Shown here in pieces: positions 1 to 64,000 of a stretch of DNA of 64,000 bases (positions within the stretch are counted from its first letter, which is position 1; the number at the start of each line of letters is the position of its first letter). The position numbers were made by a program, and so were the translations under genes. Below the pieces are notes generated by a model. The model searched no databases and had not been told where the DNA came from. It saw only the letters and a program-made list of their open reading frames with translations. The stretch is taken from positions 2,551 to 66,550 of the forward strand of contig PFOM01000004.1 in assembly GCA_002792535.1 (NCBI GenBank). Reading direction: 5' to 3'. This DNA is from Candidatus Peregrinibacteria bacterium CG_4_10_14_0_2_um_filter_38_24. Its GTDB lineage: Bacteria > Patescibacteriota > Gracilibacteria > UBA1369 > LOWO2-01-FULL-3.

Positions 1-354
1 ATTGATGCGCTTCATCCATCGTCTATCGGATTAGCTCATTATGATGCGTCAAAACATGGTGTTTGGGGGTTCACAAAAAATAGTGCACTTGAATTAGCGC
101 CTCATAAAATTTGGGTTAATGCCGTCGCTCCCGGTGGAATCGCGACTCCTGGAGTTGCAGAGATGCAAGGAGGTGGTGCTGATACAACCGTCGATATGTC
201 GAAATTTTTGGAAGTTTTCTTGAATAAAATTCCGATGCATCGGATGGGGGAACCGGATGATATTGCGAAAGTTGCTCTTTTCCTTGCGTCAGATATGTCG
301 TCTTATATGACCGGTTCACAAATCGTTGTTGATGGAGGATTTTTGTTGAGTTGA
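1..354 (+). CDS. SDR family oxidoreductase (5'-partial, runs off the window edge)
   Basis: Frame 1 is open from base 1: IDALHPSSIGLAHYDASKHGV (YxxxK), VNAVAPGG, C-terminal SYMTGSQIVVDGG. Confidence 0.92.
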   Translation: MDALHPSSIGLAHYDASKHGVWGFTKNSALELAPHKIWVNAVAPGGIATPGVAEMQGGGADTTVDMSKFLEVFLNKIPMHRMGEPDDIAKVALFLASDMSSYMTGSQIVVDGGFLLS

Positions 355-512
355 TAAAATCGTACTTATGGGTTTAACATTGGGGCGGTCTTTTCTGATT
401 TCAAAGGAAATTATTGTTGATGAGAATATTCGATAAATCAGAGGAAAGAACATTGCTGGATTGAAATAACTTTTTGATGTAGAATGGGTTTAAATTAAAA
501 ATTAATAGATAG

Positions 513-1787
513 ATGAAAATCGTTGTTATTATAATATTAACTCTGTTTAACGGGTTTTTTTCGTTGGCTGAGATTGCGATTTTGTCTGTGAAGAGGCACA
601 GGATGGAGCAAATGGCGGTGAAGGGAAATAAAAGGGCGCAGATGGTTTTGGAGTTATTGAAATATCCTGAAAGTTTTTTGTCTTCTGTTCAGGTGGGAAT
701 AACTTTGGTTGGAATAATCGCTGGTGCTTATGGTGGAGCGACTTTGACTCATGATCTTGTTCCTTATGTCGAAAAGATTGAGCTTTTTGCTCCGTATGCG
801 TATGGTGTATCTTTTGCGATAATTGTCACATTGATAACATATTTTTCGATTGTTTTTGGGGAATTGATTCCCAAGACTATTGCGTTGAATTATTCGGAAC
901 AAATTGCGCTTTTGATGGCACCGTTTGTGAAATCTTTTTCAAGTTTGAGTTATCCTTTCGTGAAAGTTCTTTCATTCTCAACTACATTGATTTTAAAAGT
1001 TCTAAGCATTAGAAATAAAAAATTGGATGATCTTACGGAGGAGGAGCTTAAATATTTGCTTAAGACTGCGGGGAAACAAGGTGTCTTGGAAAAAGATGAA
1101 ACGCAGATGCATCAAAATATATTTTTCTTTTCGGATCAAAAAGCAAAAAATTTGCAAACAAATGCGAGTGATATTGAGTGGATTGATGTGAATGAAAAGA
1201 TTGAAAATATTGAGAAAAAAATTAAGGATAGTCCTTATTCCAAATTCCCGGTATGTGATGGGGATTTGGATAAAATAAAAGGAATAATCACCTCCGAAGA
1301 TTTTTTTGAAAGGAGAAATCAGAAGAGGTTTTCTCTAAAAAGAATTTTGAGTGAGCCGATTTTTGTGCCTGAAAATATGAATGCTTTTGATATTTTGAAG
1401 TTGTTTAAAAAACACAAACAATATATTGGGATTGTTATGGATGAATTTGGGGAGGTGGAGGGGATTATTACTCTTCATGATTTGACTGAGGCTATTGTAG
1501 GAGAGCTTCCCGAGGTTCAAAATGAGATTGATCCGGATATTGTTATGAGGGATGATTATTCGTTTTTTGTGGATGGAGGAATACAAATTCATCATCTTAA
1601 TAAATCTCTTGGGGCTCAAGTTATTAATGAAAAGTCTCGTGATTATTTAACTTTGGCTGGATTTATTTTGCATCATTTAAAAAGAGTTCCGAAAGAGGGT
1701 GAGAAGTTTGTTAACAATGGATTTGAGCTGGAAATTATTGATTTGGATGGAAGGAGGATTGATAAAGTCTTGGTGAAAAAGATTTGA
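513..1787 (+). CDS. HlyC/CorC (CNNM + CBS pair + CorC) family membrane protein
   Basis: NGFFSLAEIA, FLSSVQVGIT, FGELIPK, CBS pair (YSKFPV, VMDEFG), C-terminal IDLDGRRIDKVLV. Confidence 0.93.
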   Translation: MKIVVIIILTLFNGFFSLAEIAILSVKRHRMEQMAVKGNKRAQMVLELLKYPESFLSSVQVGITLVGIIAGAYGGATLTHDLVPYVEKIELFAPYAYGVSFAIIVTLITYFSIVFGELIPKTIALNYSEQIALLMAPFVKSFSSLSYPFVKVLSFSTTLILKVLSIRNKKLDDLTEEELKYLLKTAGKQGVLEKDETQMHQNIFFFSDQKAKNLQTNASDIEWIDVNEKIENIEKKIKDSPYSKFPVCDGDLDKIKGIITSEDFFERRNQKRFSLKRILSEPIFVPENMNAFDILKLFKKHKQYIGIVMDEFGEVEGIITLHDLTEAIVGELPEVQNEIDPDIVMRDDYSFFVDGGIQIHHLNKSLGAQVINEKSRDYLTLAGFILHHLKRVPKEGEKFVNNGFELEIIDLDGRRIDKVLVKKI

Positions 1788-1828
1788 ATGGAAGGAGGAT
1801 TGATAAAGTCTTGGTGAAAAAGATTTGA
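1747..1828. repeat. Perfect 41-bp tandem duplication of the 3' end of the CNNM gene
   Basis: ATGGAAGGAGGATTGATAAAGTCTTGGTGAAAAAGATTTGA at 1747-1787 and 1788-1828. Confidence 0.95.
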
Positions 1829-1868
1829 AGGATGTATAATTGCGGTGGTAAAAAATAAAAATTTAGAA

Positions 1869-3284
1869 ATGACCAAATTTGAAAAACCAAAAGTGGTTGA
1901 AGTGGATAAAAAGCTAGGTCCTTCTAAGGTAAAAGGGTCTGAAGAGGAGAAATTTGATATTGAGCAGGGGGTAAGGGGAGTGTTAAAAGGGCTTGAGGCT
2001 GGGCTTGGGAATAAGTTGATTACCGGTTTGGATACTGAGGAATATAACCGAGTTTTTTTTGGTGATTTGGTGGATTTTCAAGCGGATCCAAAGCGTTTTG
2101 CGAAAATGTCTTCGCGTTTTGTTGAGCATCTTGCTCGGGCTATGAAAGAGGCAAAAGAAGTGAAATCTCCTGTCAGTTATGAAGCTGAGTTTGTTAACAT
2201 GGAGTTGAAGAATAGTGCAGGTCTTTTTGCTAGAATTACTCTTAAAAAGTTTTCTTCTGATGATGAAGAGTTTAAGGCTTTTGAAGAAGAAATTCAGAAA
2301 ATATCCGTAGGTTATATTTTATTGAGTTCAAAGGCTCAGCTTGATATTGCAATTAAATTAAAGGAGAAATGGAACTTTAGTGGTGATGCGGAGCTTTTGC
2401 GAAAAATGATAATTATTAATATAAAAAGGTCCGGTGATCTTAAGTATATGCAAATGGCGGTGAAAGATCCGAAATTTATGGCGGAATATCAGAAACTTAT
2501 TGAAAGTGGTGTGGATCCCGAAGAGGCTTTTGAAAAAGCTATGAAAAAAAGTTCGCTAAAATTACAGAAAAGTTTCAAAAAATATTCTAAACAATGGCAA
2601 AATTCTAGTGTTTCTGATGTTTTTTCTGAGAATACGGGAACAGTCGCCGGGGTAAAAGTTGAAGTGCCCTCCGGTGATGAGGTGAAGGCGGCTGTTGTGG
2701 CATATCAGCAAGAAGGTGTCCATATAGATATTCCATCTGGTGGTAATGTTGGCGTTGTGCATATCGGAAATGAAATTGAGAGAGATGCCGCAATATATTA
2801 TGTTGATGGTTCTCCGAAACTTTTTGTTTATGATCGTAATGCTGATGAAGGAATTCGTGGGCCAATTGATTCGTCAAAAGCGAAGGAAGCGTTTTTTGAG
2901 ATGAGTATTGATGATTATTTTAGTAAAAAATTTCGTGAATTTGCTACTTTTGATTCTGAAAAAGATCCGACAAAAGTGGCGGATAATAAATTGTTGAAGG
3001 TCGCTCATGCGTTTTTCCCCGATTCAGCATTGAATAAAATTGCGCTTGATGTTGGGACTAAACAGCTTTTGGATAATTTTGCTTATCTTTGTGTTACTGT
3101 TGACGAGAAGTATTTGTCGATGAGTAAAAAAATTGATTTTTTTGATCGTATCTCGAATGATCCATTGGCTTCGTATGCCGCTAAAAAGATTTTGTCGGAA
3201 AGGGATTTTGTAAAAGAACGAGGGAATTTGAGTGTTTTTGAGGGAGAATTGAAAGTAAAGAGGCCTCAGTTCTTTGAGGAGTGA
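1869..3284 (+). CDS. Hypothetical protein (~471 aa)
   Basis: Long ORF with normal codon usage. TATAAT at 1835-1840 favours ATG 1869 over GTG 1845. No family recognised. Confidence 0.8.
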   Translation: MTKFEKPKVVEVDKKLGPSKVKGSEEEKFDIEQGVRGVLKGLEAGLGNKLITGLDTEEYNRVFFGDLVDFQADPKRFAKMSSRFVEHLARAMKEAKEVKSPVSYEAEFVNMELKNSAGLFARITLKKFSSDDEEFKAFEEEIQKISVGYILLSSKAQLDIAIKLKEKWNFSGDAELLRKMIIINIKRSGDLKYMQMAVKDPKFMAEYQKLIESGVDPEEAFEKAMKKSSLKLQKSFKKYSKQWQNSSVSDVFSENTGTVAGVKVEVPSGDEVKAAVVAYQQEGVHIDIPSGGNVGVVHIGNEIERDAAIYYVDGSPKLFVYDRNADEGIRGPIDSSKAKEAFFEMSIDDYFSKKFREFATFDSEKDPTKVADNKLLKVAHAFFPDSALNKIALDVGTKQLLDNFAYLCVTVDEKYLSMSKKIDFFDRISNDPLASYAAKKILSERDFVKERGNLSVFEGELKVKRPQFFEE

Positions 3285-3291
3285 TGGTTTT

Positions 3292-3423
3292 ATGATCAAT
3301 GAGCCTTGTCATTATCATAAGTCTGGATGGAGAATGTTACATCATGTGTCTTTTTGCCGATTTATGGGCTGTAAGAATTTTAAGAGAATGCTTGAAAAAT
3401 ATAATGAAGATAAAAAATGTTAG
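3292..3423 (+). CDS. Small Cys/His-rich protein (43 aa), below the ORF-track cutoff
   Basis: MINEPCHYHKSGWRMLHHVSFCRFMGCKNFKRMLEKYNEDKKC* fills the gap and overlaps the next ATG by 7 nt. Confidence 0.55.
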   Translation: MINEPCHYHKSGWRMLHHVSFCRFMGCKNFKRMLEKYNEDKKC

Positions 3424-3908
3424 ATATTTATAAGTTTCTTGAAGATAATAAAATTGCATATCAGAGGTTTGATCATTCGGCTGTTTTTACTTGTGAGGAA
3501 GCTGATTTATTGGATATTGAAATTCCTGGAGTTAGTACGAAAAATCTTTTTTTGCGGGATAAAAATGGTAAGCGTCATTTTCTTGTTACGGTGGATAAAG
3601 ATAAACAAGTGGATTTTGGAAAATTGAAAGAAATCCTTGAGGTCTCGAAGTTGAGTTTTGGTTCGCCTGAGCGTTTACAGAAGTATCTTGGTTTAACTCC
3701 CGGATCTGTTACTTTACTTGGAGTTATCAATGATTCTGATGGGGTTGTTGAAGTAATTATTGATGAAGAAATTTGGGGGCAAACTTTGCAATGTCATCCT
3801 TTGATAAATACTGCTTCACTTGCTATTGAGCATGAAGAAATAAAGAGGTTTTTGGATGCGGCACGACATTCTCCGAGGATTATTTCTATTTCTGCTAAAA
3901 TTGTTTAA
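3417..3908 (+). CDS. YbaK/prolyl-tRNA synthetase-associated domain protein (ProXp-ala/PrdX-like trans-editing deacylase)
   Basis: HSAVFTCEEA, TKNLFLRDK, LGLTPGSVT, CHPLINTAS. Confidence 0.9.
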   Translation: MLDIYKFLEDNKIAYQRFDHSAVFTCEEADLLDIEIPGVSTKNLFLRDKNGKRHFLVTVDKDKQVDFGKLKEILEVSKLSFGSPERLQKYLGLTPGSVTLLGVINDSDGVVEVIIDEEIWGQTLQCHPLINTASLAIEHEEIKRFLDAARHSPRIISISAKIV

Positions 3909-6277
3909 TCTTCTTTTTCCTGTAAATAAAATGGTAAGAGCCATGGTGGTTTTAATTCGGGGATTTTTTTGATGAGATATAAATCATTTAAATTTATTTT
4001 TCCGTGATATAAATCTCGTAAATCTCCACCTTTTTCTATGAAAGCTAGAATCATTTTATTTCCTTTGAAGTAGACAAGTTCGCGAGTGAATCCTCCTGGT
4101 TTTGAGGTGTCTATAAGTCCACGTTTTGTTTTTAGTGCGACACGTTGAGCTCTGGCTCTGTTAAAACCAAGGCTTATTAATGCGTTGACGGTTTCGACGA
4201 AACTTCCTTTCAGGGCTTTATCAACGCCTATTGTTGATGAGGCTGGCCAATAAGTTTTTGGGATTGGATGTGACTGAACATTGTTTTGGTTGTATATGGC
4301 GAGGCCTTCTTCTGTAAATAAATAATCGGCTAAACCTCTTTGGAAAATTTTATAAGGTTGAGTTTTTCCGTTTACAGAGGTCAAAACGTGAGTTTCAATT
4401 TCATGAGCTATTGTGCCCTTGAGTCTTTGGGATGAAAAAGTTGCATCTTCGCGAATTGATATGTTTTTTTCTTTTCCTGCAATTACGTCGGAGATTAATT
4501 CTTTTTGAATAGAAACACTCCATTGTTTTAGGCCATATTTAGCGAGGATTTCTTCAAATTTGGCTTTTGCCTGAAGTGCATTTATCATAGGGCCTTCTTC
4601 CGGAAAAGTAGTCGGCATTGTTTTTACAAATGCTTCGGCTTCTTCTACCAATAGTGGATCAGGGGCTCCATAAAGTTCTATGGATTTTTCAACAAATTGA
4701 TCTGTTCCTCTGGCTTGTAATAAATTTATTTTGCGTATGATTTCGTCGGCTTTCTTTTTCCAAAGTATTCCGATAATTGAATCGGGGAATGCCATGTTTT
4801 GGATTGTAGTGATGAATTCTTCTGCATTAAAATTTAATGGTTTGTAAATAAATTGAGGATTGTAATTCGTGTCGGCAAGAATTTGTTTTTCCTCCTCTTC
4901 TAAATTTATTGGCTTCAAATAATGTAATAAATGTATTTGTTTGTCGATATCCATCAGGCTTGATTCAAGTGCAAGGCTTTTGGTGTTTTTGGATGGTTTT
5001 TCGGTGAAGATAGAAGGCCATGAAATTTTTGGAATTTTGACGGCATTGCGGAGTATGGTTTTTTTATTCGGATCAATTAATATGTCTTTTAAATCACGCA
5101 TGCCAAGTTGGACGGGAGTGTCTTCTCCCAAGTCTCCGATATCGACGACTGTGACAATTCTTTGGGTTTTGATGTTAAGTTTGCATTTTGTGTCGGGTTC
5201 TATCCCTAATAATCGCGCTAAATGTTGATCTACCATTGTTTTTTCTTTCGAGAAGTCTACACGTGCATTTACCTTTTGTTTCCCTTTTTCTCCAATGATT
5301 TCAATAGTGTCGTTTACTCCGATAATTGGTTTTTCTTTTTGTTCGGTAGGTCTTTCGGCGCGTTGTCCGAAAAGATCGAGGGCGATTCGTACGCCTTTTT
5401 CTGGCGTTTGGACTTTGATTCCTTCAATACGTTCGAGTCGGCGATGTAGAGGGGCCATGTTTGCGATTTGTACTGAAAGTCCGGCGCGTGCGTTGATTTC
5501 GAGAAGGACTGGCCCTGATGTTTTATCTAAACTTATGTCTATTGCGGCAAAACCAAGATTACTTATTTGTTGAACGCGAGAGGCGATTAATAGGATTTTT
5601 TCCCAATGAGGAATTTTTAAACCTGTGATGTCTCCGTATCCCGGAACTTCCGAAATTCTTTTGCCGTATTGTGTTGTGTATGTAATTTCTCCTTTGGAAA
5701 TGTCGATTCCTGCGGCAATTCCTCCTAAATGCACGTTGGCTTTTCCGTCGGATTTTTCTGTTGGTAGTCGCAACATTGCCATTACCGGGATGAGGTTGTG
5801 AACGATTACACGGATGTCTGGAAGACCTTTGTAGGCGATTGAAGCAAATGGTTCCGGTGCTATAAGTATTTGCTCGAAGAGTGCAATGTCTGAAATTTCA
5901 TTCATGGAATAACGGCTGTCCAGTATGTCTTCAATATGATCTTTTAAAGTTTCTTGGGAAATACTTTCGTCGTTTGATTTGATGAATTTTTTCCCTTTTC
6001 TATCTTTTATAATTATTATTCCTTCTCCGCCGTATCCGGAATCTGGTTTCACTACAAATGATTGAGGAAGTGCGTTCCAATTAAAATTTTTTAATTCTTT
6101 TTTTTCGGAAATAGATGCATATAATTTTGCTGTTGGAATGCCGCGGGCCGCGAGAAAGTGTTTTGTTTTTAGCTTACTGTCTGCCATCAATACGGCCTTT
6201 TTTTGATTGTAGGCTTTTATGTAAAGTAGATTTCTAGCGTTGATGCCGAGAAGGCCTGGATTGTGAAAAAACCACAT
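3905..6277 (-). CDS. Fusion: alpha-L-glutamate-ligase-like ATP-grasp + degenerate retropepsin-like domain + DUF1704 (QEGLA/MATCAP-like) HExxxH metallocarboxypeptidase
   Basis: N-term LGINARN, VVKPDSGYGGEGI, GLPDIRVI, GKANVHLGG, LEINARAGL; middle PIIG..ARVDFS..LGMRDL..ILIDP; C-term HEIETH (4388-4405), TEEGLA (EEGLA at 4298-4312), RALKTKRG-like segment, GGFTRELVYFKG. Confidence 0.85.
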   Translation of the reverse strand: MWFFHNPGLLGINARNLLYIKAYNQKKAVLMADSKLKTKHFLAARGIPTAKLYASISEKKELKNFNWNALPQSFVVKPDSGYGGEGIIIIKDRKGKKFIKSNDESISQETLKDHIEDILDSRYSMNEISDIALFEQILIAPEPFASIAYKGLPDIRVIVHNLIPVMAMLRLPTEKSDGKANVHLGGIAAGIDISKGEITYTTQYGKRISEVPGYGDITGLKIPHWEKILLIASRVQQISNLGFAAIDISLDKTSGPVLLEINARAGLSVQIANMAPLHRRLERIEGIKVQTPEKGVRIALDLFGQRAERPTEQKEKPIIGVNDTIEIIGEKGKQKVNARVDFSKEKTMVDQHLARLLGIEPDTKCKLNIKTQRIVTVVDIGDLGEDTPVQLGMRDLKDILIDPNKKTILRNAVKIPKISWPSIFTEKPSKNTKSLALESSLMDIDKQIHLLHYLKPINLEEEEKQILADTNYNPQFIYKPLNFNAEEFITTIQNMAFPDSIIGILWKKKADEIIRKINLLQARGTDQFVEKSIELYGAPDPLLVEEAEAFVKTMPTTFPEEGPMINALQAKAKFEEILAKYGLKQWSVSIQKELISDVIAGKEKNISIREDATFSSQRLKGTIAHEIETHVLTSVNGKTQPYKIFQRGLADYLFTEEGLAIYNQNNVQSHPIPKTYWPASSTIGVDKALKGSFVETVNALISLGFNRARAQRVALKTKRGLIDTSKPGGFTRELVYFKGNKMILAFIEKGGDLRDLYHGKINLNDLYLIKKIPELKPPWLLPFYLQEKED

Positions 6278-6295
6278 GATGTAAGAGTTAGTTTA

Positions 6296-7807
6296 TTATT
6301 CTTCTTCAGCATGTTTCATGACTTCTCGGAAACGGAATATTTCTGTTAGTCTTAGGCCAGTCCAACGGCTGAGGAGGACATTGATGAGAAGTAAAAGGAG
6401 GATTAGTTCGGGATAGGCCAACATTAGTGTTTGCATGTATTCCCATTCGACCAATTCATAACATAATATTGAGACTGCCATTGTTTCTGTCATGAGAAAT
6501 ATTGTTGCTTTGTATCCACGACCACTCAATGCGTTCGCGAATTTTTCGGCCATTGTTGTCATAACTAAGATTGGGAAAACTGCAATTGATGCGATTTGAC
6601 TAACATTTAGCCACGCTCCAAAAGCCAGTAAGCCTAAAATTACTAAAGTGGAAGAACATAAAATAATTGCTAGACGTGGATGATGTAATAGATGGAAGCG
6701 ATCAAGAACTTTTCTAAATAGTGCTCCAGTGATGATGATTACCGCTAGGATAGCCAAACCTGCATTTATGCCTAAGGCAAGGAAAGATAAGGTTATGATT
6801 GATGTGGAATAAAGTCCAAATGTTCCGAATCCGATGACTTGTTTGATGAATGTAATTAGCGTGACAATGAGTGGTAACATAAGAAGTAGGACGATTGTAT
6901 TTGAGGGGATTCCTTTTGTAATCATGTAATTTACCAAAGAAGAAATTGCGTTCCATAAGCCTATATGACTTGATTCTGCATTGATGATGCTATATTGAGC
7001 TCCGCCTTTTGATAAAGATATTATGAAGTCTTTTGTCGAGGCTGAGGCGATTAGATTTCTTAATTGATGTTGTCTTGTTAGAATGATTTGCTGAGGTTCA
7101 ATAATGTTGAAATTGCTCTGCATGATTCTTCCGAGCGTTGTGAGGTTTTTTTCACTAATTACGATGAGGCTTTTCCCTTTTAAAATTTCTTTGATTTCAG
7201 GGCGTTCTTGGACAAGTCTTGTGAGGGAGTTGATTCCGCTACCACGGCTGGTCCATAGGATGATATTTTCTGCACTACCAAGAATGTTTTTTTCTTCGAC
7301 TGTTTTTTTTGCTAAGGCTTCTTCGGAAATGAAAGCGGTAGTGCTGTCATAACTATCTATAACTTTAATGAAAATGCCGTTGTCTTTTGCTTCTTCAACT
7401 AGGCTTTGAATGGTTTCCTTTTGATCCGAAATATCTGTCAAAAGAGCCATTAATTTGCTGTAAACGAAAACGTTATGAATTACTATTGTATCCTTATCTC
7501 TTTGTTTCATTGTTAATGTGACTTGGTAGGAGCCTGTGTCCTTAAAACTGTGAACAACTTCTTCGCCTTTTTCGAAAGGTGATTTATCTCCAAAGTCCCA
7601 AGAATATGTTACCGGTTCGTCTGGATAGAGAAGTTGTGGAGAGGATATGTCAAAAATAATATTTTTGCCTGCCTCTACTATGTCGTTTGCGGCTATAGTT
7701 ACGCTAAATTGTGGATCGGATAAACTTACTCCTTGTGCAAGTTGTGCCGTCATTACTATGGATAAAATAAATCCAATTAGTAGTATTTTAATTATTTGCT
7801 TAATCAT
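6296..7807 (-). CDS. PKD domain + 7TM (7TM_transglut-like) membrane protein
   Basis: Signal peptide, TYSWDFGD..VVHSF..TGSYQVTL (PKD), C-terminal TM block LLMLP..KQVIGFGTFG..PRLA..FPILVMT..AEK..WTGLRLTEIFRF; ends AEEE. ATG 7807 preferred to TTG 7843. Confidence 0.85.
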   Translation of the reverse strand: MIKQIIKILLIGFILSIVMTAQLAQGVSLSDPQFSVTIAANDIVEAGKNIIFDISSPQLLYPDEPVTYSWDFGDKSPFEKGEEVVHSFKDTGSYQVTLTMKQRDKDTIVIHNVFVYSKLMALLTDISDQKETIQSLVEEAKDNGIFIKVIDSYDSTTAFISEEALAKKTVEEKNILGSAENIILWTSRGSGINSLTRLVQERPEIKEILKGKSLIVISEKNLTTLGRIMQSNFNIIEPQQIILTRQHQLRNLIASASTKDFIISLSKGGAQYSIINAESSHIGLWNAISSLVNYMITKGIPSNTIVLLLMLPLIVTLITFIKQVIGFGTFGLYSTSIITLSFLALGINAGLAILAVIIITGALFRKVLDRFHLLHHPRLAIILCSSTLVILGLLAFGAWLNVSQIASIAVFPILVMTTMAEKFANALSGRGYKATIFLMTETMAVSILCYELVEWEYMQTLMLAYPELILLLLLINVLLSRWTGLRLTEIFRFREVMKHAEEE

Positions 7808-7981
7808 GTTTGAAATTGTATCATTTTTCGTTTGTGGTATCAAGAATGATGTTGCTTTTGGTTTGAGGGGTGTGGCTGTTGAACAAGAATTTTGAGATAG
7901 GTCAATTAGAAATTTGAAATAATTTTTTCAAAAAAGCTGTAATGGTTTAGATAAAGCCGGATTGTCTAATTCACCAGAAAT

Positions 7982-8010
7982 TTGACCGATTATCAATAAA
8001 TTGATAGAAT
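7982..8010 (+). promoter_or_regulatory. Sigma70-type promoter with an overlapping palindromic operator
   Basis: TTGACC (7982-7987), 17 bp spacer, TG-n-TAGAAT (8002-8010); palindrome TATCAAT-AA-ATTGATA at 7991-8006. Confidence 0.7.
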
Positions 8011-8056
8011 TTATGAGTTGTACAAATTCTTTTTTTATTTTTTAAATACTTTTTAT

Positions 8057-8245
8057 ATGTCAGATGACAATACACAGGCAGGTGAAATGCCAGTTGCTCC
8101 AGAGGCACCAGTTGCTCCAGAAGCACCAGTTGCTCCAGAAGCACCAGTTGTTCCAGAAGCACCAGTTGCTCCAGAAGCACCAGTTGCTCCAGAAGCACCA
8201 GTTGCTCCAGAAGCACCAGTTGCTCCAGAAGCACCAGTAATGTAA
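8057..8245 (+). CDS. Small acidic Pro/Ala repeat protein [11 protein letters not shown](PVAPEA)8PVM (62 aa)
   Basis: ATG after an AT-rich leader; own promoter upstream and terminator downstream. Confidence 0.7.
8090..8239 (+). repeat. 18-bp tandem repeat x8.3 (CCAGTTGCTCCAGAAGCA)
   Basis: Directly visible; two single-base variants (GAG/GAA, GCT/GTT). Confidence 0.95.
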
Positions 8246-8256
8246 TTTGCAAAATC

Positions 8257-8281
8257 AAAGCCTGCGAAAGCAGGCTTTTTT
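8257..8281 (+). terminator. Rho-independent terminator
   Basis: AAAGCCTGC-GAAA-GCAGGCTTT followed by a T run. Confidence 0.85.
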
Positions 8282-8330
8282 GTTGTGTTTATGGTATCAT
8301 GGTTCGGCTTTATCATTAAATCAAAGTAAT

Positions 8331-8870
8331 ATGACTCATCCGTGGCATGGAGTAGAAGTAGGGGACGAGGTTCCTGAGGTGGTAAATTGTATTATTGAAA
8401 TCCCGAAAGGGTCTCGGTTAAAGTATGAACTTGATAAAAAAAGTGGGCTTTTGAGGCTTGATCGTGTGCTTTTTTCTGCGGTTTTTTATCCTGAGAATTA
8501 TGGATTTATTCCACAAACATATTGTGATGATAATGATCCTCTCGATATTGTTTTGATTTCTGAGGCGCCTATTCAGCCTTTGACTATTGTTGAGGCGAAG
8601 GTGATTGGGGTTATGCAGATGCTTGATTCAGGGGAAGCTGATGATAAAATCATTGCGGTTGCGTTGAATGATATGAGTGTGAATTATATCAATAATATTG
8701 ATCAACTTCCTCCTCATTTTATTGTTGAATTGAAAAACTTTTTTGAGGAATATAAAAAACTTGAGAAAAATAAAGAAGTGAAAGTTCAAGAATTCCAGAA
8801 TAAAAAAGTGGCATATGAAATTATTCGGAAAAGTGTTGAGGCGTATAAGAAGAAGGGGTTTAAGGTTTAG
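8331..8870 (+). CDS. ppa: Soluble inorganic pyrophosphatase (family I)
   Basis: [45 protein letters not shown]; start at MTHPWH. Confidence 0.96.
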
Positions 8871-8873
8871 TCC

Positions 8874-10364
8874 CTATCTTAATTCTTCTAAATTCAACAA
8901 TTCATTTAAAGTTATTTGTTCTACGAATTCCGGCATATGGGAAACTAGAATTATTGCACCTTCGTAGTCGTCGATTGCTTTTGCAATGATTGGTAAGTGG
9001 CGAAAATTGATGTGATTTGTTGGCTCATCTAAAATCAGTAAACCAGGTTTTTGCAAAACGAAACGAGCATAGCAGAGTAGGCCTTTTTGTCCTTCTGAAA
9101 GTGATCCTATTTTGTTTTTCATTAATTCTGAAGTGAGTAAAAAGTGTGCGCCTGTTGCGTAAATTTTTTCGTTTGATGGATCGTCTGCGATTTCCATTAG
9201 TGAATCGTAAACTGTTTTTTCAAAATCTAAACCTGCAAAATCTTGCTGATAGTAGCCAACTTTTACTTCTTCAGTTATTTTAGTGCCTGCTGATTTTCCT
9301 TCCGCTAATTCTCTAAGCAGTGTACTTTTTCCGATACCGTTTGGTCCGACAATTCGAAGTTTACTGCGATTGAAAAGTTTCATCTCTACTTTTTTTGGAA
9401 TTTTTTTGTTGTTTTTTATTACTCCGACTGAAGAAATTCTTACTATAACATCAGACCATTTTTGTGAGGGAATTATGAAGTTTCTGATTGTTTTATCGTC
9501 GCGTTTTACGTCGACCATATTCTCTTCGTCTTCAGCTACTTCATCTCGTAGTTTGCTCGCCAGTTTGCGCATTTTTCCTCCTTTGTGTGAGAAGAAATTT
9601 ACCTTATCTTTTCTATCTTGAATGTTTTTTTCCAGTTGTGCATTTTTTCTTTGTTCGCGTTCAATTTGGCCTGCGATCTGTTCTATTACGTCAAAATAAT
9701 CCCCGACATATTGTTCAACTTTTTTTGTGTAAACATCCAAATTTAAAACTCCGTCCGTGAAACAATTTAAGAAACCTGCATCATGCGAAATTACGATAAC
9801 TGTCTTTTCATATCCAATCAAAAATCCTGTGAGGTGATTTATGCCTTCTGTATCAAGATTATTAGTTGGCTCGTCGAGAAGTAAAATGTCCGGTTTTTGG
9901 ATAATTGCGTATGCGAGTAAAAGTCTTGCGAGTTGTCCTCCCGAAAAATCTTTGATTTTTTTATCAAGTGGTGTTGAAAATTGGACTACTTCTAAAACAT
10001 CTTTTATTAATTTTTCGATATTGTATGTTTTTTCTGAGAATGCTGTTTCGAAATATTCCAAAACAGTGTGTTCGAAAAATCTTTTTGGCATTACTTGAAG
10101 TCCGATACCGACAGAGGCTTTATTTAGTATGTGTACTTTTCCTGATACTGGTTTAAGAGTCATGTCGGCCGTGATGTCTTCTTTTACTCCTGCGGCGCCT
10201 AAAATGAGTTTAAAAATTGTGCTTTTCCCCGCACCATTTTGCCCCATGATTGTAATTTTTGCATTTTCACGGACAGAAAAACTTGCCTCATTTAGTATGG
10301 GTTTATTTTGGTCGTAGTGAAAACATACGTTATCAAATCTTAATACAACATTTCCTTGATTCAT
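8874..10364 (-). CDS. ABC-F family ATP-binding protein
   Basis: Two NBDs (GQNGAGKST, SGGQ, LLLDEPTN; GPNGIGKST, LSEGQK, ILDEPTNH) and no TM segments. Confidence 0.93.
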   Translation of the reverse strand: MNQGNVVLRFDNVCFHYDQNKPILNEASFSVRENAKITIMGQNGAGKSTIFKLILGAAGVKEDITADMTLKPVSGKVHILNKASVGIGLQVMPKRFFEHTVLEYFETAFSEKTYNIEKLIKDVLEVVQFSTPLDKKIKDFSGGQLARLLLAYAIIQKPDILLLDEPTNNLDTEGINHLTGFLIGYEKTVIVISHDAGFLNCFTDGVLNLDVYTKKVEQYVGDYFDVIEQIAGQIEREQRKNAQLEKNIQDRKDKVNFFSHKGGKMRKLASKLRDEVAEDEENMVDVKRDDKTIRNFIIPSQKWSDVIVRISSVGVIKNNKKIPKKVEMKLFNRSKLRIVGPNGIGKSTLLRELAEGKSAGTKITEEVKVGYYQQDFAGLDFEKTVYDSLMEIADDPSNEKIYATGAHFLLTSELMKNKIGSLSEGQKGLLCYARFVLQKPGLLILDEPTNHINFRHLPIIAKAIDDYEGAIILVSHMPEFVEQITLNELLNLEELR

Positions 10365-10427
10365 TTTTTTTGCAACTTTAAATATTTAGTGCTTAAACTA
10401 GAGGTTTTTTGGAGAAAATACAAGGGT

Positions 10428-10844
10428 TTAATATGTCACGTCTACGTGTCCTTCGTTTGTGTTGCCGAGGTAGAAATGGAAATTCATAGTCAATCCTATT
10501 TTTGTGGCTGTGAAATCTCCGTTATCGTTTTTGTCGAGATTGTAGCCAATATTCTTCAATGCAGTTTCTATTTTTGCGATGTCATTTTTAGTTACGAGTC
10601 TGCTAAATCGATATGAAACCCATCCACTAATATCGTTGTCCCATAATTTTACATCTTTAAATACGTCTTTCAGTATAGGCATTATTTCATCGTCGACTAT
10701 TTTCCCTTTTGTTGTTGTGGCTTCTATAGATATTGTTTCGTCGTACTCCATTTGGGCTCGTGTTTTTGTGGTTGGTGTTGTGCCATTTGTTGTTGTGAAA
10801 CCGCTTGGTATCTGTTCACTACAGATCTGGGCTTTGTATGTCAT
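10428..10844 (-). pseudogene. Hypothetical protein, probably the 3' remnant of a longer gene
   Basis: Its 5' end overlaps an msrB fragment; no recognisable N-terminus. Confidence 0.45.
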
Positions 10845-10941
10845 TGTTTCTAAAGTTGTTGTATTCGCTTGAGAATGGGGCTTCTGTGCCTTTTCTTATG
10901 ATTATATTTTCTTCCTTTGGTGTGAGTTTATTCAATTCCAT
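10819..10941 (-). pseudogene. msrB: N-terminal fragment of methionine-R-sulfoxide reductase
   Basis: MELNKLTPKEENIIIRKGTEAPFSSEYNN resembles the MsrB N-terminus (LTPEE..I..KGTE.PFSG.Y), then stops after 40 aa. Confidence 0.75.
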
Positions 10942-11596
10942 GTTTTTTTCTTTTTAATGAAAAGTCTTTTGATACGGCTTTGCCGATAGTTGTTCCTATG
11001 AGTGCTCCTGCAAAAAAATCTGAAAACCAATGAATGTTTGTTGAGACTCCGATGCCAATGTAGAAGGCGTAAAGCATGGCTAGGTATTTAATTCTATTTT
11101 TTGGATATAGTTTCCAGATTGTGACTCCGAAGGCAAATGCGGCTGCTGTGTGGCCTGATGGCCAGCCTTGGAAGACTCCTCCTCTCATAAATCCAAAATT
11201 GAAAAGATGGCTTATGTCTGTGCGTAGACTTGCGTCTGTCATGTGAGGTGGATGAGCTCTGCCTGTTAAAGCTTTGTAAATCGTTATGATTATTATCGAG
11301 ATTAAAATGGCTTGGATTAGGGCAAATGTTGTGTTTAGCAGTTTTTTATTTTTTGTGATGATTGCTGTTAATAGAAGGATTATTAGTATTGAAAATGTTC
11401 CTATGCTTCCGATTATCACTGTTGAAAATGTGAATAATTGCAATTCTGGCGATTGTGTCGCGTTGAAGTAGAACCAGTCAAATCCTGATTGTACTGCGAT
11501 ATATGTTATGATCGCGCCTACGACGTGGTAGAAAAAATTATAGCCGGTGAAGCATCTTATTATTCTGACAAAAAAATCACGGATTGAGGAATGCAT
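10928..11596 (-). CDS. PAP2 family phosphatase
   Basis: KALTGRAHP, WPSGHT, HWFSDFFAG with TM helices. Confidence 0.9.
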   Translation of the reverse strand: MHSSIRDFFVRIIRCFTGYNFFYHVVGAIITYIAVQSGFDWFYFNATQSPELQLFTFSTVIIGSIGTFSILIILLLTAIITKNKKLLNTTFALIQAILISIIIITIYKALTGRAHPPHMTDASLRTDISHLFNFGFMRGGVFQGWPSGHTAAAFAFGVTIWKLYPKNRIKYLAMLYAFYIGIGVSTNIHWFSDFFAGALIGTTIGKAVSKDFSLKRKKHGIE

Positions 11597-12065
11597 TTTT
11601 ATTTTTGAATGTTATTGTGAAAATTCCGATTAATATTAATACAAATCCGATGATTTGGAAAATGGTTGGGATTTCTTTTAATAGAATTATTGAAAAAATT
11701 ATACTCAAAATTGGACTTGCTCCAAGGCTTATTGAGGTTGCTTTTGTGACATCGATGCGTTTTATTCCTTCGTACCACATTAATTTCGAGAAGTGATAAA
11801 TTATGATTCCGGATAACAGAATTAGTGGTAAATTTGTTTTTATTGATTGAATTGGTCCTGTGTTTTTTTCGAATAAAAGGCTTATTGCAATCAAAATCAG
11901 GCCTCCAAAAATATTTCGTATGAAAAGGATTATTGATGCTCCTGCAAATAAAATTGGCGGCATTATTTTTGTTGTGTGTGCGATGACGACCGGAAATATC
12001 GAATAAGTGAGTGTCTCTCCGACTATCATGAGTTCGCCGATACGTTCTTGGCTGAGGTTTTTCAT
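11577..12065 (-). CDS. EamA/DMT transporter, single repeat (probable in-frame internal deletion)
   Basis: DMT motifs (YSIFPVV, WYEGIKRI, SPILSIIFSIILLKE); 162 aa, about half a two-repeat EamA. Confidence 0.7.
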   Translation of the reverse strand: MKNLSQERIGELMIVGETLTYSIFPVVIAHTTKIMPPILFAGASIILFIRNIFGGLILIAISLLFEKNTGPIQSIKTNLPLILLSGIIIYHFSKLMWYEGIKRIDVTKATSISLGASPILSIIFSIILLKEIPTIFQIIGFVLILIGIFTITFKNKNAFLNP

Positions 12066-12069
12066 GGTT

Positions 12070-13335
12070 TTATAAATTGTAAACAGGGGGTACTTCTTTG
12101 ATGAAGTTTTGGGCGAATGTGTATGTGTATGCGCCTTGGAATGGCATTACGATGATGTCTCCTTCTTTTGGTGTGTTCTTTGTGTAAAGGTAATATCCCC
12201 AAATGTCGTCTGGTGTGCAGAGTGAGCCATAAGTTACGAATGGAATTTCATTTTTTTGATCGAATTGTGAAAGGTTGAATAGGGGAACATAGTGAAAAAA
12301 TTGATATCTTTCCCATCCGATCATGTTGTTGCTGCCGTCTGTTATGCCAAGTCTTGGATTTTTGATGTCGATGATTTTGAAAATCATGTGCATTGCGCTG
12401 TGACAAATATATCGACCAGGTTCGGCATAAAGTGAAATATTTGGAAGAAGTGGAAGAATTTCTTTTTTATAAATCTTAACAATTTCTTCCGCGAATTTTT
12501 CTATTGGATCGACTTTTATTGGGATGTATCTTTTGTTTGGTTTTGTTTCAAGGATGTCTTTTTCGTCTGGTGTGTCCATACTGTTTTCGTCTGGATTCCA
12601 TGGGTGGATTCCCTCAAATGGTTGCGGATAAAAGCCTCCTCCCATGTCGATGTATTCAAATTGTTTTCGTTCGTTTTCTGTAAAATTTTCTTTGAGATAT
12701 TCAGCTAGTGTCTTGAATGTTTTTATATATTTTTCTGGAGTCTTGTTGTAGCTAATGTGAAAATGAATTCCGCAAAAATTTATTGATTTATATTTTTTTG
12801 CAGTGTCAAAAAATGTTTTTAAATTTTCTAGTGATGTGCCGAATTTTGTCCATCCAGTTTGCGCTTTTGTATATATTCTTAGGCCACATTGCACTTTTAC
12901 TTTTTTCTTTTCTGCCATTTTCGCTAGTAATATAAGTTCGCGAATACTTTCTAAATTTACTGTGATTTTATTGTGATATTTTAAAATTAATTCGAAATCT
13001 TTTTCTGTTTTTCCAGGGCCTGTGTAAATTATTTTTTTTGCGCCGGCTTTTATCGCGAGTTTGAGTTCGCGCTGACTAGAGACGTCTAAGCCTTCTTTCT
13101 CTTGTACGACAGTCTTTAAAAGTCCTGGATAATAATTACTTTTTGTCGCGAAAAATATGTTTATATTTAGGCCTTCTTTCTTGAATGCGTTTTTGAAAGT
13201 TTGTATGTTTTTACGAGTTTCTTCTTTGTCGTAAATATAAAGTGGAGTCCCGATTTTGTTGGCGATATCTAAAAATCGTGGTCGTAAGGTTTTAACTTTT
13301 TGAAATTTTTGTTTGAAATTTGATGATTTTTCCAA
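12070..13335 (-). CDS. PLP-dependent fold-III decarboxylase (LysA/ornithine decarboxylase family)
   Basis: GTPLYIYD, FATKSN (PLP Lys), TKFG, HFH, DMGGGF, EPGR, GSLCTPDD, GAY. Confidence 0.9.
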   Translation of the reverse strand: MEKSSNFKQKFQKVKTLRPRFLDIANKIGTPLYIYDKEETRKNIQTFKNAFKKEGLNINIFFATKSNYYPGLLKTVVQEKEGLDVSSQRELKLAIKAGAKKIIYTGPGKTEKDFELILKYHNKITVNLESIRELILLAKMAEKKKVKVQCGLRIYTKAQTGWTKFGTSLENLKTFFDTAKKYKSINFCGIHFHISYNKTPEKYIKTFKTLAEYLKENFTENERKQFEYIDMGGGFYPQPFEGIHPWNPDENSMDTPDEKDILETKPNKRYIPIKVDPIEKFAEEIVKIYKKEILPLLPNISLYAEPGRYICHSAMHMIFKIIDIKNPRLGITDGSNNMIGWERYQFFHYVPLFNLSQFDQKNEIPFVTYGSLCTPDDIWGYYLYTKNTPKEGDIIVMPFQGAYTYTFAQNFIKEVPPVYNL

Positions 13336-13372
13336 TTTTTTGTTTCTATTATTTATATGAGTATTATAATGA

Positions 13373-14317
13373 ATGAGCCTTTATATTAAAAGATTATTTG
13401 AATTTATGAATGTAAAATTTGTTGAAGAGAGAGGGGAGTGTAAAAAATTATGGGAAGAATTTTCTCCGCATTTGTCTATCTTTGATGAATGGGATTTTCG
13501 TTTTTCGTTTTTGAATTTTTTCGAGTATAAGCTTCATTTTGTTCTTCTAGAAGATGATAATCAGAATGTTGGTCTTCTCCCTCTTTGGTATATTTCTGAG
13601 CAAAATAAATATTTTTGGTTTGGAGATATTGGTGATGGTTTTAATTGGCAGGAGGAAAATTCTTTTTGGGTTAAGGATAAAAAATATTTAAAATTTTTGA
13701 TGGAGTCTTGTCCTAAATCTACTGTTTTAAATAGTTTGAAAGAAAATGCTTGTGATTTTTTGATTGGTGATGAAAGACTTTCGAGGTCTAATCCTAAGCA
13801 ACTTTTGATTATGGATGAAATTCATTCTGTTGATGATTTTTTGATGACTGTAGATAAAAAACTTCGACAAAATTTGAGAAGGGATAAGAAAAGAGTTGAG
13901 GATTTAAATCCGGAAATTGTGTTTGATCATTTTGAAGATTTTGAGGCTCTTATGAAATTTAATTCTGATAAGTTTTTAGATTCGCCATTTAAGGATAATC
14001 GCATGGTGAAGACCTTTAACCATGTTATCGAAAATGGAAAAAGTGGTGCAAAATATAAAAGTAGAATGATTTCTGTGAAAGTTAACGGTGAAATTGTCGG
14101 AGTTGATTTGAACTTTATTTGTGGGGACATCTATTACACTATGCTTTGTGGCAATGATACGGAGAAATGTCCAGGAATTGGGCATTTTCTTACAATGCTT
14201 GATATGCAGGATGCGCTTTCGATGGGGGTAAAGTTAATAGATTTCGCTGAGAGTGACGAAGGTTCGTATAAAGAAAAATTGTTTAAAACCCTCCCTCAAT
14301 TTGTTATTACTATTTAG
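13373..14317 (+). CDS. GNAT-fold acyltransferase (Acetyltransf_6/FemAB-like)
   Basis: VGLLPL, FLMTVDKKLRQNLRRD, PGIGHFL..D..DA...G...IDF, SYKEKL. Confidence 0.75.
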   Translation: MSLYIKRLFEFMNVKFVEERGECKKLWEEFSPHLSIFDEWDFRFSFLNFFEYKLHFVLLEDDNQNVGLLPLWYISEQNKYFWFGDIGDGFNWQEENSFWVKDKKYLKFLMESCPKSTVLNSLKENACDFLIGDERLSRSNPKQLLIMDEIHSVDDFLMTVDKKLRQNLRRDKKRVEDLNPEIVFDHFEDFEALMKFNSDKFLDSPFKDNRMVKTFNHVIENGKSGAKYKSRMISVKVNGEIVGVDLNFICGDIYYTMLCGNDTEKCPGIGHFLTMLDMQDALSMGVKLIDFAESDEGSYKEKLFKTLPQFVITI

Positions 14318-15608
14318 TGTTCCCAAGTAGTAATTTTTCTATTCCTGATAGGATTTTATTTTTGTCTTTTATCAAAAAAGTTTCGTGTTCTATTTTTACA
14401 ATCGGTTGATGAGTGATTGCCATGCCATAGTCATCTTTTTGGCTTAAAACCTTGTTTTTTTCAAGTTTGTGATCTATGAAAACAACGTTTTTTTTCTCAA
14501 AATCTTTCATCTTGTTCGACAAATATTTCAGAGTTTCATTTTTTATTTCGTACATTCCGACTTTGTGAACTCTTTCAGTCTTTTTTCCGCTCAATTGATT
14601 TTCGAAAAAATCTAAATCCAATGTGCATCCTTCGTAAGTTGTGTTTGGAATAAATGGTTTATTTGCTGAAAGTTTTTTCCTGAAAAGGCCTTTTATGAAT
14701 TCTTCATTAAAGTCATATCCATGTATTAGCTCTTTTCTCTGCGATATTTGGATGCTCGACAGTGAAAGTCTTGGATTACATTCAATAACGAAAACATCAT
14801 TGTCTCTTATGATTACATCGATGCTGGCTGTTCCGTAAAATTTTAATTTCTGTAAAACTTTACCTATTGATGCAAGAGTTTTATTCAGATTTTTTATTCC
14901 TTCTTTTTTGAATTCTGAAGTTTTCATCCATTGAATTCCGAGATATTTGTTTGTATTTTTGCTGTCTAGCATTATTGCTTGTCCTCTTATGCTAGAGAAA
15001 ATCATCTCTTTTTTGCTCAATACCAATGTTACTCCGATTGGAATTCCTTTTATGAATTCACGATATAAAAATGGAAATTTTATTTTTTTATCTTTGAGTA
15101 GTTCTAGTATTCCTTTTTTATTTTTTACTAAAAATGTTCCTTGAGATCCATGACTGTATGGGACTTGAACTACTCCCGGAAATTTTGTGATTTTATCTAT
15201 GTCTTTTTCTTTTTTTGGAATTACGCTATTTGGAGCTGAAATTTTATTTTTTTTCAAAAGTTTGTCGAAAAATATTTTATTTTCGAGTTTTTTTTGAAGG
15301 TTCCAAGTAGGGGATAATAATTTTATTTTATTTTTCTTTGCCCATGAGTCTAAATGGCTTGAGGAAATGCTGTTTAGGTAGTATGCGTTTATCTTTTTTT
15401 CTCTTAATTTTTTTAGGAAATCTGGTCTTTTTATTAATTCATTTTCAGAAAGTGAACTTTCTTTTGAATCTATGTCTATAATTTTATTTTTCGGAAGATT
15501 TGTGACGAAAAAATCTCGTCCCGGATTGTTTTTTAGCGTGATGAAATAATACTTATCTCTGTTTTGAGAGAATAAGATTTCATAGCTTTGGGTCGAAACT
15601 ATATTCAT
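14310..15608 (-). CDS. ATP-grasp domain protein
   Basis: LENKIFFDKLL, FPGVVQVPYSHGSQGTFLV, REFIKG, IDVII, VIECNPRL. Confidence 0.85.
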   Translation of the reverse strand: MNIVSTQSYEILFSQNRDKYYFITLKNNPGRDFFVTNLPKNKIIDIDSKESSLSENELIKRPDFLKKLREKKINAYYLNSISSSHLDSWAKKNKIKLLSPTWNLQKKLENKIFFDKLLKKNKISAPNSVIPKKEKDIDKITKFPGVVQVPYSHGSQGTFLVKNKKGILELLKDKKIKFPFLYREFIKGIPIGVTLVLSKKEMIFSSIRGQAIMLDSKNTNKYLGIQWMKTSEFKKEGIKNLNKTLASIGKVLQKLKFYGTASIDVIIRDNDVFVIECNPRLSLSSIQISQRKELIHGYDFNEEFIKGLFRKKLSANKPFIPNTTYEGCTLDLDFFENQLSGKKTERVHKVGMYEIKNETLKYLSNKMKDFEKKNVVFIDHKLEKNKVLSQKDDYGMAITHQPIVKIEHETFLIKDKNKILSGIEKLLLGNTK

Positions 15609-15610
15609 TT

Positions 15611-16900
15611 TTATTCGATTATGATTTCTATTTTTTTTAAGGCTTCATCGGTGTTTTTTTCTGCTTCTTCTGGGGTTTCTCCGCTTCCGGAAATATATCC
15701 TACGTAGTCAAATTTTTCTGGAGGGAGCGCTACTTTATCTCCAACATCCAACAAAATTTCGATATTGAAATTGTTAGGATCATGCTGTAATTCATCAGGA
15801 ATGTATAGCTTTTTGATAGTTCCTTTGTTTTTTGGGATGATATATTTCAAGACTTTGTGTCCTTTATTTTTAACCTCATAAATCCTTTTTTTTCCTAGAG
15901 CAATCATTATTGATTCGAACATTAAATTGTATCCTGTGAGATTTAGCATGTCGTCGTGAAGATTATCGCCGCCAATACGGCACCCTATTTCTACTATTTT
16001 TGGACCTTGTGATGTGAATATTATCTCAGTGTGTGTTGCTGAATTTTTTATTTTCATTGCTTTAATTGTAAGCTCTATTAATTTTTTAATTTTGGCTTGT
16101 TCTTCATCTGAACAGACATATGGTAGACGTGCGGCCAATTGTACAAAATATGGCGGATCCATTCTTACTTGATCTTCTGTTCCAAGGATGTGAGATTCTC
16201 CATTTTGGACTAGTGCATCTACGCTTATTTCATGTCCATCCATAAACTCTTCGACCAAATAATCTGTAACCATATCTACGTGCCCGTCTACTCCGATTAG
16301 GTCCATTTCCTCTTCATTAAAGGCAAAAACGTCACTGTCGATTGCTTTTTCTTTTAGGAATTTTATAGAGTTTTCGTAATTTTCTTTTAGAGTTTTTATG
16401 TCTTCTTCGTCTTTAATCATGAATGTTCCATAGCTTGCATTTCCTCCGACAGGTTTTGCAACACATGGAGTTTTTATCTCCCTTATGCCATTAATCAATT
16501 CTTCATAATTTTTACAAAGTTTGAATTTTGGGATTGGAACATTCCCTTTTTCAAGACATTTTCGCATGTGATATTTGCTTCTACAGTTGAATGCGACGAT
16601 TGGTTCATTGCCGATACATCCGTATTGTTTTGCCAAAAGTGCGACTAGTGGAGTAAGCCATTCTGAAGTTTTTATTGTTATTGCGTCAAATTTTTCAGGC
16701 TTATTTTTCATGTATTCAAGTGTCTCTTTTGTTTTCCTAAGGTCATATCGGAAATGTTTTTCAAAAACTTCAGGTTTTGGTTCAAAAGATCCATCACTTA
16801 AGAGATATAATTTGTGTCCGAGTTTTTTTGTGTCATAAAAGGCTTGATATACGGCATCTGAGTATTCTGAGCCCGTGACTATCAAAATATTTTTAGCCAT
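15611..16900 (-). CDS. ATP-grasp L-amino-acid-ligase-like protein
   Basis: RSKYHMR, VAKPVGGNASYG, LVEEFMDGHEISVD, HTEI, IVEIGCRIGGD, LAL-type C-terminal domain. ATG 16900 overlaps the upstream stop (TAATG). Confidence 0.88.
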   Translation of the reverse strand: MAKNILIVTGSEYSDAVYQAFYDTKKLGHKLYLLSDGSFEPKPEVFEKHFRYDLRKTKETLEYMKNKPEKFDAITIKTSEWLTPLVALLAKQYGCIGNEPIVAFNCRSKYHMRKCLEKGNVPIPKFKLCKNYEELINGIREIKTPCVAKPVGGNASYGTFMIKDEEDIKTLKENYENSIKFLKEKAIDSDVFAFNEEEMDLIGVDGHVDMVTDYLVEEFMDGHEISVDALVQNGESHILGTEDQVRMDPPYFVQLAARLPYVCSDEEQAKIKKLIELTIKAMKIKNSATHTEIIFTSQGPKIVEIGCRIGGDNLHDDMLNLTGYNLMFESIMIALGKKRIYEVKNKGHKVLKYIIPKNKGTIKKLYIPDELQHDPNNFNIEILLDVGDKVALPPEKFDYVGYISGSGETPEEAEKNTDEALKKIEIIIE

Positions 16901-19302
16901 TAGAATTGTAGGTGATAGAACGGTGGTTTGTCTTTGTACCTTTGTATTGCCATCCAAAGTATTTTTTCTATCAAATCTTCATAGCTGTATCCTGCGAGTT
17001 TTGCGGAGATGGCTATGAAATTATCTGTTTCAAGTGGTGGATTTGGATTTAATTCAATCACATATGGGTTTCCTTCTTTGTCGACTCTAAATTCTATTTT
17101 GCCATAATCGTGACAATCAAAAATATTATAAACATCGAGAGCCATTTCGCTTATTAATGTTTCGAGTTTTTTGTTTATTTTTGCAGGTTTTTCAACTTTG
17201 ATTGTATCTAATATGTATTTGTTTTTTCCATCCCAAAGATCTGATGAATAGATGTGCCAGTGATTTTTTTGTACTTTATCAAAAGTAGAGCGAATCAATG
17301 GAAGAACTTCGACATCTTCTTCATTTCCGATGAGGGATACGTCAATTTCTGTTCCTTCGATGTATTCTTCTATAAGTGCCGGTCTCTTGAAATCTTCAAT
17401 GATGATTCGTAATTGTTTTTTTAATTCTTTTTCATTTGTAACGACAGATTGATTGTCGATTCCGAAGAAATTATCAGAATTTGCAGGTTTTACTATCAAT
17501 GGATATTCGAGTTCATCGCTTATTTTATCGTCCATGCTTTCTACATAATCCCAATCTGGAGTTGGAATATCGTGATATTCAAGAATTTTTTTGACTTTTA
17601 TCTTGTCCAAAGAAAGAGATAATGTTCCTGGATTTGAGCCTGTGTAAGGCAATTGTAGCATGTCGAATAATGCGGCTGAGTGCGATTTTAATAGTGGAGA
17701 ATTGTAGATCGCCTCACATAAATTCATTACGAAATCCAGATTTGCTCGTTGAATTTTTTCGATAGGTAATGCCGATTCTCCTACGTCGAATAGGCTTACG
17801 TTATAGCCTTTTACTTGAAGTATATTTTTTATGTTTTCTCCTGTGAAAAACTTTTTTGCGTTTTCGCTGTAGATTGTAATTGTTGAATTTGCGACGATTC
17901 CAATATGTAATTTTTTTATTTTGTTTTTATCTACGATTCTAAGTTTTTCTATTTTTGAGGCCTTGATGATTTGTTCACGAAGAATTGAAGCGGAGGATAG
18001 GGAAGACTGTCTTGTTGTTTTTCCGAGTGATGAATCTTTATGGAAGCGTGTTACGTTTATTTCTATTTTACTAATGACTCTGTTCATTAAAGTTTCCGCT
18101 TCTTGATATGTGCGTCCTTTTACAACTGCCCATCCTGCGTTCTCAAATCCTTCTGGTGGAACTAAGATCGCATCTCCTACATTTTTTGTTATTATTAATT
18201 GAAGAACGTTTTTTATTTGTTGTGCTTCCTTTATTCCTTCAATATTTGTGATAATTCCTGAATGATTCGGGATGAAATAGCGGCAAATTACGCATCCTTT
18301 TGCCTGAGTGTTTTTGTAATTTGTGGTTACGCCGCATGCGATTCTTATTCCTATTTCAACCATATCCGTGTCCCAAACATTTTTAACGTTTGTGTAAATG
18401 TCATCTCCTCCCATTCTGGATCCGACCTCGACTATTTTTGTGCCTGTGGAGGTCATTTTTATTTCTATGTGAGCAAGACTGTTTTGTACACCCAGTGCAA
18501 TTAACGCTGATTCTGCTAGTTTTATTGCTTCAGCTTCTATTGAGTCTTCTAGTCTTGCCGGAGCGATATCTCCGTATTCTATGAAGTATGGTGGTTTTAT
18601 AGGTTGTTTTTCATTTATTCCTATGACGTGTGGAATTCCGTATTGAGAAAAACATTCTAAACTGATTTCCATTCCATCCATGTATTCTTCATACAAAAAA
18701 GTTCCGTTGTTGTATTTAAAAATTGGATTGAATTTTTCGTTACAGTTCTTTTGTAAATAATCTAAAGTGCTTTTTGCTTCTTCTTCGTTGTTTACTAATA
18801 TTACGAATTCACTATCTGCTCCCCATGCAGGTTTCATTACTGCAGGGAAACCTATTTCTTCCATTCCCTTTTTTAAATCGTTTTTGGTTTTTATCATTTG
18901 AAAAAGTGGACTGCCGAGATTTGTTTCGGCAAGTCTTTTTCTCATTTCGTGTTTGTTTCTTGTTCTGATTGCAGTTTCGTAGCTATTTCCGGGGAGTTTA
19001 AATTCTTCGCATACCTTAGCCAAAAGAGGAACGTCGTCTTCCCAAAAAGTTATTGCTCCGTCGAATTTTATTTCAGGATTGTTTTTTTGAAAAAGTTTTA
19101 ATTTTTCGATTACTTCTTTGTGGTTGTAGGTGTCAGCTTCTATGAAATATGTAATTATTTTTTTGTTTGTATCTAATTTTTGATTAACCAAAATGATGTT
19201 TAGGCCTAAGCTTTTTGCTTTTTCAAGTGTGAATTTTTTTTTCTTACCACCTGAATTTATGAAGATTATATTTTTGCCTAGCAAGTCTTTGTTTGGGGGC
19301 AT
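16900..19302 (-). CDS. Tandem ATP-grasp fusion: L-amino-acid-ligase-like + D-Ala-D-Ala-ligase-like domains
   Basis: N-half: RNKHEMR, VMKPAWGADSE, YEEYMDGMEISLE, VEVGSRMGGD. C-half: PYTGS, LDKIKVKKIL, YPLIVKP, LIEEYIEG, CHDYGKIEFR, IELNPNP. Confidence 0.88.
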   Translation of the reverse strand: MPPNKDLLGKNIIFINSGGKKKKFTLEKAKSLGLNIILVNQKLDTNKKIITYFIEADTYNHKEVIEKLKLFQKNNPEIKFDGAITFWEDDVPLLAKVCEEFKLPGNSYETAIRTRNKHEMRKRLAETNLGSPLFQMIKTKNDLKKGMEEIGFPAVMKPAWGADSEFVILVNNEEEAKSTLDYLQKNCNEKFNPIFKYNNGTFLYEEYMDGMEISLECFSQYGIPHVIGINEKQPIKPPYFIEYGDIAPARLEDSIEAEAIKLAESALIALGVQNSLAHIEIKMTSTGTKIVEVGSRMGGDDIYTNVKNVWDTDMVEIGIRIACGVTTNYKNTQAKGCVICRYFIPNHSGIITNIEGIKEAQQIKNVLQLIITKNVGDAILVPPEGFENAGWAVVKGRTYQEAETLMNRVISKIEINVTRFHKDSSLGKTTRQSSLSSASILREQIIKASKIEKLRIVDKNKIKKLHIGIVANSTITIYSENAKKFFTGENIKNILQVKGYNVSLFDVGESALPIEKIQRANLDFVMNLCEAIYNSPLLKSHSAALFDMLQLPYTGSNPGTLSLSLDKIKVKKILEYHDIPTPDWDYVESMDDKISDELEYPLIVKPANSDNFFGIDNQSVVTNEKELKKQLRIIIEDFKRPALIEEYIEGTEIDVSLIGNEEDVEVLPLIRSTFDKVQKNHWHIYSSDLWDGKNKYILDTIKVEKPAKINKKLETLISEMALDVYNIFDCHDYGKIEFRVDKEGNPYVIELNPNPPLETDNFIAISAKLAGYSYEDLIEKILWMAIQRYKDKPPFYHLQF

Positions 19303-19467
19303 TTGTGGTTTTTATATATATGTAAAAACCATAATCTTATTTGGAAAAAACACAATAGTTTTTTCGTTAAAAAATGTGTAATTTCTACTTAAGTTTTGTT
19401 TGTGAAAATTTCCCTTTTCGTTTAGAGTTGATATTGTCTTTTCTATCACTATAAATAATTTATTTTC

Positions 19468-20267
19468 ATGTCTGCTCAGAATTATTTATGGATTTTTTTG
19501 CCACTATAATGGTGGGATTTTTGGTCGTGGATCTTGGCTATTTTAATAGGAATCCGCATAAGATAGGGCCTAAATCTGTGCTTATATAAACAATCTTTTG
19601 GATTTCTATTTCTCTTGGATTTGGAGCTTTGATCTTTGTTTTCTTGGGAAAGGAATTGTTTGCGCAATTTTTGAGTGCTTACCTGACAGAAGAAATGTTA
19701 TCGATGGATAATCTTTTCGTTATTATGCTTATTTTTAGCTTCTTTAATCTTGAAGAAAAATATCATCATAAAGTTTTATTTTGGGGAATTTTGGGAGCTG
19801 TTGTTTTTAGAGGAATTTTTATAACTGCCGGTGCTGTGGTAATACATCAATTTTACTGGGTGTTATATATCTTTGGAGTTTTGCTTATTTATACTGGAAT
19901 CAAACTTTTTTCTGATAAAAAAGAAGAATATGCTAATTTTGAAAATAGTAAAATTGTTCGTCTTGCAAGAAAATTCTTGAGATTTACTCCGAATCCTCAT
20001 AATGGACAATTTATTTCAAAAGAAAATGGAAAGTGGCATTTTACTCTTCTTTTTATGATTATGCTTCTTGTTGAGATGACTGATGTGATTTTTGCAGTCG
20101 ATTCTATCCCTGCGACTTTTTCTATATCTCAAAATCCTTTTATAGTTTTTACTTCAAACATTTTTGCAGTAATGGGGCTTAGGGCAATGTTTTTCTTGAT
20201 TGAGAATATTTTGTATAAATTTCATCATTTGTAGAAGGGTTTATCTTTTATTCTTGTTTTTACTGGA
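19468..20267 (+). pseudogene. TerC/Alx family membrane protein pseudogene
   Basis: LSMDNLFV, HKVLFWGILGAVVFRGIFI, DVIFAVDSIPA, FTSNIFAVMGLRA; frameshift in the T7 run (19493-19499), in-frame TAA near 19586 and TAG at 20232; C-terminus lost. Confidence 0.85.
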
Positions 20268-20509
20268 ACGTTTGATTCTGTACATCGTGGTCATCTTGAG
20301 GCATTAAAGAGAGGTTTTCACCATAATCGTGATGTAAAATCTGCATTTGTTGTTGCCCTATACTGGAGGTCAAGGGGTTTCTGTAAAGGAGCCCTATTAG
20401 TTCTTTTTCGGTTAGGCAGTCTGTTGGGGGTGGATCTATTGATGATATTCGGCATTTGCTTGTTTCTAAAGTTGCTAGTGAAATCGAAGAGGGGAATCAT
20501 TATCGATAA
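20259..20509 (+). pseudogene. Remnant of a NadD-like HxGH nucleotidyltransferase
   Basis: FTGTFDSVHRGHLEAL, then in another frame PISSFSVRQSVGGGSIDDIRHLLVSKVASEIEEGNHYR*, resembling a NadD C-terminus; middle missing. Confidence 0.65.
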
Positions 20510-20584
20510 AAATCTTCGGGATTTGTTTATAATTGTGTGATGTACTATAATGGCATGAGTTTTTTATAATTTAATGATAACAAT

Positions 20585-20986
20585 ATGAAAGGATATAAAG
20601 GAGCAATAGAACAGCTTACTGTTGAGAATGATAATTTTCGAAAAGTTCTTTATACTGGAAAACATAGCCAACTTGTGGCGATGAGTCTTAAGCCAAATGA
20701 AGATATTGGAATGGAGGTTCATGAGGAAAATGATCAGTTTTTTCGTTTTGAAAAGGGGATTGGAAAGGTGATTATTGACGGAAATGAATATGAAGTTGCG
20801 GATGGAGATGCAGTGATTGTTCCGTCTGGAGCTCAGCATAATGTGATTAATACGTCTGGTTCAGATGCGTTGAAGCTTTATACTCTATATTCTCCGGCTC
20901 ATCATCGTGATGGTATTGTGCATGCGACCAAAGAGGAGGCTGAAAAAGATGATGAACATTTTGAGGGTGTGACCACGGAGCAGTAG
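20585..20986 (+). CDS. Cupin domain protein
   Basis: NDNFRKVLYTG, IGMEVH, DQFFRFE, GAQHNVIN, LKLYTLYSP.HH. Confidence 0.92.
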   Translation: MKGYKGAIEQLTVENDNFRKVLYTGKHSQLVAMSLKPNEDIGMEVHEENDQFFRFEKGIGKVIIDGNEYEVADGDAVIVPSGAQHNVINTSGSDALKLYTLYSPAHHRDGIVHATKEEAEKDDEHFEGVTTEQ

Positions 20987-21096
20987 TTTGTTGTGACACG
21001 CATCTGTTGGCTTAAAAATCGGCAGTTTGTCAAACTGCTATTGACTTTTGGTTGTGTTGCGAGCAAACTGCACCTTGTTATTTTTTAATCACCGTT

Positions 21097-21432
21097 ATGG
21101 GAAAGAAATTGTACGTAGGGAACCTACCTTACACAGCAACAGAAGAATCTCTTCGCACTGCATTTGCAGACGCGGGAACTGTTGAATCAGCAGCTGTAAT
21201 AGCTGATAAATTTTCCGGCAGATCCAAAGGTTTTGGATTTGTGGAAATGTCCACAGAAGAAGAAGCTCAAAAAGCTATCGAAATGTGGAATGGCAACGAG
21301 ATGGAAGGAAGAAAGCTCGTTGTTAACGAAGCTCGTCCAATGGAAGACCGACCTCCAAGAAGAACTGGTGGTGGTGGATTTGGAGGAGGAGGTTTTAGAA
21401 GGAGAGACTCAGGGGACAACAATAGTTTCTAA
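21097..21432 (+). CDS. RRM RNA-binding protein with Gly/Arg-rich tail
   Basis: RNP2 LYVGNL, RNP1 KGFGFVEM, VNEARP; ATG 21097. Confidence 0.95.
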   Translation: MGKKLYVGNLPYTATEESLRTAFADAGTVESAAVIADKFSGRSKGFGFVEMSTEEEAQKAIEMWNGNEMEGRKLVVNEARPMEDRPPRRTGGGGFGGGGFRRRDSGDNNSF

Positions 21433-21458
21433 AGTTTTCGATTTTTAAGAATCATATG

Positions 21459-21499
21459 AATGGAGCCTGCAATAAAATGCGGGCTCCATTTAGTTTTTT
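21459..21499 (+). terminator. Rho-independent terminator
   Basis: AATGGAGCCTGCA-ATAAAA-TGCGGGCTCCATT followed by a T-rich tail. Confidence 0.8.
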
Positions 21500-21561
21500 G
21501 CTTGTTTTGTTATTGTTGAGGCCTTATCCTTATTTAAGTTTAAATCCTTAAATTTTTTCCT

Positions 21562-24114
21562 ATGGGACTTACTGAGGCACAAGTACAAAAATTGATCGGA
21601 TTGACGGCTGAAGATGTTGCACAAAATTTGAAGAAACATGGCTTTAATGAGCTTCCTTCTTCTAAAAAAAGAAGTGTTTTTGCGATTATTCTTGAAATAA
21701 TGAAGGAGCCAATGCTTTCTTTGCTTTTAGTTTGTGGAGGTATTTATCTCATTCTGGGAGATATGGAGGAGGCTATCTTTTTGTCTTTTAGTATTTTGGT
21801 TGTTATTGGAATTACGATTTATCAGGAGAATAAAATGGAAAAGGCGCTTACTGCACTTAAAGATCTTTCCAGTCCGCGTGCGTTGGTGATTCGTGATGGC
21901 GAAAGAATGCGTATTGCCGGTCGGGAAGTGGTTAGTGGTGATATTATTATTTTAAATGAAGGTGATCGTGTCCCTGCGGATGCCGTAATTTTGTGGGAAA
22001 GAAATCTTTCTGCGGATGAATCTCTTTTGACCGGGGAGTCTGTTCCGGTAACTAAATTGCCTACTGATTCAGAAGATGTTGAGTCTGTTCGTCCCGGAGG
22101 ACAAGATAATTCTTTTGTTTTTTCTGGGAGTTTGATTGTTGCTGGACAAGGAGTTGCTCGAGTTTTTGCGACGGGGATCAATACGGAAATGGGAAAAATA
22201 GGGAAAGCACTTCAATCCATTGAGCCTGAAAAAACTGTTTTGCAAAAAGAAACTTCTAGGCTTGTTAGATTGTTTTTTATTATCGCTGTTGTGATTTTTG
22301 TCGTAATTATTGCTGCTTTTATTTTATGGAGGGGTGAGATTTTGAATGGATTTTTGTATGGGATTACTGTTGCTATTTCTCTTTTGCCTGAGGAGTTTGC
22401 AGTTGTTCTTACTGTATTTTTGGCGCTTGGTGCTTGGAGAATCTCGAAAAAGCATGTGCTTACTAGAAAGATTGGTGCTGTGGAAATTTTGGGTGCCGCT
22501 ACTGTTCTTTGTGTGGATAAAACAGGAACTCTTACTCAGAATGTAATGTCGATTCAGGAGATTTTTGTAAAAGGAAAAACTCATGATGTTTTAAAAAATA
22601 AGAAAAAATCTTTGCCTGAGTATTTTCATGAAATTATTGAATATGCAATTTTGGCGAGTAAAAAAGATCCTTTTGATCCAATGGAAAAGGCTTTTCTTGA
22701 GATTGGCGAAATTACATTGAAGGATACAGAGCATTTGCATGCAGAGTGGAGTTTGCTTAAGGAATATCCTTTATCTAGAGATTTACTTGCGCTTTCTCAT
22801 GTGTATAAATCTGATAAAAATGGCAGATTTCATGTTGTTGCTGCGAAAGGAGCGCCTGAGGCTATTTTTGATCTTTGTCATTTGTTTAAAGAAAAACAGA
22901 AAGCTTTGGGAAAGAATATAGAGGCGATGGCTGCGAAAGGACTTCGTGTTTTGGGAGTCGCAAAAGCTATTTATCGTGGTGATGATTTGCCAACTTCTCA
23001 GCATGAATTTGATTTTGAATTTTTGGGTCTTGTTGGACTTGCGGATCCTATTAGAGAAACTGTTCCTCATGCTATAGCTGAATGTTATAAAGCGGGAATT
23101 CGTGTGATTATGATTACTGGAGATTACCCAATAACTGCGAGAAACATAGGAGAGCAAATCGGGCTTATGGATCATGGGAATATAATTACTGGGGCTGAAC
23201 TTGAGAAAATATCTATTAATGAGCTTGCACAGAAAATTAAAAATGTGAATGTATTTGCCCGTGTTGTTCCTGAGCAGAAATTGATTATAGTGCAGGCATT
23301 GAAGAAAGATGGAGAAATCGTTGCGATGACCGGAGATGGAGTGAATGATGCTCCCGCCCTTAAGGCTGCGCATATCGGAGTTGCGATGGGGGAGAGAGGA
23401 ACTGATGTTGCCAGAGAGTCTTCTGCTTTGGTGCTGTTGAAGGATGATTTTAATTCTATTGTGGCCGCGGTAAAAGTGGGGCGTAGAATTTTTGATAATA
23501 TTAAAAAGGCGATGGCTTATATCGTAAGCGTGCATGTGCCTATTGCCGGTCTTGCTCTTTTTCCTGTTTTGTTTAATTGGCCAATAGTTTTTTATCCGGT
23601 ACATGTTGTTTTTTTGGAATTGATTATTGATCCGGTTTGTTCTGTTGTTTTTGAAGCGGAAAAAGGAGAATTAAATATTATGTCTCGTGCTCCAAGAAAT
23701 CCTGCGGATCCGCTTTTTAGTAAAAAATTACTTGTCAGGAGTTTTTTGCAAGGAGCTGTTTCTTTTTTGATTATTTCTGTTGTTTTTAATGGAACTTTAT
23801 ATTATGGAGTTTCTGATGCTTATGCCAGAACTGTAGCTTTTATTGTTCTGGTTTCTTCGAATATAGGGCTTGTTTTTGTAAATAGATTTTACGAAGCTTC
23901 AGTCTGGAAATCTTTGACGGCTAAGAATCCTGCGCTTTTGTATGTCATTTTTGGCGCGTTTTCTTTGTTGATTTTATCTGTTTATGTTCCATTTATGAGA
24001 GATATTTTCAAATTTGAGGAAATTTCTATTTTGTATTTTTTGTTAGTTACTATTATTGGTTTTACTGGAGGAATGTCTTGGAAAATTGTGGAATTTTTTA
24101 AATTAAAAAAATAA
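21562..24114 (+). CDS. Cation-translocating P-type ATPase (type II-like)
   Basis: LTGES, PEEF, DKTGTLT, KGAPE, MITGD, GDGVNDAPAL. Confidence 0.95.
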   Translation: MGLTEAQVQKLIGLTAEDVAQNLKKHGFNELPSSKKRSVFAIILEIMKEPMLSLLLVCGGIYLILGDMEEAIFLSFSILVVIGITIYQENKMEKALTALKDLSSPRALVIRDGERMRIAGREVVSGDIIILNEGDRVPADAVILWERNLSADESLLTGESVPVTKLPTDSEDVESVRPGGQDNSFVFSGSLIVAGQGVARVFATGINTEMGKIGKALQSIEPEKTVLQKETSRLVRLFFIIAVVIFVVIIAAFILWRGEILNGFLYGITVAISLLPEEFAVVLTVFLALGAWRISKKHVLTRKIGAVEILGAATVLCVDKTGTLTQNVMSIQEIFVKGKTHDVLKNKKKSLPEYFHEIIEYAILASKKDPFDPMEKAFLEIGEITLKDTEHLHAEWSLLKEYPLSRDLLALSHVYKSDKNGRFHVVAAKGAPEAIFDLCHLFKEKQKALGKNIEAMAAKGLRVLGVAKAIYRGDDLPTSQHEFDFEFLGLVGLADPIRETVPHAIAECYKAGIRVIMITGDYPITARNIGEQIGLMDHGNIITGAELEKISINELAQKIKNVNVFARVVPEQKLIIVQALKKDGEIVAMTGDGVNDAPALKAAHIGVAMGERGTDVARESSALVLLKDDFNSIVAAVKVGRRIFDNIKKAMAYIVSVHVPIAGLALFPVLFNWPIVFYPVHVVFLELIIDPVCSVVFEAEKGELNIMSRAPRNPADPLFSKKLLVRSFLQGAVSFLIISVVFNGTLYYGVSDAYARTVAFIVLVSSNIGLVFVNRFYEASVWKSLTAKNPALLYVIFGAFSLLILSVYVPFMRDIFKFEEISILYFLLVTIIGFTGGMSWKIVEFFKLKK

Positions 24115-24118
24115 TTGA

Positions 24119-24599
24119 ATGATGAAGGATGTAAAAATAAAACTAGGGTGTATTTCTTGTGGTACTTGCGAAAGGATTTGTCCTAAAGTTTTTAAAGTTG
24201 ATGGAGTTTGTGAAGTTATTACTCGTGAATTTGCATCTTATGGTTGGACTATGCTTTTTTTGGTGATTTTGATTCGTCCTTTGGCTGATGTGTTTCCTGA
24301 TTTTGGTGTTTTAAGGACACTTGTTTCTATGCGTAGAGAATTTGGAATTTTTTCCGGAATACTTATTTTGAATCATTTTTTTGGATTTCTTGTTCAGGCC
24401 AATATGCCGATTTTGGCTTCATTTAAGGAAAGTTGGATGTGGGATTATAAAGGTATTTATTTTTGGAGCGATTTATGTTTATCTTGTTGGATGCGGAAAT
24501 TCTTTGTCTTATGCTGTGATTGTCGCTGTTTTCTGGGGGTTGTTTCTGTTGAAAATTGAAATAAGATTGCCTGAAAAAATAATGAATTTTTTTTACTAA
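24119..24599 (+). pseudogene. Chimeric remnant: ferredoxin N-terminus joined to an internally deleted ferric-reductase/MsrQ-like TM domain
   Basis: CISCGTCERICP followed directly by REFASYGW..LIRPL..MRREFGI..H; the last TM segments (FGAIYVYLV...) continue in another frame to 24599. Confidence 0.6.
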
Positions 24600-24607
24600 T
24601 TAAATTT

Positions 24608-25327
24608 ATGCAACATTTTTTTATAAATCAGGAACTTAAGGAGGGGAAGATCATGATTACAGATCCGGATCTTCTTCATCAGATGAAAACTGTGATGAGA
24701 TTTGAGGCGGGGGATAAGTGTGTTTTTTTGGACGGGAAAGGTGCGAAGGCGAATGGAGTTTTCGATGTTGTGGCGAAAAAGGAGGCGGTTATTGTTTTGA
24801 CAGAAGTGACTCACTCTGCTGTAGATGGCCGAAAAGTGAATCTATACATCGCTTTGTCGAAAAAACCTGCAACGCTAGAATTGATAGTGCAAAAGGTTAC
24901 TGAGATTGGAGTGACGGATATTTTTCCTATTGTTACAAATAGATGTCAGGTGAAGGAAATGAGAAATGTTCCAAGATTTCTTTCTATCATGAGCGAGGCG
25001 GCCGAGCAAAGTGAGAGGTGCGTTTTGCCTGTATTGCATGAGGTTATTTCGTGGAAAGATTTTTTGAAGGATTTTCCGAAAGGTGAAGTTTTGGTTGGGG
25101 ATGCGAGGCAACATGACGTGAAGTTAGGGGAATATTTAAGGGAGAGGGCCGACTTCGTCGGCGTGGTAGGCATGGTCGGTGTTGTGATTGGACCGGAAGG
25201 AGGGCTTACAGATGAGGAAATCTCTGAGGCAAAATCCAAAGGTGCAAAAATCTTTTTGTTAGGCGAGAATGTATTAAGAATGGAAACTGCGGCAATTTCT
25301 GCTATTTCGATGGTGATGTTCGAGTAA
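24608..25327 (+). CDS. rsmE: 16S rRNA m3U1498 methyltransferase
   Basis: HQMKTVMR, QKVTEIGV, EAAEQSER, IGPEGG, LGENVLRMETAAI. Confidence 0.95.
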   Translation: MQHFFINQELKEGKIMITDPDLLHQMKTVMRFEAGDKCVFLDGKGAKANGVFDVVAKKEAVIVLTEVTHSAVDGRKVNLYIALSKKPATLELIVQKVTEIGVTDIFPIVTNRCQVKEMRNVPRFLSIMSEAAEQSERCVLPVLHEVISWKDFLKDFPKGEVLVGDARQHDVKLGEYLRERADFVGVVGMVGVVIGPEGGLTDEEISEAKSKGAKIFLLGENVLRMETAAISAISMVMFE

Positions 25328-25476
25328 GGAATTGTGGAATTAATATGTCCATTCGCAATAGGTTAAAGCAATTTACCAAATCTAACATGTACGATTTAGC
25401 AAATTTGAGTCGGTCATGACCGACTCAAAAGCTTTAACAAGCTATTGCTCACGAACATATCAATTCTACAATTCCT
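25327..25476. repeat. Structured palindromic element, family 1, copy A
   Basis: 24-bp imperfect outer IR; hairpin with TCTAACATGTACGA (25381-25394); perfect 26-bp palindrome 25404-25429. Confidence 0.85.
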
Positions 25477-25631
25477 GATCAGTCAAAAAGCACGATAAGC
25501 TATTACTCACGAACATATGTGTTTTCCCCTCCCTATTTCCCCGCATAAAATTAGCTTGAACTCATCACCATAAGTTGTTAATATTCCACGCGAACTTTTC
25601 TATATATTTAATATTTTTTAATTTATTTAAG

Positions 25632-27734
25632 ATGTCTATGTCCACATATCTTTTTGCTTCGATATTCGGCATTAGTCTTCTTTCTCTTGTTGTTGCAATT
25701 TTGTTTGCGCGCCATGTCCTTGCACAGGACAAAGGTACGCCAAAAATGCAGGAAATTGCTGAGGCTATTAGAGAGGGAGCTATGGCGTTTTTGAGAAGAC
25801 AGTACGTTACAATTGGTATTCTATCACTTGTAATGGTTGTCGTCATTCTTGGTGCATATTCTTTAAGTGGTGATTTCAGCTATGGTTGGCATACTGCTTT
25901 AGCATTTGTCCTTGGAGCGGCTTGTTCTGCTCTTTCAGGATTTTTGGGGATGTACATGAGTGTAAAAGCGAATCTTCGAACTGCTGCTGCGGCTCAACAC
26001 AGCGTAAATAAAGCTCTTAAGATGGCGATTCGTGGTGGAGCCTTCTCAGGTATTTTGGTAGTTGCACTTTCTCTTCTTGGAGTTGGTGGACTTTTCGTAG
26101 CTTATGGCGGAGTCGCAAATCCTACAGAAGTTCCTCTTTTATTGGTTGGTTTCGGATTTGGAGCTTCTTTCGTTGCTCTATTCGCACAACTTGGAGGTGG
26201 AATTTATACAAAAGCTGCCGATGTTGGAGCTGATCTAGTTGGAAAAGTAGAAGCTGGAATTCCTGAAGATGATCCTAGAAATCCTGCGGTTATTGCTGAT
26301 TTAGTTGGGGATAACGTTGGAGATTGTGCAGGTCGTGGAGCGGATCTTTTCGAATCTACAGCTGCTGAAAATATTGGAGCGATGATTCTTGGAATCGCGC
26401 TTTTCCCAGTATTTGGATTTAAAGGAATTATTTTTCCTCTTGTAGCTCGTGCATTTGGACTTATCGCTTCTATCGTTGGTGTTATGGTGGTTTCAATTAA
26501 AGAATCACAAGATCCAATGAAAGGATTGAACAAAGGTTATTTTGTTACAACAATTTTATCTATCGTTGGATTTGGAATCTCAAGCTATTTGCTTTTGACT
26601 CCATCAGCTGAATATCTTTTAGCTAATCCTACATCTGCAAATGCATGGATGTGGTTCTTCGGAGCCGGACTTGTTGGTATCGTTGCCAGCGTTGCGTTTG
26701 TTTACATTACTCAATATTACACAGAATATAGATATCGCCCTGTAAAAGAAATCGCAGAGGCTTCAGAAACAGGAGGTGCTACAAATATCATCAGTGGTTT
26801 CGCTGTTGGTCTTGAAAGCACAGGTCTTCCCGTACTTGTTATTTCTGCATCTTTGATTGCATCTTATTATCTTGGAAATGCTACCGGAATTATACATGGT
26901 GGACTTTATGGAACTGCTGTTGCGACTATGGGAATGCTTGCGACTGCGGCTTATATCCTTGCAATGGATAACTTTGGGCCTATCACAGACAATGCTGGAG
27001 GAATCGTTGAAATGTCAAAAGCTCCTGAAGAAATCAGAAAGAGAACAGATCGTCTTGATGCTGTTGGAAACACAACAAAAGCTCTTACAAAGGGTTATGC
27101 TGTTGGATCTGCGGCTCTTGCGGCATTCTTGCTTTTCTCTGCTTTCCTAGAAGCGGCAAAACTTACAAGTATCGATCTTGCTAAACCAATCGTTTTCGTT
27201 GGAGGACTGATTGGAGCTATGTTGATTTTTGTTTTCTCTTCATTCGCAATTCGTGCTGTTTCTCGTGCGGCAGGTTACATCATCAATGATGTTCGTGCTC
27301 AGTTTAAAGAGAAACTTGGAATTATGGCTGGAACTGAGAAACCTGATTATGCGAGAAGTGTTGATATTTGTACAAAAGGTGCGCTTAAAGAAATGGTTCT
27401 TCCAGGACTTACAGCCGTTGCTGTTCCGACTATCGTTGGATTTACTCTTGGAGTTGAAGCGGTTGGAGCGACTCTTATGGTTGGAACTATTGCCGGTGTT
27501 GTTTTGGCTCTTACTCTTAACAATGGAGGAGGTGCTTGGGACAACGCTAAGAAATATATTGAAATGGGAGCGCACGGTGGAAAAGGCTCATTTGCTCATA
27601 AAGCAGCGGTTGTTGGAGATACTGTTGGTGATCCGTTCAAGGATACAGCAGGTCCTTCACTACACGTTTTGATCAAACTACTTTCTACACTTACACTTGT
27701 TCTTGCACCACTTTTCTTGTTGGTACAGAAATAA
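25632..27734 (+). CDS. hppA: Membrane H+-translocating pyrophosphatase, K+-independent signature
   Basis: GGGIYTKAADVGADLVGKVE, PEDDPRNPAVIADLVGDNVGD, DAVGNTTKA (Lys variant), GGAWDNAKK, GDTVGDPFKDTAGP. Confidence 0.96.
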   Translation: MSMSTYLFASIFGISLLSLVVAILFARHVLAQDKGTPKMQEIAEAIREGAMAFLRRQYVTIGILSLVMVVVILGAYSLSGDFSYGWHTALAFVLGAACSALSGFLGMYMSVKANLRTAAAAQHSVNKALKMAIRGGAFSGILVVALSLLGVGGLFVAYGGVANPTEVPLLLVGFGFGASFVALFAQLGGGIYTKAADVGADLVGKVEAGIPEDDPRNPAVIADLVGDNVGDCAGRGADLFESTAAENIGAMILGIALFPVFGFKGIIFPLVARAFGLIASIVGVMVVSIKESQDPMKGLNKGYFVTTILSIVGFGISSYLLLTPSAEYLLANPTSANAWMWFFGAGLVGIVASVAFVYITQYYTEYRYRPVKEIAEASETGGATNIISGFAVGLESTGLPVLVISASLIASYYLGNATGIIHGGLYGTAVATMGMLATAAYILAMDNFGPITDNAGGIVEMSKAPEEIRKRTDRLDAVGNTTKALTKGYAVGSAALAAFLLFSAFLEAAKLTSIDLAKPIVFVGGLIGAMLIFVFSSFAIRAVSRAAGYIINDVRAQFKEKLGIMAGTEKPDYARSVDICTKGALKEMVLPGLTAVAVPTIVGFTLGVEAVGATLMVGTIAGVVLALTLNNGGGAWDNAKKYIEMGAHGGKGSFAHKAAVVGDTVGDPFKDTAGPSLHVLIKLLSTLTLVLAPLFLLVQK

Positions 27735-27752
27735 GAAGTTTAGTTTGAATTA

Positions 27753-27785
27753 AAAAAGGAGTCGACGTAATGTCGGCTCCTTTTT
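27753..27785 (+). terminator. Rho-independent terminator, possibly bidirectional
   Basis: AAAAAGGAGTCGAC-GTAAT-GTCGGCTCCTTTTT. Confidence 0.85.
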
Positions 27786-27863
27786 GGTTTTAGAGAAAGA
27801 ATCTGGCGTTTTTTATTATTTCTGTTTGATGTAATATCATCATAGCAGTTTATAAAAATTTCT

Positions 27864-29675
27864 ATGAAAAAAATTTTTGCCATTGTTTTGCTTTCTTTTT
27901 TAGCGCAATTTGCTTTTGGGTTTTCGGCTAGCGCTCGCGATAATGTTGATTATTGGTATATAAAAGATTTTCAGTCGGAGATAGTTGTGAATAAAGATTC
28001 GAGTTTGCTTATTACTGAAAAGATTACTGCGGACTGTGGATCTTGTTTTAATAAACATGGAATTTTTAGGATTTTGCCGACGGAGACAAATACTACGGCA
28101 GGCACTTTTAAAAGGCCTGTGGAGCTTATCAGTATCACGGATTTTGATGGGAATTCGCTTCAATATGATGAGACGAATGATAGTGGCACTGTGACTTGGA
28201 AGATTGGAAATCCTGATGTGACAGTGCAAGGATTAAATTATTATAAAATTGTTTATAAAGTTCAGAATGCGGTTTATTTTGGTGGAGAAAATTTTGATGA
28301 GTTGTATTGGAATCTGAATGGGAATTTTTGGGATATGGAAACTGATAATTTTTCTGCGGATATAGTTTTTCCTGAAGAAGTTAACGAAGGGAATTCTGCG
28401 CTAAATTATTTTACCGGTGAATTTGATTCTGTTTCTAAAGATTTGGCTGAATATACATGGGTTGATGACAATACTCTCCGTTTTTATTCTGTCGGAACAC
28501 TTGGTTTAGGTGATGGGATAACCGTTTCTGCGATGTTTCCGAAAAATATTTTTACTCCGTATCAATTCACTTTTTTCGAGCTTTATGGTGAGTATTTTTG
28601 GTGGATTATTCCTTTTATTGTTTTTATTTTTTGTTTCATTATGTGGAAGAAACATGGAGATGATCCGGAAAATGATAAATCGATTATGCCTGAATTTGGA
28701 TCACCGGAAGATCTTACTCCGATGCAAATGGGAGTGCTTATGGACGATGGGGCGTTTGATAATAAATTTATAACTGCTTCTTTGATAAATTTGGCAGTAC
28801 ATGGGTTCATTTATATCAAAGAAATTGAGTCAAAAGTTCTTCTGGTTTTTACTTCAAAGGACTATGAAATTTCGTCTTTGAAGGAAGATATACATGTTGG
28901 GAAGGGAATTAGTGAAGCTGACGTTATTGTTTATCGAAATTTATTTGAGGTTGGAGCTGTTGTTTCTTTATTTAGTATGATTGCTGGAGGTATTTTTATT
29001 GATAAAAAAAATAAAATTTATCCGCATCCTGTTACGGGATTTACAGTGAAATTATCTGATTTGAAGAATCATTTTTATAAGGCTTTGGAGCCAATCAAGA
29101 AGCAGGTTCTTAAAGAATTGCACGAAAAAGATTTGTTGGAGAAACATGGATTAATGTTTAAGTCCGCGTTTTTTACGGTGGCGGTGTTGCTTTATTTTGT
29201 GTTGGTTTTATTGTTGACCTTGGATTTTTTTGACGCTTTTTCATTGTTTGCGATATTTTTGTCTGCTCTTATTTTTTTCCTATTTTCATTTATTATGCCG
29301 AAGAAAACCGTGAAAGGTGTGGAGCTTGAGAGAAGAATAAAGGGATTTAAAATGTATATGAAAACTGCGGAGAAGTATCGTCAGAAGTTTTATGAAGAAG
29401 AAAATATTTTTGAAAGATTTTTGCCGTATGCGATTGTGTTTGGGATTACTTCTCTTTGGGCTAAAAAAATGGTTTCCTTGTATGGAGAAAAGTATTTTTA
29501 TAGTCATTATCCTATTTGGTTTTCGTCTAGTTCTGGAAGTTTTGATCTTGGAGATTTTTCTACAAATATGACTTCTTTGGCAGATAGTATTTCTTCGAAT
29601 GTTTCTTCTCCGTCTGGTGGAAGCGGCGGTGGTTCTGGAGGTGGTGGAGGAGGAGGTGGAGGTGGTGGCTGGTAG
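27864..29675 (+). CDS. DUF2207 family membrane protein
   Basis: Signal peptide, KHGIFR, DELYWN, GFKMY, FERFLPYAIVFG, C-terminal GGGGGGGW. Confidence 0.92.
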   Translation: MKKIFAIVLLSFLAQFAFGFSASARDNVDYWYIKDFQSEIVVNKDSSLLITEKITADCGSCFNKHGIFRILPTETNTTAGTFKRPVELISITDFDGNSLQYDETNDSGTVTWKIGNPDVTVQGLNYYKIVYKVQNAVYFGGENFDELYWNLNGNFWDMETDNFSADIVFPEEVNEGNSALNYFTGEFDSVSKDLAEYTWVDDNTLRFYSVGTLGLGDGITVSAMFPKNIFTPYQFTFFELYGEYFWWIIPFIVFIFCFIMWKKHGDDPENDKSIMPEFGSPEDLTPMQMGVLMDDGAFDNKFITASLINLAVHGFIYIKEIESKVLLVFTSKDYEISSLKEDIHVGKGISEADVIVYRNLFEVGAVVSLFSMIAGGIFIDKKNKIYPHPVTGFTVKLSDLKNHFYKALEPIKKQVLKELHEKDLLEKHGLMFKSAFFTVAVLLYFVLVLLLTLDFFDAFSLFAIFLSALIFFLFSFIMPKKTVKGVELERRIKGFKMYMKTAEKYRQKFYEEENIFERFLPYAIVFGITSLWAKKMVSLYGEKYFYSHYPIWFSSSSGSFDLGDFSTNMTSLADSISSNVSSPSGGSGGGSGGGGGGGGGGGW

Positions 29676-29729
29676 GATTGACTAATTTCCTAAATTGTTA
29701 TATAAGGACGTCTAATTTATATAATAATT

Positions 29730-30065
29730 ATGAGTGAGCAGGTGGTGCCAGCACAGAAGGTTAAGTTTCATAGTGTGGGATATGTCCTTAGGCATGTTGT
29801 TTATTCCAAACTTAAGAAAATCGGATTTTCTCCTGTGCAATTTTTGAAAAGTGGAAAAGGATTTGGTGGAGGAATGGTTAAAAATGGTCTTGATACTCCG
29901 GATTCTGTGAGGGATTATATGTTGTTTTTTTCTAAATATCCTGTTCTTCAGAGGGCTTTTTTGGCGGCGTTTATGGCTTGTTTGACGGTGCCTTTTTTGG
30001 TGGCGTTAAAGGATGGACTTTTGAAGATTGTGAAAAAAGATAAGCGTCAAGATGGGGAAATGTAG
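29730..30065 (+). CDS. Hypothetical protein with one hydrophobic segment
   Basis: ORF in operon-like position with normal codon usage. Confidence 0.65.
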   Translation: MSEQVVPAQKVKFHSVGYVLRHVVYSKLKKIGFSPVQFLKSGKGFGGGMVKNGLDTPDSVRDYMLFFSKYPVLQRAFLAAFMACLTVPFLVALKDGLLKIVKKDKRQDGEM

Positions 30066-30110
30066 TGTTTTTGCTTTGCACTGAGATGGATTGTGTTATA
30101 TATTTTTAAT

Positions 30111-31220
30111 ATGAAAGAAAGAAAACCTTTTCATTTTAAATCTGATAGTGCTCTTATTTTGGATAAACTTCCCGGATATTTCTTGATAGTTTGTCTTTTG
30201 TTTGCGCTTTATTATATGGTTGGGATTTTAGAGCCTTTCATTACTGTTGTTTTTGTGGCGGCGGTTTTGGCGATATCTTTTAATCCTTTGCATAAATCTT
30301 TGCTTAAAGCTTTTCGAGGATGGGGGAGGACGGCAAGTTTTGTCTCATGTATTTTAATTGTTCTTATTATTCTTGTTCCTATAGCTGTTTTTATTATTTT
30401 CCTTACGAGTGAGGCGTTTTCAACTTATGAAATTGTTCAGTTGAAAATAAATTCCGGTGTTTTTGATAAATATTTACAGTGGAAAAATGGCGGATTTTTC
30501 TATGATTTGAAGGGAATGATTTCGCCTCTTGTAGATGTGGATAGTATGGATTTGAAGCAGAATATAGTTGAGATAGCTAAATCTTTGAGTACTTTCCTTG
30601 TTTCGCAGACTGCTTCTTTTGTGAAGAGTATTTCTGAAATTATGCTGAGTTTGGTTGTTTTATTGTTTTGTTTGTTTTATTTCTTTAAGGATGGAGCTTC
30701 TCTTGTGAAAAGGATTGGGGAATTAAGCCCTTTACCTTCATCTTATGAGGAGCAGCTTTTTTACAAAATAAAAGATATGGTTAAGGCTGTGGTGTTTGGA
30801 GTGTTTTTGACTGCTATCCTTCAGGGAGTTGTTGGAGGCGTCGGATTCATGGTTGCTGGAATTTCCAATCCGGTCTTTTGGGGGACTGCTATTGCTTTTT
30901 TCTCTCTTGTTCCTGTCGTTGGAACTGCGGTTGTTTGGGTTCCCGCTGGACTTATTTTATTGATGCTTGGAGATTATTATTCTGCTGTTTTCCTTGTGTG
31001 TTGGGGAATTTTTGTTATAGGAACTGTAGATAACTTTGCGAGACCTTATCTTATGCGTGGAAATACACATACTTACCCCCTAATGATGTTTTTGGTTGTA
31101 TTGGGTGGAGTTGTGACGATGGGTCTTAAGGGGGTCGTTGTTGGACCGCTAGTGCTTATCGTGCTAATGTCGTTTTTGCACATTTATGAATTTGAATATA
31201 AGAACCTTTTAAAAAAATAA
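30111..31220 (+). CDS. AI-2E family transporter
   Basis: FYFFKDG, TAILQG, SLVPVVGTAVVWVP, DNFARP, GVVVGP; ATG 30111. Confidence 0.92.
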   Translation: MKERKPFHFKSDSALILDKLPGYFLIVCLLFALYYMVGILEPFITVVFVAAVLAISFNPLHKSLLKAFRGWGRTASFVSCILIVLIILVPIAVFIIFLTSEAFSTYEIVQLKINSGVFDKYLQWKNGGFFYDLKGMISPLVDVDSMDLKQNIVEIAKSLSTFLVSQTASFVKSISEIMLSLVVLLFCLFYFFKDGASLVKRIGELSPLPSSYEEQLFYKIKDMVKAVVFGVFLTAILQGVVGGVGFMVAGISNPVFWGTAIAFFSLVPVVGTAVVWVPAGLILLMLGDYYSAVFLVCWGIFVIGTVDNFARPYLMRGNTHTYPLMMFLVVLGGVVTMGLKGVVVGPLVLIVLMSFLHIYEFEYKNLLKK

Positions 31221-31234
31221 TTTAACATTTTATT

Positions 31235-32071
31235 ATGCCTAAAATAGTTCAAAAAAAGAGAAGTTTTCCTCCCAAAAAAATTATTAATCCTAAAGTTTCG
31301 GATAGGAAAATGAATGAAATCTCTTCTCGTCATTCTTTTTCGGGAATGGATATGTCTAGGGGTTTTTTAGTGCTTTTGATGCTTTTTGTTGCTGTTTCCG
31401 GGTATGCGATGGGATCATTTTCCAGTTCTAATAATGATTATTTAAATAAATTCTATTCTTCTGTTCTTGTAGCGGATGATGAATCTGTGAGTTCTAGCGG
31501 TGAGGTTTCGAAGGAAGATGCGAAAAAGCAGATATTCAAGGATGTTCCTATTAATCATAAAAATGCCGCGGCGATTGAGTCTTTGTATAATTTGGGAATT
31601 TTGACAGGATATAGTGATGGAAATTTTAAGCCTGATGACACAATAAATCGTGCTGAATTTTTGGTTATCTTGTCTAATGCTGTCGATGCTGATTTTGCGG
31701 GAAAGAAGCTTGAAAATTGTTTTGCAGATGTGAAAACTGAATGGTTCGCGGCTTTTGCTTGTTATGCGAAAGATGCCGGGTGGGTGAGTGGATATGCAGA
31801 TGGCACTTTTAAGCCCGGACAGGTCGTTTCAAAGGCGGAGGCTGTGAAAATTATCTTTTCTGCGACAAACTATCCTCTTTGTGCGGACATAAAGGTTGAT
31901 CCATATACTGATGTTCCTGCTGACAGTTGGATGGCGCCATATGCGTGTGCGGCGAAGGAAGGGAATATTGTTTCCGGAAAAACTTTGTATACACCATTTT
32001 ATAGCGTGACAAGAGGTGACACGGCTCAGCTTATTTATAACACAATGGCTAAGCTTAAGCTTTTGGATTAA
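31235..32071 (+). CDS. S-layer homology (SLH) domain protein
   Basis: Three SLH repeats (FKDVP..GILTGYSDGNFKP..INRAEF; FADV..GYADGTFKP..SKAEA; YTDVP..TRGD). Confidence 0.92.
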   Translation: MPKIVQKKRSFPPKKIINPKVSDRKMNEISSRHSFSGMDMSRGFLVLLMLFVAVSGYAMGSFSSSNNDYLNKFYSSVLVADDESVSSSGEVSKEDAKKQIFKDVPINHKNAAAIESLYNLGILTGYSDGNFKPDDTINRAEFLVILSNAVDADFAGKKLENCFADVKTEWFAAFACYAKDAGWVSGYADGTFKPGQVVSKAEAVKIIFSATNYPLCADIKVDPYTDVPADSWMAPYACAAKEGNIVSGKTLYTPFYSVTRGDTAQLIYNTMAKLKLLD

Positions 32072-32490
32072 CGCTTACCTGTTATTGAGACTAGGATTAA
32101 GGTGATGATTATGATTGGGGGCGTTAGGTAACGTCCCCAATTTTTTGGAGATTTGGTTTTTGAATTAGAGTTGATTGTTTTTGAAGTTGTGTTGTTTGGT
32201 GGATTTACTGTTTTTGTTTTTGTTGTATTGCTGTTGCTTGTAGTTTTCTTGACGGAGGTCGTTTTAGTTTTTTTCTTTGTTTCTTTCGTTGATTTTGGTT
32301 TTTTGTTTTGAGATTCTTGAATAATTTTATTACTCGGTGTGTTTTGGCTAGTGGTGGCGGCTGATTGTGGTGTAAAAATTGGTTGTGGGGTTATAATTGA
32401 GTTTGCGAAAACTCCCTGAGTTTGCCAAATTGAAAATAGTATTATTATTGATGAGAATATTTTTTGTGTTTTTTTAAATGAATTTTTCAT
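32068..32490 (-). CDS. Hypothetical exported protein (signal peptide, Thr/Lys-rich linker, C-terminal TM)
   Basis: Hydrophobic termini with a low-complexity middle. Confidence 0.65.
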   Translation of the reverse strand: MKNSFKKTQKIFSSIIILFSIWQTQGVFANSIITPQPIFTPQSAATTSQNTPSNKIIQESQNKKPKSTKETKKKTKTTSVKKTTSNSNTTKTKTVNPPNNTTSKTINSNSKTKSPKNWGRYLTPPIIIITLILVSITGKR

Positions 32491-32601
32491 GGGCGTTTGA
32501 TTAATTTAAAAATATTTTTTAATTTAATACATTTGAGCATATTGAGATTAAATTTTTGTTAAATTTTGTTGAAATTTTCTTAATGTTTTCCTAAAAGCTG
32601 T

Positions 32602-32629
32602 TTGACATTTTCGGGTAATGAAGTACACT
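32602..32629 (+). promoter_or_regulatory. Putative promoter of the rny leader
   Basis: TTGACA (32602-32607), 16 bp spacer, TACACT (32624-32629). Confidence 0.55.
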
Positions 32630-32664
32630 TTTGCTGTAAGTATTTATTTAAATATTAAGTTCGA

Positions 32665-32845
32665 GCTTTAGGTTTTACAGAGTTTAGAATTACATTTTTG
32701 ACACGTACGCTTTAACGGCTTATATAAAGCAGAAACCACGATGATTAACTTGATTTCAAAGATCAAATATAGACCTATATTGATATCCTAGGATTGCTAG
32801 GTGTTCTTTTGATTTCAGGCGTTTTAAACTCATGATGACTAAAGT
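32665..32845 (+). ncRNA. Candidate structured RNA upstream of rny
   Basis: Closing helices GCTTTAG/CTAAAGT and GAGTTTAGAAT/GTTTTAAACTC (G-U on + strand) enclose several small hairpins. Confidence 0.4.
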
Positions 32846-32874
32846 AAGGATTAAATAATCTAACTTTTGTTGAT

Positions 32875-34398
32875 ATGGGTATAACATTTTTAATTGCCAT
32901 CATAGGCGCGGCCATTGGTGGGTACGGAGGATATTTGTACAGGAAAAAAACAGTTGAGGAGAAAAATAAGGATCTTGTAGTGAAGGCTGAACAGATTATG
33001 AATGATGCCAAAAACAAAGCTAAGGAGGTTTTGTATGAGGCAAAAAATGAGGCTTTTAAGCTTCAGGATGAAGTGAAAAAGGATGAGAGAAAAAGACAAT
33101 CTCAGTTGAATGAAATCGAGGAAAGGCTTCTTAAAAAAGAATCCAGCCTTGATAAGAAGGAGGACGATGTTGACAAGCTTAAGGGTGAAATGGATTTGAA
33201 AATTACTTCAATCCGTCAACTTAGAGATCAGGTTGAGGAGATTTATAAGATGCAGGCCGCTCAACTTGAGAAGGTTGCGAACATGAGTAAGGAAGAGGCA
33301 AAAGAGCTTCTTATAAGGAAAGTTGAGGAAGATTCGAAGGAAGATATTGTTCTTCAGATTACAAAATTTGAAAAAGAATTGCACGATAAGGCGAGGGAAA
33401 AGGCTAAATGGATTTTGGCTGAAGCTATCGTGAAGTGTGCGGCTGAGACTACGGCTGAATCTACTTCTACTATAGTGAGTTTGCCGAGTGATGAGATGAA
33501 GGGACGTATTATCGGTCGTGAAGGTCGAAATATTAATACGTTTGAGCAAATTACCGGTGTTGATGTGATTGTGGATGATACGCCGGGATCTATTGTGATT
33601 TCCGGATTTGATTTGGTTAGAAGATATGTTGCGAAAGTTGCGCTTGAAAGGCTTATTGAGGATGGACGTATCCATCCTGCGAGAATCGAAGAAACTGTTG
33701 AAAAGGTGAAAGAAGAGGTAAATATGCTTATCAAAGAGCTTGGAGAAAAGGCTGTCCTTGAGACTGGAGTGAATGGGCTTCATCCGAATTTGGTAAAGAT
33801 CTTGGGTCGTTTGAAATTCAGGGTTACTCACGGACAAAATGCTTTGAAGCATTCAATGGAGGTTTCTTTCTTGGCTTCTGCTCTTGCAGGAGAACTTGGT
33901 GCGGACATCTCTGTTTGTAAAAAAGCGGGACTTTTGCATGATATTGGGAAGGCTGTTGATCATGAGATTTCAGGTCATCATGCGAAAATTGGTGCTGATA
34001 TTGCACGAAAATTTGGACTTCCCGAGGAAGTTGTTCATGCTATTGAGGCGCATCATGGCGATCCTGAGCCAAAAAGTCTTGAGGCGCAAATTATTCAGGC
34101 GGCGAATCTTATTTCAAATTCAAGAACTGGAGCAAATAAAGATAATCTCGATACTTATATTAGAAGGCTTACTGAGCTTGAAACGCTTTGCAATACCTTT
34201 GATGGTGTGAAGAAAGTGTTTGCGGTACAAGCTGGAAATGAGGTCAGAATCTTTGTTAATCCTGATGAGATCGATGATCTTGGGGCAATCAAAATGTCTC
34301 ATGACGTTGCTCGTAGAATCGAAAAAGATTTCCACAGCCCAAATCCAGTGAAAGTTCATGTTGTGAGAGAAACAAGAGCGGAGGAATTTGCGGTGTAA
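32875..34398 (+). CDS. rny: Ribonuclease Y (divergent HD domain)
   Basis: N-terminal TM + coiled coil, KH motif MKGRIIGREGRNI, DGRIHPARIEE, GLLHDIGK, AVQAGNEVR. Confidence 0.95.
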   Translation: MGITFLIAIIGAAIGGYGGYLYRKKTVEEKNKDLVVKAEQIMNDAKNKAKEVLYEAKNEAFKLQDEVKKDERKRQSQLNEIEERLLKKESSLDKKEDDVDKLKGEMDLKITSIRQLRDQVEEIYKMQAAQLEKVANMSKEEAKELLIRKVEEDSKEDIVLQITKFEKELHDKAREKAKWILAEAIVKCAAETTAESTSTIVSLPSDEMKGRIIGREGRNINTFEQITGVDVIVDDTPGSIVISGFDLVRRYVAKVALERLIEDGRIHPARIEETVEKVKEEVNMLIKELGEKAVLETGVNGLHPNLVKILGRLKFRVTHGQNALKHSMEVSFLASALAGELGADISVCKKAGLLHDIGKAVDHEISGHHAKIGADIARKFGLPEEVVHAIEAHHGDPEPKSLEAQIIQAANLISNSRTGANKDNLDTYIRRLTELETLCNTFDGVKKVFAVQAGNEVRIFVNPDEIDDLGAIKMSHDVARRIEKDFHSPNPVKVHVVRETRAEEFAV

Positions 34399-34415
34399 AG
34401 GTGTAGATTTTATAC

Positions 34416-34455
34416 TTGACTTAAATAATTAGCACTCTATAATATTGGGTGCTAA
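34416..34455 (+). promoter_or_regulatory. groESL promoter with CIRCE (HrcA operator)
   Basis: TTAGCACTC-tataatatt-GGGTGCTAA (34429-34455; one mismatch to TTAGCACTC-N9-GAGTGCTAA); -35 TTGACT at 34416, -10 TATAAT inside the CIRCE spacer. Confidence 0.92.
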
Positions 34456-34480
34456 TTTATTTAAATAACTGTTGTGAATT

Positions 34481-34777
34481 ATGGCGAATATTCAACCTTT
34501 GGGAAATCATGTTGTGGTGGAGGCGATAAAGGAAGAGCTGACTTCTTCTTCTGGTATTATAATTCCGGATAGTGTTTCGAAAGAGAAGCCTATGAAGGGA
34601 AAAGTTTTGGCTGTCGGGCCTGGGAAAATGGCAAATGATGGAAAGACTGTGATGGCGCCTGATCTTGAGGTCGGAGACGTGGTTCTTTTTTCAAAATACG
34701 GACCTACGGAAGTGAAACTTGAAGGAAAGGAAGTTTTGATTTTGTCTGTCGATGACATCTTTGCGAAATTGAAATAA
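34481..34777 (+). CDS. groES: Co-chaperonin GroES
   Basis: IQPLG, SGIIIPD, GKVLAVGPG, VGDVVLFSKYG. Confidence 0.97.
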   Translation: MANIQPLGNHVVVEAIKEELTSSSGIIIPDSVSKEKPMKGKVLAVGPGKMANDGKTVMAPDLEVGDVVLFSKYGPTEVKLEGKEVLILSVDDIFAKLK

Positions 34778-34783
34778 TACGTT

Positions 34784-34922
34784 GAGCCATTTGGATATTT
34801 GTTTTTCCTAAGTCGTGTCGCATTTTGCAATTCTAACGTGTACGAATTGCAAAAAGTCTCGTCATCGTGATGACTCGACTGGCGACACAAGGACTTACTT
34901 AAAACAAATATCCAAATGGCTC
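34784..34922. repeat. Structured palindromic element, family 1, copy B (between groES and groEL)
   Basis: Perfect 22-bp outer IR; TTTTGCAATT-CTAACGTGTACG-AATTGCAAAA; second hairpin centred on CATCGTGATG. Confidence 0.9.
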
Positions 34923-34928
34923 TCATAA

Positions 34929-36590
<1,662 letters not shown>

Positions 36591-36662
36591 AAGAAGGTGA
36601 ATTCTTTGCAAAAATATTATGACTATAGTATTCTTTGCCTTGTGTAAATTTAAAATAAAAAA

Positions 36663-38288
36663 ATGAATAATAATAAATCTTCGTCTAGGGTTGTTGCTGT
36701 TTTTTTGGTAGGGACTTTTTTGTTTGGTTCGATTTATACGGCTATCGGGGCGACTGGAGATGTTCCTGTTTGGATGGGGGATACTGATGAAATTATTAAT
36801 GCGAATAAAGATTATGTTTTCCCTACTCCTGCGGAGAGGGCTGCTCAAAAAGCTTTAGCGGATGCGGCGGTAAAGGCGGCGGCAGAAGAGGCAGTGGCGG
36901 ATGCGGCGGTAAAGGCGGCGGCAGAAGAGGCAGTGGCGGATGCGGCGGCAAAGGCAGTGGCAAAGGCGGCGGCAGAAGAGGCAGTGGCGGATGCGGCGGC
37001 AAAGGCGGCGGCAAAGGCGGCAGAAGAGGCGGATGCGGCGGCAAAGGCAGTGGTAGAAGAATCGACTGGGCAACAATCTTCTGAGGATGCAGTGGTCGCA
37101 GAGGAAGCTCAAAAGTTGGTGGAAGAAGTCGCAAAAGCGGTGGGGGAAAAGGCAGCGGATGCGGCGGAAGATGCGGCGATTGAGCAGGCCATCGAAGAAT
37201 CAAAGAGTGATTATACCGATGAAGAAAAAGGTGCCGTAAAAGAAGGCGTAGCAAGCGCGTTGGCTGAGGAACTTGATAAAACTGATGGGGAGTCTGTCAG
37301 GGTTTATTTAGGAAATGGTAAATGGGGAGAAGTTGATAAGGATAATCTAGACGGATTTAATCGACTTGCCGGACTTTATTCCGGTTCAGATAAATTTGGA
37401 CATGATTTAAATAATAATGGAATTGATGATTCAATTGAGGCAGAGACCGGTACCGTTTCTTTTGATGAAGACAAAAAAGCGGCGGTTGAGGATGAAATTG
37501 TTTACGGTATTACAGAAAAAGAATCCGAGAAACCTGTTCTTGTTGCGGCTCCGGCTAAAGACAAAGAGAAACCACAGGTTCTTGGAAATGAGCCTTTATT
37601 TAAATTGAAGAATCCTAAGAAAATTTCCGGACAAAAAGTTGTTATTGAATTGAAAGATGAGGTTGGAAATGTTGTTGAATCTATAACGGTTTATACAGAT
37701 GAAAATGGTGTTGCTGTTTATAAACCTTTAGCAAATTTAAAAAATGGAAAATATTCTATGTCTGCTGTGGATGCTGTGGATGCTGATGGGAATGTTCTTG
37801 CGATCAATGATTTTGAAGTTGATTCGGGTAAAGTGCCTGCGGCTCCGAGGTTGACCTTTGGAGACGAGCTTAGTATGGATCCTGCGGAAGATGATGTTGC
37901 AAGTCTTAATTATGGACAAGCTTCTGTGCTTGGGGCGGATGTTCTTTCAACAAATTCTTTTGATATTACCAAATATCTTATAAAAGCTTATATCTATAAA
38001 TTTTTACCTTATCTTGATCCTCGTAATGAAGATATTTTTGCGGCGGCTGGGATTAATGTTATACAGGAAGAAAAACCTAAAGTTTTATATGGTTCTGCAC
38101 AGCCGGGGACGAAGGTTTTTATTACATGGAAAAGTATCGTGAGGTCTTCTGTTGTAATTGCTGACGCAAATGGGAAATTCAAGGTTGAAGATCCCGTAGG
38201 TCCGGGAAATCATGAAGTTTTTGCGTTTGCGTATGATCCGAAGAATAATTTTGTAGGGAATGTTTCCTCAATATTTTTTAAGAAATAA
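36663..38288 (+). CDS. Secreted protein with Ala/Glu-rich helical repeats and Ig-like C-terminal domains
   Basis: Signal peptide, (ADAAVKAAAEEAV)n, DLNNNGIDD, TDENG/ADANGKF beta motifs. Confidence 0.8.
   Translation: MNNNKSSSRVVAVFLVGTFLFGSIYTAIGATGDVPVWMGDTDEIINANKDYVFPTPAERAAQKALADAAVKAAAEEAVADAAVKAAAEEAVADAAAKAVAKAAAEEAVADAAAKAAAKAAEEADAAAKAVVEESTGQQSSEDAVVAEEAQKLVEEVAKAVGEKAADAAEDAAIEQAIEESKSDYTDEEKGAVKEGVASALAEELDKTDGESVRVYLGNGKWGEVDKDNLDGFNRLAGLYSGSDKFGHDLNNNGIDDSIEAETGTVSFDEDKKAAVEDEIVYGITEKESEKPVLVAAPAKDKEKPQVLGNEPLFKLKNPKKISGQKVVIELKDEVGNVVESITVYTDENGVAVYKPLANLKNGKYSMSAVDAVDADGNVLAINDFEVDSGKVPAAPRLTFGDELSMDPAEDDVASLNYGQASVLGADVLSTNSFDITKYLIKAYIYKFLPYLDPRNEDIFAAAGINVIQEEKPKVLYGSAQPGTKVFITWKSIVRSSVVIADANGKFKVEDPVGPGNHEVFAFAYDPKNNFVGNVSSIFFKK
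36858..37052 (+). repeat. GC-rich intragenic tandem repeat (39-bp unit with 12-bp sub-repeats)
   Basis: GCGGATGCGGCGGTAAAGGCGGCGGCAGAAGAGGCAGTG, two exact copies then degenerate copies. Confidence 0.9.
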
Positions 38289-38366
38289 GTGTTGCATAGA
38301 GGCGTAAAAATTCTTCACTTTATAAAAGAGATGTGTTAGTCTAAATAAAGATTAACATATCTTTTT

Positions 38367-38774
38367 ATGTATAATGACGATGATATCATTGATTTAAGGG
38401 GAAAGCGTGTGAAAAATGAAGACGCCGAGTTTCGGATAGGCCGAGGGACTACTGTCATTGATGAACCTCAAGGGAAAGCCATTGGTGCTATGGGGGCTTC
38501 GTCGATTTCCGTTGCGGGAGAAGAGAGTCTTAAGCCTAATGATAAAGTAAAAATCAAATTTGATAAATTTGTGAATTTGATTGCGACGCATGCGTATGAG
38601 GATATTATTCGACAACATTCCGATGATGATGTGATAATTTCGACTGATCTTTTGGCGGATATTGCAAATGCTCATGATGAAGAAGAGTCTGATGCTGGGA
38701 AAAAAGTTCCGATGATTTTTATCATAGGAATTGTGCTTGGGGTAGCGCTTACGTATATTTTAATAAAAATGTAA
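38367..38774 (+). CDS. Hypothetical acidic protein with C-terminal TM anchor
   Basis: ORF upstream of pyrH; candidate promoter TTCACT-17-TAGTCT at 38314-38342. Confidence 0.8.
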   Translation: MYNDDDIIDLRGKRVKNEDAEFRIGRGTTVIDEPQGKAIGAMGASSISVAGEESLKPNDKVKIKFDKFVNLIATHAYEDIIRQHSDDDVIISTDLLADIANAHDEEESDAGKKVPMIFIIGIVLGVALTYILIKM

Positions 38775-38790
38775 TTTCTAATTTATCAGA

Positions 38791-39507
38791 ATGTCAAAAT
38801 TGAAATATAAAAGGATTTTGTTGAAACTTTCAGGTGAGGTTTTCAAAGGAGATCTTGCTAGCGGAATTGATGGAAAAATTTTGATGAATTTTGCAAAAGA
38901 TATAAAAAAATTGCAGGACATGGGAGTGCAAGTTGGGATTGTAATTGGTGGTGGAAATATTTGGAGGTTTAGAGATTTTCAACATTTAAAACTTGATCGA
39001 GTTACATCGGATTCTATCGGAATGATGGCGACGTGTATGAATTCTTTGGCACTTGAGGATGCGCTAAAATATGTTGGTGCAGATGTGCGAGCTGTTACGA
39101 ATTTTCCATGTGAAAAGGCCATTGAAACTTATATTCCAAAACGTGCGGAAATGCATTTGCGAAAAGGACGAATCGTGATTTTCGCAGGAGGAACCGGTCA
39201 TCCGTTTTTCACGACTGATAGCGCGGCGGCGTTGATGGGGCTTGAAATGGGTTGTGACGTTTTACTAAAAGCTACAAAAGTTGACTATGTTTACGATAAA
39301 GATCCTATGAAATTTAAAAACGCGAAGAAATTTACTAAGATGACTTTTTCTCAAGTGCTTGAGCAAAAACTTGGGGTCATGGATTTGACTTGCGCGAGTA
39401 TGTGTATGGATGGGAATTTACCGATGATTGTTTTTAATCCGGAAAAAGCTGGAAATATTGCAAAAGCGGTGAAAGGTGAGACAATTGGAACTCTTATTAC
39501 AAATTAA
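38791..39507 (+). CDS. pyrH: UMP kinase
   Basis: KRILLKLSGE, GGGNIWR, GTGHPFFTTDSAAAL, KATKVD. Confidence 0.97.
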   Translation: MSKLKYKRILLKLSGEVFKGDLASGIDGKILMNFAKDIKKLQDMGVQVGIVIGGGNIWRFRDFQHLKLDRVTSDSIGMMATCMNSLALEDALKYVGADVRAVTNFPCEKAIETYIPKRAEMHLRKGRIVIFAGGTGHPFFTTDSAAALMGLEMGCDVLLKATKVDYVYDKDPMKFKNAKKFTKMTFSQVLEQKLGVMDLTCASMCMDGNLPMIVFNPEKAGNIAKAVKGETIGTLITN

Positions 39508-39531
39508 AATTAATAATTTAACAAAATTTAT

Positions 39532-40092
39532 ATGACGACAAATGAAGCTATTTCAAATGCGGTTAAAGAATTTGAAAAAGTTATGGTGCATTTGAAGGAG
39601 GAATTTTCAAGACTTCAAATTGGACGTGCGAATGCAGGGCTTGTGGAAGGCGCGAATGTTGAAATGTATGGTGTCACTCAGCCGTTGAAAAATATTGCGA
39701 ATATTTCTATTCCCGATCCGCGAACAATTATGATTCAGCCTTGGGATAAGAGTTCGATTGTGCATATTGAGAAGGCGATTGTTGGCATGGGGACGGGCTT
39801 AAATCCGATAAGTGATGGAGTTTGCGTGAGGGTGCCAATTCCACCTTTAACAGAAGAAAGGAGAACTGATTTAACGAAACATGTTAGACGCTTGGCTGAG
39901 GATGCGAAAATTTCGATCAGGACTGCGAGGCAAGATGTACTTGGTATTTTTAAGCAATTAAAAGCCAATGATGAAATTACTGAAGATGATGTGTTTTCTT
40001 CGGAGAAAGCGTTACAAGTGAAGGTTGATGAGTTTAATGGAAAAATTGATGAAGTTACCACAGCTAAAGAAAAAGATGTCATGACGGTTTAA
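39532..40092 (+). CDS. frr: Ribosome recycling factor
   Basis: GRAN, YG..QPL, IQPWDK, IPPLTEERR; follows pyrH. Confidence 0.97.
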   Translation: MTTNEAISNAVKEFEKVMVHLKEEFSRLQIGRANAGLVEGANVEMYGVTQPLKNIANISIPDPRTIMIQPWDKSSIVHIEKAIVGMGTGLNPISDGVCVRVPIPPLTEERRTDLTKHVRRLAEDAKISIRTARQDVLGIFKQLKANDEITEDDVFSSEKALQVKVDEFNGKIDEVTTAKEKDVMTV

Positions 40093-40208
40093 ACTTTTGT
40101 AAATCATTAATTACTTTGTCAACTTCGTCGTTCTTTTCCTCGCTGTACTGCGAGTATAGCTCGTCAATAACTCCTTGTTTCCTCGTACTGAATGATTTAG
40201 AAAAGTTT
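40091..40208. repeat. Structured palindromic element, family 2
   Basis: 18-bp outer IR (one mismatch) starting in the frr stop; central GCTGTACT-GCG-AGTATAGC; minus strand shows GACGA/GAGGA tandem-GA loops. Confidence 0.75.
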
Positions 40209-40232
40209 CTTGTATAAAATAACCTCGTTCCT

Positions 40233-41864
40233 ATGTCTTATGTTTTTACCGCTATTGTGTTTGTTGTGATTTTCTCGTTATTGATTTTGATTCACGAGTT
40301 AGGTCATTTTTGGGCGGCAAAAAGATCGGGAATAAAGGTTGAGGAATTTGGGCTCGGACTTCCTCCGAAAATTTGGGGAAAGAAATTTGGGGAGACGGTG
40401 TATTCTTTTAATTGGATTCCTTTCGGTGGATTCGTGAGGCTTTTTGGTGAGGATAGTTATGATCCGAGTATTTTAAAAAAGAAAAGAAGTTTTGCGGCGG
40501 CAAGTTCGAGGAATAGATTTAAAGTGGCTTTTGCCGGAGTTTTTATGAATTTCTTTTTGGCTTGGTTTTTGCTCTCTATTGGCTTTTCTGTCGGAATGAA
40601 GCCGCTTATCGGGCCTAATGAAGTTTTTGATTATGTGGATTCCGGACATGTTCAACTTGTTGAAGGATTGAAAATTAAAGAAATAGTGGACGAAAGTTTG
40701 GCGCAATATGTTGGAATGAAAAAGGATGATCTTATTTATTTTTTGGATGGGAAAAATGTTGGTGAGGAATTTTTGATGAGAATGAATACAAATCCGGTTG
40801 GGGCTTATAAAGTGAAAAGGGGCGGGGAGATTTTGTCTTATGAAGTGACGAATGAAATGGTCGAAAAAACGGGCTTACACTCGCTTGGGGTTGTTGCTGG
40901 AGATATTGCTGCGTTTCCAAGGATTGAAGTCTTTAAAGTGGATCCGGCCGGCGTTAATTATGCATATGGACTTCGTGATGGCGATATTGTTTTAAGCGTA
41001 AACGGAAAACAGGTTTTTTATGTGGATCAGTTCGAATCTTTGATTCGAGGGGTAAGTCCGCTTGAATATGAAATTTATAGAAATGGAGAGAGGCAGAAAG
41101 TGATTGTTGAGGTTCCTCAGACAAGAAAAGTTGTTGTTTCTGATGTGTTGGCGCAGAGTCCTGCGGCTGAAGCTGGGGTCAAACCTAGAGACGTGATTTT
41201 GTCTGTGAATGGAACAAATGTGACAGATAGCCTTGAGCTTATAAAATATGTTAGTGGGCATGCTACCGAGACTATTGCATATGCTATTGATAGAGATGGG
41301 GAGAAATTGTTTTTTGCAATTACGCCTAACGAGGATAAGAAAATCGGAGTGCTTTTGTCTGAGCTTATGAATTATAAAAATTTTGAGGATATGAGTCTTT
41401 ACAATGTGAATGTCGTTTCGTCGGTGAATGAGGTGAAAGATGAGAGATATCCCGTACACATAGCTCTTTATAAGTCTTTTACAGAAATGGTGAAGGTGTC
41501 GAAACTTACTGCTGAATCTTTCGGGGCTTTTGTCGGAGGTCTTGTCACAAAAGGTCAGGTTCCTAATGATGTTGCCGGACCTGTTGGCATTGCTAGGATG
41601 ACACATACTTTTGCACAACAAGGAATTATTGCTTTGTTGCGATTCGTGGCGGTGTTGTCGCTTAGCTTAGCGGTAATCAATATACTTCCTTTGCCCGGAC
41701 TTGATGGTGGAAGAATTTTCTTTATCATTGGCGAAGTGATTTTAGGTAGAAGAATGAGCCGAAAAATAGAATCAAGGATTCATGTTTTGGGATATTTTCT
41801 AATATTAATTATGATCTTTGTCGTTACCTATAGCGACATAGGTCGATTGATAAAAGGGGAGTAG
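40233..41864 (+). CDS. rseP: RIP metalloprotease (M50) with several PDZ domains
   Basis: LIHELGH, NWIPFGGFV, AGVFMN, PDZ repeats, GPVGI, NILPLPGLDGG. Confidence 0.93.
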   Translation: MSYVFTAIVFVVIFSLLILIHELGHFWAAKRSGIKVEEFGLGLPPKIWGKKFGETVYSFNWIPFGGFVRLFGEDSYDPSILKKKRSFAAASSRNRFKVAFAGVFMNFFLAWFLLSIGFSVGMKPLIGPNEVFDYVDSGHVQLVEGLKIKEIVDESLAQYVGMKKDDLIYFLDGKNVGEEFLMRMNTNPVGAYKVKRGGEILSYEVTNEMVEKTGLHSLGVVAGDIAAFPRIEVFKVDPAGVNYAYGLRDGDIVLSVNGKQVFYVDQFESLIRGVSPLEYEIYRNGERQKVIVEVPQTRKVVVSDVLAQSPAAEAGVKPRDVILSVNGTNVTDSLELIKYVSGHATETIAYAIDRDGEKLFFAITPNEDKKIGVLLSELMNYKNFEDMSLYNVNVVSSVNEVKDERYPVHIALYKSFTEMVKVSKLTAESFGAFVGGLVTKGQVPNDVAGPVGIARMTHTFAQQGIIALLRFVAVLSLSLAVINILPLPGLDGGRIFFIIGEVILGRRMSRKIESRIHVLGYFLILIMIFVVTYSDIGRLIKGE

Positions 41865-42276
41865 TCGGTTTTTTCTACAGTACGTGTCCTATGTTTTCTT
41901 TTGTTTATGCGGTGATGCGGGATTTGGAGTTTTTTTAGGTTGCGATGGTTGTCAAATATGTGATGTAGGATTATTGCGGTAGAGGAGATGTGTTGTCTAA
42001 CTGTGTGGTTTTCCCTAAATATTGTATGTCTGGTGTAGGAAGTGCCTACTTGTAGTGTGTGGCTTATCGGTGAGGAAATCCCTTGTGAAATGGAAGGAAA
42101 ATAAATACTATTTGGACTGCAAGGATTTTTAGTTGATTTAAGGGCAACGAGGCGAGCGCACGGCGCGAGCGCGAGCAAGCGAAGCGTGTGGCTATGCCAC
42201 CGCTGAGCGAAGTGAGCTTAGTGGGCTAGGTGGGCATTTAAATTTTTGCGTTTACTATTCTTTAAATTTTCATATC

Positions 42277-43716
42277 ATGACAAATCGTGAGCTTTGGACA
42301 AGCGTCTTAAATAGAATCAAGCCTACAATTCAGAAGGCTCATTTTATAACTTGGTTCCAAAATACTACGGTTTTGAAGAATGAAGGAGGGGTTGTGACGA
42401 TTGGAGTACCTACGATGTTTGCAAAAGGCTGGATTTCAGCGAAATATAACATCAAGTTGATTCAGGCGATGCAGGAAGTGGATGCGACCGTTGAATCTGT
42501 TGTCTATGATGTTTGCGCGAGATTGTCTGAAAAAGAAAACAATGAAACTCCGGAGATAAAAACTTTTTTCAACGAAGAAGATGAGAAAAAAGTTAGAAAG
42601 GTTCGAAATATGAATGAAGTTGTCGTTAGGAAAGGAAGTGTTAATGGACATATTTCAAGCCAGATGTTGAATAGCAGATATGATCTTTCAAACTTTGTTG
42701 TCGGACGCGAAAATATGCTTCCACATGCGGTTTGTACGGCGGTTTCCGATAATCCGGGTGGAATGTATAATCCTCTTTATGTTTACGGAAGTGTTGGGTT
42801 GGGAAAGACTCATTTGGTTCAAGCTATTGGAAATCAGATTTTGAAAAATTTTCCCGATATGGTTGTGAAATATATTACTGCTGAGAAATTTGTGACTGAA
42901 GTTGTTGAGGCAATCGGCAAAAGATATATGGCGAGATTCAAAGATCAATATAGAAATGTGGATGTTTTTTTGATTGATGATGTGCAATTTTTTGCGCGAA
43001 AAGATTCTTCACAGCAAGAATTTTTCTACACTTTCAATGAACTTTATGATAGGAATAAACAGATCGTTTTGACTTCAGATAGACCACCAAGCGAGCTTGA
43101 TGATTTGGATGAAAGGCTAAAAAGCCGTTTTGGAATGGGAATGGTTGTAGAACTTCTTTTCCCTGATTTCGAGACAAGACTCGCGATTTTGAATGAGAAA
43201 TGTAAGGATTTTGAAGTGTTGATTGATCCGGAAGTTTTGCATTTTATTGCAAACAATGTCCACCATTCTGTTCGTGAGCTTGAGGGTGTTTTGCGTCAGG
43301 CTGTTGCGGAAAGCCAACTTAAAAATAGTGTTCCGACGATCAGATCTGTTGCGGAAATTATCAAGAGATTAAATAAAGCGCAGGAAATTATTGGTTATGA
43401 TGTGAATGAAAAATCTGCAAAGACTTACGCGAAAACTTCAGAAGATGTTATGAAAATTGTCGCTCAATATTACAATATGAGTTTTGGTGATTTGATGGGG
43501 CAGGATAGACATAAAGAATACATGTTGCCAAGACAAGTTTGCATGTATTTGATCAAACATGAACTTGGTGAATCTTACGAAAAAATCGGTGACGGGTTTG
43601 GCGGCAGAAATCATACAACTGTTATGCACGCCTGCAAAAAGACGGAAAAACTACTTCGAAATGATGTTCGCTTAGTTCGCGATATTAATGCAATCAAGAG
43701 GGAGATGGGGATGTAG
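42277..43716 (+). CDS. dnaA: Chromosomal replication initiator
   Basis: YNPLYVYGSVGLGKTHL, LIDDVQF, QQEFFYTFNEL, SDRPP, VRELEG, RQVCMYL, GRNHTTVMHA. Confidence 0.98.
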   Translation: MTNRELWTSVLNRIKPTIQKAHFITWFQNTTVLKNEGGVVTIGVPTMFAKGWISAKYNIKLIQAMQEVDATVESVVYDVCARLSEKENNETPEIKTFFNEEDEKKVRKVRNMNEVVVRKGSVNGHISSQMLNSRYDLSNFVVGRENMLPHAVCTAVSDNPGGMYNPLYVYGSVGLGKTHLVQAIGNQILKNFPDMVVKYITAEKFVTEVVEAIGKRYMARFKDQYRNVDVFLIDDVQFFARKDSSQQEFFYTFNELYDRNKQIVLTSDRPPSELDDLDERLKSRFGMGMVVELLFPDFETRLAILNEKCKDFEVLIDPEVLHFIANNVHHSVRELEGVLRQAVAESQLKNSVPTIRSVAEIIKRLNKAQEIIGYDVNEKSAKTYAKTSEDVMKIVAQYYNMSFGDLMGQDRHKEYMLPRQVCMYLIKHELGESYEKIGDGFGGRNHTTVMHACKKTEKLLRNDVRLVRDINAIKREMGM

Positions 43717-43790
43717 TAGGGATTTTTATTGCCATTCTATTGGGCTTTGCGCTAATATGTACGCGTTTAAAGTCAATAAATTCTTCAAAT

Positions 43791-45140
43791 ATGTATTATT
43801 CTCCTTATCGTGCGCAGAGAAGAGCTCCTTCGAGAAAGGGTTATATTATGCCGTTTTTGGTAATTTTGTGTGTTGGAATTATCGGAGTTTTGGTTTTTAA
43901 TTTATGGGGTTTTATTTTTGGAGGAAGATCTGTGAATGGGGCGTATTTGCATATTTTGCAGGGGAGTGTTCAGATGAAAACTTGGAATACTCAGGACTTT
44001 TTTGGTGTTTCTTCCGACGCTTTGGTGCTTCAGGGAGACGAATTCAAGACTTCTGCTGATAGCAAAATTATTGCGGAATTTTTTGATGGGACGGTGATGA
44101 GAATTGCCGGAGGTAGTGATATAGTTTTGAGCGTGATTGATGATGACGAAAATAGCCCTGCGATAAGCCTTCTTGTTGTGAATGGCAAGGTTTGGGTTAA
44201 TAAGGTTTATGGACAAACTGCGGGTGAGACAATTGTTGAAATCAGAGGCGATAGTGTTATAGCAAAATCTGACAAGCAAAGTATTTTTGATTTTGAAAAT
44301 GAGACTGATGAGAATTTGAGAGTTGTTGCTGGAGATGCTGTTTCTGTCGATATCTTGAGCGAAACTGGTGATAAAGTTGTTGATAGCGAGATCGTAGGTG
44401 TTGGACAGGAAGTTGTTTTTACGGATGATGTCATGAAGAGCTATTGGGAATTTAGAAGTCCTAGTGTGCTTTCTATGCTTTCTGACATGTTTAAATCTGG
44501 TGAATTTTATCTTTGGAATATTGGAGAGGATAAAAATCCGACTAAGTTTATTAAATCTACAACTGGTGACGGTCAATTCGTAAGAGTTGAACCTGAGGTT
44601 ATAGCGCCGGTTGAACTGACTATCGATACTGATGGAGATGGAGTGTTTGATGCTCCTGCACCTGACGTGGCCACTGATGCTACAAATCCGGATGGAACTA
44701 AAGTTGACGCTACTGCTACTCTTGCTGATGCTGTGAAAACTGGTGTTGATAAAGCAAAAGAGGTGGTTGTTCCAAAAGTTTCAGGGGTGGCGCCAACTGT
44801 TGTTTCTGTTGGAGGTGGACAGCCTGATGACAAAGGTGTGTATCAAGTTACGGCGAATCCTGCGGTGATTGCAGGAAATCCAAATGGTGCGGTTGCGATT
44901 GTCGTGAATGGTTTACAATTAAAGAAATTTAGAGTAGGGGATAAGACTTGGTCTTATTTTGCAAATATTGATTATGGTTATATGAAAGAAGGGGATAATG
45001 TTTATGAAATTTATGGACTCGATAAAGATGGCAATAAAACGCCAATGACAACGATCAAAGTGTTTTACAAGAAACCTGTTCCGGTAGAGGCTCCTGCGCC
45101 TGTAGAGCCAAAACCTGCGGAAGAAAAATCTGTGCAATAA
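43791..45140 (+). CDS. Membrane-anchored FecR-like domain protein
   Basis: N-terminal TM; GDEFKTSADS..EFFDGTVMRI..S FecR-like motif; DTDGDG; Ig-like C-terminus. Confidence 0.7.
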   Translation: MYYSPYRAQRRAPSRKGYIMPFLVILCVGIIGVLVFNLWGFIFGGRSVNGAYLHILQGSVQMKTWNTQDFFGVSSDALVLQGDEFKTSADSKIIAEFFDGTVMRIAGGSDIVLSVIDDDENSPAISLLVVNGKVWVNKVYGQTAGETIVEIRGDSVIAKSDKQSIFDFENETDENLRVVAGDAVSVDILSETGDKVVDSEIVGVGQEVVFTDDVMKSYWEFRSPSVLSMLSDMFKSGEFYLWNIGEDKNPTKFIKSTTGDGQFVRVEPEVIAPVELTIDTDGDGVFDAPAPDVATDATNPDGTKVDATATLADAVKTGVDKAKEVVVPKVSGVAPTVVSVGGGQPDDKGVYQVTANPAVIAGNPNGAVAIVVNGLQLKKFRVGDKTWSYFANIDYGYMKEGDNVYEIYGLDKDGNKTPMTTIKVFYKKPVPVEAPAPVEPKPAEEKSVQ

Positions 45141-45154
45141 AAATACTTTTCCTC

Positions 45155-46180
45155 TTAAAGGTATTTTTCTTTGTTTGTGCTGTGTTCTTCGTTTGTTTTG
45201 GAATAGATTGTTGTGCCGTTTTTTGCTGAGAGGTAAAACCAGAAGTCTGTGTTTGTAGGATTTAGTGTGGCGGAGATTGCTTCAATGTCTGGATTGCAAA
45301 TTGGTGTTGGGGGGAGGCCTTTGATTTTTCGTGTATTATAAGGAGAGTCTTTTTGAAGATCTTCTTGAGTGATTTTGTTGTTGTTTTTTTCATATAATAA
45401 AGTCGCGTCTGCGCCTAGCATCCAGCCACTTTCAAATCTTTTCCACAAAATTCCGGCTACGATTTTTCTGTCATTTTTCCCGAAAACTTCTCTTTCTACT
45501 ATTGAGGCCATTGTGATTATTTCCGGAATTGAATATTTTTTGAGCATTGAGCCGTTTGCGGTTATTGCTGTTTGCCATTTTTTTTCGAAATTATCTAATG
45601 CTTTATATATAAGGTCGTTTGGCTTGAAATCCGAAGGATCTAAATAATAAGTGTCCGGATAAAGGTAGCCTTCGAGCGGTAATGGAAATTTGCTTAGTGT
45701 GTTTTTGTCTAGGAATGTGTAATATTGCCATCCGTTGAAGGTTTTTATGGCGTTATTGAATTCACCGTCTTTGATTAGTTCCATTTCTACCAGTTTTTTG
45801 TCGATGTCTTTTATGGTTAATCCTTCTTGAATTGTGATGATGAATTCGGATTTTGATGAATCTATTAATGTATTTGCGATTTCTTCAGGAGTCATTGATT
45901 TTGATAAAATAAATCTTCCGGCGATTAGTTTTGAGGCTGTGCCGTGAAGTTTTCCATAAACGCGAAAGGCCAATGAGCTTTTTATAAGGTTTTTATCTTC
46001 GAGATTGTTTGCAACTTCATGTAATGTCGAATTCCTTTTTACTGTAAATGAAATTTCTTTGGTGTCGGACTTGTCGACAGGATTTTCGATGTTATTGAAA
46101 TATGCCTTTGTGAAGACGAAAATATTGATTAGCAATATAGCTAAAATCAACATTAAGGTTTTTTTGTTTTGTTTTTTCAT
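45155..46180 (-). CDS. mltG: Endolytic transglycosylase
   Basis: ITIQEG, LEGYLYPDTY, MASIVERE, DSPYNT...GLPPTPICNP. Confidence 0.95.
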   Translation of the reverse strand: MKKQNKKTLMLILAILLINIFVFTKAYFNNIENPVDKSDTKEISFTVKRNSTLHEVANNLEDKNLIKSSLAFRVYGKLHGTASKLIAGRFILSKSMTPEEIANTLIDSSKSEFIITIQEGLTIKDIDKKLVEMELIKDGEFNNAIKTFNGWQYYTFLDKNTLSKFPLPLEGYLYPDTYYLDPSDFKPNDLIYKALDNFEKKWQTAITANGSMLKKYSIPEIITMASIVEREVFGKNDRKIVAGILWKRFESGWMLGADATLLYEKNNNKITQEDLQKDSPYNTRKIKGLPPTPICNPDIEAISATLNPTNTDFWFYLSAKNGTTIYSKTNEEHSTNKEKYL

Positions 46181-46190
46181 TTATAAGGAA

Positions 46191-46481
46191 TTACATTCCC
46201 GGTAAGTTGAAATCAGGGCCCATTACGCTTTTCATAAGGTCTGCACCGATTTGCTGTGATTTCTTGACTGCTTTGTTGAAGCATTTCTCAAGTTTTTTCT
46301 CCAAATCTTCCTTTTTTTCGTTTGTGAGTTCCGGAAGTGTCACTTTTACGACGTTTTGCTCTCCGTCTATTACTACAGTTACGCCTTCGTCTTCAGCTTC
46401 GATATGCGTGTTTTTTAGTTGACCTTTTATCTCTCTGGCCTTTTTCTGGAGCCGATACATTTGTTTTGCTTTGTCGAACAT
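46191..46481 (-). CDS. YbaB/EbfC family nucleoid-associated protein
   Basis: 96 aa; MF..AKQ...LQKKA, VTVVIDG, N.AV, C-terminal LPGM. Confidence 0.85.
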   Translation of the reverse strand: MFDKAKQMYRLQKKAREIKGQLKNTHIEAEDEGVTVVIDGEQNVVKVTLPELTNEKKEDLEKKLEKCFNKAVKKSQQIGADLMKSVMGPDFNLPGM

Positions 46482-46608
46482 AATTGGTTTTTTTAAGCGA
46501 TTTTGGCCAACTATACCACATACTTATGATTTCCTCAAAAATTCTATTGCATGGGTAACTAAATTCGGCTAGACTGAGCCAGCAATTTATTCTTGAATGG
46601 TAAAAATT

Positions 46609-47292
46609 ATGGATGCAATAACATTAGAAGTACAAAGCAGAAATGCTGAAGAAAGAGCCAAAGATTTGTTGGCAAACAATTTGATTCCTTTGGAATTTTA
46701 CGGAAATGGCGTTGAAAATATATCTTTTAAAGTTGATTATCAAACTTTTAGAAGAACTTTTGTTAAAGCCGGGGCAAATACTATTATAAGTCTCGTTGTG
46801 GATGGCAAAAAAGGACCAAATGTTCTTGTTGGTGAAGTCCAATATCATCCGGTTAATGGAACTATGATTCATGTTGATCTTAGAAATGTAAAAATGGATC
46901 AGGAAATTACGACGAGCATACCTCTTACTTTTGTTGGAACTGCGCCTGCAGTGAAAAATCTTTCTGGAATTTTCATGGCTAAACTTGATGAAGTTGAGGT
47001 TAAATGTTTGCCAAATGCACTTGTTCATGAAATTGAAGTAAGTGTTGATTCTCTTGAAGATTTCCATTGTTACGTCAGGGTGAAAGATTTGACTGTTCCT
47101 GCTGGAATTATAATTATGAATGAACCTGAAGATGTAGTCGCGGTGGTTGTTGCTCCAAGAGCGGAGGAAGAACCTACGACTGTGGAGGCTGTTCCTGCAG
47201 AAGGTGGAGCTGTTCCTGCGGAAGGTGAAGCTGCTTCTGCGGAAGGTGAAGCTGCTTCTGCGGAAGGTGGTGAGGAGCAAAAGGCAAAATAA
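46609..47292 (+). CDS. rplY: 50S ribosomal protein L25/Ctc
   Basis: IPLEFYG, VQYHPV..HVD, IPLTFVG, VKCLP; acidic tail with 21-bp repeats. Alternative ATG at 46597. Confidence 0.93.
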   Translation: MDAITLEVQSRNAEERAKDLLANNLIPLEFYGNGVENISFKVDYQTFRRTFVKAGANTIISLVVDGKKGPNVLVGEVQYHPVNGTMIHVDLRNVKMDQEITTSIPLTFVGTAPAVKNLSGIFMAKLDEVEVKCLPNALVHEIEVSVDSLEDFHCYVRVKDLTVPAGIIIMNEPEDVVAVVVAPRAEEEPTTVEAVPAEGGAVPAEGEAASAEGEAASAEGGEEQKAK

Positions 47293-47370
47293 TTCTAATG
47301 CGTTTTTGAGGTTTTTGTTGCATTTTGATTTAAAAGTGCAATAATATTAACTGAGTTATTTGTTGTGCTT

Positions 47371-47886
47371 ATGAAGAAAATTATTTATTCAGTTATATTG
47401 GTTGCCATTTTCGGCCTTGTTTACGCTGGGTGTTCTGTTTTTGGGGCGAAGGTTGAAGATGTTTTTTCTATTGAGTTTTATATTGATGATGGAAATATTC
47501 CGGATGATTATTTCTCTGTTTCCACTCTTAAATTGATTCCAAGTCCGGGAGATAGAACTCTTTCTTTGGATTACGGACGTACTTATCCGAAGGCTGAGGG
47601 AAGCGTTAAAGCTCAAAATCCAGATGTTAAAAACAATGGAGTTGTGGGTGGAGAATTTTATGATCGTTTTGAGGAGGCTGTAGCTTTGATTTTGGATGGA
47701 AAATTAAAAAATTCTGATTCGTATGATGCTTCTACTGGTGTCGGAAAATTTGCTGTTTCGCTTAATCTTAAAAATGGGAAAAATCAAAAATATGACTATA
47801 GTATGATACAAAATGACGTGGAATTTGATCCTGTTAGATCTTTATTCCTTGATGTTACAAATCTTTTTAGTCAGGATGTTTATTAA
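47371..47886 (+). CDS. Hypothetical lipoprotein
   Basis: MKK + hydrophobic stretch + YAGC lipobox-like motif. Confidence 0.75.
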   Translation: MKKIIYSVILVAIFGLVYAGCSVFGAKVEDVFSIEFYIDDGNIPDDYFSVSTLKLIPSPGDRTLSLDYGRTYPKAEGSVKAQNPDVKNNGVVGGEFYDRFEEAVALILDGKLKNSDSYDASTGVGKFAVSLNLKNGKNQKYDYSMIQNDVEFDPVRSLFLDVTNLFSQDVY

Positions 47887-47903
47887 AATTTAATCAAAAC
47901 AAA

Positions 47904-48494
47904 ATGAATCTCAAAAATTATGTTATTTCTGAGGCGAAAAATGCTATTGCGATTTTGAAGTTTGATAAGGTTATGATGGCTCATGTTGCAGGGAAATCCG
48001 ATGCGACCAGAAACGGTATTATTATTCTTGTTGTTCCGGCTGTTTTTAATATTATTTTTGGATCGCTTAGTTTTCCTTCTGGATTTTCATCGATTTTTTC
48101 AAGGTTTCTTGTTTGGCCGCTTTTGATTCCGGTGTTTGCTTTTGTTGGAATGATTTTTGGGGTTAGCTATGTGGCTAGAAAATATTTTCATGGAGTAGGA
48201 AATGATATTGGATTTTTCAGAGTTTTATCTTATGCAGGGGTTATTTCTTGGCTCTCTATTCCCGTTGCGGTTCTTTCAATGATTGGAGTTTTTGACATTT
48301 TTAATCTGCTTAGCATTATTAATTTGGCGGTGGTGATTATGGTTTTTGCGGTTTGTTATCATTTACTTTTGGATTACCACAAAGTTCATAAAGATGATGC
48401 TGTAAAGATAATTGCGATCGGTGTTGTCGGATATTTTGTGTTTCAGTGGATTTTGGGGAAAATTTTGGTGGGTAGCGTGTATAGATATTTTTAA
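47904..48494 (+). CDS. Yip1-like membrane protein
   Basis: Five TM segments with F.G.G..IGFFRVLSYA. Confidence 0.7.
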   Translation: MNLKNYVISEAKNAIAILKFDKVMMAHVAGKSDATRNGIIILVVPAVFNIIFGSLSFPSGFSSIFSRFLVWPLLIPVFAFVGMIFGVSYVARKYFHGVGNDIGFFRVLSYAGVISWLSIPVAVLSMIGVFDIFNLLSIINLAVVIMVFAVCYHLLLDYHKVHKDDAVKIIAIGVVGYFVFQWILGKILVGSVYRYF

Positions 48495-48664
48495 AGATAG
48501 AAAAGGCAAAATTAGAGTTATATCTCTTCGCAATTTGTTTGTGCAGTTTGGCATATCTAACATGTACGATATGCCAAAAATTCAGGCATCATGATGCCTG
48601 AATTGGCACAAAAATAAATTGTTCATAGACATAACTCTAATTTTGCCTTTTCTACCTTTAAAAA
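48488..48664. repeat. Structured palindromic element, family 1, copy C
   Basis: 38-bp outer IR (two A-C mismatches); TTTGGCATAT-CTAACATGTACG-ATATGCCAAA; perfect palindrome AATTCAGGCATCATGATGCCTGAATT. Confidence 0.9.
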
Positions 48665-48708
48665 AAGGCTGTTTTGTGGTATAATGTTTAGATATAAATT
48701 AGCTATAA

Positions 48709-50574
48709 ATGGATAATAAAAAAGGACAAAATGTTGGGATAAATCCGTTTGCAGATGATGCGAATGTTGCAGGTGGGGCTCAGTTTCCCGATGATGCTGT
48801 TCCAAATGAAGATAAAACTTCCAAAAAGAAGGAGAAAAAGATGAGAAAGCCTAAGGTTATTGATCAAGATTTGGAGGAGGATAAGATGGAGGTTAAGCAT
48901 AAAACTAAGAAAAAAATTAAAGGTTATGAGAATGATGTTAAGCAGTATGTGAGTGAAGTTGCGTCAAAGGGACAAAGGTCTGAATTTAAAGATTCTCTTG
49001 AGGAGGAAGGCGTTATGGCCGATAGTGATATTGGCGTTAAGAAGAAACGAAAGAGGAAGAGAAGGAAGAAAAAGGTTGTTGCTGATAATATTGAGGAGGA
49101 AAATGTTCCTTCTGTTGGGGCTACTGAGGCTAGTCCTGAGGCGGATGATTTTGCCGAGGAAGCTGTCCCTGAAGTTGTTGATGAAGAGGATTCGAAAGAT
49201 ATGGATATTGAGTTGGATGATGAAATTGTTGAAGAACCTGTGGAAGAACAAAAATTTGAAGCTGTGATTCCTAAGGAGGAAGAAGATGTGGCCGTGAAAA
49301 AGGCTGTGGTTCCTTCGGAACCTGAGGTCGTTGAACCTGAAAAAGTTGTAGTGCCACCAGTGCCACCAGTGCCTGAAGAAGCGCCTGATATATCGGAGAC
49401 TTTTAATCCTTTTGGAGACGGTGTTGTGGATGATGATGATATCTCCAAGGAATCTACTGTCGTTGAAGAAAAAAAAGATGAAGGTGCTTCTATAAATCCT
49501 TTTGCTGAAACTTCTCAGAAAGAATTGGAAGATCCGAAATGGAAGGAAGAAAAGCCTAAGGAGGAAGTTGTTGAAGAGGTCTCACAAGCGCCTGCTACTA
49601 CGCCTGAAGTTGTTGAGGCGAGGATAGTGCACGAAGAGCCGAAAAATGTTGAGCCGGAGGTTAAACCTATGTCTAAAATATCACCTGAGGTTATAGCGTC
49701 TAGTGAGTTTGATGATGGGGGATTCTTTTATATGCTTGAACAAGCTGGGATAACGAAGGGCAAAATTCTTGGGGTTTTTGTGGCGTTGGTTCTTGTAATC
49801 CTTGGAATTATCGGGATATTTTATGTGCCATTTGGAGATATTTTTGGAGGAGGTGAAAAAACTGAGACCTTAGCGGAAGATCAGCAGAAAGAGGAAAAAC
49901 AAGATGTCCAAAAGCCTGTTGTGGGAACTCCTGAAGTCAAAGAGGGTACGGATGCTTTGAATATGAGTGAAATTCTTGGTAATGAATATGACTATTTGAT
50001 TCTTGGTAGTAATAAAATTTTGGGTGCGTTTTTTGCATTGAAACTTGGTGGGGAATTCGTGAGTCCTGAGCATAGATTTGCTTATTACATGCGGTATTTG
50101 AATGAAATGCAAAATCTATATGCTACTGATATTTATAAATTTTTGGATCAATCGTATGACAGGAGGGCATCTCTGACGAGTTTTTTGACTAAAATGAAGA
50201 GTGAAATAGACAATGCCAAGCAAATTCAAAATGAGGTCGCAAAGGCGGCGGCAAATATAAATGTGGCTAGTCTTTCGGCTGGGGAGCAGAGAGATCTTTT
50301 TGAGAAAGAATTTTTTGCGGATACAAAAGATTTGAGAGGACAAGATTCTTTCAATAATCTTGAAAAATTTGTAGGGTTTTCGCAAAGTGCAATAAGACTT
50401 CGTGCTTATTACAAAGCCTATAATTACATTTCTGACATGTACATAAATTCTATTAAGAAACTTGAACCAAGGTATAAAGATATTTCTGCGAATTTTGATG
50501 CATTAGTGAGGGGTATACACGTTTTTGATATACCGGACTCCGATATAAATGCAATTATTCGTTTATCTCAATAG
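48709..50574 (+). CDS. Hypothetical single-TM protein with long acidic disordered N-terminus and helical C-terminal domain
   Basis: E/D/K/P-rich ~340 aa with repeated NPF motifs, one TM, helical tail. Confidence 0.8.
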   Translation: MDNKKGQNVGINPFADDANVAGGAQFPDDAVPNEDKTSKKKEKKMRKPKVIDQDLEEDKMEVKHKTKKKIKGYENDVKQYVSEVASKGQRSEFKDSLEEEGVMADSDIGVKKKRKRKRRKKKVVADNIEEENVPSVGATEASPEADDFAEEAVPEVVDEEDSKDMDIELDDEIVEEPVEEQKFEAVIPKEEEDVAVKKAVVPSEPEVVEPEKVVVPPVPPVPEEAPDISETFNPFGDGVVDDDDISKESTVVEEKKDEGASINPFAETSQKELEDPKWKEEKPKEEVVEEVSQAPATTPEVVEARIVHEEPKNVEPEVKPMSKISPEVIASSEFDDGGFFYMLEQAGITKGKILGVFVALVLVILGIIGIFYVPFGDIFGGGEKTETLAEDQQKEEKQDVQKPVVGTPEVKEGTDALNMSEILGNEYDYLILGSNKILGAFFALKLGGEFVSPEHRFAYYMRYLNEMQNLYATDIYKFLDQSYDRRASLTSFLTKMKSEIDNAKQIQNEVAKAAANINVASLSAGEQRDLFEKEFFADTKDLRGQDSFNNLEKFVGFSQSAIRLRAYYKAYNYISDMYINSIKKLEPRYKDISANFDALVRGIHVFDIPDSDINAIIRLSQ

Positions 50575-50619
50575 GGAAAAGTAGTATACTTTGTTTGGGT
50601 ATTTTTTCTTGAACATAGT

Positions 50620-52821
50620 ATGGTTCAAAAGGTTTCAAAAAAAGTGAAATTATTTGATTCTGAGCGGTTTGAGCGTGCGCTTTCTCTTGCGAAGAATCAT
50701 GACGCTTGTTGTATCTCCGCGCTGGACATCTTGGTGCCTATGAATCCAGATGAGGATACGGTTATTGCCTTGCTTGTGAAGGATCTTTTTCTTAGAGAAA
50801 TTTTGACGGAAAAAGAGATTGAGGAATCTTTTGGAAAAGTTGTATTGGATCTTATTCTTGCTGTAACCAAGATCGAGACTTTGAGTTATAAAGAAAATGA
50901 TCGGACTTCCAGACTTGAGATTTTGAGAAAAATGTTTTTGACGATGGCTAAGGATATCAGGGTTGTTTTGATGAGTTTGGCTTGTAGGCTTCATAAACTT
51001 AAAGATTTTCATGGAGTTTCGGATCATGTCGCATTTGCAAAGGAAACTCTTGATTTGTATGCGCCTATCGCGGATAGGCTTGGAATTTATAATGTGAAAA
51101 CAAGTCTTGAGGATCTTTCTTTTAAGTATACGAATCCTGTTGAATATAAAAATGTCTCAGGAAAACTGAAGGAATTAAAGAAGAGTTGTGAAATCTCTAT
51201 AGCTTGGATTAAGAATAGATTAACGGATTTTTTTGCGAATCGGGGAGTGATTGCTGATGTTTCAGGTAGAATAAAAGGTGTTTACAGTATTTATAAAAAA
51301 CTTAAAAAGAAAGGACTGAATTCTCCTGAGGATTTGTATGACATTTTTGCAATAAGAGTTGTTTTACCTGAGAAAAAAGACTTGTTGGGGAATTTTCAAG
51401 TTGAACATCTGTATTCTGTGTTGGGTCTTGTCCATAGCGAGTGGAGGCCTGTTACAAGAAGATTTAAGGACTACATCGCCGTTCCAAAAGCAAATGGATA
51501 CAAGAGTCTGCATACTGTCGTTTTGGGGCTTGCTCCAAAGGATATGGATCAGCCTGTTGAAATACAAATTAGAGATGAAAAAATGCACATGGATAGTGAG
51601 TTTGGGATCGCTTCACATTGGGTTTATAAACAGAATGGGAATTCAAGTGTGGAGGCGCTTAAGGCTTATTCTGATTGGGTGAAGGGAATTGCTGATATTC
51701 GGGAGGGGCTTAATGATTTGGATGTTTTCAAAGATAAAATATTTGTGTTAACTCCGCGTGGGGAGGTTCGTGATTTGATTGCTGGATCTACTCCTATTGA
51801 TTTTGCGTATAGTGTTCATACCGACATTGGGAATAGATGTATTATGTCAAAAGTTGACGCTAAGATTGTGCCTCTTGATTACGAGCTGAAGAATGGAGAA
51901 GTGGTTGAAATTATTACGAGAAGTGATGCAACGCCGAAATTACAATGGCTTTCTGTTGTCAAAAGCGGGTTTGCGCGAAATAGAATAAAGGCTTATTTTA
52001 GCTCTTTAAACAGGGATAATAATATAAAACTCGGGCGTGATATTTTGAATACTTATTTGGAAAGAATTGGGAAACCTTTTTTGGATCAGAATTATAGTAT
52101 TTTGAAAAGATATCTGGGGAAAAATTTGAATTTGGTGCAAAGAGAAACGATTCTTGAGGAAATAGGGAAAGGTGGAAGGCCTGCACATGAAATTGTTAAG
52201 AAAATTTATCCTTACGAGGAAGCTGTTGTTCATTCCGTCGTCATGCCTGCGAAGGTCATTAAGAAGCCAAAAAAAGGTGGTCTTGAACAGAGCGTTGTTA
52301 TAGAAAAACAGGTTTTGATTGGTGGAGAAGAAGGGCTTCCTATAAAATTCGCTGCATGTTGTGAGCCAAAATTTGGAGATAATATTCTTGGATATGTGAC
52401 GCGCGGAAATTGTGTTACGGTTCACAAAATGGATTGTAAGATGATTGGGGCTCTTAATTATGATAGATTTGTCGCTGCTCATTTTAAAAATATTTCTGAC
52501 GAAGGGCCGAAATATATTGTGGGGATCAAGGTTGTTGTTATGTCTAGAATAGGGCTTATGAATGAGCTCACTGCGGAAATGGCCAAATTAAATATGACGA
52601 TAAAAGATATTCAATTGAAGGAACTTGGGGATGCTGGGCTTCATGAGGATTATTTTTTATTGGAAATGGATAATCTGGATAAGTTCGATATTATTATAGA
52701 TAGGCTTGAAAATATAAATGGTGTGATGAAAGTTTCCAGAGCCAAAAAAGAAAATGAGAAATATGTCGCAAGCGCGCATGGAAGGCGAAAAACTTCTAGT
52801 GGTATAAAAAAGAAAGCTTAG
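50620..52821 (+). CDS. rel: Long RelA/SpoT homolog (synthetase, TGS, ZFD, ACT; hydrolase domain degenerate)
   Basis: YAPIADRLG, GRIK..YSIYKK, RFKDYIAVPKANGYKSLH, EIQIR, TPIDFAYSVHT, ACCEP. Confidence 0.93.
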   Translation: MVQKVSKKVKLFDSERFERALSLAKNHDACCISALDILVPMNPDEDTVIALLVKDLFLREILTEKEIEESFGKVVLDLILAVTKIETLSYKENDRTSRLEILRKMFLTMAKDIRVVLMSLACRLHKLKDFHGVSDHVAFAKETLDLYAPIADRLGIYNVKTSLEDLSFKYTNPVEYKNVSGKLKELKKSCEISIAWIKNRLTDFFANRGVIADVSGRIKGVYSIYKKLKKKGLNSPEDLYDIFAIRVVLPEKKDLLGNFQVEHLYSVLGLVHSEWRPVTRRFKDYIAVPKANGYKSLHTVVLGLAPKDMDQPVEIQIRDEKMHMDSEFGIASHWVYKQNGNSSVEALKAYSDWVKGIADIREGLNDLDVFKDKIFVLTPRGEVRDLIAGSTPIDFAYSVHTDIGNRCIMSKVDAKIVPLDYELKNGEVVEIITRSDATPKLQWLSVVKSGFARNRIKAYFSSLNRDNNIKLGRDILNTYLERIGKPFLDQNYSILKRYLGKNLNLVQRETILEEIGKGGRPAHEIVKKIYPYEEAVVHSVVMPAKVIKKPKKGGLEQSVVIEKQVLIGGEEGLPIKFAACCEPKFGDNILGYVTRGNCVTVHKMDCKMIGALNYDRFVAAHFKNISDEGPKYIVGIKVVVMSRIGLMNELTAEMAKLNMTIKDIQLKELGDAGLHEDYFLLEMDNLDKFDIIIDRLENINGVMKVSRAKKENEKYVASAHGRRKTSSGIKKKA

Positions 52822-53420
52822 AAATCCAATAATTTATTTAGATATTTTGAGATATAAGAATCTTCTTCTTTTGTTGTTTTAATTTTTTCTATTTCTGTGA
52901 AAGTTTTTGTCTTTATGAATTCGAAAAATTTGATGTATTTATCTGAAATGTGCATTGTGCTGTCTTTGAAGTTCGGAACGATTCCAAGTTTGTCCATGAG
53001 TTTTATTGCGAATGCGGTGTAGATTAAGTGTGGTTTTTTTGATGTCATTAAATGCATAATGGCTTTTCTCATGAGGCTTATCAGGTTTTTGTATTTTTGT
53101 TCTTCGAAAAGTAAGGCGTTTGCGATTTCCGCGATTTTTAATGCGCTTTGAAATGTTTCGAGTTTTTCAGCTTTTTTGAGAAGGGTTTCGTTGCTGGAAA
53201 TTTCTGTTATGATTATGTTTTGTGGGCTGAAATAAAGGGAGACTTCTGCGATGTTTAGCGTTTCGATGTGTCCCGTGAATTTGCTTAAAATTTTTCTTCC
53301 TCCTTTTGCGTATGCTTTTATTTTGCCTAATTCTTCCGAATATAAATAAACAAGTCTATCGGATTCTCCGACATTCTTGTGGCCTAAAATTATGCATTTT
53401 GTGGTTACTGATTTAGATAT
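52818..53420 (-). CDS. recO: DNA repair protein RecO (probable non-canonical ATA start)
   Basis: Frame is open 116 codons upstream of the listed ATG: (M)SKSVTTKCIILGHKNVGESDRLVYLYSEELGKIKAYAKGGRKILSKFTGHIETLN, the RecO OB-fold signature. Confidence 0.88.
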   Translation of the reverse strand: MSKSVTTKCIILGHKNVGESDRLVYLYSEELGKIKAYAKGGRKILSKFTGHIETLNIAEVSLYFSPQNIIITEISSNETLLKKAEKLETFQSALKIAEIANALLFEEQKYKNLISLMRKAIMHLMTSKKPHLIYTAFAIKLMDKLGIVPNFKDSTMHISDKYIKFFEFIKTKTFTEIEKIKTTKEEDSYISKYLNKLLDF

Positions 53421-54328
53421 TCGTGTACTGCGATTAGAGAACTTGTTACGCTTAATGCGATTGTTGCCAGAATTTCGCCTATGATGATTTTGATGATTTC
53501 AGAATTTTGGAATGTCATTGAAATTCCATAGGATGAGATGTCGATTTTTTGTGTGATTAATGCGAACATTCCAAGGCTTAGGACGATCGCAAGAAGTCCA
53601 TAAATTATGCTTTCTATGATGAATGGAAGTCTGATGAAAGAATAAGATGCGCCAACGAGTTTCATTACTTCGATTTCTTTTTTGCGATTAAAAATCGTGA
53701 TTTGGATTGCGTTTAAAATGATTAGTGCGCCTCCGACTATGAAAATTGCAATGAGCCAGAATACGATTTGGCCTGCGAAATTTGTGATTTTTACGAGATT
53801 TTGTGCGGCGCTTGTGATGAGTGATGCGTTTTCGGAACTGTTCGCTTCAAAGTTTGAAAGGTAGGTACTGTATTTTTCTTGTGATAAAAATTCTGTTACG
53901 GTTTTGTAATATTTTGGATGTATGGTTTTTATGTTTATGCTTGCAGGAAGCGGATTTCCGAGGTTGTATTTTTCAAAGGCGCCTGAAATATCCGGATGTA
54001 ATTTGTTGATTTGGGTGAGAGCGTCTTCTTTTGAAAAGTATGTGGCGCTTTCTACTCCTTCAATGTTTTTTAAATCATTTGTAATTGAAATCATTTGTTC
54101 GTAGGATGTGCTTTCTTTGAGGTAGGCGACGATGTCTATTTTTTTATTTAAATCTGAAAGTGCGTCTTGCGAAATGAAATTTACAAGTAAAATTGTGTTA
54201 AAAATGAGCAAAATAACCGCTATCACAAATATTACGGCTACTGATAAAAATTTATTTCTCCATACATTCGAAACTGCGAGCGAAAAACCGCGTTTAATCA
54301 GGTTGAGTGATGAGGGTATTTGTTTCAT
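53405..54328 (-). CDS. ftsX: Cell division permease FtsX-like
   Basis: NVWRN..LS, SKEDAL, NPLPAS, NAIQITIFNRKKEIEVMKLVGAS..FIRLPFIIE. Confidence 0.93.
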   Translation of the reverse strand: MKQIPSSLNLIKRGFSLAVSNVWRNKFLSVAVIFVIAVILLIFNTILLVNFISQDALSDLNKKIDIVAYLKESTSYEQMISITNDLKNIEGVESATYFSKEDALTQINKLHPDISGAFEKYNLGNPLPASINIKTIHPKYYKTVTEFLSQEKYSTYLSNFEANSSENASLITSAAQNLVKITNFAGQIVFWLIAIFIVGGALIILNAIQITIFNRKKEIEVMKLVGASYSFIRLPFIIESIIYGLLAIVLSLGMFALITQKIDISSYGISMTFQNSEIIKIIIGEILATIALSVTSSLIAVHEYLNQ

Positions 54329-54773
54329 GAGGATTTGGTTTACACTGTGAAAGATTATATTTAATTATTGAAGATTTGTACATATCAGGACGATATGGCT
54401 TTAGTCTGACGATTTTTGTTTCCAGTCCAAGCTCGATTATCATTTTGTCGAGTAAATATGTGAATGCGAATTGATCGTATCCAAGCGCGATAATGTTGGG
54501 TTTGTAATTTTTTATTACTTTTGTTTTATCTTTTGTGTCGCCCAAAATGACTTTGTCCGCCCAAGATGTTTCTTCGAGTGCTTTCATTCTTTCTTTTTCG
54601 TTGTGGTCTGGAAGAGCGCCTTTGATTGTTTTTACTGTGTTGTCGCGCGCTATTATTGCGATGATTTCGTCACCAAGCTCGCGTGCTTGTGAAAAGAGAT
54701 TTTCGTGACCGGCATGCAGGTAATCAAATGTTCCGAAGACCATTACCAATTTTTTTTCTTTTTCGTTTTGCAT
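54294..54773 (-). CDS. Cytidyltransferase-like adenylyltransferase (archaeal-type FAD synthase RibL-like)
   Basis: VFGTFDYLHAGH, IARD, ER, PNIIALGYDQ, KSS. Confidence 0.85.
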   Translation of the reverse strand: MQNEKEKKLVMVFGTFDYLHAGHENLFSQARELGDEIIAIIARDNTVKTIKGALPDHNEKERMKALEETSWADKVILGDTKDKTKVIKNYKPNIIALGYDQFAFTYLLDKMIIELGLETKIVRLKPYRPDMYKSSIIKYNLSQCKPNPHETNTLITQPD

Positions 54774-54795
54774 TTATTTTTTTAAAATTTTCTGC

Positions 54796-55101
54796 TTATA
54801 AAATTGTTGGAATCGCGAGATTTATGATTATTAGTGAGATCAAGGTGATTATTATCAATGATATTAGGAAAATGTCCAGCGTTTTATGTGATTCTTCCGG
54901 ATTAGTGAGGGATATTCTGAGGGAACATAGTCCATATATCATTCCTGTGAGAATGAATGGAATTTCCATGGTTTTGTTCACGATATAGCTTGTTTGTGCA
55001 AATATATTATTTGCTATAAGCATGCTGGATCCGAGATGGATGATTCCTATCGCAATAAAGAAGATTAGGGAAACTCTTTTTATGTTGAGAAGTGTGTTCA
55101 T
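54796..55101 (-). CDS. Hypothetical membrane protein (3 TM)
   Basis: Hydrophobic ORF heading the minus-strand operon. Confidence 0.75.
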   Translation of the reverse strand: MNTLLNIKRVSLIFFIAIGIIHLGSSMLIANNIFAQTSYIVNKTMEIPFILTGMIYGLCSLRISLTNPEESHKTLDIFLISLIIITLISLIIINLAIPTIL

Positions 55102-55177
55102 TTTTGTTTGTGGCTGTCAATGAAGGAATTTTAGCTTAGTTCTTGCTTTTTGGCTACTTTTTTTGTAGAGTTTCGGC

Positions 55178-55468
55178 ATGTTAACAGAAGAACAGGTAAG
55201 ACATGTAGCGAAGCTTGCAAGGCTTAAACTAACCGACGAGGAGGTTAAAAAGTTTGCCGGACAATTATCCGGAGTTCTTGAATATGTGGATATTTTGAAG
55301 GAAGTTGATACGGAAGGAGTGGAAATTACGAGTCAGGTGACGGGTTTGAAGAATGTCATGAGAAAGGATGAGGTTGTTGCGAGTACGGCTACGAGAGAGG
55401 AACTTTTGGCTTGTAGTGAGCTTGAGGTTGATAGCAATCAAGTAAAAGTGATGAATGCAATTAAATAA
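55178..55468 (+). CDS. gatC: Asp/Glu-tRNA amidotransferase subunit C
   Basis: EQVRHVAKLARL, VDTEGVE, NVMRKD. Confidence 0.95.
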   Translation: MLTEEQVRHVAKLARLKLTDEEVKKFAGQLSGVLEYVDILKEVDTEGVEITSQVTGLKNVMRKDEVVASTATREELLACSELEVDSNQVKVMNAIK

Positions 55469-56900
55469 ACTTAAAATTAGTGAGGCGGCAAAAGGGCTTA
55501 GAGAAGGTAAATTCTCTTGTGAGGATTTGATGAAAGATTGTTTGGCGGAGATTTCTCTCAAGAATAAAGATTTGAATGCGTATATTTTTGTTGATGAGAA
55601 AATGGCTTTAGCTGAGGCAAAAGAGATGGATAAGAGGTTGGAAAAAGGTGAAGATTTGGGGCATTTGATGGGAATTCCTTGTGCGATGAAAGATATTTTT
55701 AATACGAAGGGAGTGAGGACTACCTGTTGTTCTCCTATGCTAAAAGATTTTGTTCCTCCATACGATGCGGAGGTCGTGAAACGGCTTAGGAATGCGGGAA
55801 TGGTGATGATTGGAAAGACGAATATGGATGAGTTCGCGTGTGGTTCAAGTACTGAACATTCATGTTTTGGTGTAACGAAAAATCCATATGATGTTTCGTG
55901 TGTGGCAGGAGGGTCGTCTGGGGGAAGTGCGGCGGCGGTGGCTTCCGATATGTGTATTTATGCTACAGGAACTGATACAGGTGGGTCGATTCGTCAGCCT
56001 GCTTCACTATGCGGTGTTGTGGGAATGAAAGTGACTTATGGTCGTGTTTCAAGAAGTGGCGTGACTGCATTGGCTTCTAGCTGGGATACTATTGGTCATT
56101 TTGCGAAAAGTGTTGAAGATGCTGCAATTGTTTTAAATGTAACTGCAGGAAAAGATGCAAAGGATTCTACGACTCCGGATATAGAGGTTCCGGATTATAC
56201 TTCGTTTTTGGGAAAAGGTATAAAAGGGCTTAAGATAGGGATTCCTAAGGAATATTTTGGAGAGGGAATTGACAGCGAAGTTTCTGATAAAGTAATGGAA
56301 GTTGTGGTGAAGTTGGAAAAAGAAGGTGCGAAAGTGGTGGAAGTTTCTTTGCCAATGACTAAATACGCGATTGCTGCTTATTATGTTTCAATGCCGGCTG
56401 AACTTTCTGCGAATTTGGAAAGGTACGATGGAATAAGATATGGGAAAAAACCTGTAGGTAGCGCTCCGAAGGATTTGGTTGATTATTATTTTGCGGCTCG
56501 TGGAGAGGGATTTGGAAGTGAGATTAAACGTAGAATAATGATTGGAACTTATGTTTTGTCGGCTGGATATTATGATGCGTATTATAAGAAAGCTCAGAAA
56601 GTTCGTACGTTAATTATTCAGGATTTTAATAAAGCTTTTGAACAGGTTGATGTTTTGATTGCTCCTGTAAGTCCTTTCCCCGCATTTAAGATAGGGGAGT
56701 TGGCTGATGATCCACTTGCGATGTATATGGCGGATTCATTGACGCTTCCTGTTAGTGCGGCTGGTGTTCCTTCGCTTGCAGTTCCGGCGGGAATGTCGAA
56801 AAGTGGCTTGCCAATAGGCTTGCAAATCATCGCGCCGCAGTTTGAGGAGGGCAGGTGTTTTACGGTTGGGGATGTGGTTGAGAAAGTTCAAGCAGAATAA
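55455..56900 (+). CDS. gatA: Asp/Glu-tRNA amidotransferase subunit A
   Basis: GKTNMDEFACGSS, GGSSGGSAAAV, GTDTGGSIRQPA, RYDGIRYG, EIKRRIMIGTYVLSAGYYDAYY. Confidence 0.97.
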   Translation: MQLNKLKISEAAKGLREGKFSCEDLMKDCLAEISLKNKDLNAYIFVDEKMALAEAKEMDKRLEKGEDLGHLMGIPCAMKDIFNTKGVRTTCCSPMLKDFVPPYDAEVVKRLRNAGMVMIGKTNMDEFACGSSTEHSCFGVTKNPYDVSCVAGGSSGGSAAAVASDMCIYATGTDTGGSIRQPASLCGVVGMKVTYGRVSRSGVTALASSWDTIGHFAKSVEDAAIVLNVTAGKDAKDSTTPDIEVPDYTSFLGKGIKGLKIGIPKEYFGEGIDSEVSDKVMEVVVKLEKEGAKVVEVSLPMTKYAIAAYYVSMPAELSANLERYDGIRYGKKPVGSAPKDLVDYYFAARGEGFGSEIKRRIMIGTYVLSAGYYDAYYKKAQKVRTLIIQDFNKAFEQVDVLIAPVSPFPAFKIGELADDPLAMYMADSLTLPVSAAGVPSLAVPAGMSKSGLPIGLQIIAPQFEEGRCFTVGDVVEKVQAE

Positions 56901-57006
56901 AGGAAATGCCAAAAACATTCCCGAGAGCTTAGACTTCTTGTTTCGTGAACAAGCTTTTGTCTAAAAAAACGTAATGCACTCTCGGAAATATTTTTGGCAT
57001 TTCCTT
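56900..57006. repeat. Long intergenic palindromic element between convergent gatA and TrmB genes
   Basis: 28-bp outer IR with two C-A mismatches; inner hairpin CTTGTT-TCGTG-AACAAG. Confidence 0.8.
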
Positions 57007-57101
57007 ACGGATGTATTCAACTTTTCTAAATTATCCGACGCTTAGGACATCGTGATGCTCGTCTTTTTTAGAAATATTTTCTCAAATATATTTCTTTCTT
57101 T

Positions 57102-57965
57102 TTAGAACAATGATAGATTCTTTCTGTAAATATCTTCAGCTGTTTCTTCTCTGTCTGCGATTAGGTTTTTTGTGCTTTTAATTGGTTGCAGGAGTTTTGT
57201 TTTGATGTCTTTGGATTTTTCCACTTCATCAAGGATTTTTGCGAATTTCCAGCACATGTCGAAGATTGCGCGTTGGCTGTTTGCGATTTGTTGGCTTTCT
57301 ATAATCATTCCGATGAGTTCGTCTTTGAACGAAATGATTGCGACTTTGTCGTCGTAAATGTTTATTTCGTTTGTGAAATCGAATTGATCAGGGTTAATGA
57401 TACGCATTTCACGGAAGTATTTTTGGTCCAGTTCATGCACTTTTTTGCCGTAATCGTCGTTTTGGCAAATTCCGCGTAGGAAGATTTTTTTCTTTGCTCT
57501 TTTCTCTACATATTCGATGTCGTAATTTGGCCATGCGTTTCTTATTTCCAGAGAATTTGAGTAATTTAAAATCTCGGTTTTGCTCGTAAGTGTGTCTGCA
57601 TAAATGGCTTTTATACCTTCAATTCCTTCGAAATATCTTACTCGTGGATGTGACACATCGCCTGTTAATTTTTTTAGTTTTGGCAGTGCTATGCGAAGAG
57701 AATTTGTTCTTTTTTCAAATTCTTCAAGAAGAGTTTCCGGCTTGGTGGCGGTGAAATATTTTATTTGTTTCTTTGTGAAATGGCTTATTACGCCGCGTTG
57801 TTTTAGTTTTTCAAGAATGTCGTAAGTCGTGACTCTGTTTATTCCTGCTTTTTGTGCGATTTGTGAGACGGGGGAGGTGCCCGCTTCTGTTGAGGCAAGA
57901 TAAACTTTCGATTCTTTATCTGTAAGGCCGAGGCTGGTAAGTATTTGAATAAGCTCTTTTTCCAT
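57102..57965 (-). CDS. TrmB family transcriptional regulator
   Basis: [31 protein letters not shown] wHTH; [24 protein letters not shown]-domain. Confidence 0.92.
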
Positions 57966-58047
57966 GATGGTGTTGATTTATGAAATAGAGATTTTGTGAC
58001 ATCGATTGTATGTCTTTTTCTTGCGGTTTTCTTGGGTTTGCCGAAAT

Positions 58048-58071
58048 TTTGTTGTAAAACTCTACGACAAA
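58048..58071. promoter_or_regulatory. Possible operator palindrome upstream of the TrmB gene
   Basis: TTTGTTGTA-AAACTC-TACGACAAA (8/9 match). Confidence 0.35.
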
Positions 58072-58093
58072 TTTACGAAGTAGATTTTAACAA

Positions 58094-59098
58094 TTAGTTT
58101 TTCTTACAGCAATCAATTATGAATTTTTCTATTGCGAGTTTGTGGTGACTATTGTCTCGAGATGAAGTTTTTATTTGTCCCGTTTTGAAGTCCGTATCTA
58201 TTTTAAGCAATTCTTTGTAGATTTCAATGAGATTTTTTTCTGTGAAATTTTTTGATTGTGATGTCATTTTTGTGACGATAAAAGGGTGTAATGCTAATTT
58301 TTTTATTATGCTTTGGTGTGGCTCTTTTCGCTGTAGCATGTCAGAAACTTGGATTAATAGTCTGAAATGTCTGACAATCATGAAGAATATTTTTGGAACG
58401 TCTCCTTCTGATTCTTCGAGAATTTGTAGAATGCTGATTGCTTCTTTTTGTCTTTTCTCTGCGATAGAATCGGTTAAGTGAAAAATTGATGCGGAGAGAG
58501 TGGGGGATACTAATTTTTCTATCATTTCTTTTGTGATTTCTTCGCCGTTCGCGAATGTTTTTACTTTTTCGTATTCGCTTGAGAGTGCCCAAAGACTGTC
58601 GGAAACGTGATCTGCCAATACTTTTGCAGAGATGATTGATATTTTTACATTTTCTTTTTTTGCTTTGCTCATTATCCATTGTGCGCTTGCTTGAGGGGAA
58701 AGTGGTGTGAATTCTTCCACCTTGCCTATTTGTGTGATTTTTTTGTATAGAGATGAGGTTTTTGTGATGCCTGCGTTTTCATAGAAAAATAATACGCAGA
58801 AATCAGGTGTTTTTGTTATGATTTTTGCCATTTGTTTTTGTTCTTCCGCGTTTCTTTCATCGAAAAAATCTTTTATGATGACGAGTTTTTTTTCTGATAA
58901 GAATGGGAGGGATTGAAGGTCTGTTTCAAAGTTTTTTAGATCTAATTTTGCGCCGTCCAAAATTTCGACACTGCTATCTTCCCCGTATTTTTTTGAAAAT
59001 CCGTTTTGGTAAAATTTTAGTTTTTGGTTTGACGAAAAATTGTCTGTTCCGAAGAAGAGGAAGATGTTTGTTTGATTTTCTTGTGTTGGTTCTGTCAA
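58094..59098 (-). CDS. holA: DNA polymerase III delta subunit
   Basis: IFLFFG.D, SLPFLSEKKLVII, EYEKV, IF.LTDSI, LHPFIV.K, D..FKTG; TTG start. Confidence 0.9.
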   Translation of the reverse strand: MTEPTQENQTNIFLFFGTDNFSSNQKLKFYQNGFSKKYGEDSSVEILDGAKLDLKNFETDLQSLPFLSEKKLVIIKDFFDERNAEEQKQMAKIITKTPDFCVLFFYENAGITKTSSLYKKITQIGKVEEFTPLSPQASAQWIMSKAKKENVKISIISAKVLADHVSDSLWALSSEYEKVKTFANGEEITKEMIEKLVSPTLSASIFHLTDSIAEKRQKEAISILQILEESEGDVPKIFFMIVRHFRLLIQVSDMLQRKEPHQSIIKKLALHPFIVTKMTSQSKNFTEKNLIEIYKELLKIDTDFKTGQIKTSSRDNSHHKLAIEKFIIDCCKKN

Positions 59099-59156
59099 TG
59101 TTGTTTGTTAATGTTGGGTGATATTATAACCTGAAGATATGTTTTTATGGAAATGG

Positions 59157-59186
59157 AAAAAAACCTCCGGTTAGGGAAGGTTCTTT
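59157..59186 (-). terminator. Putative terminator for the giant minus-strand gene
   Basis: Minus strand AACCTTCC-CTAACC-GGAGGTT followed by a T run. Confidence 0.5.
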
Positions 59187-59196
59187 TGTGGGATGT

Positions 59197-59255
59197 GTGG
59201 GTGCGAGCGTGTCGTGGGTGCGAGCGTGTCGTGGGTGCGAGCGTGTCGTGGGTGC
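59197..59255. repeat. 17-bp GC-rich intergenic tandem repeat x3.5
   Basis: GTGGGTGCGAGCGTGTC three times exactly, plus GTGGGTGC. Confidence 0.95.
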
Positions 59256-59262
59256 CAAAGGC

Positions 59263-62200
59263 TTACGGAATCAACGATTGTGTGATGTTTAGAAGGTCGC
59301 TTAGGCCCGGTGGGGTGTTTAGCAAGATTCGTTCGTCGTAACGGACGGTGATGGCTCCTTCGTCTTTTGTAGGATCTCCGGCGCCTGTACGGGTTTTGAA
59401 TAATTCGGTGACATTTCCAATCAAACTTCCGTTTATAACAAGTCTGCGATCTGTTGTGCTGTTTTCATTGAAATATAAATCTCCGGAATCGTTGATTGTC
59501 GCATTTGTGATTTTCCCGTCGTCGTTTTTGTTGTCTGTATCAACTGCCATGATTATCGCGTCGATTTGGGTGACATTGTTATCTATGATTATGTTTCCGT
59601 CGATTACGATGAATGCGGCTGATGGAATCTTTTTTGGATTTGTGTAATCTGTTGTTCCATATTTGATATCGGATTTGATATGAAGTGTTCCGCCTTTTAC
59701 GATGTATGTTTGGCCTGCGGGAACTTTTTCGGATTTATTTAGGGCGAAAGAATTGATTTCGAAGGTTCCATTTTCTCCGATTATAAGTGTTCCGCCTTTT
59801 TTGACGAAGACTCCGCTTTGTGCATTATCAAGATCTTGCAAGTCTGTCATGCTTGAGATTTGTTGCTTTGAATTTTTTAGGTTGTTGCTGAATCTTGAGA
59901 TTCTTTCGACATTGGCCTTGATTGAGTCGTTGATGTAGGCTTCTTTCCAAGTTTCGGCAACGTCTGCACGCATTTCACAAATGGTACTTGAGAAATTTTT
60001 GAGGATATCATCGTATCCTTTTACATTTGTTCCTGTGTTACTGTAGCGACAAATGTCATGTGATGGTACTTCAAGGAATTTTGCTTCTTCCGGTAGGTCG
60101 CCGTTACCTGCGCTTGTTGCTTGTTCTACTTGTTCTTTTTCAGGTTGTACCACAAGTCCCGGGGTGCTTTTCACTTCGGAACAACGTGATACGTCGACTC
60201 CTGTGGATAGTGCGTCGTAGAAGAATACATCGCCGGCTTGTCTTGTAAGAACGTAAGGACAGATCACGATGACTTTTGCGGAGACTGAGTCTTCTTCTGT
60301 GCTTTTGTCGAGCATTGTAGCTTTGAATTTTGCGTTGTTGTTGAATTCTTCTCCACAACCGTCTGCTGTGGAAAGGTTTTTACATGCTGATTCGTCAATG
60401 GTTTTTGTGATTTTCATTTGGACTTTGATTTCGATGACTGTGTTTTTTAGGTTTGTTTGTATGTTTTTGAATGGTATTGCGTTGCCATTTTTGAAGTTGA
60501 TTACGACATCCGTGAAAGTTGGATTGTCGATACAGATTACAGTGTTATTTTGACTTCCGTCTTTACAATTGTGTTGGTTTTGGAGTTCGTTTAATTTGAA
60601 ATTATATCCAGTGAAGGATGTGTCTTCAGTTTCATTTTGATAATCGCCGTCTTTTAGAAGGGTTCGTTTTGCATTGGGACCTGTGCCTTCTGTGGCATTG
60701 ATTATCATGCCTCTGTATTGCATTGTTCCCTTTTTGTCACCTTTGATGATTCCGTTTGACATAGTTTTTTCTGAGATGTCTACTTCTTCGGCGGAATTTG
60801 CTTTGAATTGGATCTTGTATGTGACAAGTTTTTTGCTTGAGGAAGCGCCCATGTTTAGGATGTCTTTTGTCGTGTTTGTTGGTTTTGGGTTTGTCGCATA
60901 GACTGATTTTGTCATGACGGGACTTCGTAGTGTTTTTGCGCTGATTGTGTCGGAACAGTCTTCTATTTTGTCTCCGTTTTCGTCCTCTGCATAGACTTCT
61001 ACGGTTGTGCCGTCTTCTGCGTTTTTAAGAGAATTTTTGAGGGAGAGTGTTTTGTCTTCCGGTTGGCCATTGCTCCATGTTCCTTTTTTATCTGTGACTT
61101 TCCAAACGTATGTAAGATTTTTTTCTTCGTTTTTTGGAGAAGTTGTTACATCAAGTTCGAATAATTGTTTTGATGATTTTTTTGCGAACCATGGGCTTTT
61201 TGGAGTCTTGATGCTCAAGCTTTTACAGATTGTAGGTTTTTCAGGGGTTGGTTCTGCCGTGATTGTGGCTTGTGGCGGAGCTGGGTTTGCTGTGATTGAA
61301 GCTGAACATTTTGGGATTTTTGTGCCTGTTTTGTCTAAGGCTGAGATTGTAACTTTTGTTAAGCCTTGAGCATTTTTTAATGTGTTTGTGAGAGTGCCTG
61401 TTGTGTCTGTTTTCTTTCCTGTGTTGCTCCATGTTCCGGTTTTGTCTGTTTCCCAAGAATATGTAAAGTCGCCTTCTTTGTTTGCCGGAGTTGTTGTGAC
61501 TTTGATTTCGAATGGATCGATTGTCATTCCGTCGGCGGTCCATGTTCCTGCAGGGGTGACGATGCTTAGAGCGTCACAAACAGGTTCAGGTTTTGGAGTC
61601 GGTGGTGTGTAAGTTAGAGGGAAGGATTTGTCACAATCAGCGGGAGTTGAGAAATTTTCCGCTTTGACTTCCAAGGCTTTCTTGTCTGAGACTTTTACGT
61701 CGCTATATGTGACGAGGTAGGCTGTTTGGCCGTCTGCGACTGTTTGAGATGGAAGGAGTGTGAATAATGTTTTCAATTTGCCTTCGGCTGTAAGATTTTC
61801 GTTATGGCTTAGGTCGTTTAATACTATTAATTGAAGTGATTTCAGTAATGGGTCGCTCGACATTGAGACTATTGATCCCATGCCTTGTTTTACCGAGAAA
61901 ACATTTTTTTCCGTGACCGGTTTTGAATATTGGGCTTTTGCTCGGACTTGGTAAATTCCGTTTGGAGCAAGAGATGGAGCTTTGTTTGTGTCTACATCTA
62001 TGACTGATATTTGTTTACAAGTTAATGGTTCTTCAGGTTTGATTTCGGGTTGTAAAATCGAGATGTCGGCTTTACATTTTTCTGAATAAAGAGGGCTTGA
62101 TTTGTCGATTGTTGCGGTGATTTGGCCGACTTTGTCCGCTCCTGAGAATACAAGCGGAAGGTTTTTTATTGTTGTTGAAAATTTTCCCGCTTCTGTGTTT

Positions 62201-63999
62201 TTGTTTTTTTGTGAGTCTGTAAGTGTTCCGTTTGTGTTCCATACGAAGTTTAATTTTGTGTCGTTTGGAAGGGTGTTTTTTTGGTTGTCTTTTGTGTTTA
62301 GGGAAAGCTTTATGGCTTGGTCTTTTTGTGCGATTAGTCCCGGTGAATTTGGAGGGAATGTTTGGTCGTCTGATGTGAATGTTAGGGATTCACAACTTTT
62401 TGTACATGGTGCGATGACGGCTACGCATGATTTTTGAGTGTATGGTTTTCCTTCTAACGCTACGAGAGTTGAGGAAACTTGGCCTTCACCGACGTATTTG
62501 ACGGAAAGGCTTGCGACTATAGTTTGTTTTGATTCATTTTTTGGAGTGCCTGAAGACATGTCGTAAAATAGTCCATTTGGATCGGTTGATTCCCATTTTA
62601 CCGAGGTGTTTTCAGGATTTGCTACAGATATTTTCGAATTTTTGTCTTTGTAGAATTTTGCACTTAAGGAATATTCTCCTTGTTTCAGACATGAGACTTT
62701 TTGATTTGTTTTGATGTCTGTGACTGTTAGTCCTGCGGCTTCACAAACGATTGGGATTTCTTTTGGAACTGAAATTATTTCGAATTTTGTGTTACATGCA
62801 CTACAATTTACTGATACGGAAACGACTTTTTGGCCGTCGGATCCTTTTTTTGGAACGAAATATACTTTTGTGTTCGGATCGACTACTATTGTTGAGCCTT
62901 TTTGTTGGGCACCTGCTTTTACTTGTAGTATTTTTTTGTTTAATCCGGATATTTTTGCTTTGTCGGCTTGAGTCAGTTTTTCTTGGTTGAATGCACCAAA
63001 AATGTTTGTTGCGCCGGGGTTTGTTGTTTCTCCGGTTGGATTTAACGGATTAACTAAATCTGAGGTGTTTGGATCGTTTTTTCCAGTTGGTCCGATTGGA
63101 TTGAATGTTCCTATGTCGAGTATATCTTTGAGTGATTGAATAGGGATTGTCCCATACATTTGTCCGAGGATTATGTCGAGGGCGAAAGGGATTGTGTTTG
63201 GGTTTCCTATGATTGTAGGGGCGAGGTCTTTTGGTAGTTGTACCGGATTTTCACAGAAATCGCCGTCTGGTGGTTTTATTTTGCTAAGATCGCCTACTTG
63301 TGTTTCGTCGTATTGTTTTGTGAATTGAGATGTGTTTGCTTTTGCGGCTTTTACATCTGTATCATTTGGGTCGGTGTAGAATGTTCCGTATTCTGCAGGG
63401 ACGGAATATGTGACTTTTCCGTTGAATGTTTTTCCTGCATAATCTTTTCCTATTGCTGAGAATTCGGTGACTTGGCCTTCTGTGATGGTGAAATGTTTGT
63501 TTATTGAGATTTCCTTACAGCTTGGTGCTGGTGAGATTGGTAAGTCTAATTCACATTTGGATACGTCTATTATTCCTGTTGGATCGAAGGCTTGAATGTG
63601 AACTTTGTGGCCTGCGGCTTTCATTCCGACGAAGTGTGTCCAAGTTTTTTGGTCTATTGTTACGTCTTGTGTTCCGGGTTGGTCTGTTTTTTTTGCTTCT
63701 CCTTGAAGGGTTCCTGTGTATCCAAATTGGGCTATTTTATATGGCTGAGTCATGTATGGATATTCTGATGGAGGAGCGGAATAGAATCTTCCATCGTTTA
63801 TGTTGTCCACCCAGTATTTGATTTGGCCTGGGAAGTCTGCTGTTGTTTTATCATCTTTTGTGATTGTGGCTTTTGCCATGAGGTCGGAAATTACGCCGAC
63901 TGTTACCGTTTCCGGATAATTTACTTCAAGTTTTGCACATATTGGTGGGGGAGTGGGAACAAATTTGTCGATACATTTGTTGTTGTCTATTAGTTTTGC
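59263..63999 (-). CDS. Giant extracellular protein with Cys-paired Ig-like modules and C-terminal beta-helix-like domain (5'-partial)
   Basis: Frame is open to the window edge; repeated P-x-C..L.I ... W ... C modules; C-terminal FIVIDGNIIID..IDAII..LVINGSLIG..VRYDER....PPGL. Confidence 0.85.
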   Translation of the reverse strand, partial: AKLIDNNKCIDKFVPTPPPICAKLEVNYPETVTVGVISDLMAKATITKDDKTTADFPGQIKYWVDNINDGRFYSAPPSEYPYMTQPYKIAQFGYTGTLQGEAKKTDQPGTQDVTIDQKTWTHFVGMKAAGHKVHIQAFDPTGIIDVSKCELDLPISPAPSCKEISINKHFTITEGQVTEFSAIGKDYAGKTFNGKVTYSVPAEYGTFYTDPNDTDVKAAKANTSQFTKQYDETQVGDLSKIKPPDGDFCENPVQLPKDLAPTIIGNPNTIPFALDIILGQMYGTIPIQSLKDILDIGTFNPIGPTGKNDPNTSDLVNPLNPTGETTNPGATNIFGAFNQEKLTQADKAKISGLNKKILQVKAGAQQKGSTIVVDPNTKVYFVPKKGSDGQKVVSVSVNCSACNTKFEIISVPKEIPIVCEAAGLTVTDIKTNQKVSCLKQGEYSLSAKFYKDKNSKISVANPENTSVKWESTDPNGLFYDMSSGTPKNESKQTIVASLSVKYVGEGQVSSTLVALEGKPYTQKSCVAVIAPCTKSCESLTFTSDDQTFPPNSPGLIAQKDQAIKLSLNTKDNQKNTLPNDTKLNFVWNTNGTLTDSQKNKNTEAGKFSTTIKNLPLVFSGADKVGQITATIDKSSPLYSEKCKADISILQPEIKPEEPLTCKQISVIDVDTNKAPSLAPNGIYQVRAKAQYSKPVTEKNVFSVKQGMGSIVSMSSDPLLKSLQLIVLNDLSHNENLTAEGKLKTLFTLLPSQTVADGQTAYLVTYSDVKVSDKKALEVKAENFSTPADCDKSFPLTYTPPTPKPEPVCDALSIVTPAGTWTADGMTIDPFEIKVTTTPANKEGDFTYSWETDKTGTWSNTGKKTDTTGTLTNTLKNAQGLTKVTISALDKTGTKIPKCSASITANPAPPQATITAEPTPEKPTICKSLSIKTPKSPWFAKKSSKQLFELDVTTSPKNEEKNLTYVWKVTDKKGTWSNGQPEDKTLSLKNSLKNAEDGTTVEVYAEDENGDKIEDCSDTISAKTLRSPVMTKSVYATNPKPTNTTKDILNMGASSSKKLVTYKIQFKANSAEEVDISEKTMSNGIIKGDKKGTMQYRGMIINATEGTGPNAKRTLLKDGDYQNETEDTSFTGYNFKLNELQNQHNCKDGSQNNTVICIDNPTFTDVVINFKNGNAIPFKNIQTNLKNTVIEIKVQMKITKTIDESACKNLSTADGCGEEFNNNAKFKATMLDKSTEEDSVSAKVIVICPYVLTRQAGDVFFYDALSTGVDVSRCSEVKSTPGLVVQPEKEQVEQATSAGNGDLPEEAKFLEVPSHDICRYSNTGTNVKGYDDILKNFSSTICEMRADVAETWKEAYINDSIKANVERISRFSNNLKNSKQQISSMTDLQDLDNAQSGVFVKKGGTLIIGENGTFEINSFALNKSEKVPAGQTYIVKGGTLHIKSDIKYGTTDYTNPKKIPSAAFIVIDGNIIIDNNVTQIDAIIMAVDTDNKNDDGKITNATINDSGDLYFNENSTTDRRLVINGSLIGNVTELFKTRTGAGDPTKDEGAITVRYDERILLNTPPGLSDLLNITQSLIP

Positions 64000-64000
64000 A

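What the first reader, a model, noticed from the sequence alone, without database searches (positions are those of the whole stretch)
3905..6277. One polypeptide with an ATP-grasp ligase and a MATCAP-type carboxypeptidase: a possible bacterial writer-eraser for C-terminal tails
SEEN: aa ~1-305 is an alpha-L-glutamate-ligase-like ATP-grasp with intact motifs (KP..G.GG.GI, DIR, EINAR). aa ~437-785 has HEIETH (HExxxH, His625) plus TEEGLA. ESTABLISHED: HExxxH + (Q/E)EGLA defines DUF1704, the family of the tubulin-tail carboxypeptidases MATCAP/TMCP; RimK and tubulin-tyrosine ligase are ATP-grasp enzymes that add residues to acidic C-termini. INFERENCE: the fusion could run a reversible C-terminal amino-acid addition/removal cycle analogous to the tubulin code, or make and degrade a poly-amino-acid. 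I know of no characterised example.
Basis: partly seen in the sequence, partly recalled or inferred. Interest (0 to 1): 0.85.

Follow-up and report, generated by a model that had tools for sequence, protein, structure and literature searches.

The report
Fused glutamate-ligase and tail-trimming peptidase
A tiny groundwater bacterium makes one protein that joins an amino-acid-adding enzyme, a worn-out protease domain and a relative of the human tubulin tail-trimming enzyme, encoded next to a membrane protein that ends in two or three glutamates, which suggests a system that lengthens and shortens a protein tail.

Summary
Window 3905-6277 (minus strand) is one 790-aa ORF with an RloC/RimK-like ATP-grasp (PF14397, E 2e-61) and a MATCAP/DUF1704 metallopeptidase (PF08014, E 1.5e-47). 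It is not an assembly artefact: the same architecture occurs in all 120 listed database homologues, in 49 of 61 related genomes, and in contigs of three other runs.

(1) The "linker" (aa ~317-405) is a third domain, a retropepsin-like fold closest to Pseudomonas RloA2 (Z 11.5). Its catalytic D-T/S-G has decayed here to D-F-S but is intact in relatives. (2) The gene directly upstream encodes an RloB-like PKD-7TM membrane protein. Its C-terminus is -EE in 117 of 120 homologues.

So this is a candidate-phyla-radiation variant of the Rlo (RloABC) / RimK-RimB ligase-peptidase systems, with the peptidases fused to the ligase.

My best reading is inferred, not shown. The ligase extends an acidic tail, probably on the partner's -EE end as RimK does on ribosomal protein S6. 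The MATCAP domain trims it back. The dead retropepsin domain binds it. Co-folding of enzyme and partner gave only weak support (0.44 against 0.00 for controls). No paper on the fusion was found in the library searched.

The parts
6296..7843 (-). Partner gene: RloB-like membrane protein. It has an N-terminal hydrophobic segment, a PKD domain, an ectodomain of about 200 aa with no family match, and a 7TM_transglut domain. The likely true start is the ATG at 7807 (503 aa).
   Evidence: PF14402 at aa 317-508, E 3.7e-29; PKD at aa 48-115. NCBIfam RloB model NF052267 matches the 7TM half only, 65.8 bits against a cut-off of 900. The database copy is 503 aa. The gene lies directly upstream of the enzyme gene on the same strand in 40 of 47 related genomes that have it.
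6299..6307 (-). Codons GAA GAA GAA for the partner protein's extreme C-terminus, -EEE, followed by TAA.
   Evidence: 117 of 120 database homologues end in -EE (104 with EE, 13 with EEE). 18 of 19 systems in the window plus loci do so. The tail is kept (-EEEE) in G053, where the gene is unlinked from the enzyme.
3905..6277 (-). Three-module enzyme gene, 790 aa. Its start lies 18 nt after the partner's stop.
5363..6235 (-). ATP-grasp ligase module (aa ~15-305), RloC/RimK-like.
   Evidence: PF14397 E 2e-61; TIGR02291 255.8 bits. The best solved ATP-grasp by fold is RimK 5zct_A, E 3e-8. K77, E260, N262 and R264 are invariant in 54 homologues.
5063..5329 (-).
   Evidence: AF2 model of the domain alone: pLDDT 91.4, pTM 0.80. 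Best of 48,161 chains: P. aeruginosa RloA2 9g59_B (Z 11.5, rmsd 2.7, 89 aa) and Lpg0085/DUF785 2pma_B (Z 11.3). Foldseek finds Ddi1 at 4.4e-5 and RloA 9g58_B at 1.4e-4. Of 30 orthologous segments, 10 hit PF13650, 10 hit PF13975 and 3 hit PF05618; the window's own copy hits none.
5249..5257 (-). Degenerate catalytic motif D341-F-S, at the position of the retropepsin D-T/S-G.
   Evidence: D[TS]G is kept in 1 of 54 close homologues and 7 of 30 order-wide copies. It is kept in 22 of 22 two-domain ATP-grasp-retropepsin enzymes elsewhere in the phylum.
3917..4987 (-). MATCAP/DUF1704 gluzincin carboxypeptidase-like module (aa ~431-787).
   Evidence: PF08014 E 1.5e-47. Foldseek to MATCAP 7z6s_C: E 8.2e-12, TM 0.69. 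pLDDT is above 90 over most of the domain.
4388..4405 (-). HEIETH (H625, E626, H630): zinc-binding and catalytic motif.
   Evidence: invariant in 54 of 54; aligned to HEIGTH of MATCAP.
4298..4315 (-). TEEGLA (aa 655-660). By analogy it holds the third zinc ligand.
   Evidence: identical to TEEGLA of human MATCAP in the alignment.
7815..7843 (-). Sigma-70-like promoter match (TTGATA-17-TACAAT with TG) just upstream of the ATG at 7807.
   Evidence: This is a consensus match only: 16 sites were found in the region against a mean of 13.2 in shuffles, so it is not evidence of function.

Best explanation
The locus is a two-gene cassette. The first gene encodes an RloB-like membrane protein (PKD ectodomain plus 7TM domain) whose short tail ends in -EE(E). 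I infer that the tail is cytoplasmic. The second gene encodes a cytoplasmic three-module enzyme: an RloC/RimK-like ATP-grasp amino-acid ligase, a catalytically decayed RloA/RimB-type retropepsin domain, and a MATCAP/DUF1704 zinc carboxypeptidase.

It is a candidate-phyla-radiation derivative of the Rlo / RimK-RimB type of system, in which an ATP-grasp ligase builds an acidic (poly-alpha-glutamate) chain and a peptidase removes it.

Most likely mechanism (inferred): the ligase uses ATP to add glutamates to a C-terminal glutamate. The best candidate acceptor is the partner's own -EE end, as RimK does on the -EE end of ribosomal protein S6. The MATCAP module removes residues one at a time from the C-terminus, back to the encoded -EE. 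It has taken over the hydrolytic role of the retropepsin domain, which survives as a non-catalytic binding or dimerisation module. The balance of the two activities would set the tail length and so tune the membrane protein. That protein's function is unknown; its Pseudomonas homologue is tied to envelope and hypo-osmotic tolerance.

Shown here: domain identities, intact ligase and MATCAP motifs, the decayed retropepsin motif, the conserved operon and the conserved -EE tail. Inferred: the amino acid added, the acceptor, the topology and the physiological role.
For: Domain identities.

Third domain: the best structural matches are RloA2 and DUF785, at Z 11.5 and 11.3, against about 8-9 for Ddi1 and retroviral proteases. 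Orthologues carry 'AKIDTG' and hit aspartic-protease Pfam families.

Partner gene: PF14402 and the NCBIfam RloB model. It is adjacent and co-directional in 40 of 47 related genomes; 6 of the other 7 matches lie within about 1.3 kb of coordinate 1 of their contig, and I did not check contig lengths. No other neighbour of the window is conserved in 20 fetched loci.

Phylum-wide: 70 of 76 genomes with the MATCAP family also have the 7TM family. All 22 two-domain systems examined are [7TM][ATP-grasp-retropepsin with DTG], and 8 of them have a separate MATCAP gene beside or near them. So the three enzyme modules and the 7TM protein co-occur both fused and unfused.

-EE tail: 117 of 120 homologues. 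It persists when the gene is unlinked and followed by a gene on the other strand. The codons are mostly GAA GAA, and the gap to the next start varies from -1 to 57 nt. Only 4 of 922 ORFs of this genome end in EE.

The tail is absent from all 22 two-domain systems and from two proteobacterial RloB homologues. It goes with triple fusions whose DTG has mostly decayed: 28 EE+decayed, 3 EE+DTG, 5 non-EE+DTG and 2 non-EE+decayed.

From papers: RimK adds Glu to the C-terminus of RpsF and RimB removes it. RloA cleaves runs of 8 or more Glu in vitro. Defects of the triple rloA mutant are suppressed by rloB or rloC mutations (PMC11957051: abstract, passages of the introduction and section 5, and sections 8 and 12). 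MATCAP-family enzymes remove C-terminal Tyr and Glu from tubulin tails ending in -EEY/-EE (PMC10499314: search-listing abstract, passages).

Co-folding of the enzyme with partner aa 300-503: weak support, score 0.44, best of 3 controls 0.00. The mark was reached by 58 of 80 solved complexes and 2 of 110 mismatched pairs, but at 0.60 or under by only 7 of those 80 solved complexes and by both mismatches that passed. The runs agree in at least 72% of contacts and the partner's pLDDT is at least 72.
Against: No activity, substrate or product is shown for any member. Co-folding gave only weak support and returned no interface, so nothing places the tail in an active site.

The -EE tail is not general to the family. 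It is absent from all 22 two-domain systems, from the 8 of them that have a separate MATCAP gene, and from 5 triple fusions with intact DTG. The ligase therefore does not need such a tail in those systems.

The link between EE tail, fusion and DTG decay rests on about 3 independent changes on the tree, too few for any test. There are exceptions: L073 (decayed, no EE), L040 (no EE), and L022, L030 and L036 (DTG with EE).

The cytoplasmic position of the tail is inferred from the family's 7-helix name and an outside PKD domain. My crude hydropathy scan did not resolve seven helices.

The amino acid added is unknown. The protein falls below the curated cut-offs of TIGR02291, TIGR02421 and the RimK family.

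In Pseudomonas the peptidase is secreted, which suggests that the product there is outside the cell.
Confidence: 0.5

Rival explanations
1. The same enzyme chemistry acts on a free polymer. The ligase makes free poly-alpha-glutamate (or another poly-amino acid), the 7TM protein exports or senses it, and MATCAP limits chain length in the cytoplasm. The partner's -EE end is then a docking or product-mimic motif rather than the acceptor.
For: RimK also makes free poly-alpha-glutamate, and the authors raise free polyglutamate as a possible RloA substrate. RloA is secreted in Pseudomonas (PMC11957051). Most systems in the phylum lack an -EE tail yet keep ligase, retropepsin and 7TM protein (22 of 22 two-domain systems). 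Many of their tails are K/R-rich, which could bind an acidic polymer.
Against: It does not explain why an exact -EE terminus is kept in 117 of 120 homologues. It does not explain why the terminus appears with the fused carboxypeptidase. In this clade both peptidase modules are cytoplasmic fusions, so export is not required for turnover.
Confidence: 0.25
2. A tubulin-like single-residue cycle. The ligase adds one non-glutamate residue (for example Tyr or Phe) to the -EE end, as tubulin tyrosine ligase does, and the MATCAP module removes it.
For: The encoded -EE end equals the product state of MATCAP on alpha-tubulin (-EEY to -EE; PMC10499314). NCBI names homologues 'tyrosine/phenylalanine carboxypeptidase domain-containing protein'. 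HExxxH, TEEGLA and the KRG..DTS..G.F motif are shared with human MATCAP.
Against: By fold and profile the ligase is nearest to RimK, LysX and ArgX. No tubulin tyrosine ligase appears among the listed rows of the Foldseek table, which showed about 32 of 500 matches. The third domain belongs to the RloA/RimB group, whose characterised members cut polyglutamate. I did not analyse the specificity pocket.
Confidence: 0.1
3. The modules act on a non-protein substrate, such as a peptide stem or amino-acid decoration of a cell-surface polysaccharide or lipid handled by the 7TM protein. The ligase and the peptidase might even have unrelated substrates.
For: The Pfam family is named 'Sugar-transfer associated ATP-grasp'. 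Disruption of a homologous 7TM-transglutaminase gene changed membrane-vesicle production in strain HM13 (PMC12096838, passages). The Pseudomonas phenotypes concern the envelope.
Against: No glycosyltransferase or other envelope gene is conserved beside the cassette in 20 loci. MATCAP-family enzymes and RimB/RloA act on peptide bonds of alpha-linked acidic tails. Fusion into one polypeptide, and co-occurrence in 70 of 76 genomes, argue for a shared substrate.
Confidence: 0.1
4. The fusion is an assembly or gene-calling artefact, or a decaying gene.
For: None found. One relative (G383, L085) has the gene split into overlapping ORFs of 578 and 299 aa.
Against: All 120 listed homologues share the architecture. 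43 of the 50 strongest matches in the order lie in frames of 712-879 aa. Independent contigs bridge all junctions. Catalytic residues of both enzymes are invariant in 54 sequences.
Confidence: 0.01

Closest known systems
RloABC operon of Pseudomonas aeruginosa (Lormand et al. 2025, PMC11957051)
   Same: Both have an ATP-grasp of the TIGR02291/PF14397 type, a membrane protein with the PF14402 7TM domain, and a retropepsin domain of the RloA/RimB (DUF785/PF05618) type. The same order, 7TM gene then ligase gene, is seen on a Legionella adelaidensis plasmid.
   Different: Here the retropepsin is fused to the cytoplasmic ligase, lacks a signal peptide and has lost D-T/S-G (D-F-S). A MATCAP metallopeptidase is fused as well. 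The membrane protein has a PKD ectodomain instead of the inactive transglutaminase, and it ends in -EE. The two proteobacterial RloB homologues I read end in ...AKARS and ...PGKDK. The protein scores far below the NCBIfam RloB cut-off (65.8 against 900).
RimK / RimB acting on ribosomal protein S6 (RpsF)
   Same: An ATP-grasp ligase extends a C-terminal -EE with alpha-linked glutamates, and a retropepsin-like peptidase removes them (as described in PMC11957051). RimK is the closest solved ATP-grasp by fold.
   Different: The window's ligase scores 51.9 bits against the RimK family cut-off of 143.4. This genome has a separate true RimK of 300 aa on contig C23. Its S6 does not end in glutamate. 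The candidate acceptor here is a membrane protein.
Tubulin tyrosine ligase / TTLL enzymes with MATCAP (TMCP1/2) on tubulin tails
   Same: An ATP-grasp writer and a MATCAP-family eraser work on a tail ending in -EE. HExxxH, TEEGLA and further motifs are shared, and the fold matches.
   Different: Writer and eraser are one polypeptide. Identity to MATCAP is only 21-22%. The ligase is RimK-like, not TTL-like. The target would be a bacterial membrane protein.
Proteobacterial stand-alone QEGLA proteins (TIGR02421)
   Same: They belong to the same Pfam family. In Photobacterium damselae the QEGLA gene (RS17025, 27.5-fold) and the gene with the neighbouring tag, annotated as the ATP-grasp GshB (RS17020, 38-fold), are both induced at 1% NaCl (PMC10308900, Table 2 passages).
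   Different: They are not fused. The window's domain is below the equivalog cut-off (178.4 against 338.65). I infer that the two Photobacterium genes are adjacent from consecutive locus tags only.

Membership tests
MATCAP / DUF1704 (Pfam PF08014) | Profile match above the Pfam gathering score | tested here: met
   162.8 bits against 27, aa 469-774.
MATCAP / DUF1704 (Pfam PF08014) | HExxxH plus a (Q/E)EGLA motif | tested here: met
   HEIETH 625-630 and TEEGLA 655-660. H625, E626, H630 and E657-A660 are invariant in 54 homologues, and the motifs align to human MATCAP.
MATCAP / DUF1704 (Pfam PF08014) | Fold of solved MATCAP | tested here: met
   Foldseek to 7z6s_C: E 8.2e-12, TM 0.69 on the target, 349 columns, 21% identity.
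MATCAP / DUF1704 (Pfam PF08014) | Carboxypeptidase activity on acidic C-terminal tails | not testable with these tools
   Needs an enzyme assay.
TIGR02421 QEGLA (NCBIfam hypothetical equivalog) | Score above the curated cut-off | tested here: not met
   178.4 bits against 338.65.
ATPgrasp_ST (Pfam PF14397) | Profile match above the gathering score, with intact ATP/Mg motifs | tested here: met
   208.1 bits against 31.4. K77, E260, N262 and R264 are invariant.
TIGR02291 alpha-L-glutamate ligase-like (RloC type) | Score above the curated cut-off | tested here: not met
   255.8 bits against 314.2. It is the best-scoring NCBIfam model but falls below the cut-off.
RimK family (TIGR00768) | Score above the curated cut-off | tested here: not met
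   51.9 bits against 143.4. A true RimK lies elsewhere in the genome.
Retropepsin-like peptidases of the RloA/RimB/DUF785 type (PF05618, clan AA) | Retropepsin fold | tested here: met
   Z 11.5 to RloA2 9g59_B and 11.3 to 2pma_B, over 89-94 of 101 residues.
Retropepsin-like peptidases of the RloA/RimB/DUF785 type (PF05618, clan AA) | Profile match of the window's own copy | tested here: not met
   No Pfam or NCBIfam hit for the window's segment. Of 30 orthologous segments, 10 hit PF13650, 10 hit PF13975 and 3 hit PF05618.
Retropepsin-like peptidases of the RloA/RimB/DUF785 type (PF05618, clan AA) | Catalytic D-T/S-G | tested here: not met
   D341-F-S in the window. D[TS]G is present in 1 of 54 and 7 of 30 orthologues and in 22 of 22 two-domain relatives.
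Rlo system (RloA, RloB, RloC) | RloB: 7TM_transglut domain | tested here: met
   PF14402, 102.4 bits against 25.
Rlo system (RloA, RloB, RloC) | RloB: inactive transglutaminase ectodomain, and a score above the NF052267 cut-off | tested here: not met
   The ectodomain is PKD plus a part with no family match. NF052267 scores 65.8 against 900, and only profile positions 312-507 match.
Rlo system (RloA, RloB, RloC) | RloA: a separate, secreted peptidase | tested here: not met
   The domain is internal to the cytoplasmic enzyme. No stand-alone PF05618 gene is found in the genome at E up to 1.
Anti-phage defence systems (PADLOC) | Any model match | tested here: not met
   0 families for either protein.

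The most novel reading that the evidence does not exclude
A bacterial 'tail code'. This would be a prokaryotic counterpart of tubulin tyrosination/glutamylation that uses a homologue of the eukaryotic eraser MATCAP. It would be the first regulated polyglutamylation of a bacterial membrane protein.
Probability: 0.35. Interest if true: 0.85.

Novelty: new variant of a known kind. Interest (0 to 1): 0.7.

Why it matters
MATCAP-family enzymes have been studied as tubulin-tail erasers in animals, and I found no study of a bacterial member's function. Here a bacterial member is physically welded to a RimK/RloC-type ligase and genetically welded to one membrane protein with an invariant -EE end. This gives a sharply defined, directly testable enzyme-substrate hypothesis. 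The substrate of the Rlo system is still unknown, although the system matters for envelope integrity, biofilm formation and antibiotic tolerance in Pseudomonas (PMC11957051). The series seen across the phylum also offers a natural experiment in how one peptidase replaces another: first the two-domain ligase-retropepsin, then a separate MATCAP gene, then a triple fusion, then the -EE tail with retropepsin decay. The cassette occurs in about a third (7TM family) to a fifth (MATCAP family) of sampled genomes of this reduced-genome phylum, so it is likely to matter for their cell surface or osmotic physiology.

Tried and rejected
Shine-Dalgarno explanation of the -EE codons: rejected. The codons are mostly GAA GAA, the spacing to the next ATG runs from -1 to 57 nt, and the tail persists (-EEEE) where the next gene is on the other strand.

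Other -EE proteins as substrates: only 4 of 922 ORFs end in EE. One of them, window 1845-3284, lies nearby, but no homologue of it lies near the cassette in 20 relatives. S6 of this genome does not end in Glu.

Other conserved neighbours (CNNM/CorC, YbaK-like, pyrophosphatase, ABC-F): none is conserved.

Pfam on the window's linker alone: no hit. A profile of the linker against PDB sequences gave only Ddi1 at E about 1.

Statistics on the co-variation of EE tail, DTG loss and fusion: there are only 3 independent contrasts, so no test is possible. The Fisher test ignores relatedness, and I do not rely on it.

ESM Atlas on the partner's ectodomain: no usable hit. My hydropathy scan did not resolve seven helices.

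Expression: no RNA holder was listed among the runs.

Stand-alone MATCAP genes in the order: one of three examined lies beside two L-amino-acid-ligase-type ATP-grasp genes, and two do not.

I did not use the look-up of encoding contigs, which its description says is closed, so I could not read the contexts of P0360 and P0361 (7TM homologues ending in -AKLP). Iyer et al. 2009 (PMC3268129) is not held. I recall that it predicted ATP-grasp / 7TM-transglutaminase / retropepsin neighbourhoods, and that is recall, not something I read. I did not ask for supplements of papers, which were said to be closed. Figure S2 and the supplementary tables of PMC11957051 on the taxonomic spread of Rlo may bear on whether variants from this phylum were already noted.

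My statement that the fusion and the -EE tail are not in print rests on the searches in the held library only.

Full report
WHAT IS THERE. The finding's coordinates hold one uninterrupted ORF of 790 aa on the minus strand (3905..6277). Pfam places an ATP-grasp of the ATPgrasp_ST family at aa 15-285 (E 2e-61) and a MATCAP/DUF1704 domain at aa 469-774 (E 1.5e-47). NCBIfam's best models are TIGR02291 'alpha-L-glutamate ligase-like' and TIGR02421 'QEGLA motif protein', both below their curated cut-offs. The catalytic residues of both enzymes are invariant in 54 homologues. Human MATCAP is the only solved relative by sequence (E 3e-7) and the best by fold (Foldseek E 8.2e-12, TM 0.69). RimK is the best solved ATP-grasp (E 3e-8).

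NOT AN ARTEFACT, AND NOT RARE. The search found 1231 database proteins with E up to 0.001, and the 120 listed all carry both Pfam families at 676-812 aa. Their source names include 'DUF1704 domain-containing protein' from Peregrinibacteria and Patescibacteria. The window's genome is 1.10 Mb and 98.5% complete. Of 61 genomes of its order, 49 have the MATCAP family, and 43 of the 50 strongest matches lie in frames of 712-879 aa. Contigs from groundwater metagenome runs X6, X7 and X8 bridge the domain junctions and the junction with the upstream gene, with 0-1 differences.

A THIRD, HIDDEN DOMAIN. The full-length model shows a confident small beta domain between the two enzymes (aa ~317-405, pLDDT about 88-91), followed by a disordered stretch (aa 411-430). 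In orthologues from the same order this segment carries 'AKIDTG', 'AKVDTG' or 'ARMDSG', the retropepsin signature. Of 30 such segments, 10 hit Asp_protease_2, 10 hit gag-asp_proteas and 3 hit PF05618; the window's own copy hits nothing. Folded alone it gives pLDDT 91.4 and pTM 0.80. Its best matches among 48,161 chains are P. aeruginosa RloA2 (9g59_B, Z 11.5, rmsd 2.7 over 89 residues) and Legionella Lpg0085/DUF785 (Z 11.3). These stand above Ddi1 (9.2) and retroviral proteases (about 8), and Foldseek agrees. In the window the catalytic triplet is D-F-S. D-T/S-G survives in 1 of 54 close homologues and 7 of 30 order-wide copies. The domain is therefore an RloA/RimB-type retropepsin that has lost its active site in most of this clade.

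THE PARTNER GENE. Eighteen bases upstream, on the same strand, lies a gene (6296..7843; probable start 7807) for a protein with an N-terminal hydrophobic segment, a PKD domain, an ectodomain with no family match, and the 7TM_transglut domain. It also matches the 7TM half of NCBIfam's RloB model. In the order, 47 of 61 genomes have this family. In 40 of those 47 it lies directly upstream of the enzyme gene, on the same contig and strand. Six of the other 7 matches lie within about 1.3 kb of coordinate 1 of their contig (I did not check contig lengths), and one (G053) is truly unlinked. None of the window's other neighbours recurs next to the cassette in 20 fetched loci. The unit is therefore these two genes.

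LINK TO KNOWN SYSTEMS. Lormand et al. (PMC11957051; I read the abstract, passages of the introduction and section 5, and sections 8 and 12) describe the rloABC operon of P. aeruginosa. RloA is a secreted retropepsin that cleaves runs of 8 or more glutamates in vitro. [quoted passage not shown] RloC is a cytoplasmic ATP-grasp. The osmotic, biofilm, antibiotic and shape defects of the triple rloA mutant are suppressed by rloB or rloC mutations. The substrate is unknown. The same paper recounts that RimK adds glutamates to the C-terminus of RpsF and that RimB removes them. The window's cassette holds homologues of all three Rlo parts plus MATCAP, so it is a variant of this kind of system. A canonical operon on a Legionella adelaidensis plasmid shows the same order, membrane-protein gene then ligase gene.

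THE -EE TAIL. The partner protein ends ...FRFREVMKHAEEE. In the window plus 18 loci, 18 of 19 orthologues end in -EE or -EEE. Of 120 database homologues, 117 end in -EE (104 with exactly two E, 13 with three). Of the three exceptions, one looks truncated and two end in -AKLP. This is not a ribosome-binding-site effect. The codons are mostly GAA GAA, the spacing to the next start varies from -1 to 57 nt, and in G053 the unlinked gene ends in -EEEE with the next gene on the other strand. In G040 the upstream PKD protein, too divergent for the 7TM profile, also ends in -EE. Only 4 of 922 ORFs of this genome end in EE, about the chance number. Two proteobacterial RloB homologues do not end in EE.

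HOW THE ARCHITECTURE VARIES. In 401 genomes sampled across the phylum, 129 have the 7TM family and 76 have the MATCAP family. Of the 76, 70 also have the 7TM family. I read 42 further systems, using HMMs built from my own alignments.

- 22 are [7TM][ATP-grasp-retropepsin]. All 22 keep DTG, none of their partners ends in EE (many tails are K/R-rich), and 8 have a separate MATCAP gene adjacent or a few kb away.
- 5 triple fusions (family f61) keep DTG and lack EE.
- 11 triple fusions lack DTG and have EE.
- One (L073) lacks both.

Adding the window's order gives these classes: 28 EE+decayed, 3 EE+DTG, 5 non-EE+DTG and 2 non-EE+decayed triple fusions, and 22 non-EE+DTG two-domain enzymes. On a tree of the ligase domains the EE state needs only 3 changes. 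One of them is a possible second gain in L074, beside the f61 group (support 89, not starred). With 3 independent contrasts no statistical claim is possible. The pattern fits a series: two-domain enzyme, then MATCAP recruited, then fused, then -EE tail and decay of the retropepsin site. The tree is unrooted, so the order of events is inferred.

MECHANISM. Several points suggest that the partner's -EE end is the acceptor. The closest studied ligases act on C-terminal glutamates of proteins: RimK on S6, and LysX/ArgX on LysW (the latter as the structure titles say). MATCAP-family enzymes remove C-terminal residues from tails ending in -EEY/-EE (PMC10499314). The third domain belongs to a polyglutamate-cutting family. 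And an exact -EE end is kept on the one protein that always accompanies the enzyme. I therefore propose that the ligase extends this end, most likely with glutamates, that the MATCAP module trims it back, and that the dead retropepsin domain holds the acidic tail or dimerises the enzyme.

Co-folding of the enzyme with partner residues 300-503 gave weak support: score 0.44, best of 3 controls 0.00. The mark was reached by 58 of 80 solved complexes and 2 of 110 mismatches, but at 0.60 or under by only 7 of those 80 solved complexes and by both mismatches that passed. The runs agree in at least 72% of contacts, the partner's pLDDT is at least 72, and no interface was returned. I put about 0.4 on the tail being the acceptor, about 0.6 on ligase and MATCAP acting in opposition on one acidic peptide, and about 0.85 on the cassette being an Rlo-type system.

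AGAINST, AND RIVALS. The tail is not universal in the family, so the ligase elsewhere must use another acceptor or none. This favours the free-polymer rival, in which the -EE end would be a docking motif. The added residue could be something other than Glu (the tubulin-like rival). A non-protein envelope substrate cannot be excluded. The cytoplasmic position of the tail is inferred, not shown. No PADLOC defence model matches.

NOVELTY. Full-text searches found no paper that treats DUF1704 with ATP-grasp, bacterial MATCAP homologues, or polyglutamylation of a membrane protein. One transcriptome paper lists a Photobacterium QEGLA gene and the neighbouring-tag 'GshB' ATP-grasp gene as induced 27.5- and 38-fold at low salinity, with RimK at 52-fold (PMC10308900, Table 2 passages). 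That is an independent hint that this peptidase family travels with ATP-grasp ligases and with osmotic responses. The architecture exists in databases but is uncharacterised. The hidden retropepsin domain, the -EE tail and the evolutionary series are, as far as these searches show, new. I class it as a new variant of a known kind.

Noticed in passing
window 12070-19302: A run of genes: a PLP-dependent decarboxylase (12070-13335), a FemAB-like GNAT (13373-14317) and three ATP-grasp / L-amino-acid-ligase genes (14310-15608, 15611-16957, 16900-19302). The last is an 800-aa double ATP-grasp (LAL plus D-Ala-D-Ala-ligase C-terminus). This may be a peptide or cell-wall building cluster.
   Followed up: partly
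G000 contig C31:6863-7540 (L045) and C23 (L017): The genome has a true RimK of 300 aa (E 4e-49). Its ribosomal protein S6 carries a C-terminal extension of about 130 aa rich in K and E, ending ...DPDITL rather than in glutamate. The usual RimK acceptor end is therefore missing.
   Followed up: partly
window 1845-3284 (+): A 479-aa ORF with no Pfam match is one of only four ORFs in the genome ending in -EE. No homologue lies near the cassette in 20 relatives.
   Followed up: partly
L070 5344-6804, L071 6040-7494, L080 7448-9175, L082 112-1419: In family f61 a second, divergent MATCAP-like gene (435-575 aa) sits within a few kb of the triple fusion.
   Followed up: no
L085 (G383:C4) 2761-5155: The triple fusion appears split into overlapping ORFs of 578 and 299 aa inside the MATCAP module. 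This could be a frameshift, a sequencing error or a decaying copy.
   Followed up: no
L050-L069, C-termini of the 7TM proteins: Where the partner does not end in -EE its tail is often strongly basic (for example ...KKKGA...KKSKS...RRRKA...NRKTKK). A basic tail could bind an acidic polymer.
   Followed up: no
L044 (Halobacterium sp. DL1 plasmid CP007061.1) 5164-6918: An unannotated 584-aa ORF holds an ATP-grasp of this type (36% identity to the window's) after an N-terminal extension of about 280 aa. It is an archaeal occurrence.
   Followed up: no
L042 (NZ_AP026896.1): A 4.94-Mb Aeromonas caviae record is filed as a plasmid in the plasmid collection with only 18 annotated features. It carries an apparent rloABC-like operon that is not annotated there.
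   Followed up: no
L048 (G050:C13) 4766-8497: A stand-alone MATCAP gene (379 aa) lies next to two paralogous L-amino-acid-ligase-type ATP-grasp genes. This is a different ligase partner for the same peptidase family.
   Followed up: partly
whole window: GC skew is positive in every 2-kb bin (0.04 to 0.38) while genes lie on both strands.
   Followed up: no

What the first reader, a model, noticed from the sequence alone, without database searches (positions are those of the whole stretch)
34784..34922. Dispersed three-way-junction element with a fixed loop and stems that differ in sequence but keep pairing (copies at 25327-25476, 34784-34922, 48488-48664)
SEEN: three intergenic regions share one architecture: long outer stem, small internal loop, inner stem with an AA(G) bulge ending in GC, an unpaired A, hairpin 1 carrying TCTAAC(A/G)TGTACGA, hairpin 2 centred on TC(A/G)TGA, then (A/G)GC. 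Stem sequences differ almost entirely yet still pair. Hairpin 1 arms are ATTTACCAAAT, TTTTGCAATT, TTTGGCATAT; hairpin 2 arms are TTTGAGTCGGTCA, AGTCTCGTCATC, AATTCAGGCATCA; inner stems are GTTAAAGC, GTGTCGC, TTTGTGC. Each copy begins at or within a few nt of the stop codon of a + strand gene (rsmE, groES, Yip1-like), all in the same orientation. INFERENCE: this much compensatory change around an invariant loop means the fold and the loop are what is recognised. I cannot match it to a riboswitch, ribozyme, REP or attC I know. Candidates are a new ncRNA family or a non-autonomous ssDNA element with an HUH-type nick site in the loop (TAACATGTAC loosely recalls the TAATATTAC loop of rolling-circle origins; speculative).
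Basis: partly seen in the sequence, partly recalled or inferred. Interest (0 to 1): 0.9.

Follow-up and report, generated by a model that had tools for sequence, protein, structure and literature searches.

The report
Mobile T-shaped DNA hairpin repeat family
The three look-alike intergenic structures belong to a family of about 140-base palindromic DNA insertions in one order of tiny groundwater bacteria; they keep only their loop sequences, come and go between close relatives, and point the same way along the chromosome strand, so they behave as a new kind of small mobile DNA and not as a regulatory RNA.

Summary
The three window copies belong to a family with 15 intact copies in this 1.1-Mb genome and 78 copies collected from 15 related genomes, confined to one order. 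Each is a long near-perfect inverted repeat capped by two short hairpins (a T-shaped three-way junction). Only unpaired bases are conserved: loop 1 TAACATGTAC, loop 2 CATG, an AA bulge and an internal loop. All 57 stem pairs covary. The evidence points to DNA, not RNA. Pairing is Watson-Crick only (G·T 1.1% of cells, rarer than A·C). Both arms change together even between orthologues. Copies are present or absent at orthologous sites and lie sense or antisense to neighbouring genes about equally. Whole units recur at unrelated sites without target duplications. The loop-bearing strand lies on the G-rich strand in 66 of 78 copies, whereas tRNA genes show no such bias. No Rfam family matches. 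No Y1 transposase, reverse transcriptase, relaxase, Rep_trans or TnpB co-occurs (the Y2 transposase search was uninformative). Best reading: a new, structure-defined, non-autonomous mobile element acting through single-stranded DNA at the replication fork, enzyme unknown.

The parts
25329..25475 (+). Copy 1 (rsmE-hppA spacer): full palindromic element. Loop 1 TAACATGTAC is at 25383-25392 and loop 2 CATG at 25415-25418.
   Evidence: (132 bits)
25486..25521 (+). Remnant of the 3' half of an older copy, lying just downstream of copy 1. It resembles the 3' arm of the copy at G000:C37:25829.
   Evidence: The same 'new copy plus old 3' arm' pattern occurs in G002.
34784..34922 (+). Copy 2 (groES-groEL spacer), the finding's own coordinates. 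Loop 1 TAACGTGTAC is at 34834-34843 and loop 2 CGTG at 34866-34869.
   Evidence: (101.5 bits)
48488..48664 (+). Copy 3 (after the 196-aa ORF). The core palindrome is 48498-48654, and the outermost stem overlaps the stop codon. Loop 1 is at 48558-48567 and loop 2 CATG at 48590-48593.
   Evidence: (142.6 bits)
24608..25327 (+). RsmE-type RNA methyltransferase gene; its stop codon abuts copy 1.
   Evidence: PF04452, 7e-38
34481..34777 (+). groES; its stop codon lies 6 nt before copy 2.
   Evidence: PF00166
34956..36590 (+). groEL, downstream of copy 2.
   Evidence: PF00118
47904..48494 (+). 196-aa ORF with no Pfam hit; its last codons and stop codon lie inside the outermost stem of copy 3.

Best explanation
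These are copies of a non-coding, non-autonomous mobile DNA element, about 130-160 bp long, restricted to one order of Microgenomates-type CPR bacteria.

Each copy is a long, nearly perfect inverted repeat whose centre carries two short hairpins. A single strand therefore folds into a T-shaped three-way junction.

The element is defined by its shape and a few unpaired bases: loop 1 TAACATGTAC, loop 2 CATG, an AA bulge and an internal loop. The stem sequences are free to vary.

Proposed mechanism (inferred):
- The loop-bearing strand folds when it is single-stranded at the replication fork. It lies on the G-rich strand, which by the usual rule is the lagging-strand template.
- A protein that has not been identified reads the loops and bulge.
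- The whole hairpin unit is copied or moved to new intergenic sites just behind stop codons, leaving no target duplication.
- The arms stay perfectly complementary through arm-to-arm templated correction in the extruded hairpin. This is why both sides change together.
- Once inserted, copies are tolerated, and possibly useful as orientation-independent hairpins, at the 3' ends of genes.
For: SHOWN

1. Family size and range. G000 has 13 model hits plus 2 four-way variants found by motif. Hits occur in 18 of 61 relatives' genomes, including all 5 congeners. None were found in about 135 genomes of other orders of the class.

2. Covariation. 95.3% of cells are paired against 54.2% in shuffles and about 40% in the slid controls, and 57 of 57 pairs change on both sides.

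3. DNA-like pairing. Of 2767 cells, 159 are non-Watson-Crick: A·C 58, C·T 46, G·T only 31. Both strands fold equally well as DNA.

4. Coupled arm changes. In 20 closely related pairs of copies, 192 stem pairs changed on both sides and 50 on one side. Unpaired positions changed at 91 of 644. The G000/G003 orthologues show 10 double changes and 0 single changes.

5. Presence or absence at orthologous sites:
- groES-groEL: filled in G000; inverted in G002 and G005; empty in G001 and G004.
- rsmE: a different subfamily, inverted, in G001; empty in G004.
- The C3:5476 site: empty in 4 of 4 congeners that have the gene.

6. Whole units at unrelated sites. Homology ends at the palindrome ends and there is no target-site duplication: G001 L076 against G000 L018 is 91% identical over 139 nt, and the two G030 copies are 89% identical. 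The 7 copies in G011 are near-identical.

7. Orientation relative to genes is random. With robust ORFs there are 10 sense and 12 antisense cases where the flanking genes run the same way, 21 cases between convergent genes and 2 between divergent genes.

8. Orientation relative to strand composition is not random.
- The top strand is G-rich in 66 of 78 copies, and in 40 of the 44 copies with |skew| >= 0.1.
- Of 54 site groups, 43 are all positive, 7 all negative and 4 mixed.
- The counts per genome are 12 of 12 three-way copies in G000, 7 of 7 in G011 and 6 of 6 in G036.
- The bias holds in 9 of 12 antisense contexts.
- tRNA genes split 18 to 15.

9. Position. The median distance from element to stop codon is 9 nt, and the two often overlap, which leaves no room for a promoter.

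INFERRED: folding as ssDNA at the fork, the reader protein, copy-or-move transposition, and arm homogenisation by templated repair.
Against: - No enzyme was found. Y1_Tnp is in 3 of 18 positive genomes. RVT_1 is absent from G000, G011, G036 and G037. There are only about 2 Xer-like tyrosine recombinases per genome, in element-bearing and element-free genomes alike. Relaxase, Rep_trans and TnpB are in 0 of 5 positive genomes. The Y2_Tnp search also found 0 of 5, but its control was silent.
- The one IS200-like element in G000 has unrelated end hairpins.
- Orientation has exceptions: 12 of 78 copies, including the groES copy in G002 and G005 and 3 of 3 four-way copies in G000.
- Contigs from three other groundwater samples carry the groES copy unchanged, with no empty or flipped allele.
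- Some sites are occupied in different genera or families, for example G001 and G056, or G000 and G025. That suits long retention as well as mobility.
- In G011 the copies sit inside another inverted-repeat MITE, which could be the real vehicle there.
- The CATG loops vary almost only between A and G, which would also suit RNA wobble pairing.
- Which strand is the lagging-strand template in these unusually skewed genomes is assumed from the general rule.
Confidence: 0.6

Rival explanations
1. A structured RNA element. It would be transcribed with the upstream gene, or on its own, and would act as a 3'-UTR stabiliser, RNase III processing site, terminator or small RNA, with the loops binding a protein or each other.
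For: - Copies sit at the 3' ends of genes, at a median of 9 nt from a stop codon.
- The folds are very stable.
- Covariation is strong.
- The CATG loops change almost only from A to G. The groES copy carries CGTG in both loops, which is compatible with a wobble-tolerant loop-loop contact.
Against: - Where the flanking genes run the same way, copies are antisense as often as sense (12 against 10; 20 against 17 with loose ORF calls).
- Orthologous copies are inverted relative to groES and rsmE.
- G·U pairs are 1.1% of cells and rarer than A·C.
- Double changes outnumber single changes 192 to 50 between close relatives.
- There is no room for a promoter.
- tRNA genes show no strand bias.
- The loop 1/loop 2 association is not significant (Fisher p = 0.13 on 36 parsed copies).
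- No consistent T-run follows the stems (by inspection).
- There is no Rfam match.
Confidence: 0.15
2. A host-kept single-stranded DNA signal and not a selfish element. An example would be a priming or assembly site on the lagging-strand template of chromosomes that seem to replicate in one direction. Copies would be gained and lost slowly.
For: - The bias towards the G-rich strand is strong.
- This lineage has whole-chromosome one-strand G/C asymmetry: all 20 of 20 sampled windows in G011 have the same sign. The trait is reported for the same group in PMC7143001 (passages read).
- Some sites stay occupied across genera and families.
- No transposase was found.
Against: - The distribution is patchy: 14 of 36 other genomes of the family, and G036 has copies while its congener G010 has none.
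- Copy number among congeners ranges from 2 (G005) to 11 (G002) distinct copies, by my own removal of reverse-strand duplicates from the matches.
- Orthologous sites are empty in close relatives.
- Near-identical copies indicate recent spread.
- A few copies lie in the 'wrong' orientation.
Confidence: 0.1
3. Spread without any dedicated enzyme. The hairpin stalls replication, and nascent strands switch template at short homologies and copy the hairpin into new sites. The arms also grow by copying flanking sequence in inverted orientation.
For: - There is no transposase and no target-site duplication.
- In two filled/empty comparisons, the last 11 nt (C41 site) and the last 6-8 nt (C3 site) of the 3' arm are already present in the empty site.
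- New copies sit beside leftover 3' arms of older ones, at window 25486-25521 and in G002.
- A second, unrelated hairpin family uses the same kinds of site.
Against: - It does not explain why loop 1, loop 2 and the AA bulge are conserved across families of the order.
- The 'empty' C41 site may be a deletion footprint.
- Only two informative sites were examined.
- The groES and rsmE sites show no microhomology.
Confidence: 0.15

Closest known systems
REPINs / REP-BIME with RAYT (TnpA-REP) transposases
   Same: - Short, non-coding, palindromic and extragenic.
- Predicted to fold in ssDNA.
- Compensatory changes across the hairpin are common (PMC3116915, passages read).
- The enzyme reads single-stranded hairpins through loop, bulge and a short motif (PMC8266576, passages read).
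- Long vertical persistence.
   Different: - The two inner hairpins are not inverted copies of each other.
- No conserved GTAG-type tag lies at the foot of the stems; the termini are not conserved.
- Conservation sits in the loops, not in the arms.
- A Y1 transposase gene is absent from most carriers.
IS200/IS605 family and its miniature derivatives (PATEs)
   Same: No target duplication, no conserved terminal inverted repeats shared by copies, hairpin-dependent, and orientation tied to the replication strand. The last point about this family is recalled from the literature and was not checked here.
   Different: - There is no TnpA (Y1) in 15 of 18 carriers and no TnpB.
- The IS200-like element present in G000 has unrelated end hairpins.
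- Here the whole unit is a single long hairpin, not two subterminal hairpins.
Integron attC sites
   Same: They sit directly behind ORFs, are recognised as folded single strands with extrahelical bases, and vary in sequence while keeping their structure. These properties of attC are recalled.
   Different: - In attC the conserved boxes are at the base of the stem (recalled). Here the base varies and the apex is conserved.
- Neighbours are housekeeping genes in normal synteny.
- Only about 2 Xer-like recombinases occur per genome.
Classical bacterial MITEs (Correia, ERIC, RPE and the like)
   Same: Size, intergenic location, hairpin potential and patchy presence.
   Different: - There is no target-site duplication and no shared terminal repeat.
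- Copies share little sequence outside the loops.
- A true inverted-repeat MITE coexists in G011 and looks quite different.
T-shaped terminal hairpins of parvoviruses and single-strand origins of rolling-circle plasmids (analogy only, recalled)
   Same: A long stem capped by two small arms, read by a protein at an arm tip. Two orientations ('flip/flop') exist. Single-strand origins also pair conserved loops with variable stems.
   Different: Those are the ends or origins of autonomous replicons that carry a Rep gene. These are internal chromosomal insertions with no Rep found.

Membership tests
Any Rfam RNA family | Match to a curated covariance model at its gathering score | tested here: not met
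   There are 0 matches in the window at gathering score. At E-value thresholds only generic long-hairpin miRNA precursor models appear, far below their cut-offs.
REP/REPIN | RAYT (Y1, PF01797) gene in the same genome | tested here: not met
   PF01797 is found in 14 of 61 genomes but in only 3 of the 18 that carry the element. It is in none of G001-G005, G011, G036 or G037.
REP/REPIN | Two inverted copies of one REP, each with a conserved tetranucleotide tag | tested here: not met
   Hairpins 1 and 2 differ in loop and arms, and there is no conserved tag at the stem feet.
IS200/IS605-derived PATE | End hairpins homologous to those of a resident IS200/IS605 element | tested here: not met
   The hairpins flanking the G000 IS200-like element are unrelated to the element's loops. 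TnpB is in 0 of 5 genomes.
DDE-type MITE | Terminal inverted repeats shared by all copies, plus a direct target-site duplication | tested here: not met
   Outer stems differ between copies. Relocated units show no target-site duplication.
Integron attC | Conserved boxes at the base of the stem and an integron integrase (definition recalled) | tested here: not met
   The base of the stem is the most variable part. Only about 2 Xer-sized tyrosine recombinases occur per genome, in carriers and non-carriers alike. An IntI-specific model was not run.
Retron or other RT-dependent hairpin DNA | Reverse transcriptase gene in the genome | tested here: not met
   RVT_1 was not found in G000, G011, G036, G037 or several other carriers.
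Rolling-circle origin or oriT-like site | Rep or relaxase gene in the genome or on an associated replicon | tested here: inconclusive
   Relaxase and Rep_trans are in 0 of 5 carriers, and there is no DNA match in the plasmid or phage collections. Other HUH families and unbinned replicons were not covered.
Intrinsic terminator | Short G+C-rich hairpin followed by a T-run | tested here: not met
   Stems are 15-34 bp, A+T-rich and branched. The flanks printed show no regular T-run (by inspection; boundaries were cut short in about half of the rows).

The most novel reading that the evidence does not exclude
A previously unrecognised class of bacterial mobile DNA in which the transposable unit is defined by the shape of a folded single strand (a T-shaped three-way junction with three or four fixed unpaired motifs), not by end sequences. 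It would be oriented by the direction of replication in chromosomes that appear to replicate one way. It would move either through an unknown enzyme family or with no dedicated enzyme at all, by template switching at the fork, with arms that extend themselves by copying target flanks in inverted orientation.
Probability: 0.25. Interest if true: 0.85.

Novelty: new variant of a known kind. Interest (0 to 1): 0.7.

Why it matters
CPR bacteria are usually described as nearly free of mobile elements (the Ch65 genome paper states this for its genome; PMC7143001). Here a 1.1-Mb genome carries at least 15 copies of one structured hairpin family and 17 of a second.

If the reading holds, three things follow:
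- It adds a structure-defined, loop-conserved, stem-free type to the short list of single-strand-DNA mobile elements.
- It gives a natural marker of replication direction in a lineage whose one-strand G/C asymmetry is unexplained.
- It shows that perfect covariation can arise from palindrome dynamics at the DNA level. That is a caution for RNA-motif discovery pipelines, which treat covariation as proof of RNA structure.

It also points to an unidentified protein that reads TAACATGTAC in a hairpin loop.

Tried and rejected
- Rfam: nothing at gathering score and only sub-threshold miRNA-precursor models at E-value thresholds.
- Loop-loop 'kissing' between the two CATG-containing loops: the A/G states of the two loops are not significantly linked (2/3/3/28, Fisher p = 0.13, on the 36 of 78 copies my parser could read).
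- Partner enzymes:
  - Y1_Tnp and RVT_1 do not co-occur with the element.
  - Phage_integrase is about equally present in carriers and non-carriers, so it does not discriminate.
  - Relaxase, Rep_trans and TnpB gave 0 hits in 5 carriers.
  - Y2_Tnp gave 0 hits but its control rang nowhere, so it says nothing.
  - GIY-YIG was not searched.
- The G000 IS200-like element has unrelated end hairpins.
- Extrachromosomal source:
  - The IMG/VR pattern scan gave 94 stretches. None of the 80 loci listed matched the model.
Only 1 of 80 loci listed (L280, a groES-type copy) had the hairpin.
  - There is no blastn match in the plasmid or phage collections.
- Expression: no RNA holder was listed for the stretch.
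- Population variants: contigs of X4, X5 and X6 bridge the groES copy unchanged, and X3 contigs break at it. No empty or flipped form was seen. These are contigs only, which drop rare variants.
- Recurrent neighbour genes: only housekeeping genes turned up, namely FtsA, a 5'-3' exonuclease, MurB, NusA, a Xer-like recombinase, an ABC ATPase and T4SS-type pilins.
- Terminator reading: no regular T-run. My boundary script stopped at the internal loop in about half of the copies, so this rests on inspection.
- Literature: searches for the loop motif (26 papers, 10 listed, all unrelated primers or constructs) and for Microgenomates palindromic repeat elements found no description of this family. 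I therefore know of none in the held library.
- Supplementary files were not needed and not opened.

Full report
**1. Observation**

The 14-mer TCTAACRTGTACGA occurs three times in the window, at 25381, 34832 and 48556, all on the + strand (0.32 expected by chance). The three regions fold as described: a long outer stem, an internal loop, an inner stem, then two hairpins. As RNA their energies lie 9.5 to 13.5 standard deviations below shuffles. As DNA the two strands fold about equally well: -32.2/-37.8, -46.4/-46.9 and -47.6/-47.2 kcal/mol.

The upstream genes are an RsmE-type methyltransferase, GroES and an unnamed 196-aa ORF. The downstream genes are an H+-pyrophosphatase, GroEL and an unnamed ORF. 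Rfam has no match.

**2. Family size and range**

The window is G000:C35:2551-66550, in a 1.10-Mb, 43-contig genome.
- The exact motif occurs 7 times in this genome.
- A covariance model built from those 7 copies (A1, R1) finds 12 strong copies and one weaker one.
- The 10-mer TAACATGTAC picks up two further four-way variants, a degenerate copy and one coincidence inside a gene. That gives 15 intact copies.
- Across 60 relatives the model hits 18 of 61 genomes counting G000. These include all 5 congeners, 14 of 36 other genomes of the family, and one genome each in three other families of the order.
- In a class-wide sample of 151 genomes, all 5 hits lie in the own order. About 135 genomes of other orders have none at E<=1e-5 under the stricter filters.
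- I collected 78 copies from 15 genomes.

**3. What is conserved**

In the model-based alignment of the 51 best copies (A2):
- 95.3% of 2792 pair cells form standard pairs, against 54.2% after shuffling and about 40% when partners are slid.
- All 57 pairs show changes on both sides.

The unpaired positions are almost fixed:
- loop 1, TAACATGTAC (47-51 of 51 at each position);
- loop 2, CATG, often preceded by a purine;
- an AA bulge (49-50 of 51);
- a moderately conserved internal loop.

The closing pairs of loop 1 covary.

**4. DNA or RNA?**

Several independent results point to DNA.

(a) Pairing is Watson-Crick only. Of 2767 cells, 159 are not Watson-Crick. Among these, G·T (31) is rarer than A·C (58) and C·T (46). 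A selected RNA helix would be expected to favour G·U.

(b) The arms change together. In 20 pairs of closely related copies, 192 stem pairs differ on both sides and 50 on one side, while unpaired positions differ at 91 of 644. The orthologous G000/G003 copies show 10 double and 0 single changes. So stems change faster than loops, and in a coupled way. That fits arm-to-arm copying in an extruded DNA hairpin better than slow compensatory selection.

(c) Orientation relative to genes is arbitrary. With robust ORF calls, flanking genes that run the same way are sense in 10 cases and antisense in 12. Convergent pairs account for 21 cases and divergent pairs for 2. The looser calls give 17, 20, 32 and 3. 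One own-genome copy, C37:37290, lies antisense between ftsA and a 5'-3' exonuclease gene.

(d) The elements abut stop codons, at a median of 9 nt over 81 gene ends and often overlapping them. An independent promoter has no room.

(e) Orthologous copies can be inverted. The groES copy has a homologous core in G000, G002 and G005 but reads in the opposite sense in the latter two.

**5. Mobility**

Orthologous sites differ in occupancy:
- The groES-groEL spacer is a 19-nt stretch in G001 and G004.
- The rsmE-hppA spacer is empty in G004, carries one subfamily in G000, and carries another subfamily, inverted, in G001.
- The site of C3:5476 is empty in all four congeners that have the gene. The site of C41:8705 is empty in G002.

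Whole units recur at unrelated sites, with homology ending at the ends of the palindrome and no direct repeat:
- G001 L076 against G000 L018 and G003 L099: 91% identity over 139 nt;
- two copies within G030: 89%;
- G000 C41 against the copy behind groEL in G002: 87%.

G011 has seven near-identical copies. There, however, they sit in the centre of an unrelated 134-nt inverted-repeat MITE, which may be the vehicle.

New copies lie beside leftover 3' arms of older ones, at window 25486-25521 and in G002 at the site of C37:25829.

In two filled/empty comparisons, the last 11 nt and the last 6-8 nt of the 3' arm already exist in the empty site. This could mean microhomology-guided insertion, inverted copying of the target flank, or a deletion footprint. 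I cannot decide between these.

Conversely, some sites are occupied in different genera and even families, so copies can persist for a long time.

**6. Strand bias**

These genomes have very strong G/C skew.
- In the complete 998-kb genome G011, all 20 sampled 10-kb windows have the same sign, from -0.18 to -0.45. This trait is already published for this group of Microgenomates and was read there as replication in one direction (PMC7143001, passages read).
- With the element itself excluded, the flanks are G-rich on the strand that carries TAACATGTAC in 66 of 78 copies, and in 40 of the 44 copies with |skew| >= 0.1.
- Of 54 site groups, 43 are all positive, 7 all negative and 4 mixed. Taking 43 of 50 gives a binomial p of 2e-7. 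Kin are not fully independent.
- In G000, 12 of 12 three-way copies follow the rule at ±6 kb, while the 3 four-way copies are opposite.
- The bias persists in 9 of 12 copies whose flanking genes are antisense.
- tRNA genes split 18 to 15.
- The 16S gene lies on the G-rich strand. This fits the usual equation of the G-rich strand with the leading strand, and hence with the lagging-strand template.

**7. Enzyme search**

- Y1 transposase occurs in 14 of 61 genomes but in only 3 of the 18 carriers. Its resident IS in G000 has unrelated end hairpins.
- Reverse transcriptase is missing from many carriers.
- Tyrosine recombinases number about two per genome everywhere.
- Relaxase, Rep_trans and TnpB are absent from 5 carriers. 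The Y2 transposase search was uninformative.
- No viral, plasmid, phage or metagenome contig offered an autonomous relative.

**8. Conclusion**

The finding is real. It is best read as a new structure-defined, non-autonomous mobile DNA family that works through single-stranded DNA at the fork, with an unknown reader or enzyme. It works like REPINs and IS200/IS605 derivatives but fails their membership tests. The RNA reading is possible but disfavoured.

Noticed in passing
window 56900-57006 (+), and 16 other places in G000 (e.g. C3:42191, C23:4394, C14:9647 and 9795): A second, unrelated family of long-hairpin elements sits just behind stop codons. Its outer stems are locus-specific. Its conserved apex starts near GAGCTTAAGCTTCTTTT and ends near AACGCAATGCGCTC. 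My pattern found 17 copies in G000, 12 on the G-rich strand and 5 on the C-rich strand. In G002 and G003 this family occupies the very site where G000 has a three-way copy.
   Followed up: partly
G011 (complete, 998 kb), 20 windows of 10 kb at 50-kb spacing; also the G000 contigs: GC skew of -0.18 to -0.45 on one strand, with no change of sign along the whole chromosome. G000 contigs reach ±0.25. This matches the one-strand G/C disparity published for Microgenomates order UBA1400 (PMC7143001).
   Followed up: partly
G011:C1, e.g. 83868-84001, 133701-133834, 120562-120695, 679865-679998, 652304-652437: A 134-nt MITE with 20-bp terminal inverted repeats (25 repeat hits at up to 3 mismatches). 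In several copies the three-way element replaces its central 18 nt.
   Followed up: partly
G000:C37 about 25990-26030 and C11 about 29715-29750; G002 L082 and L381; G003 L383: A conserved A+T-rich motif of about 35 nt, itself a small palindrome, follows several element sites ahead of the next gene. It may be a promoter or terminator module, or another small repeat.
   Followed up: no
G000:C11:53326-53685 (-): An IS200-like Y1 transposase gene with one in-frame TGA, near a contig end and flanked by typical short G+C-rich hairpins. It is the only one in the genus among the genomes searched.
   Followed up: partly
G000:C6:24345-24419 (+): A 21-bp-stem hairpin with a 30-nt loop behind a gene. It is a weak model hit (30 bits) without the loop motifs, possibly a third kind of hairpin element.
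   Followed up: no
G003:C81, end of contig right after groES; X3 contigs break at window 34750/34790: Assemblies tend to break at these palindromes, so copy numbers in draft genomes are probably underestimates.
   Followed up: no
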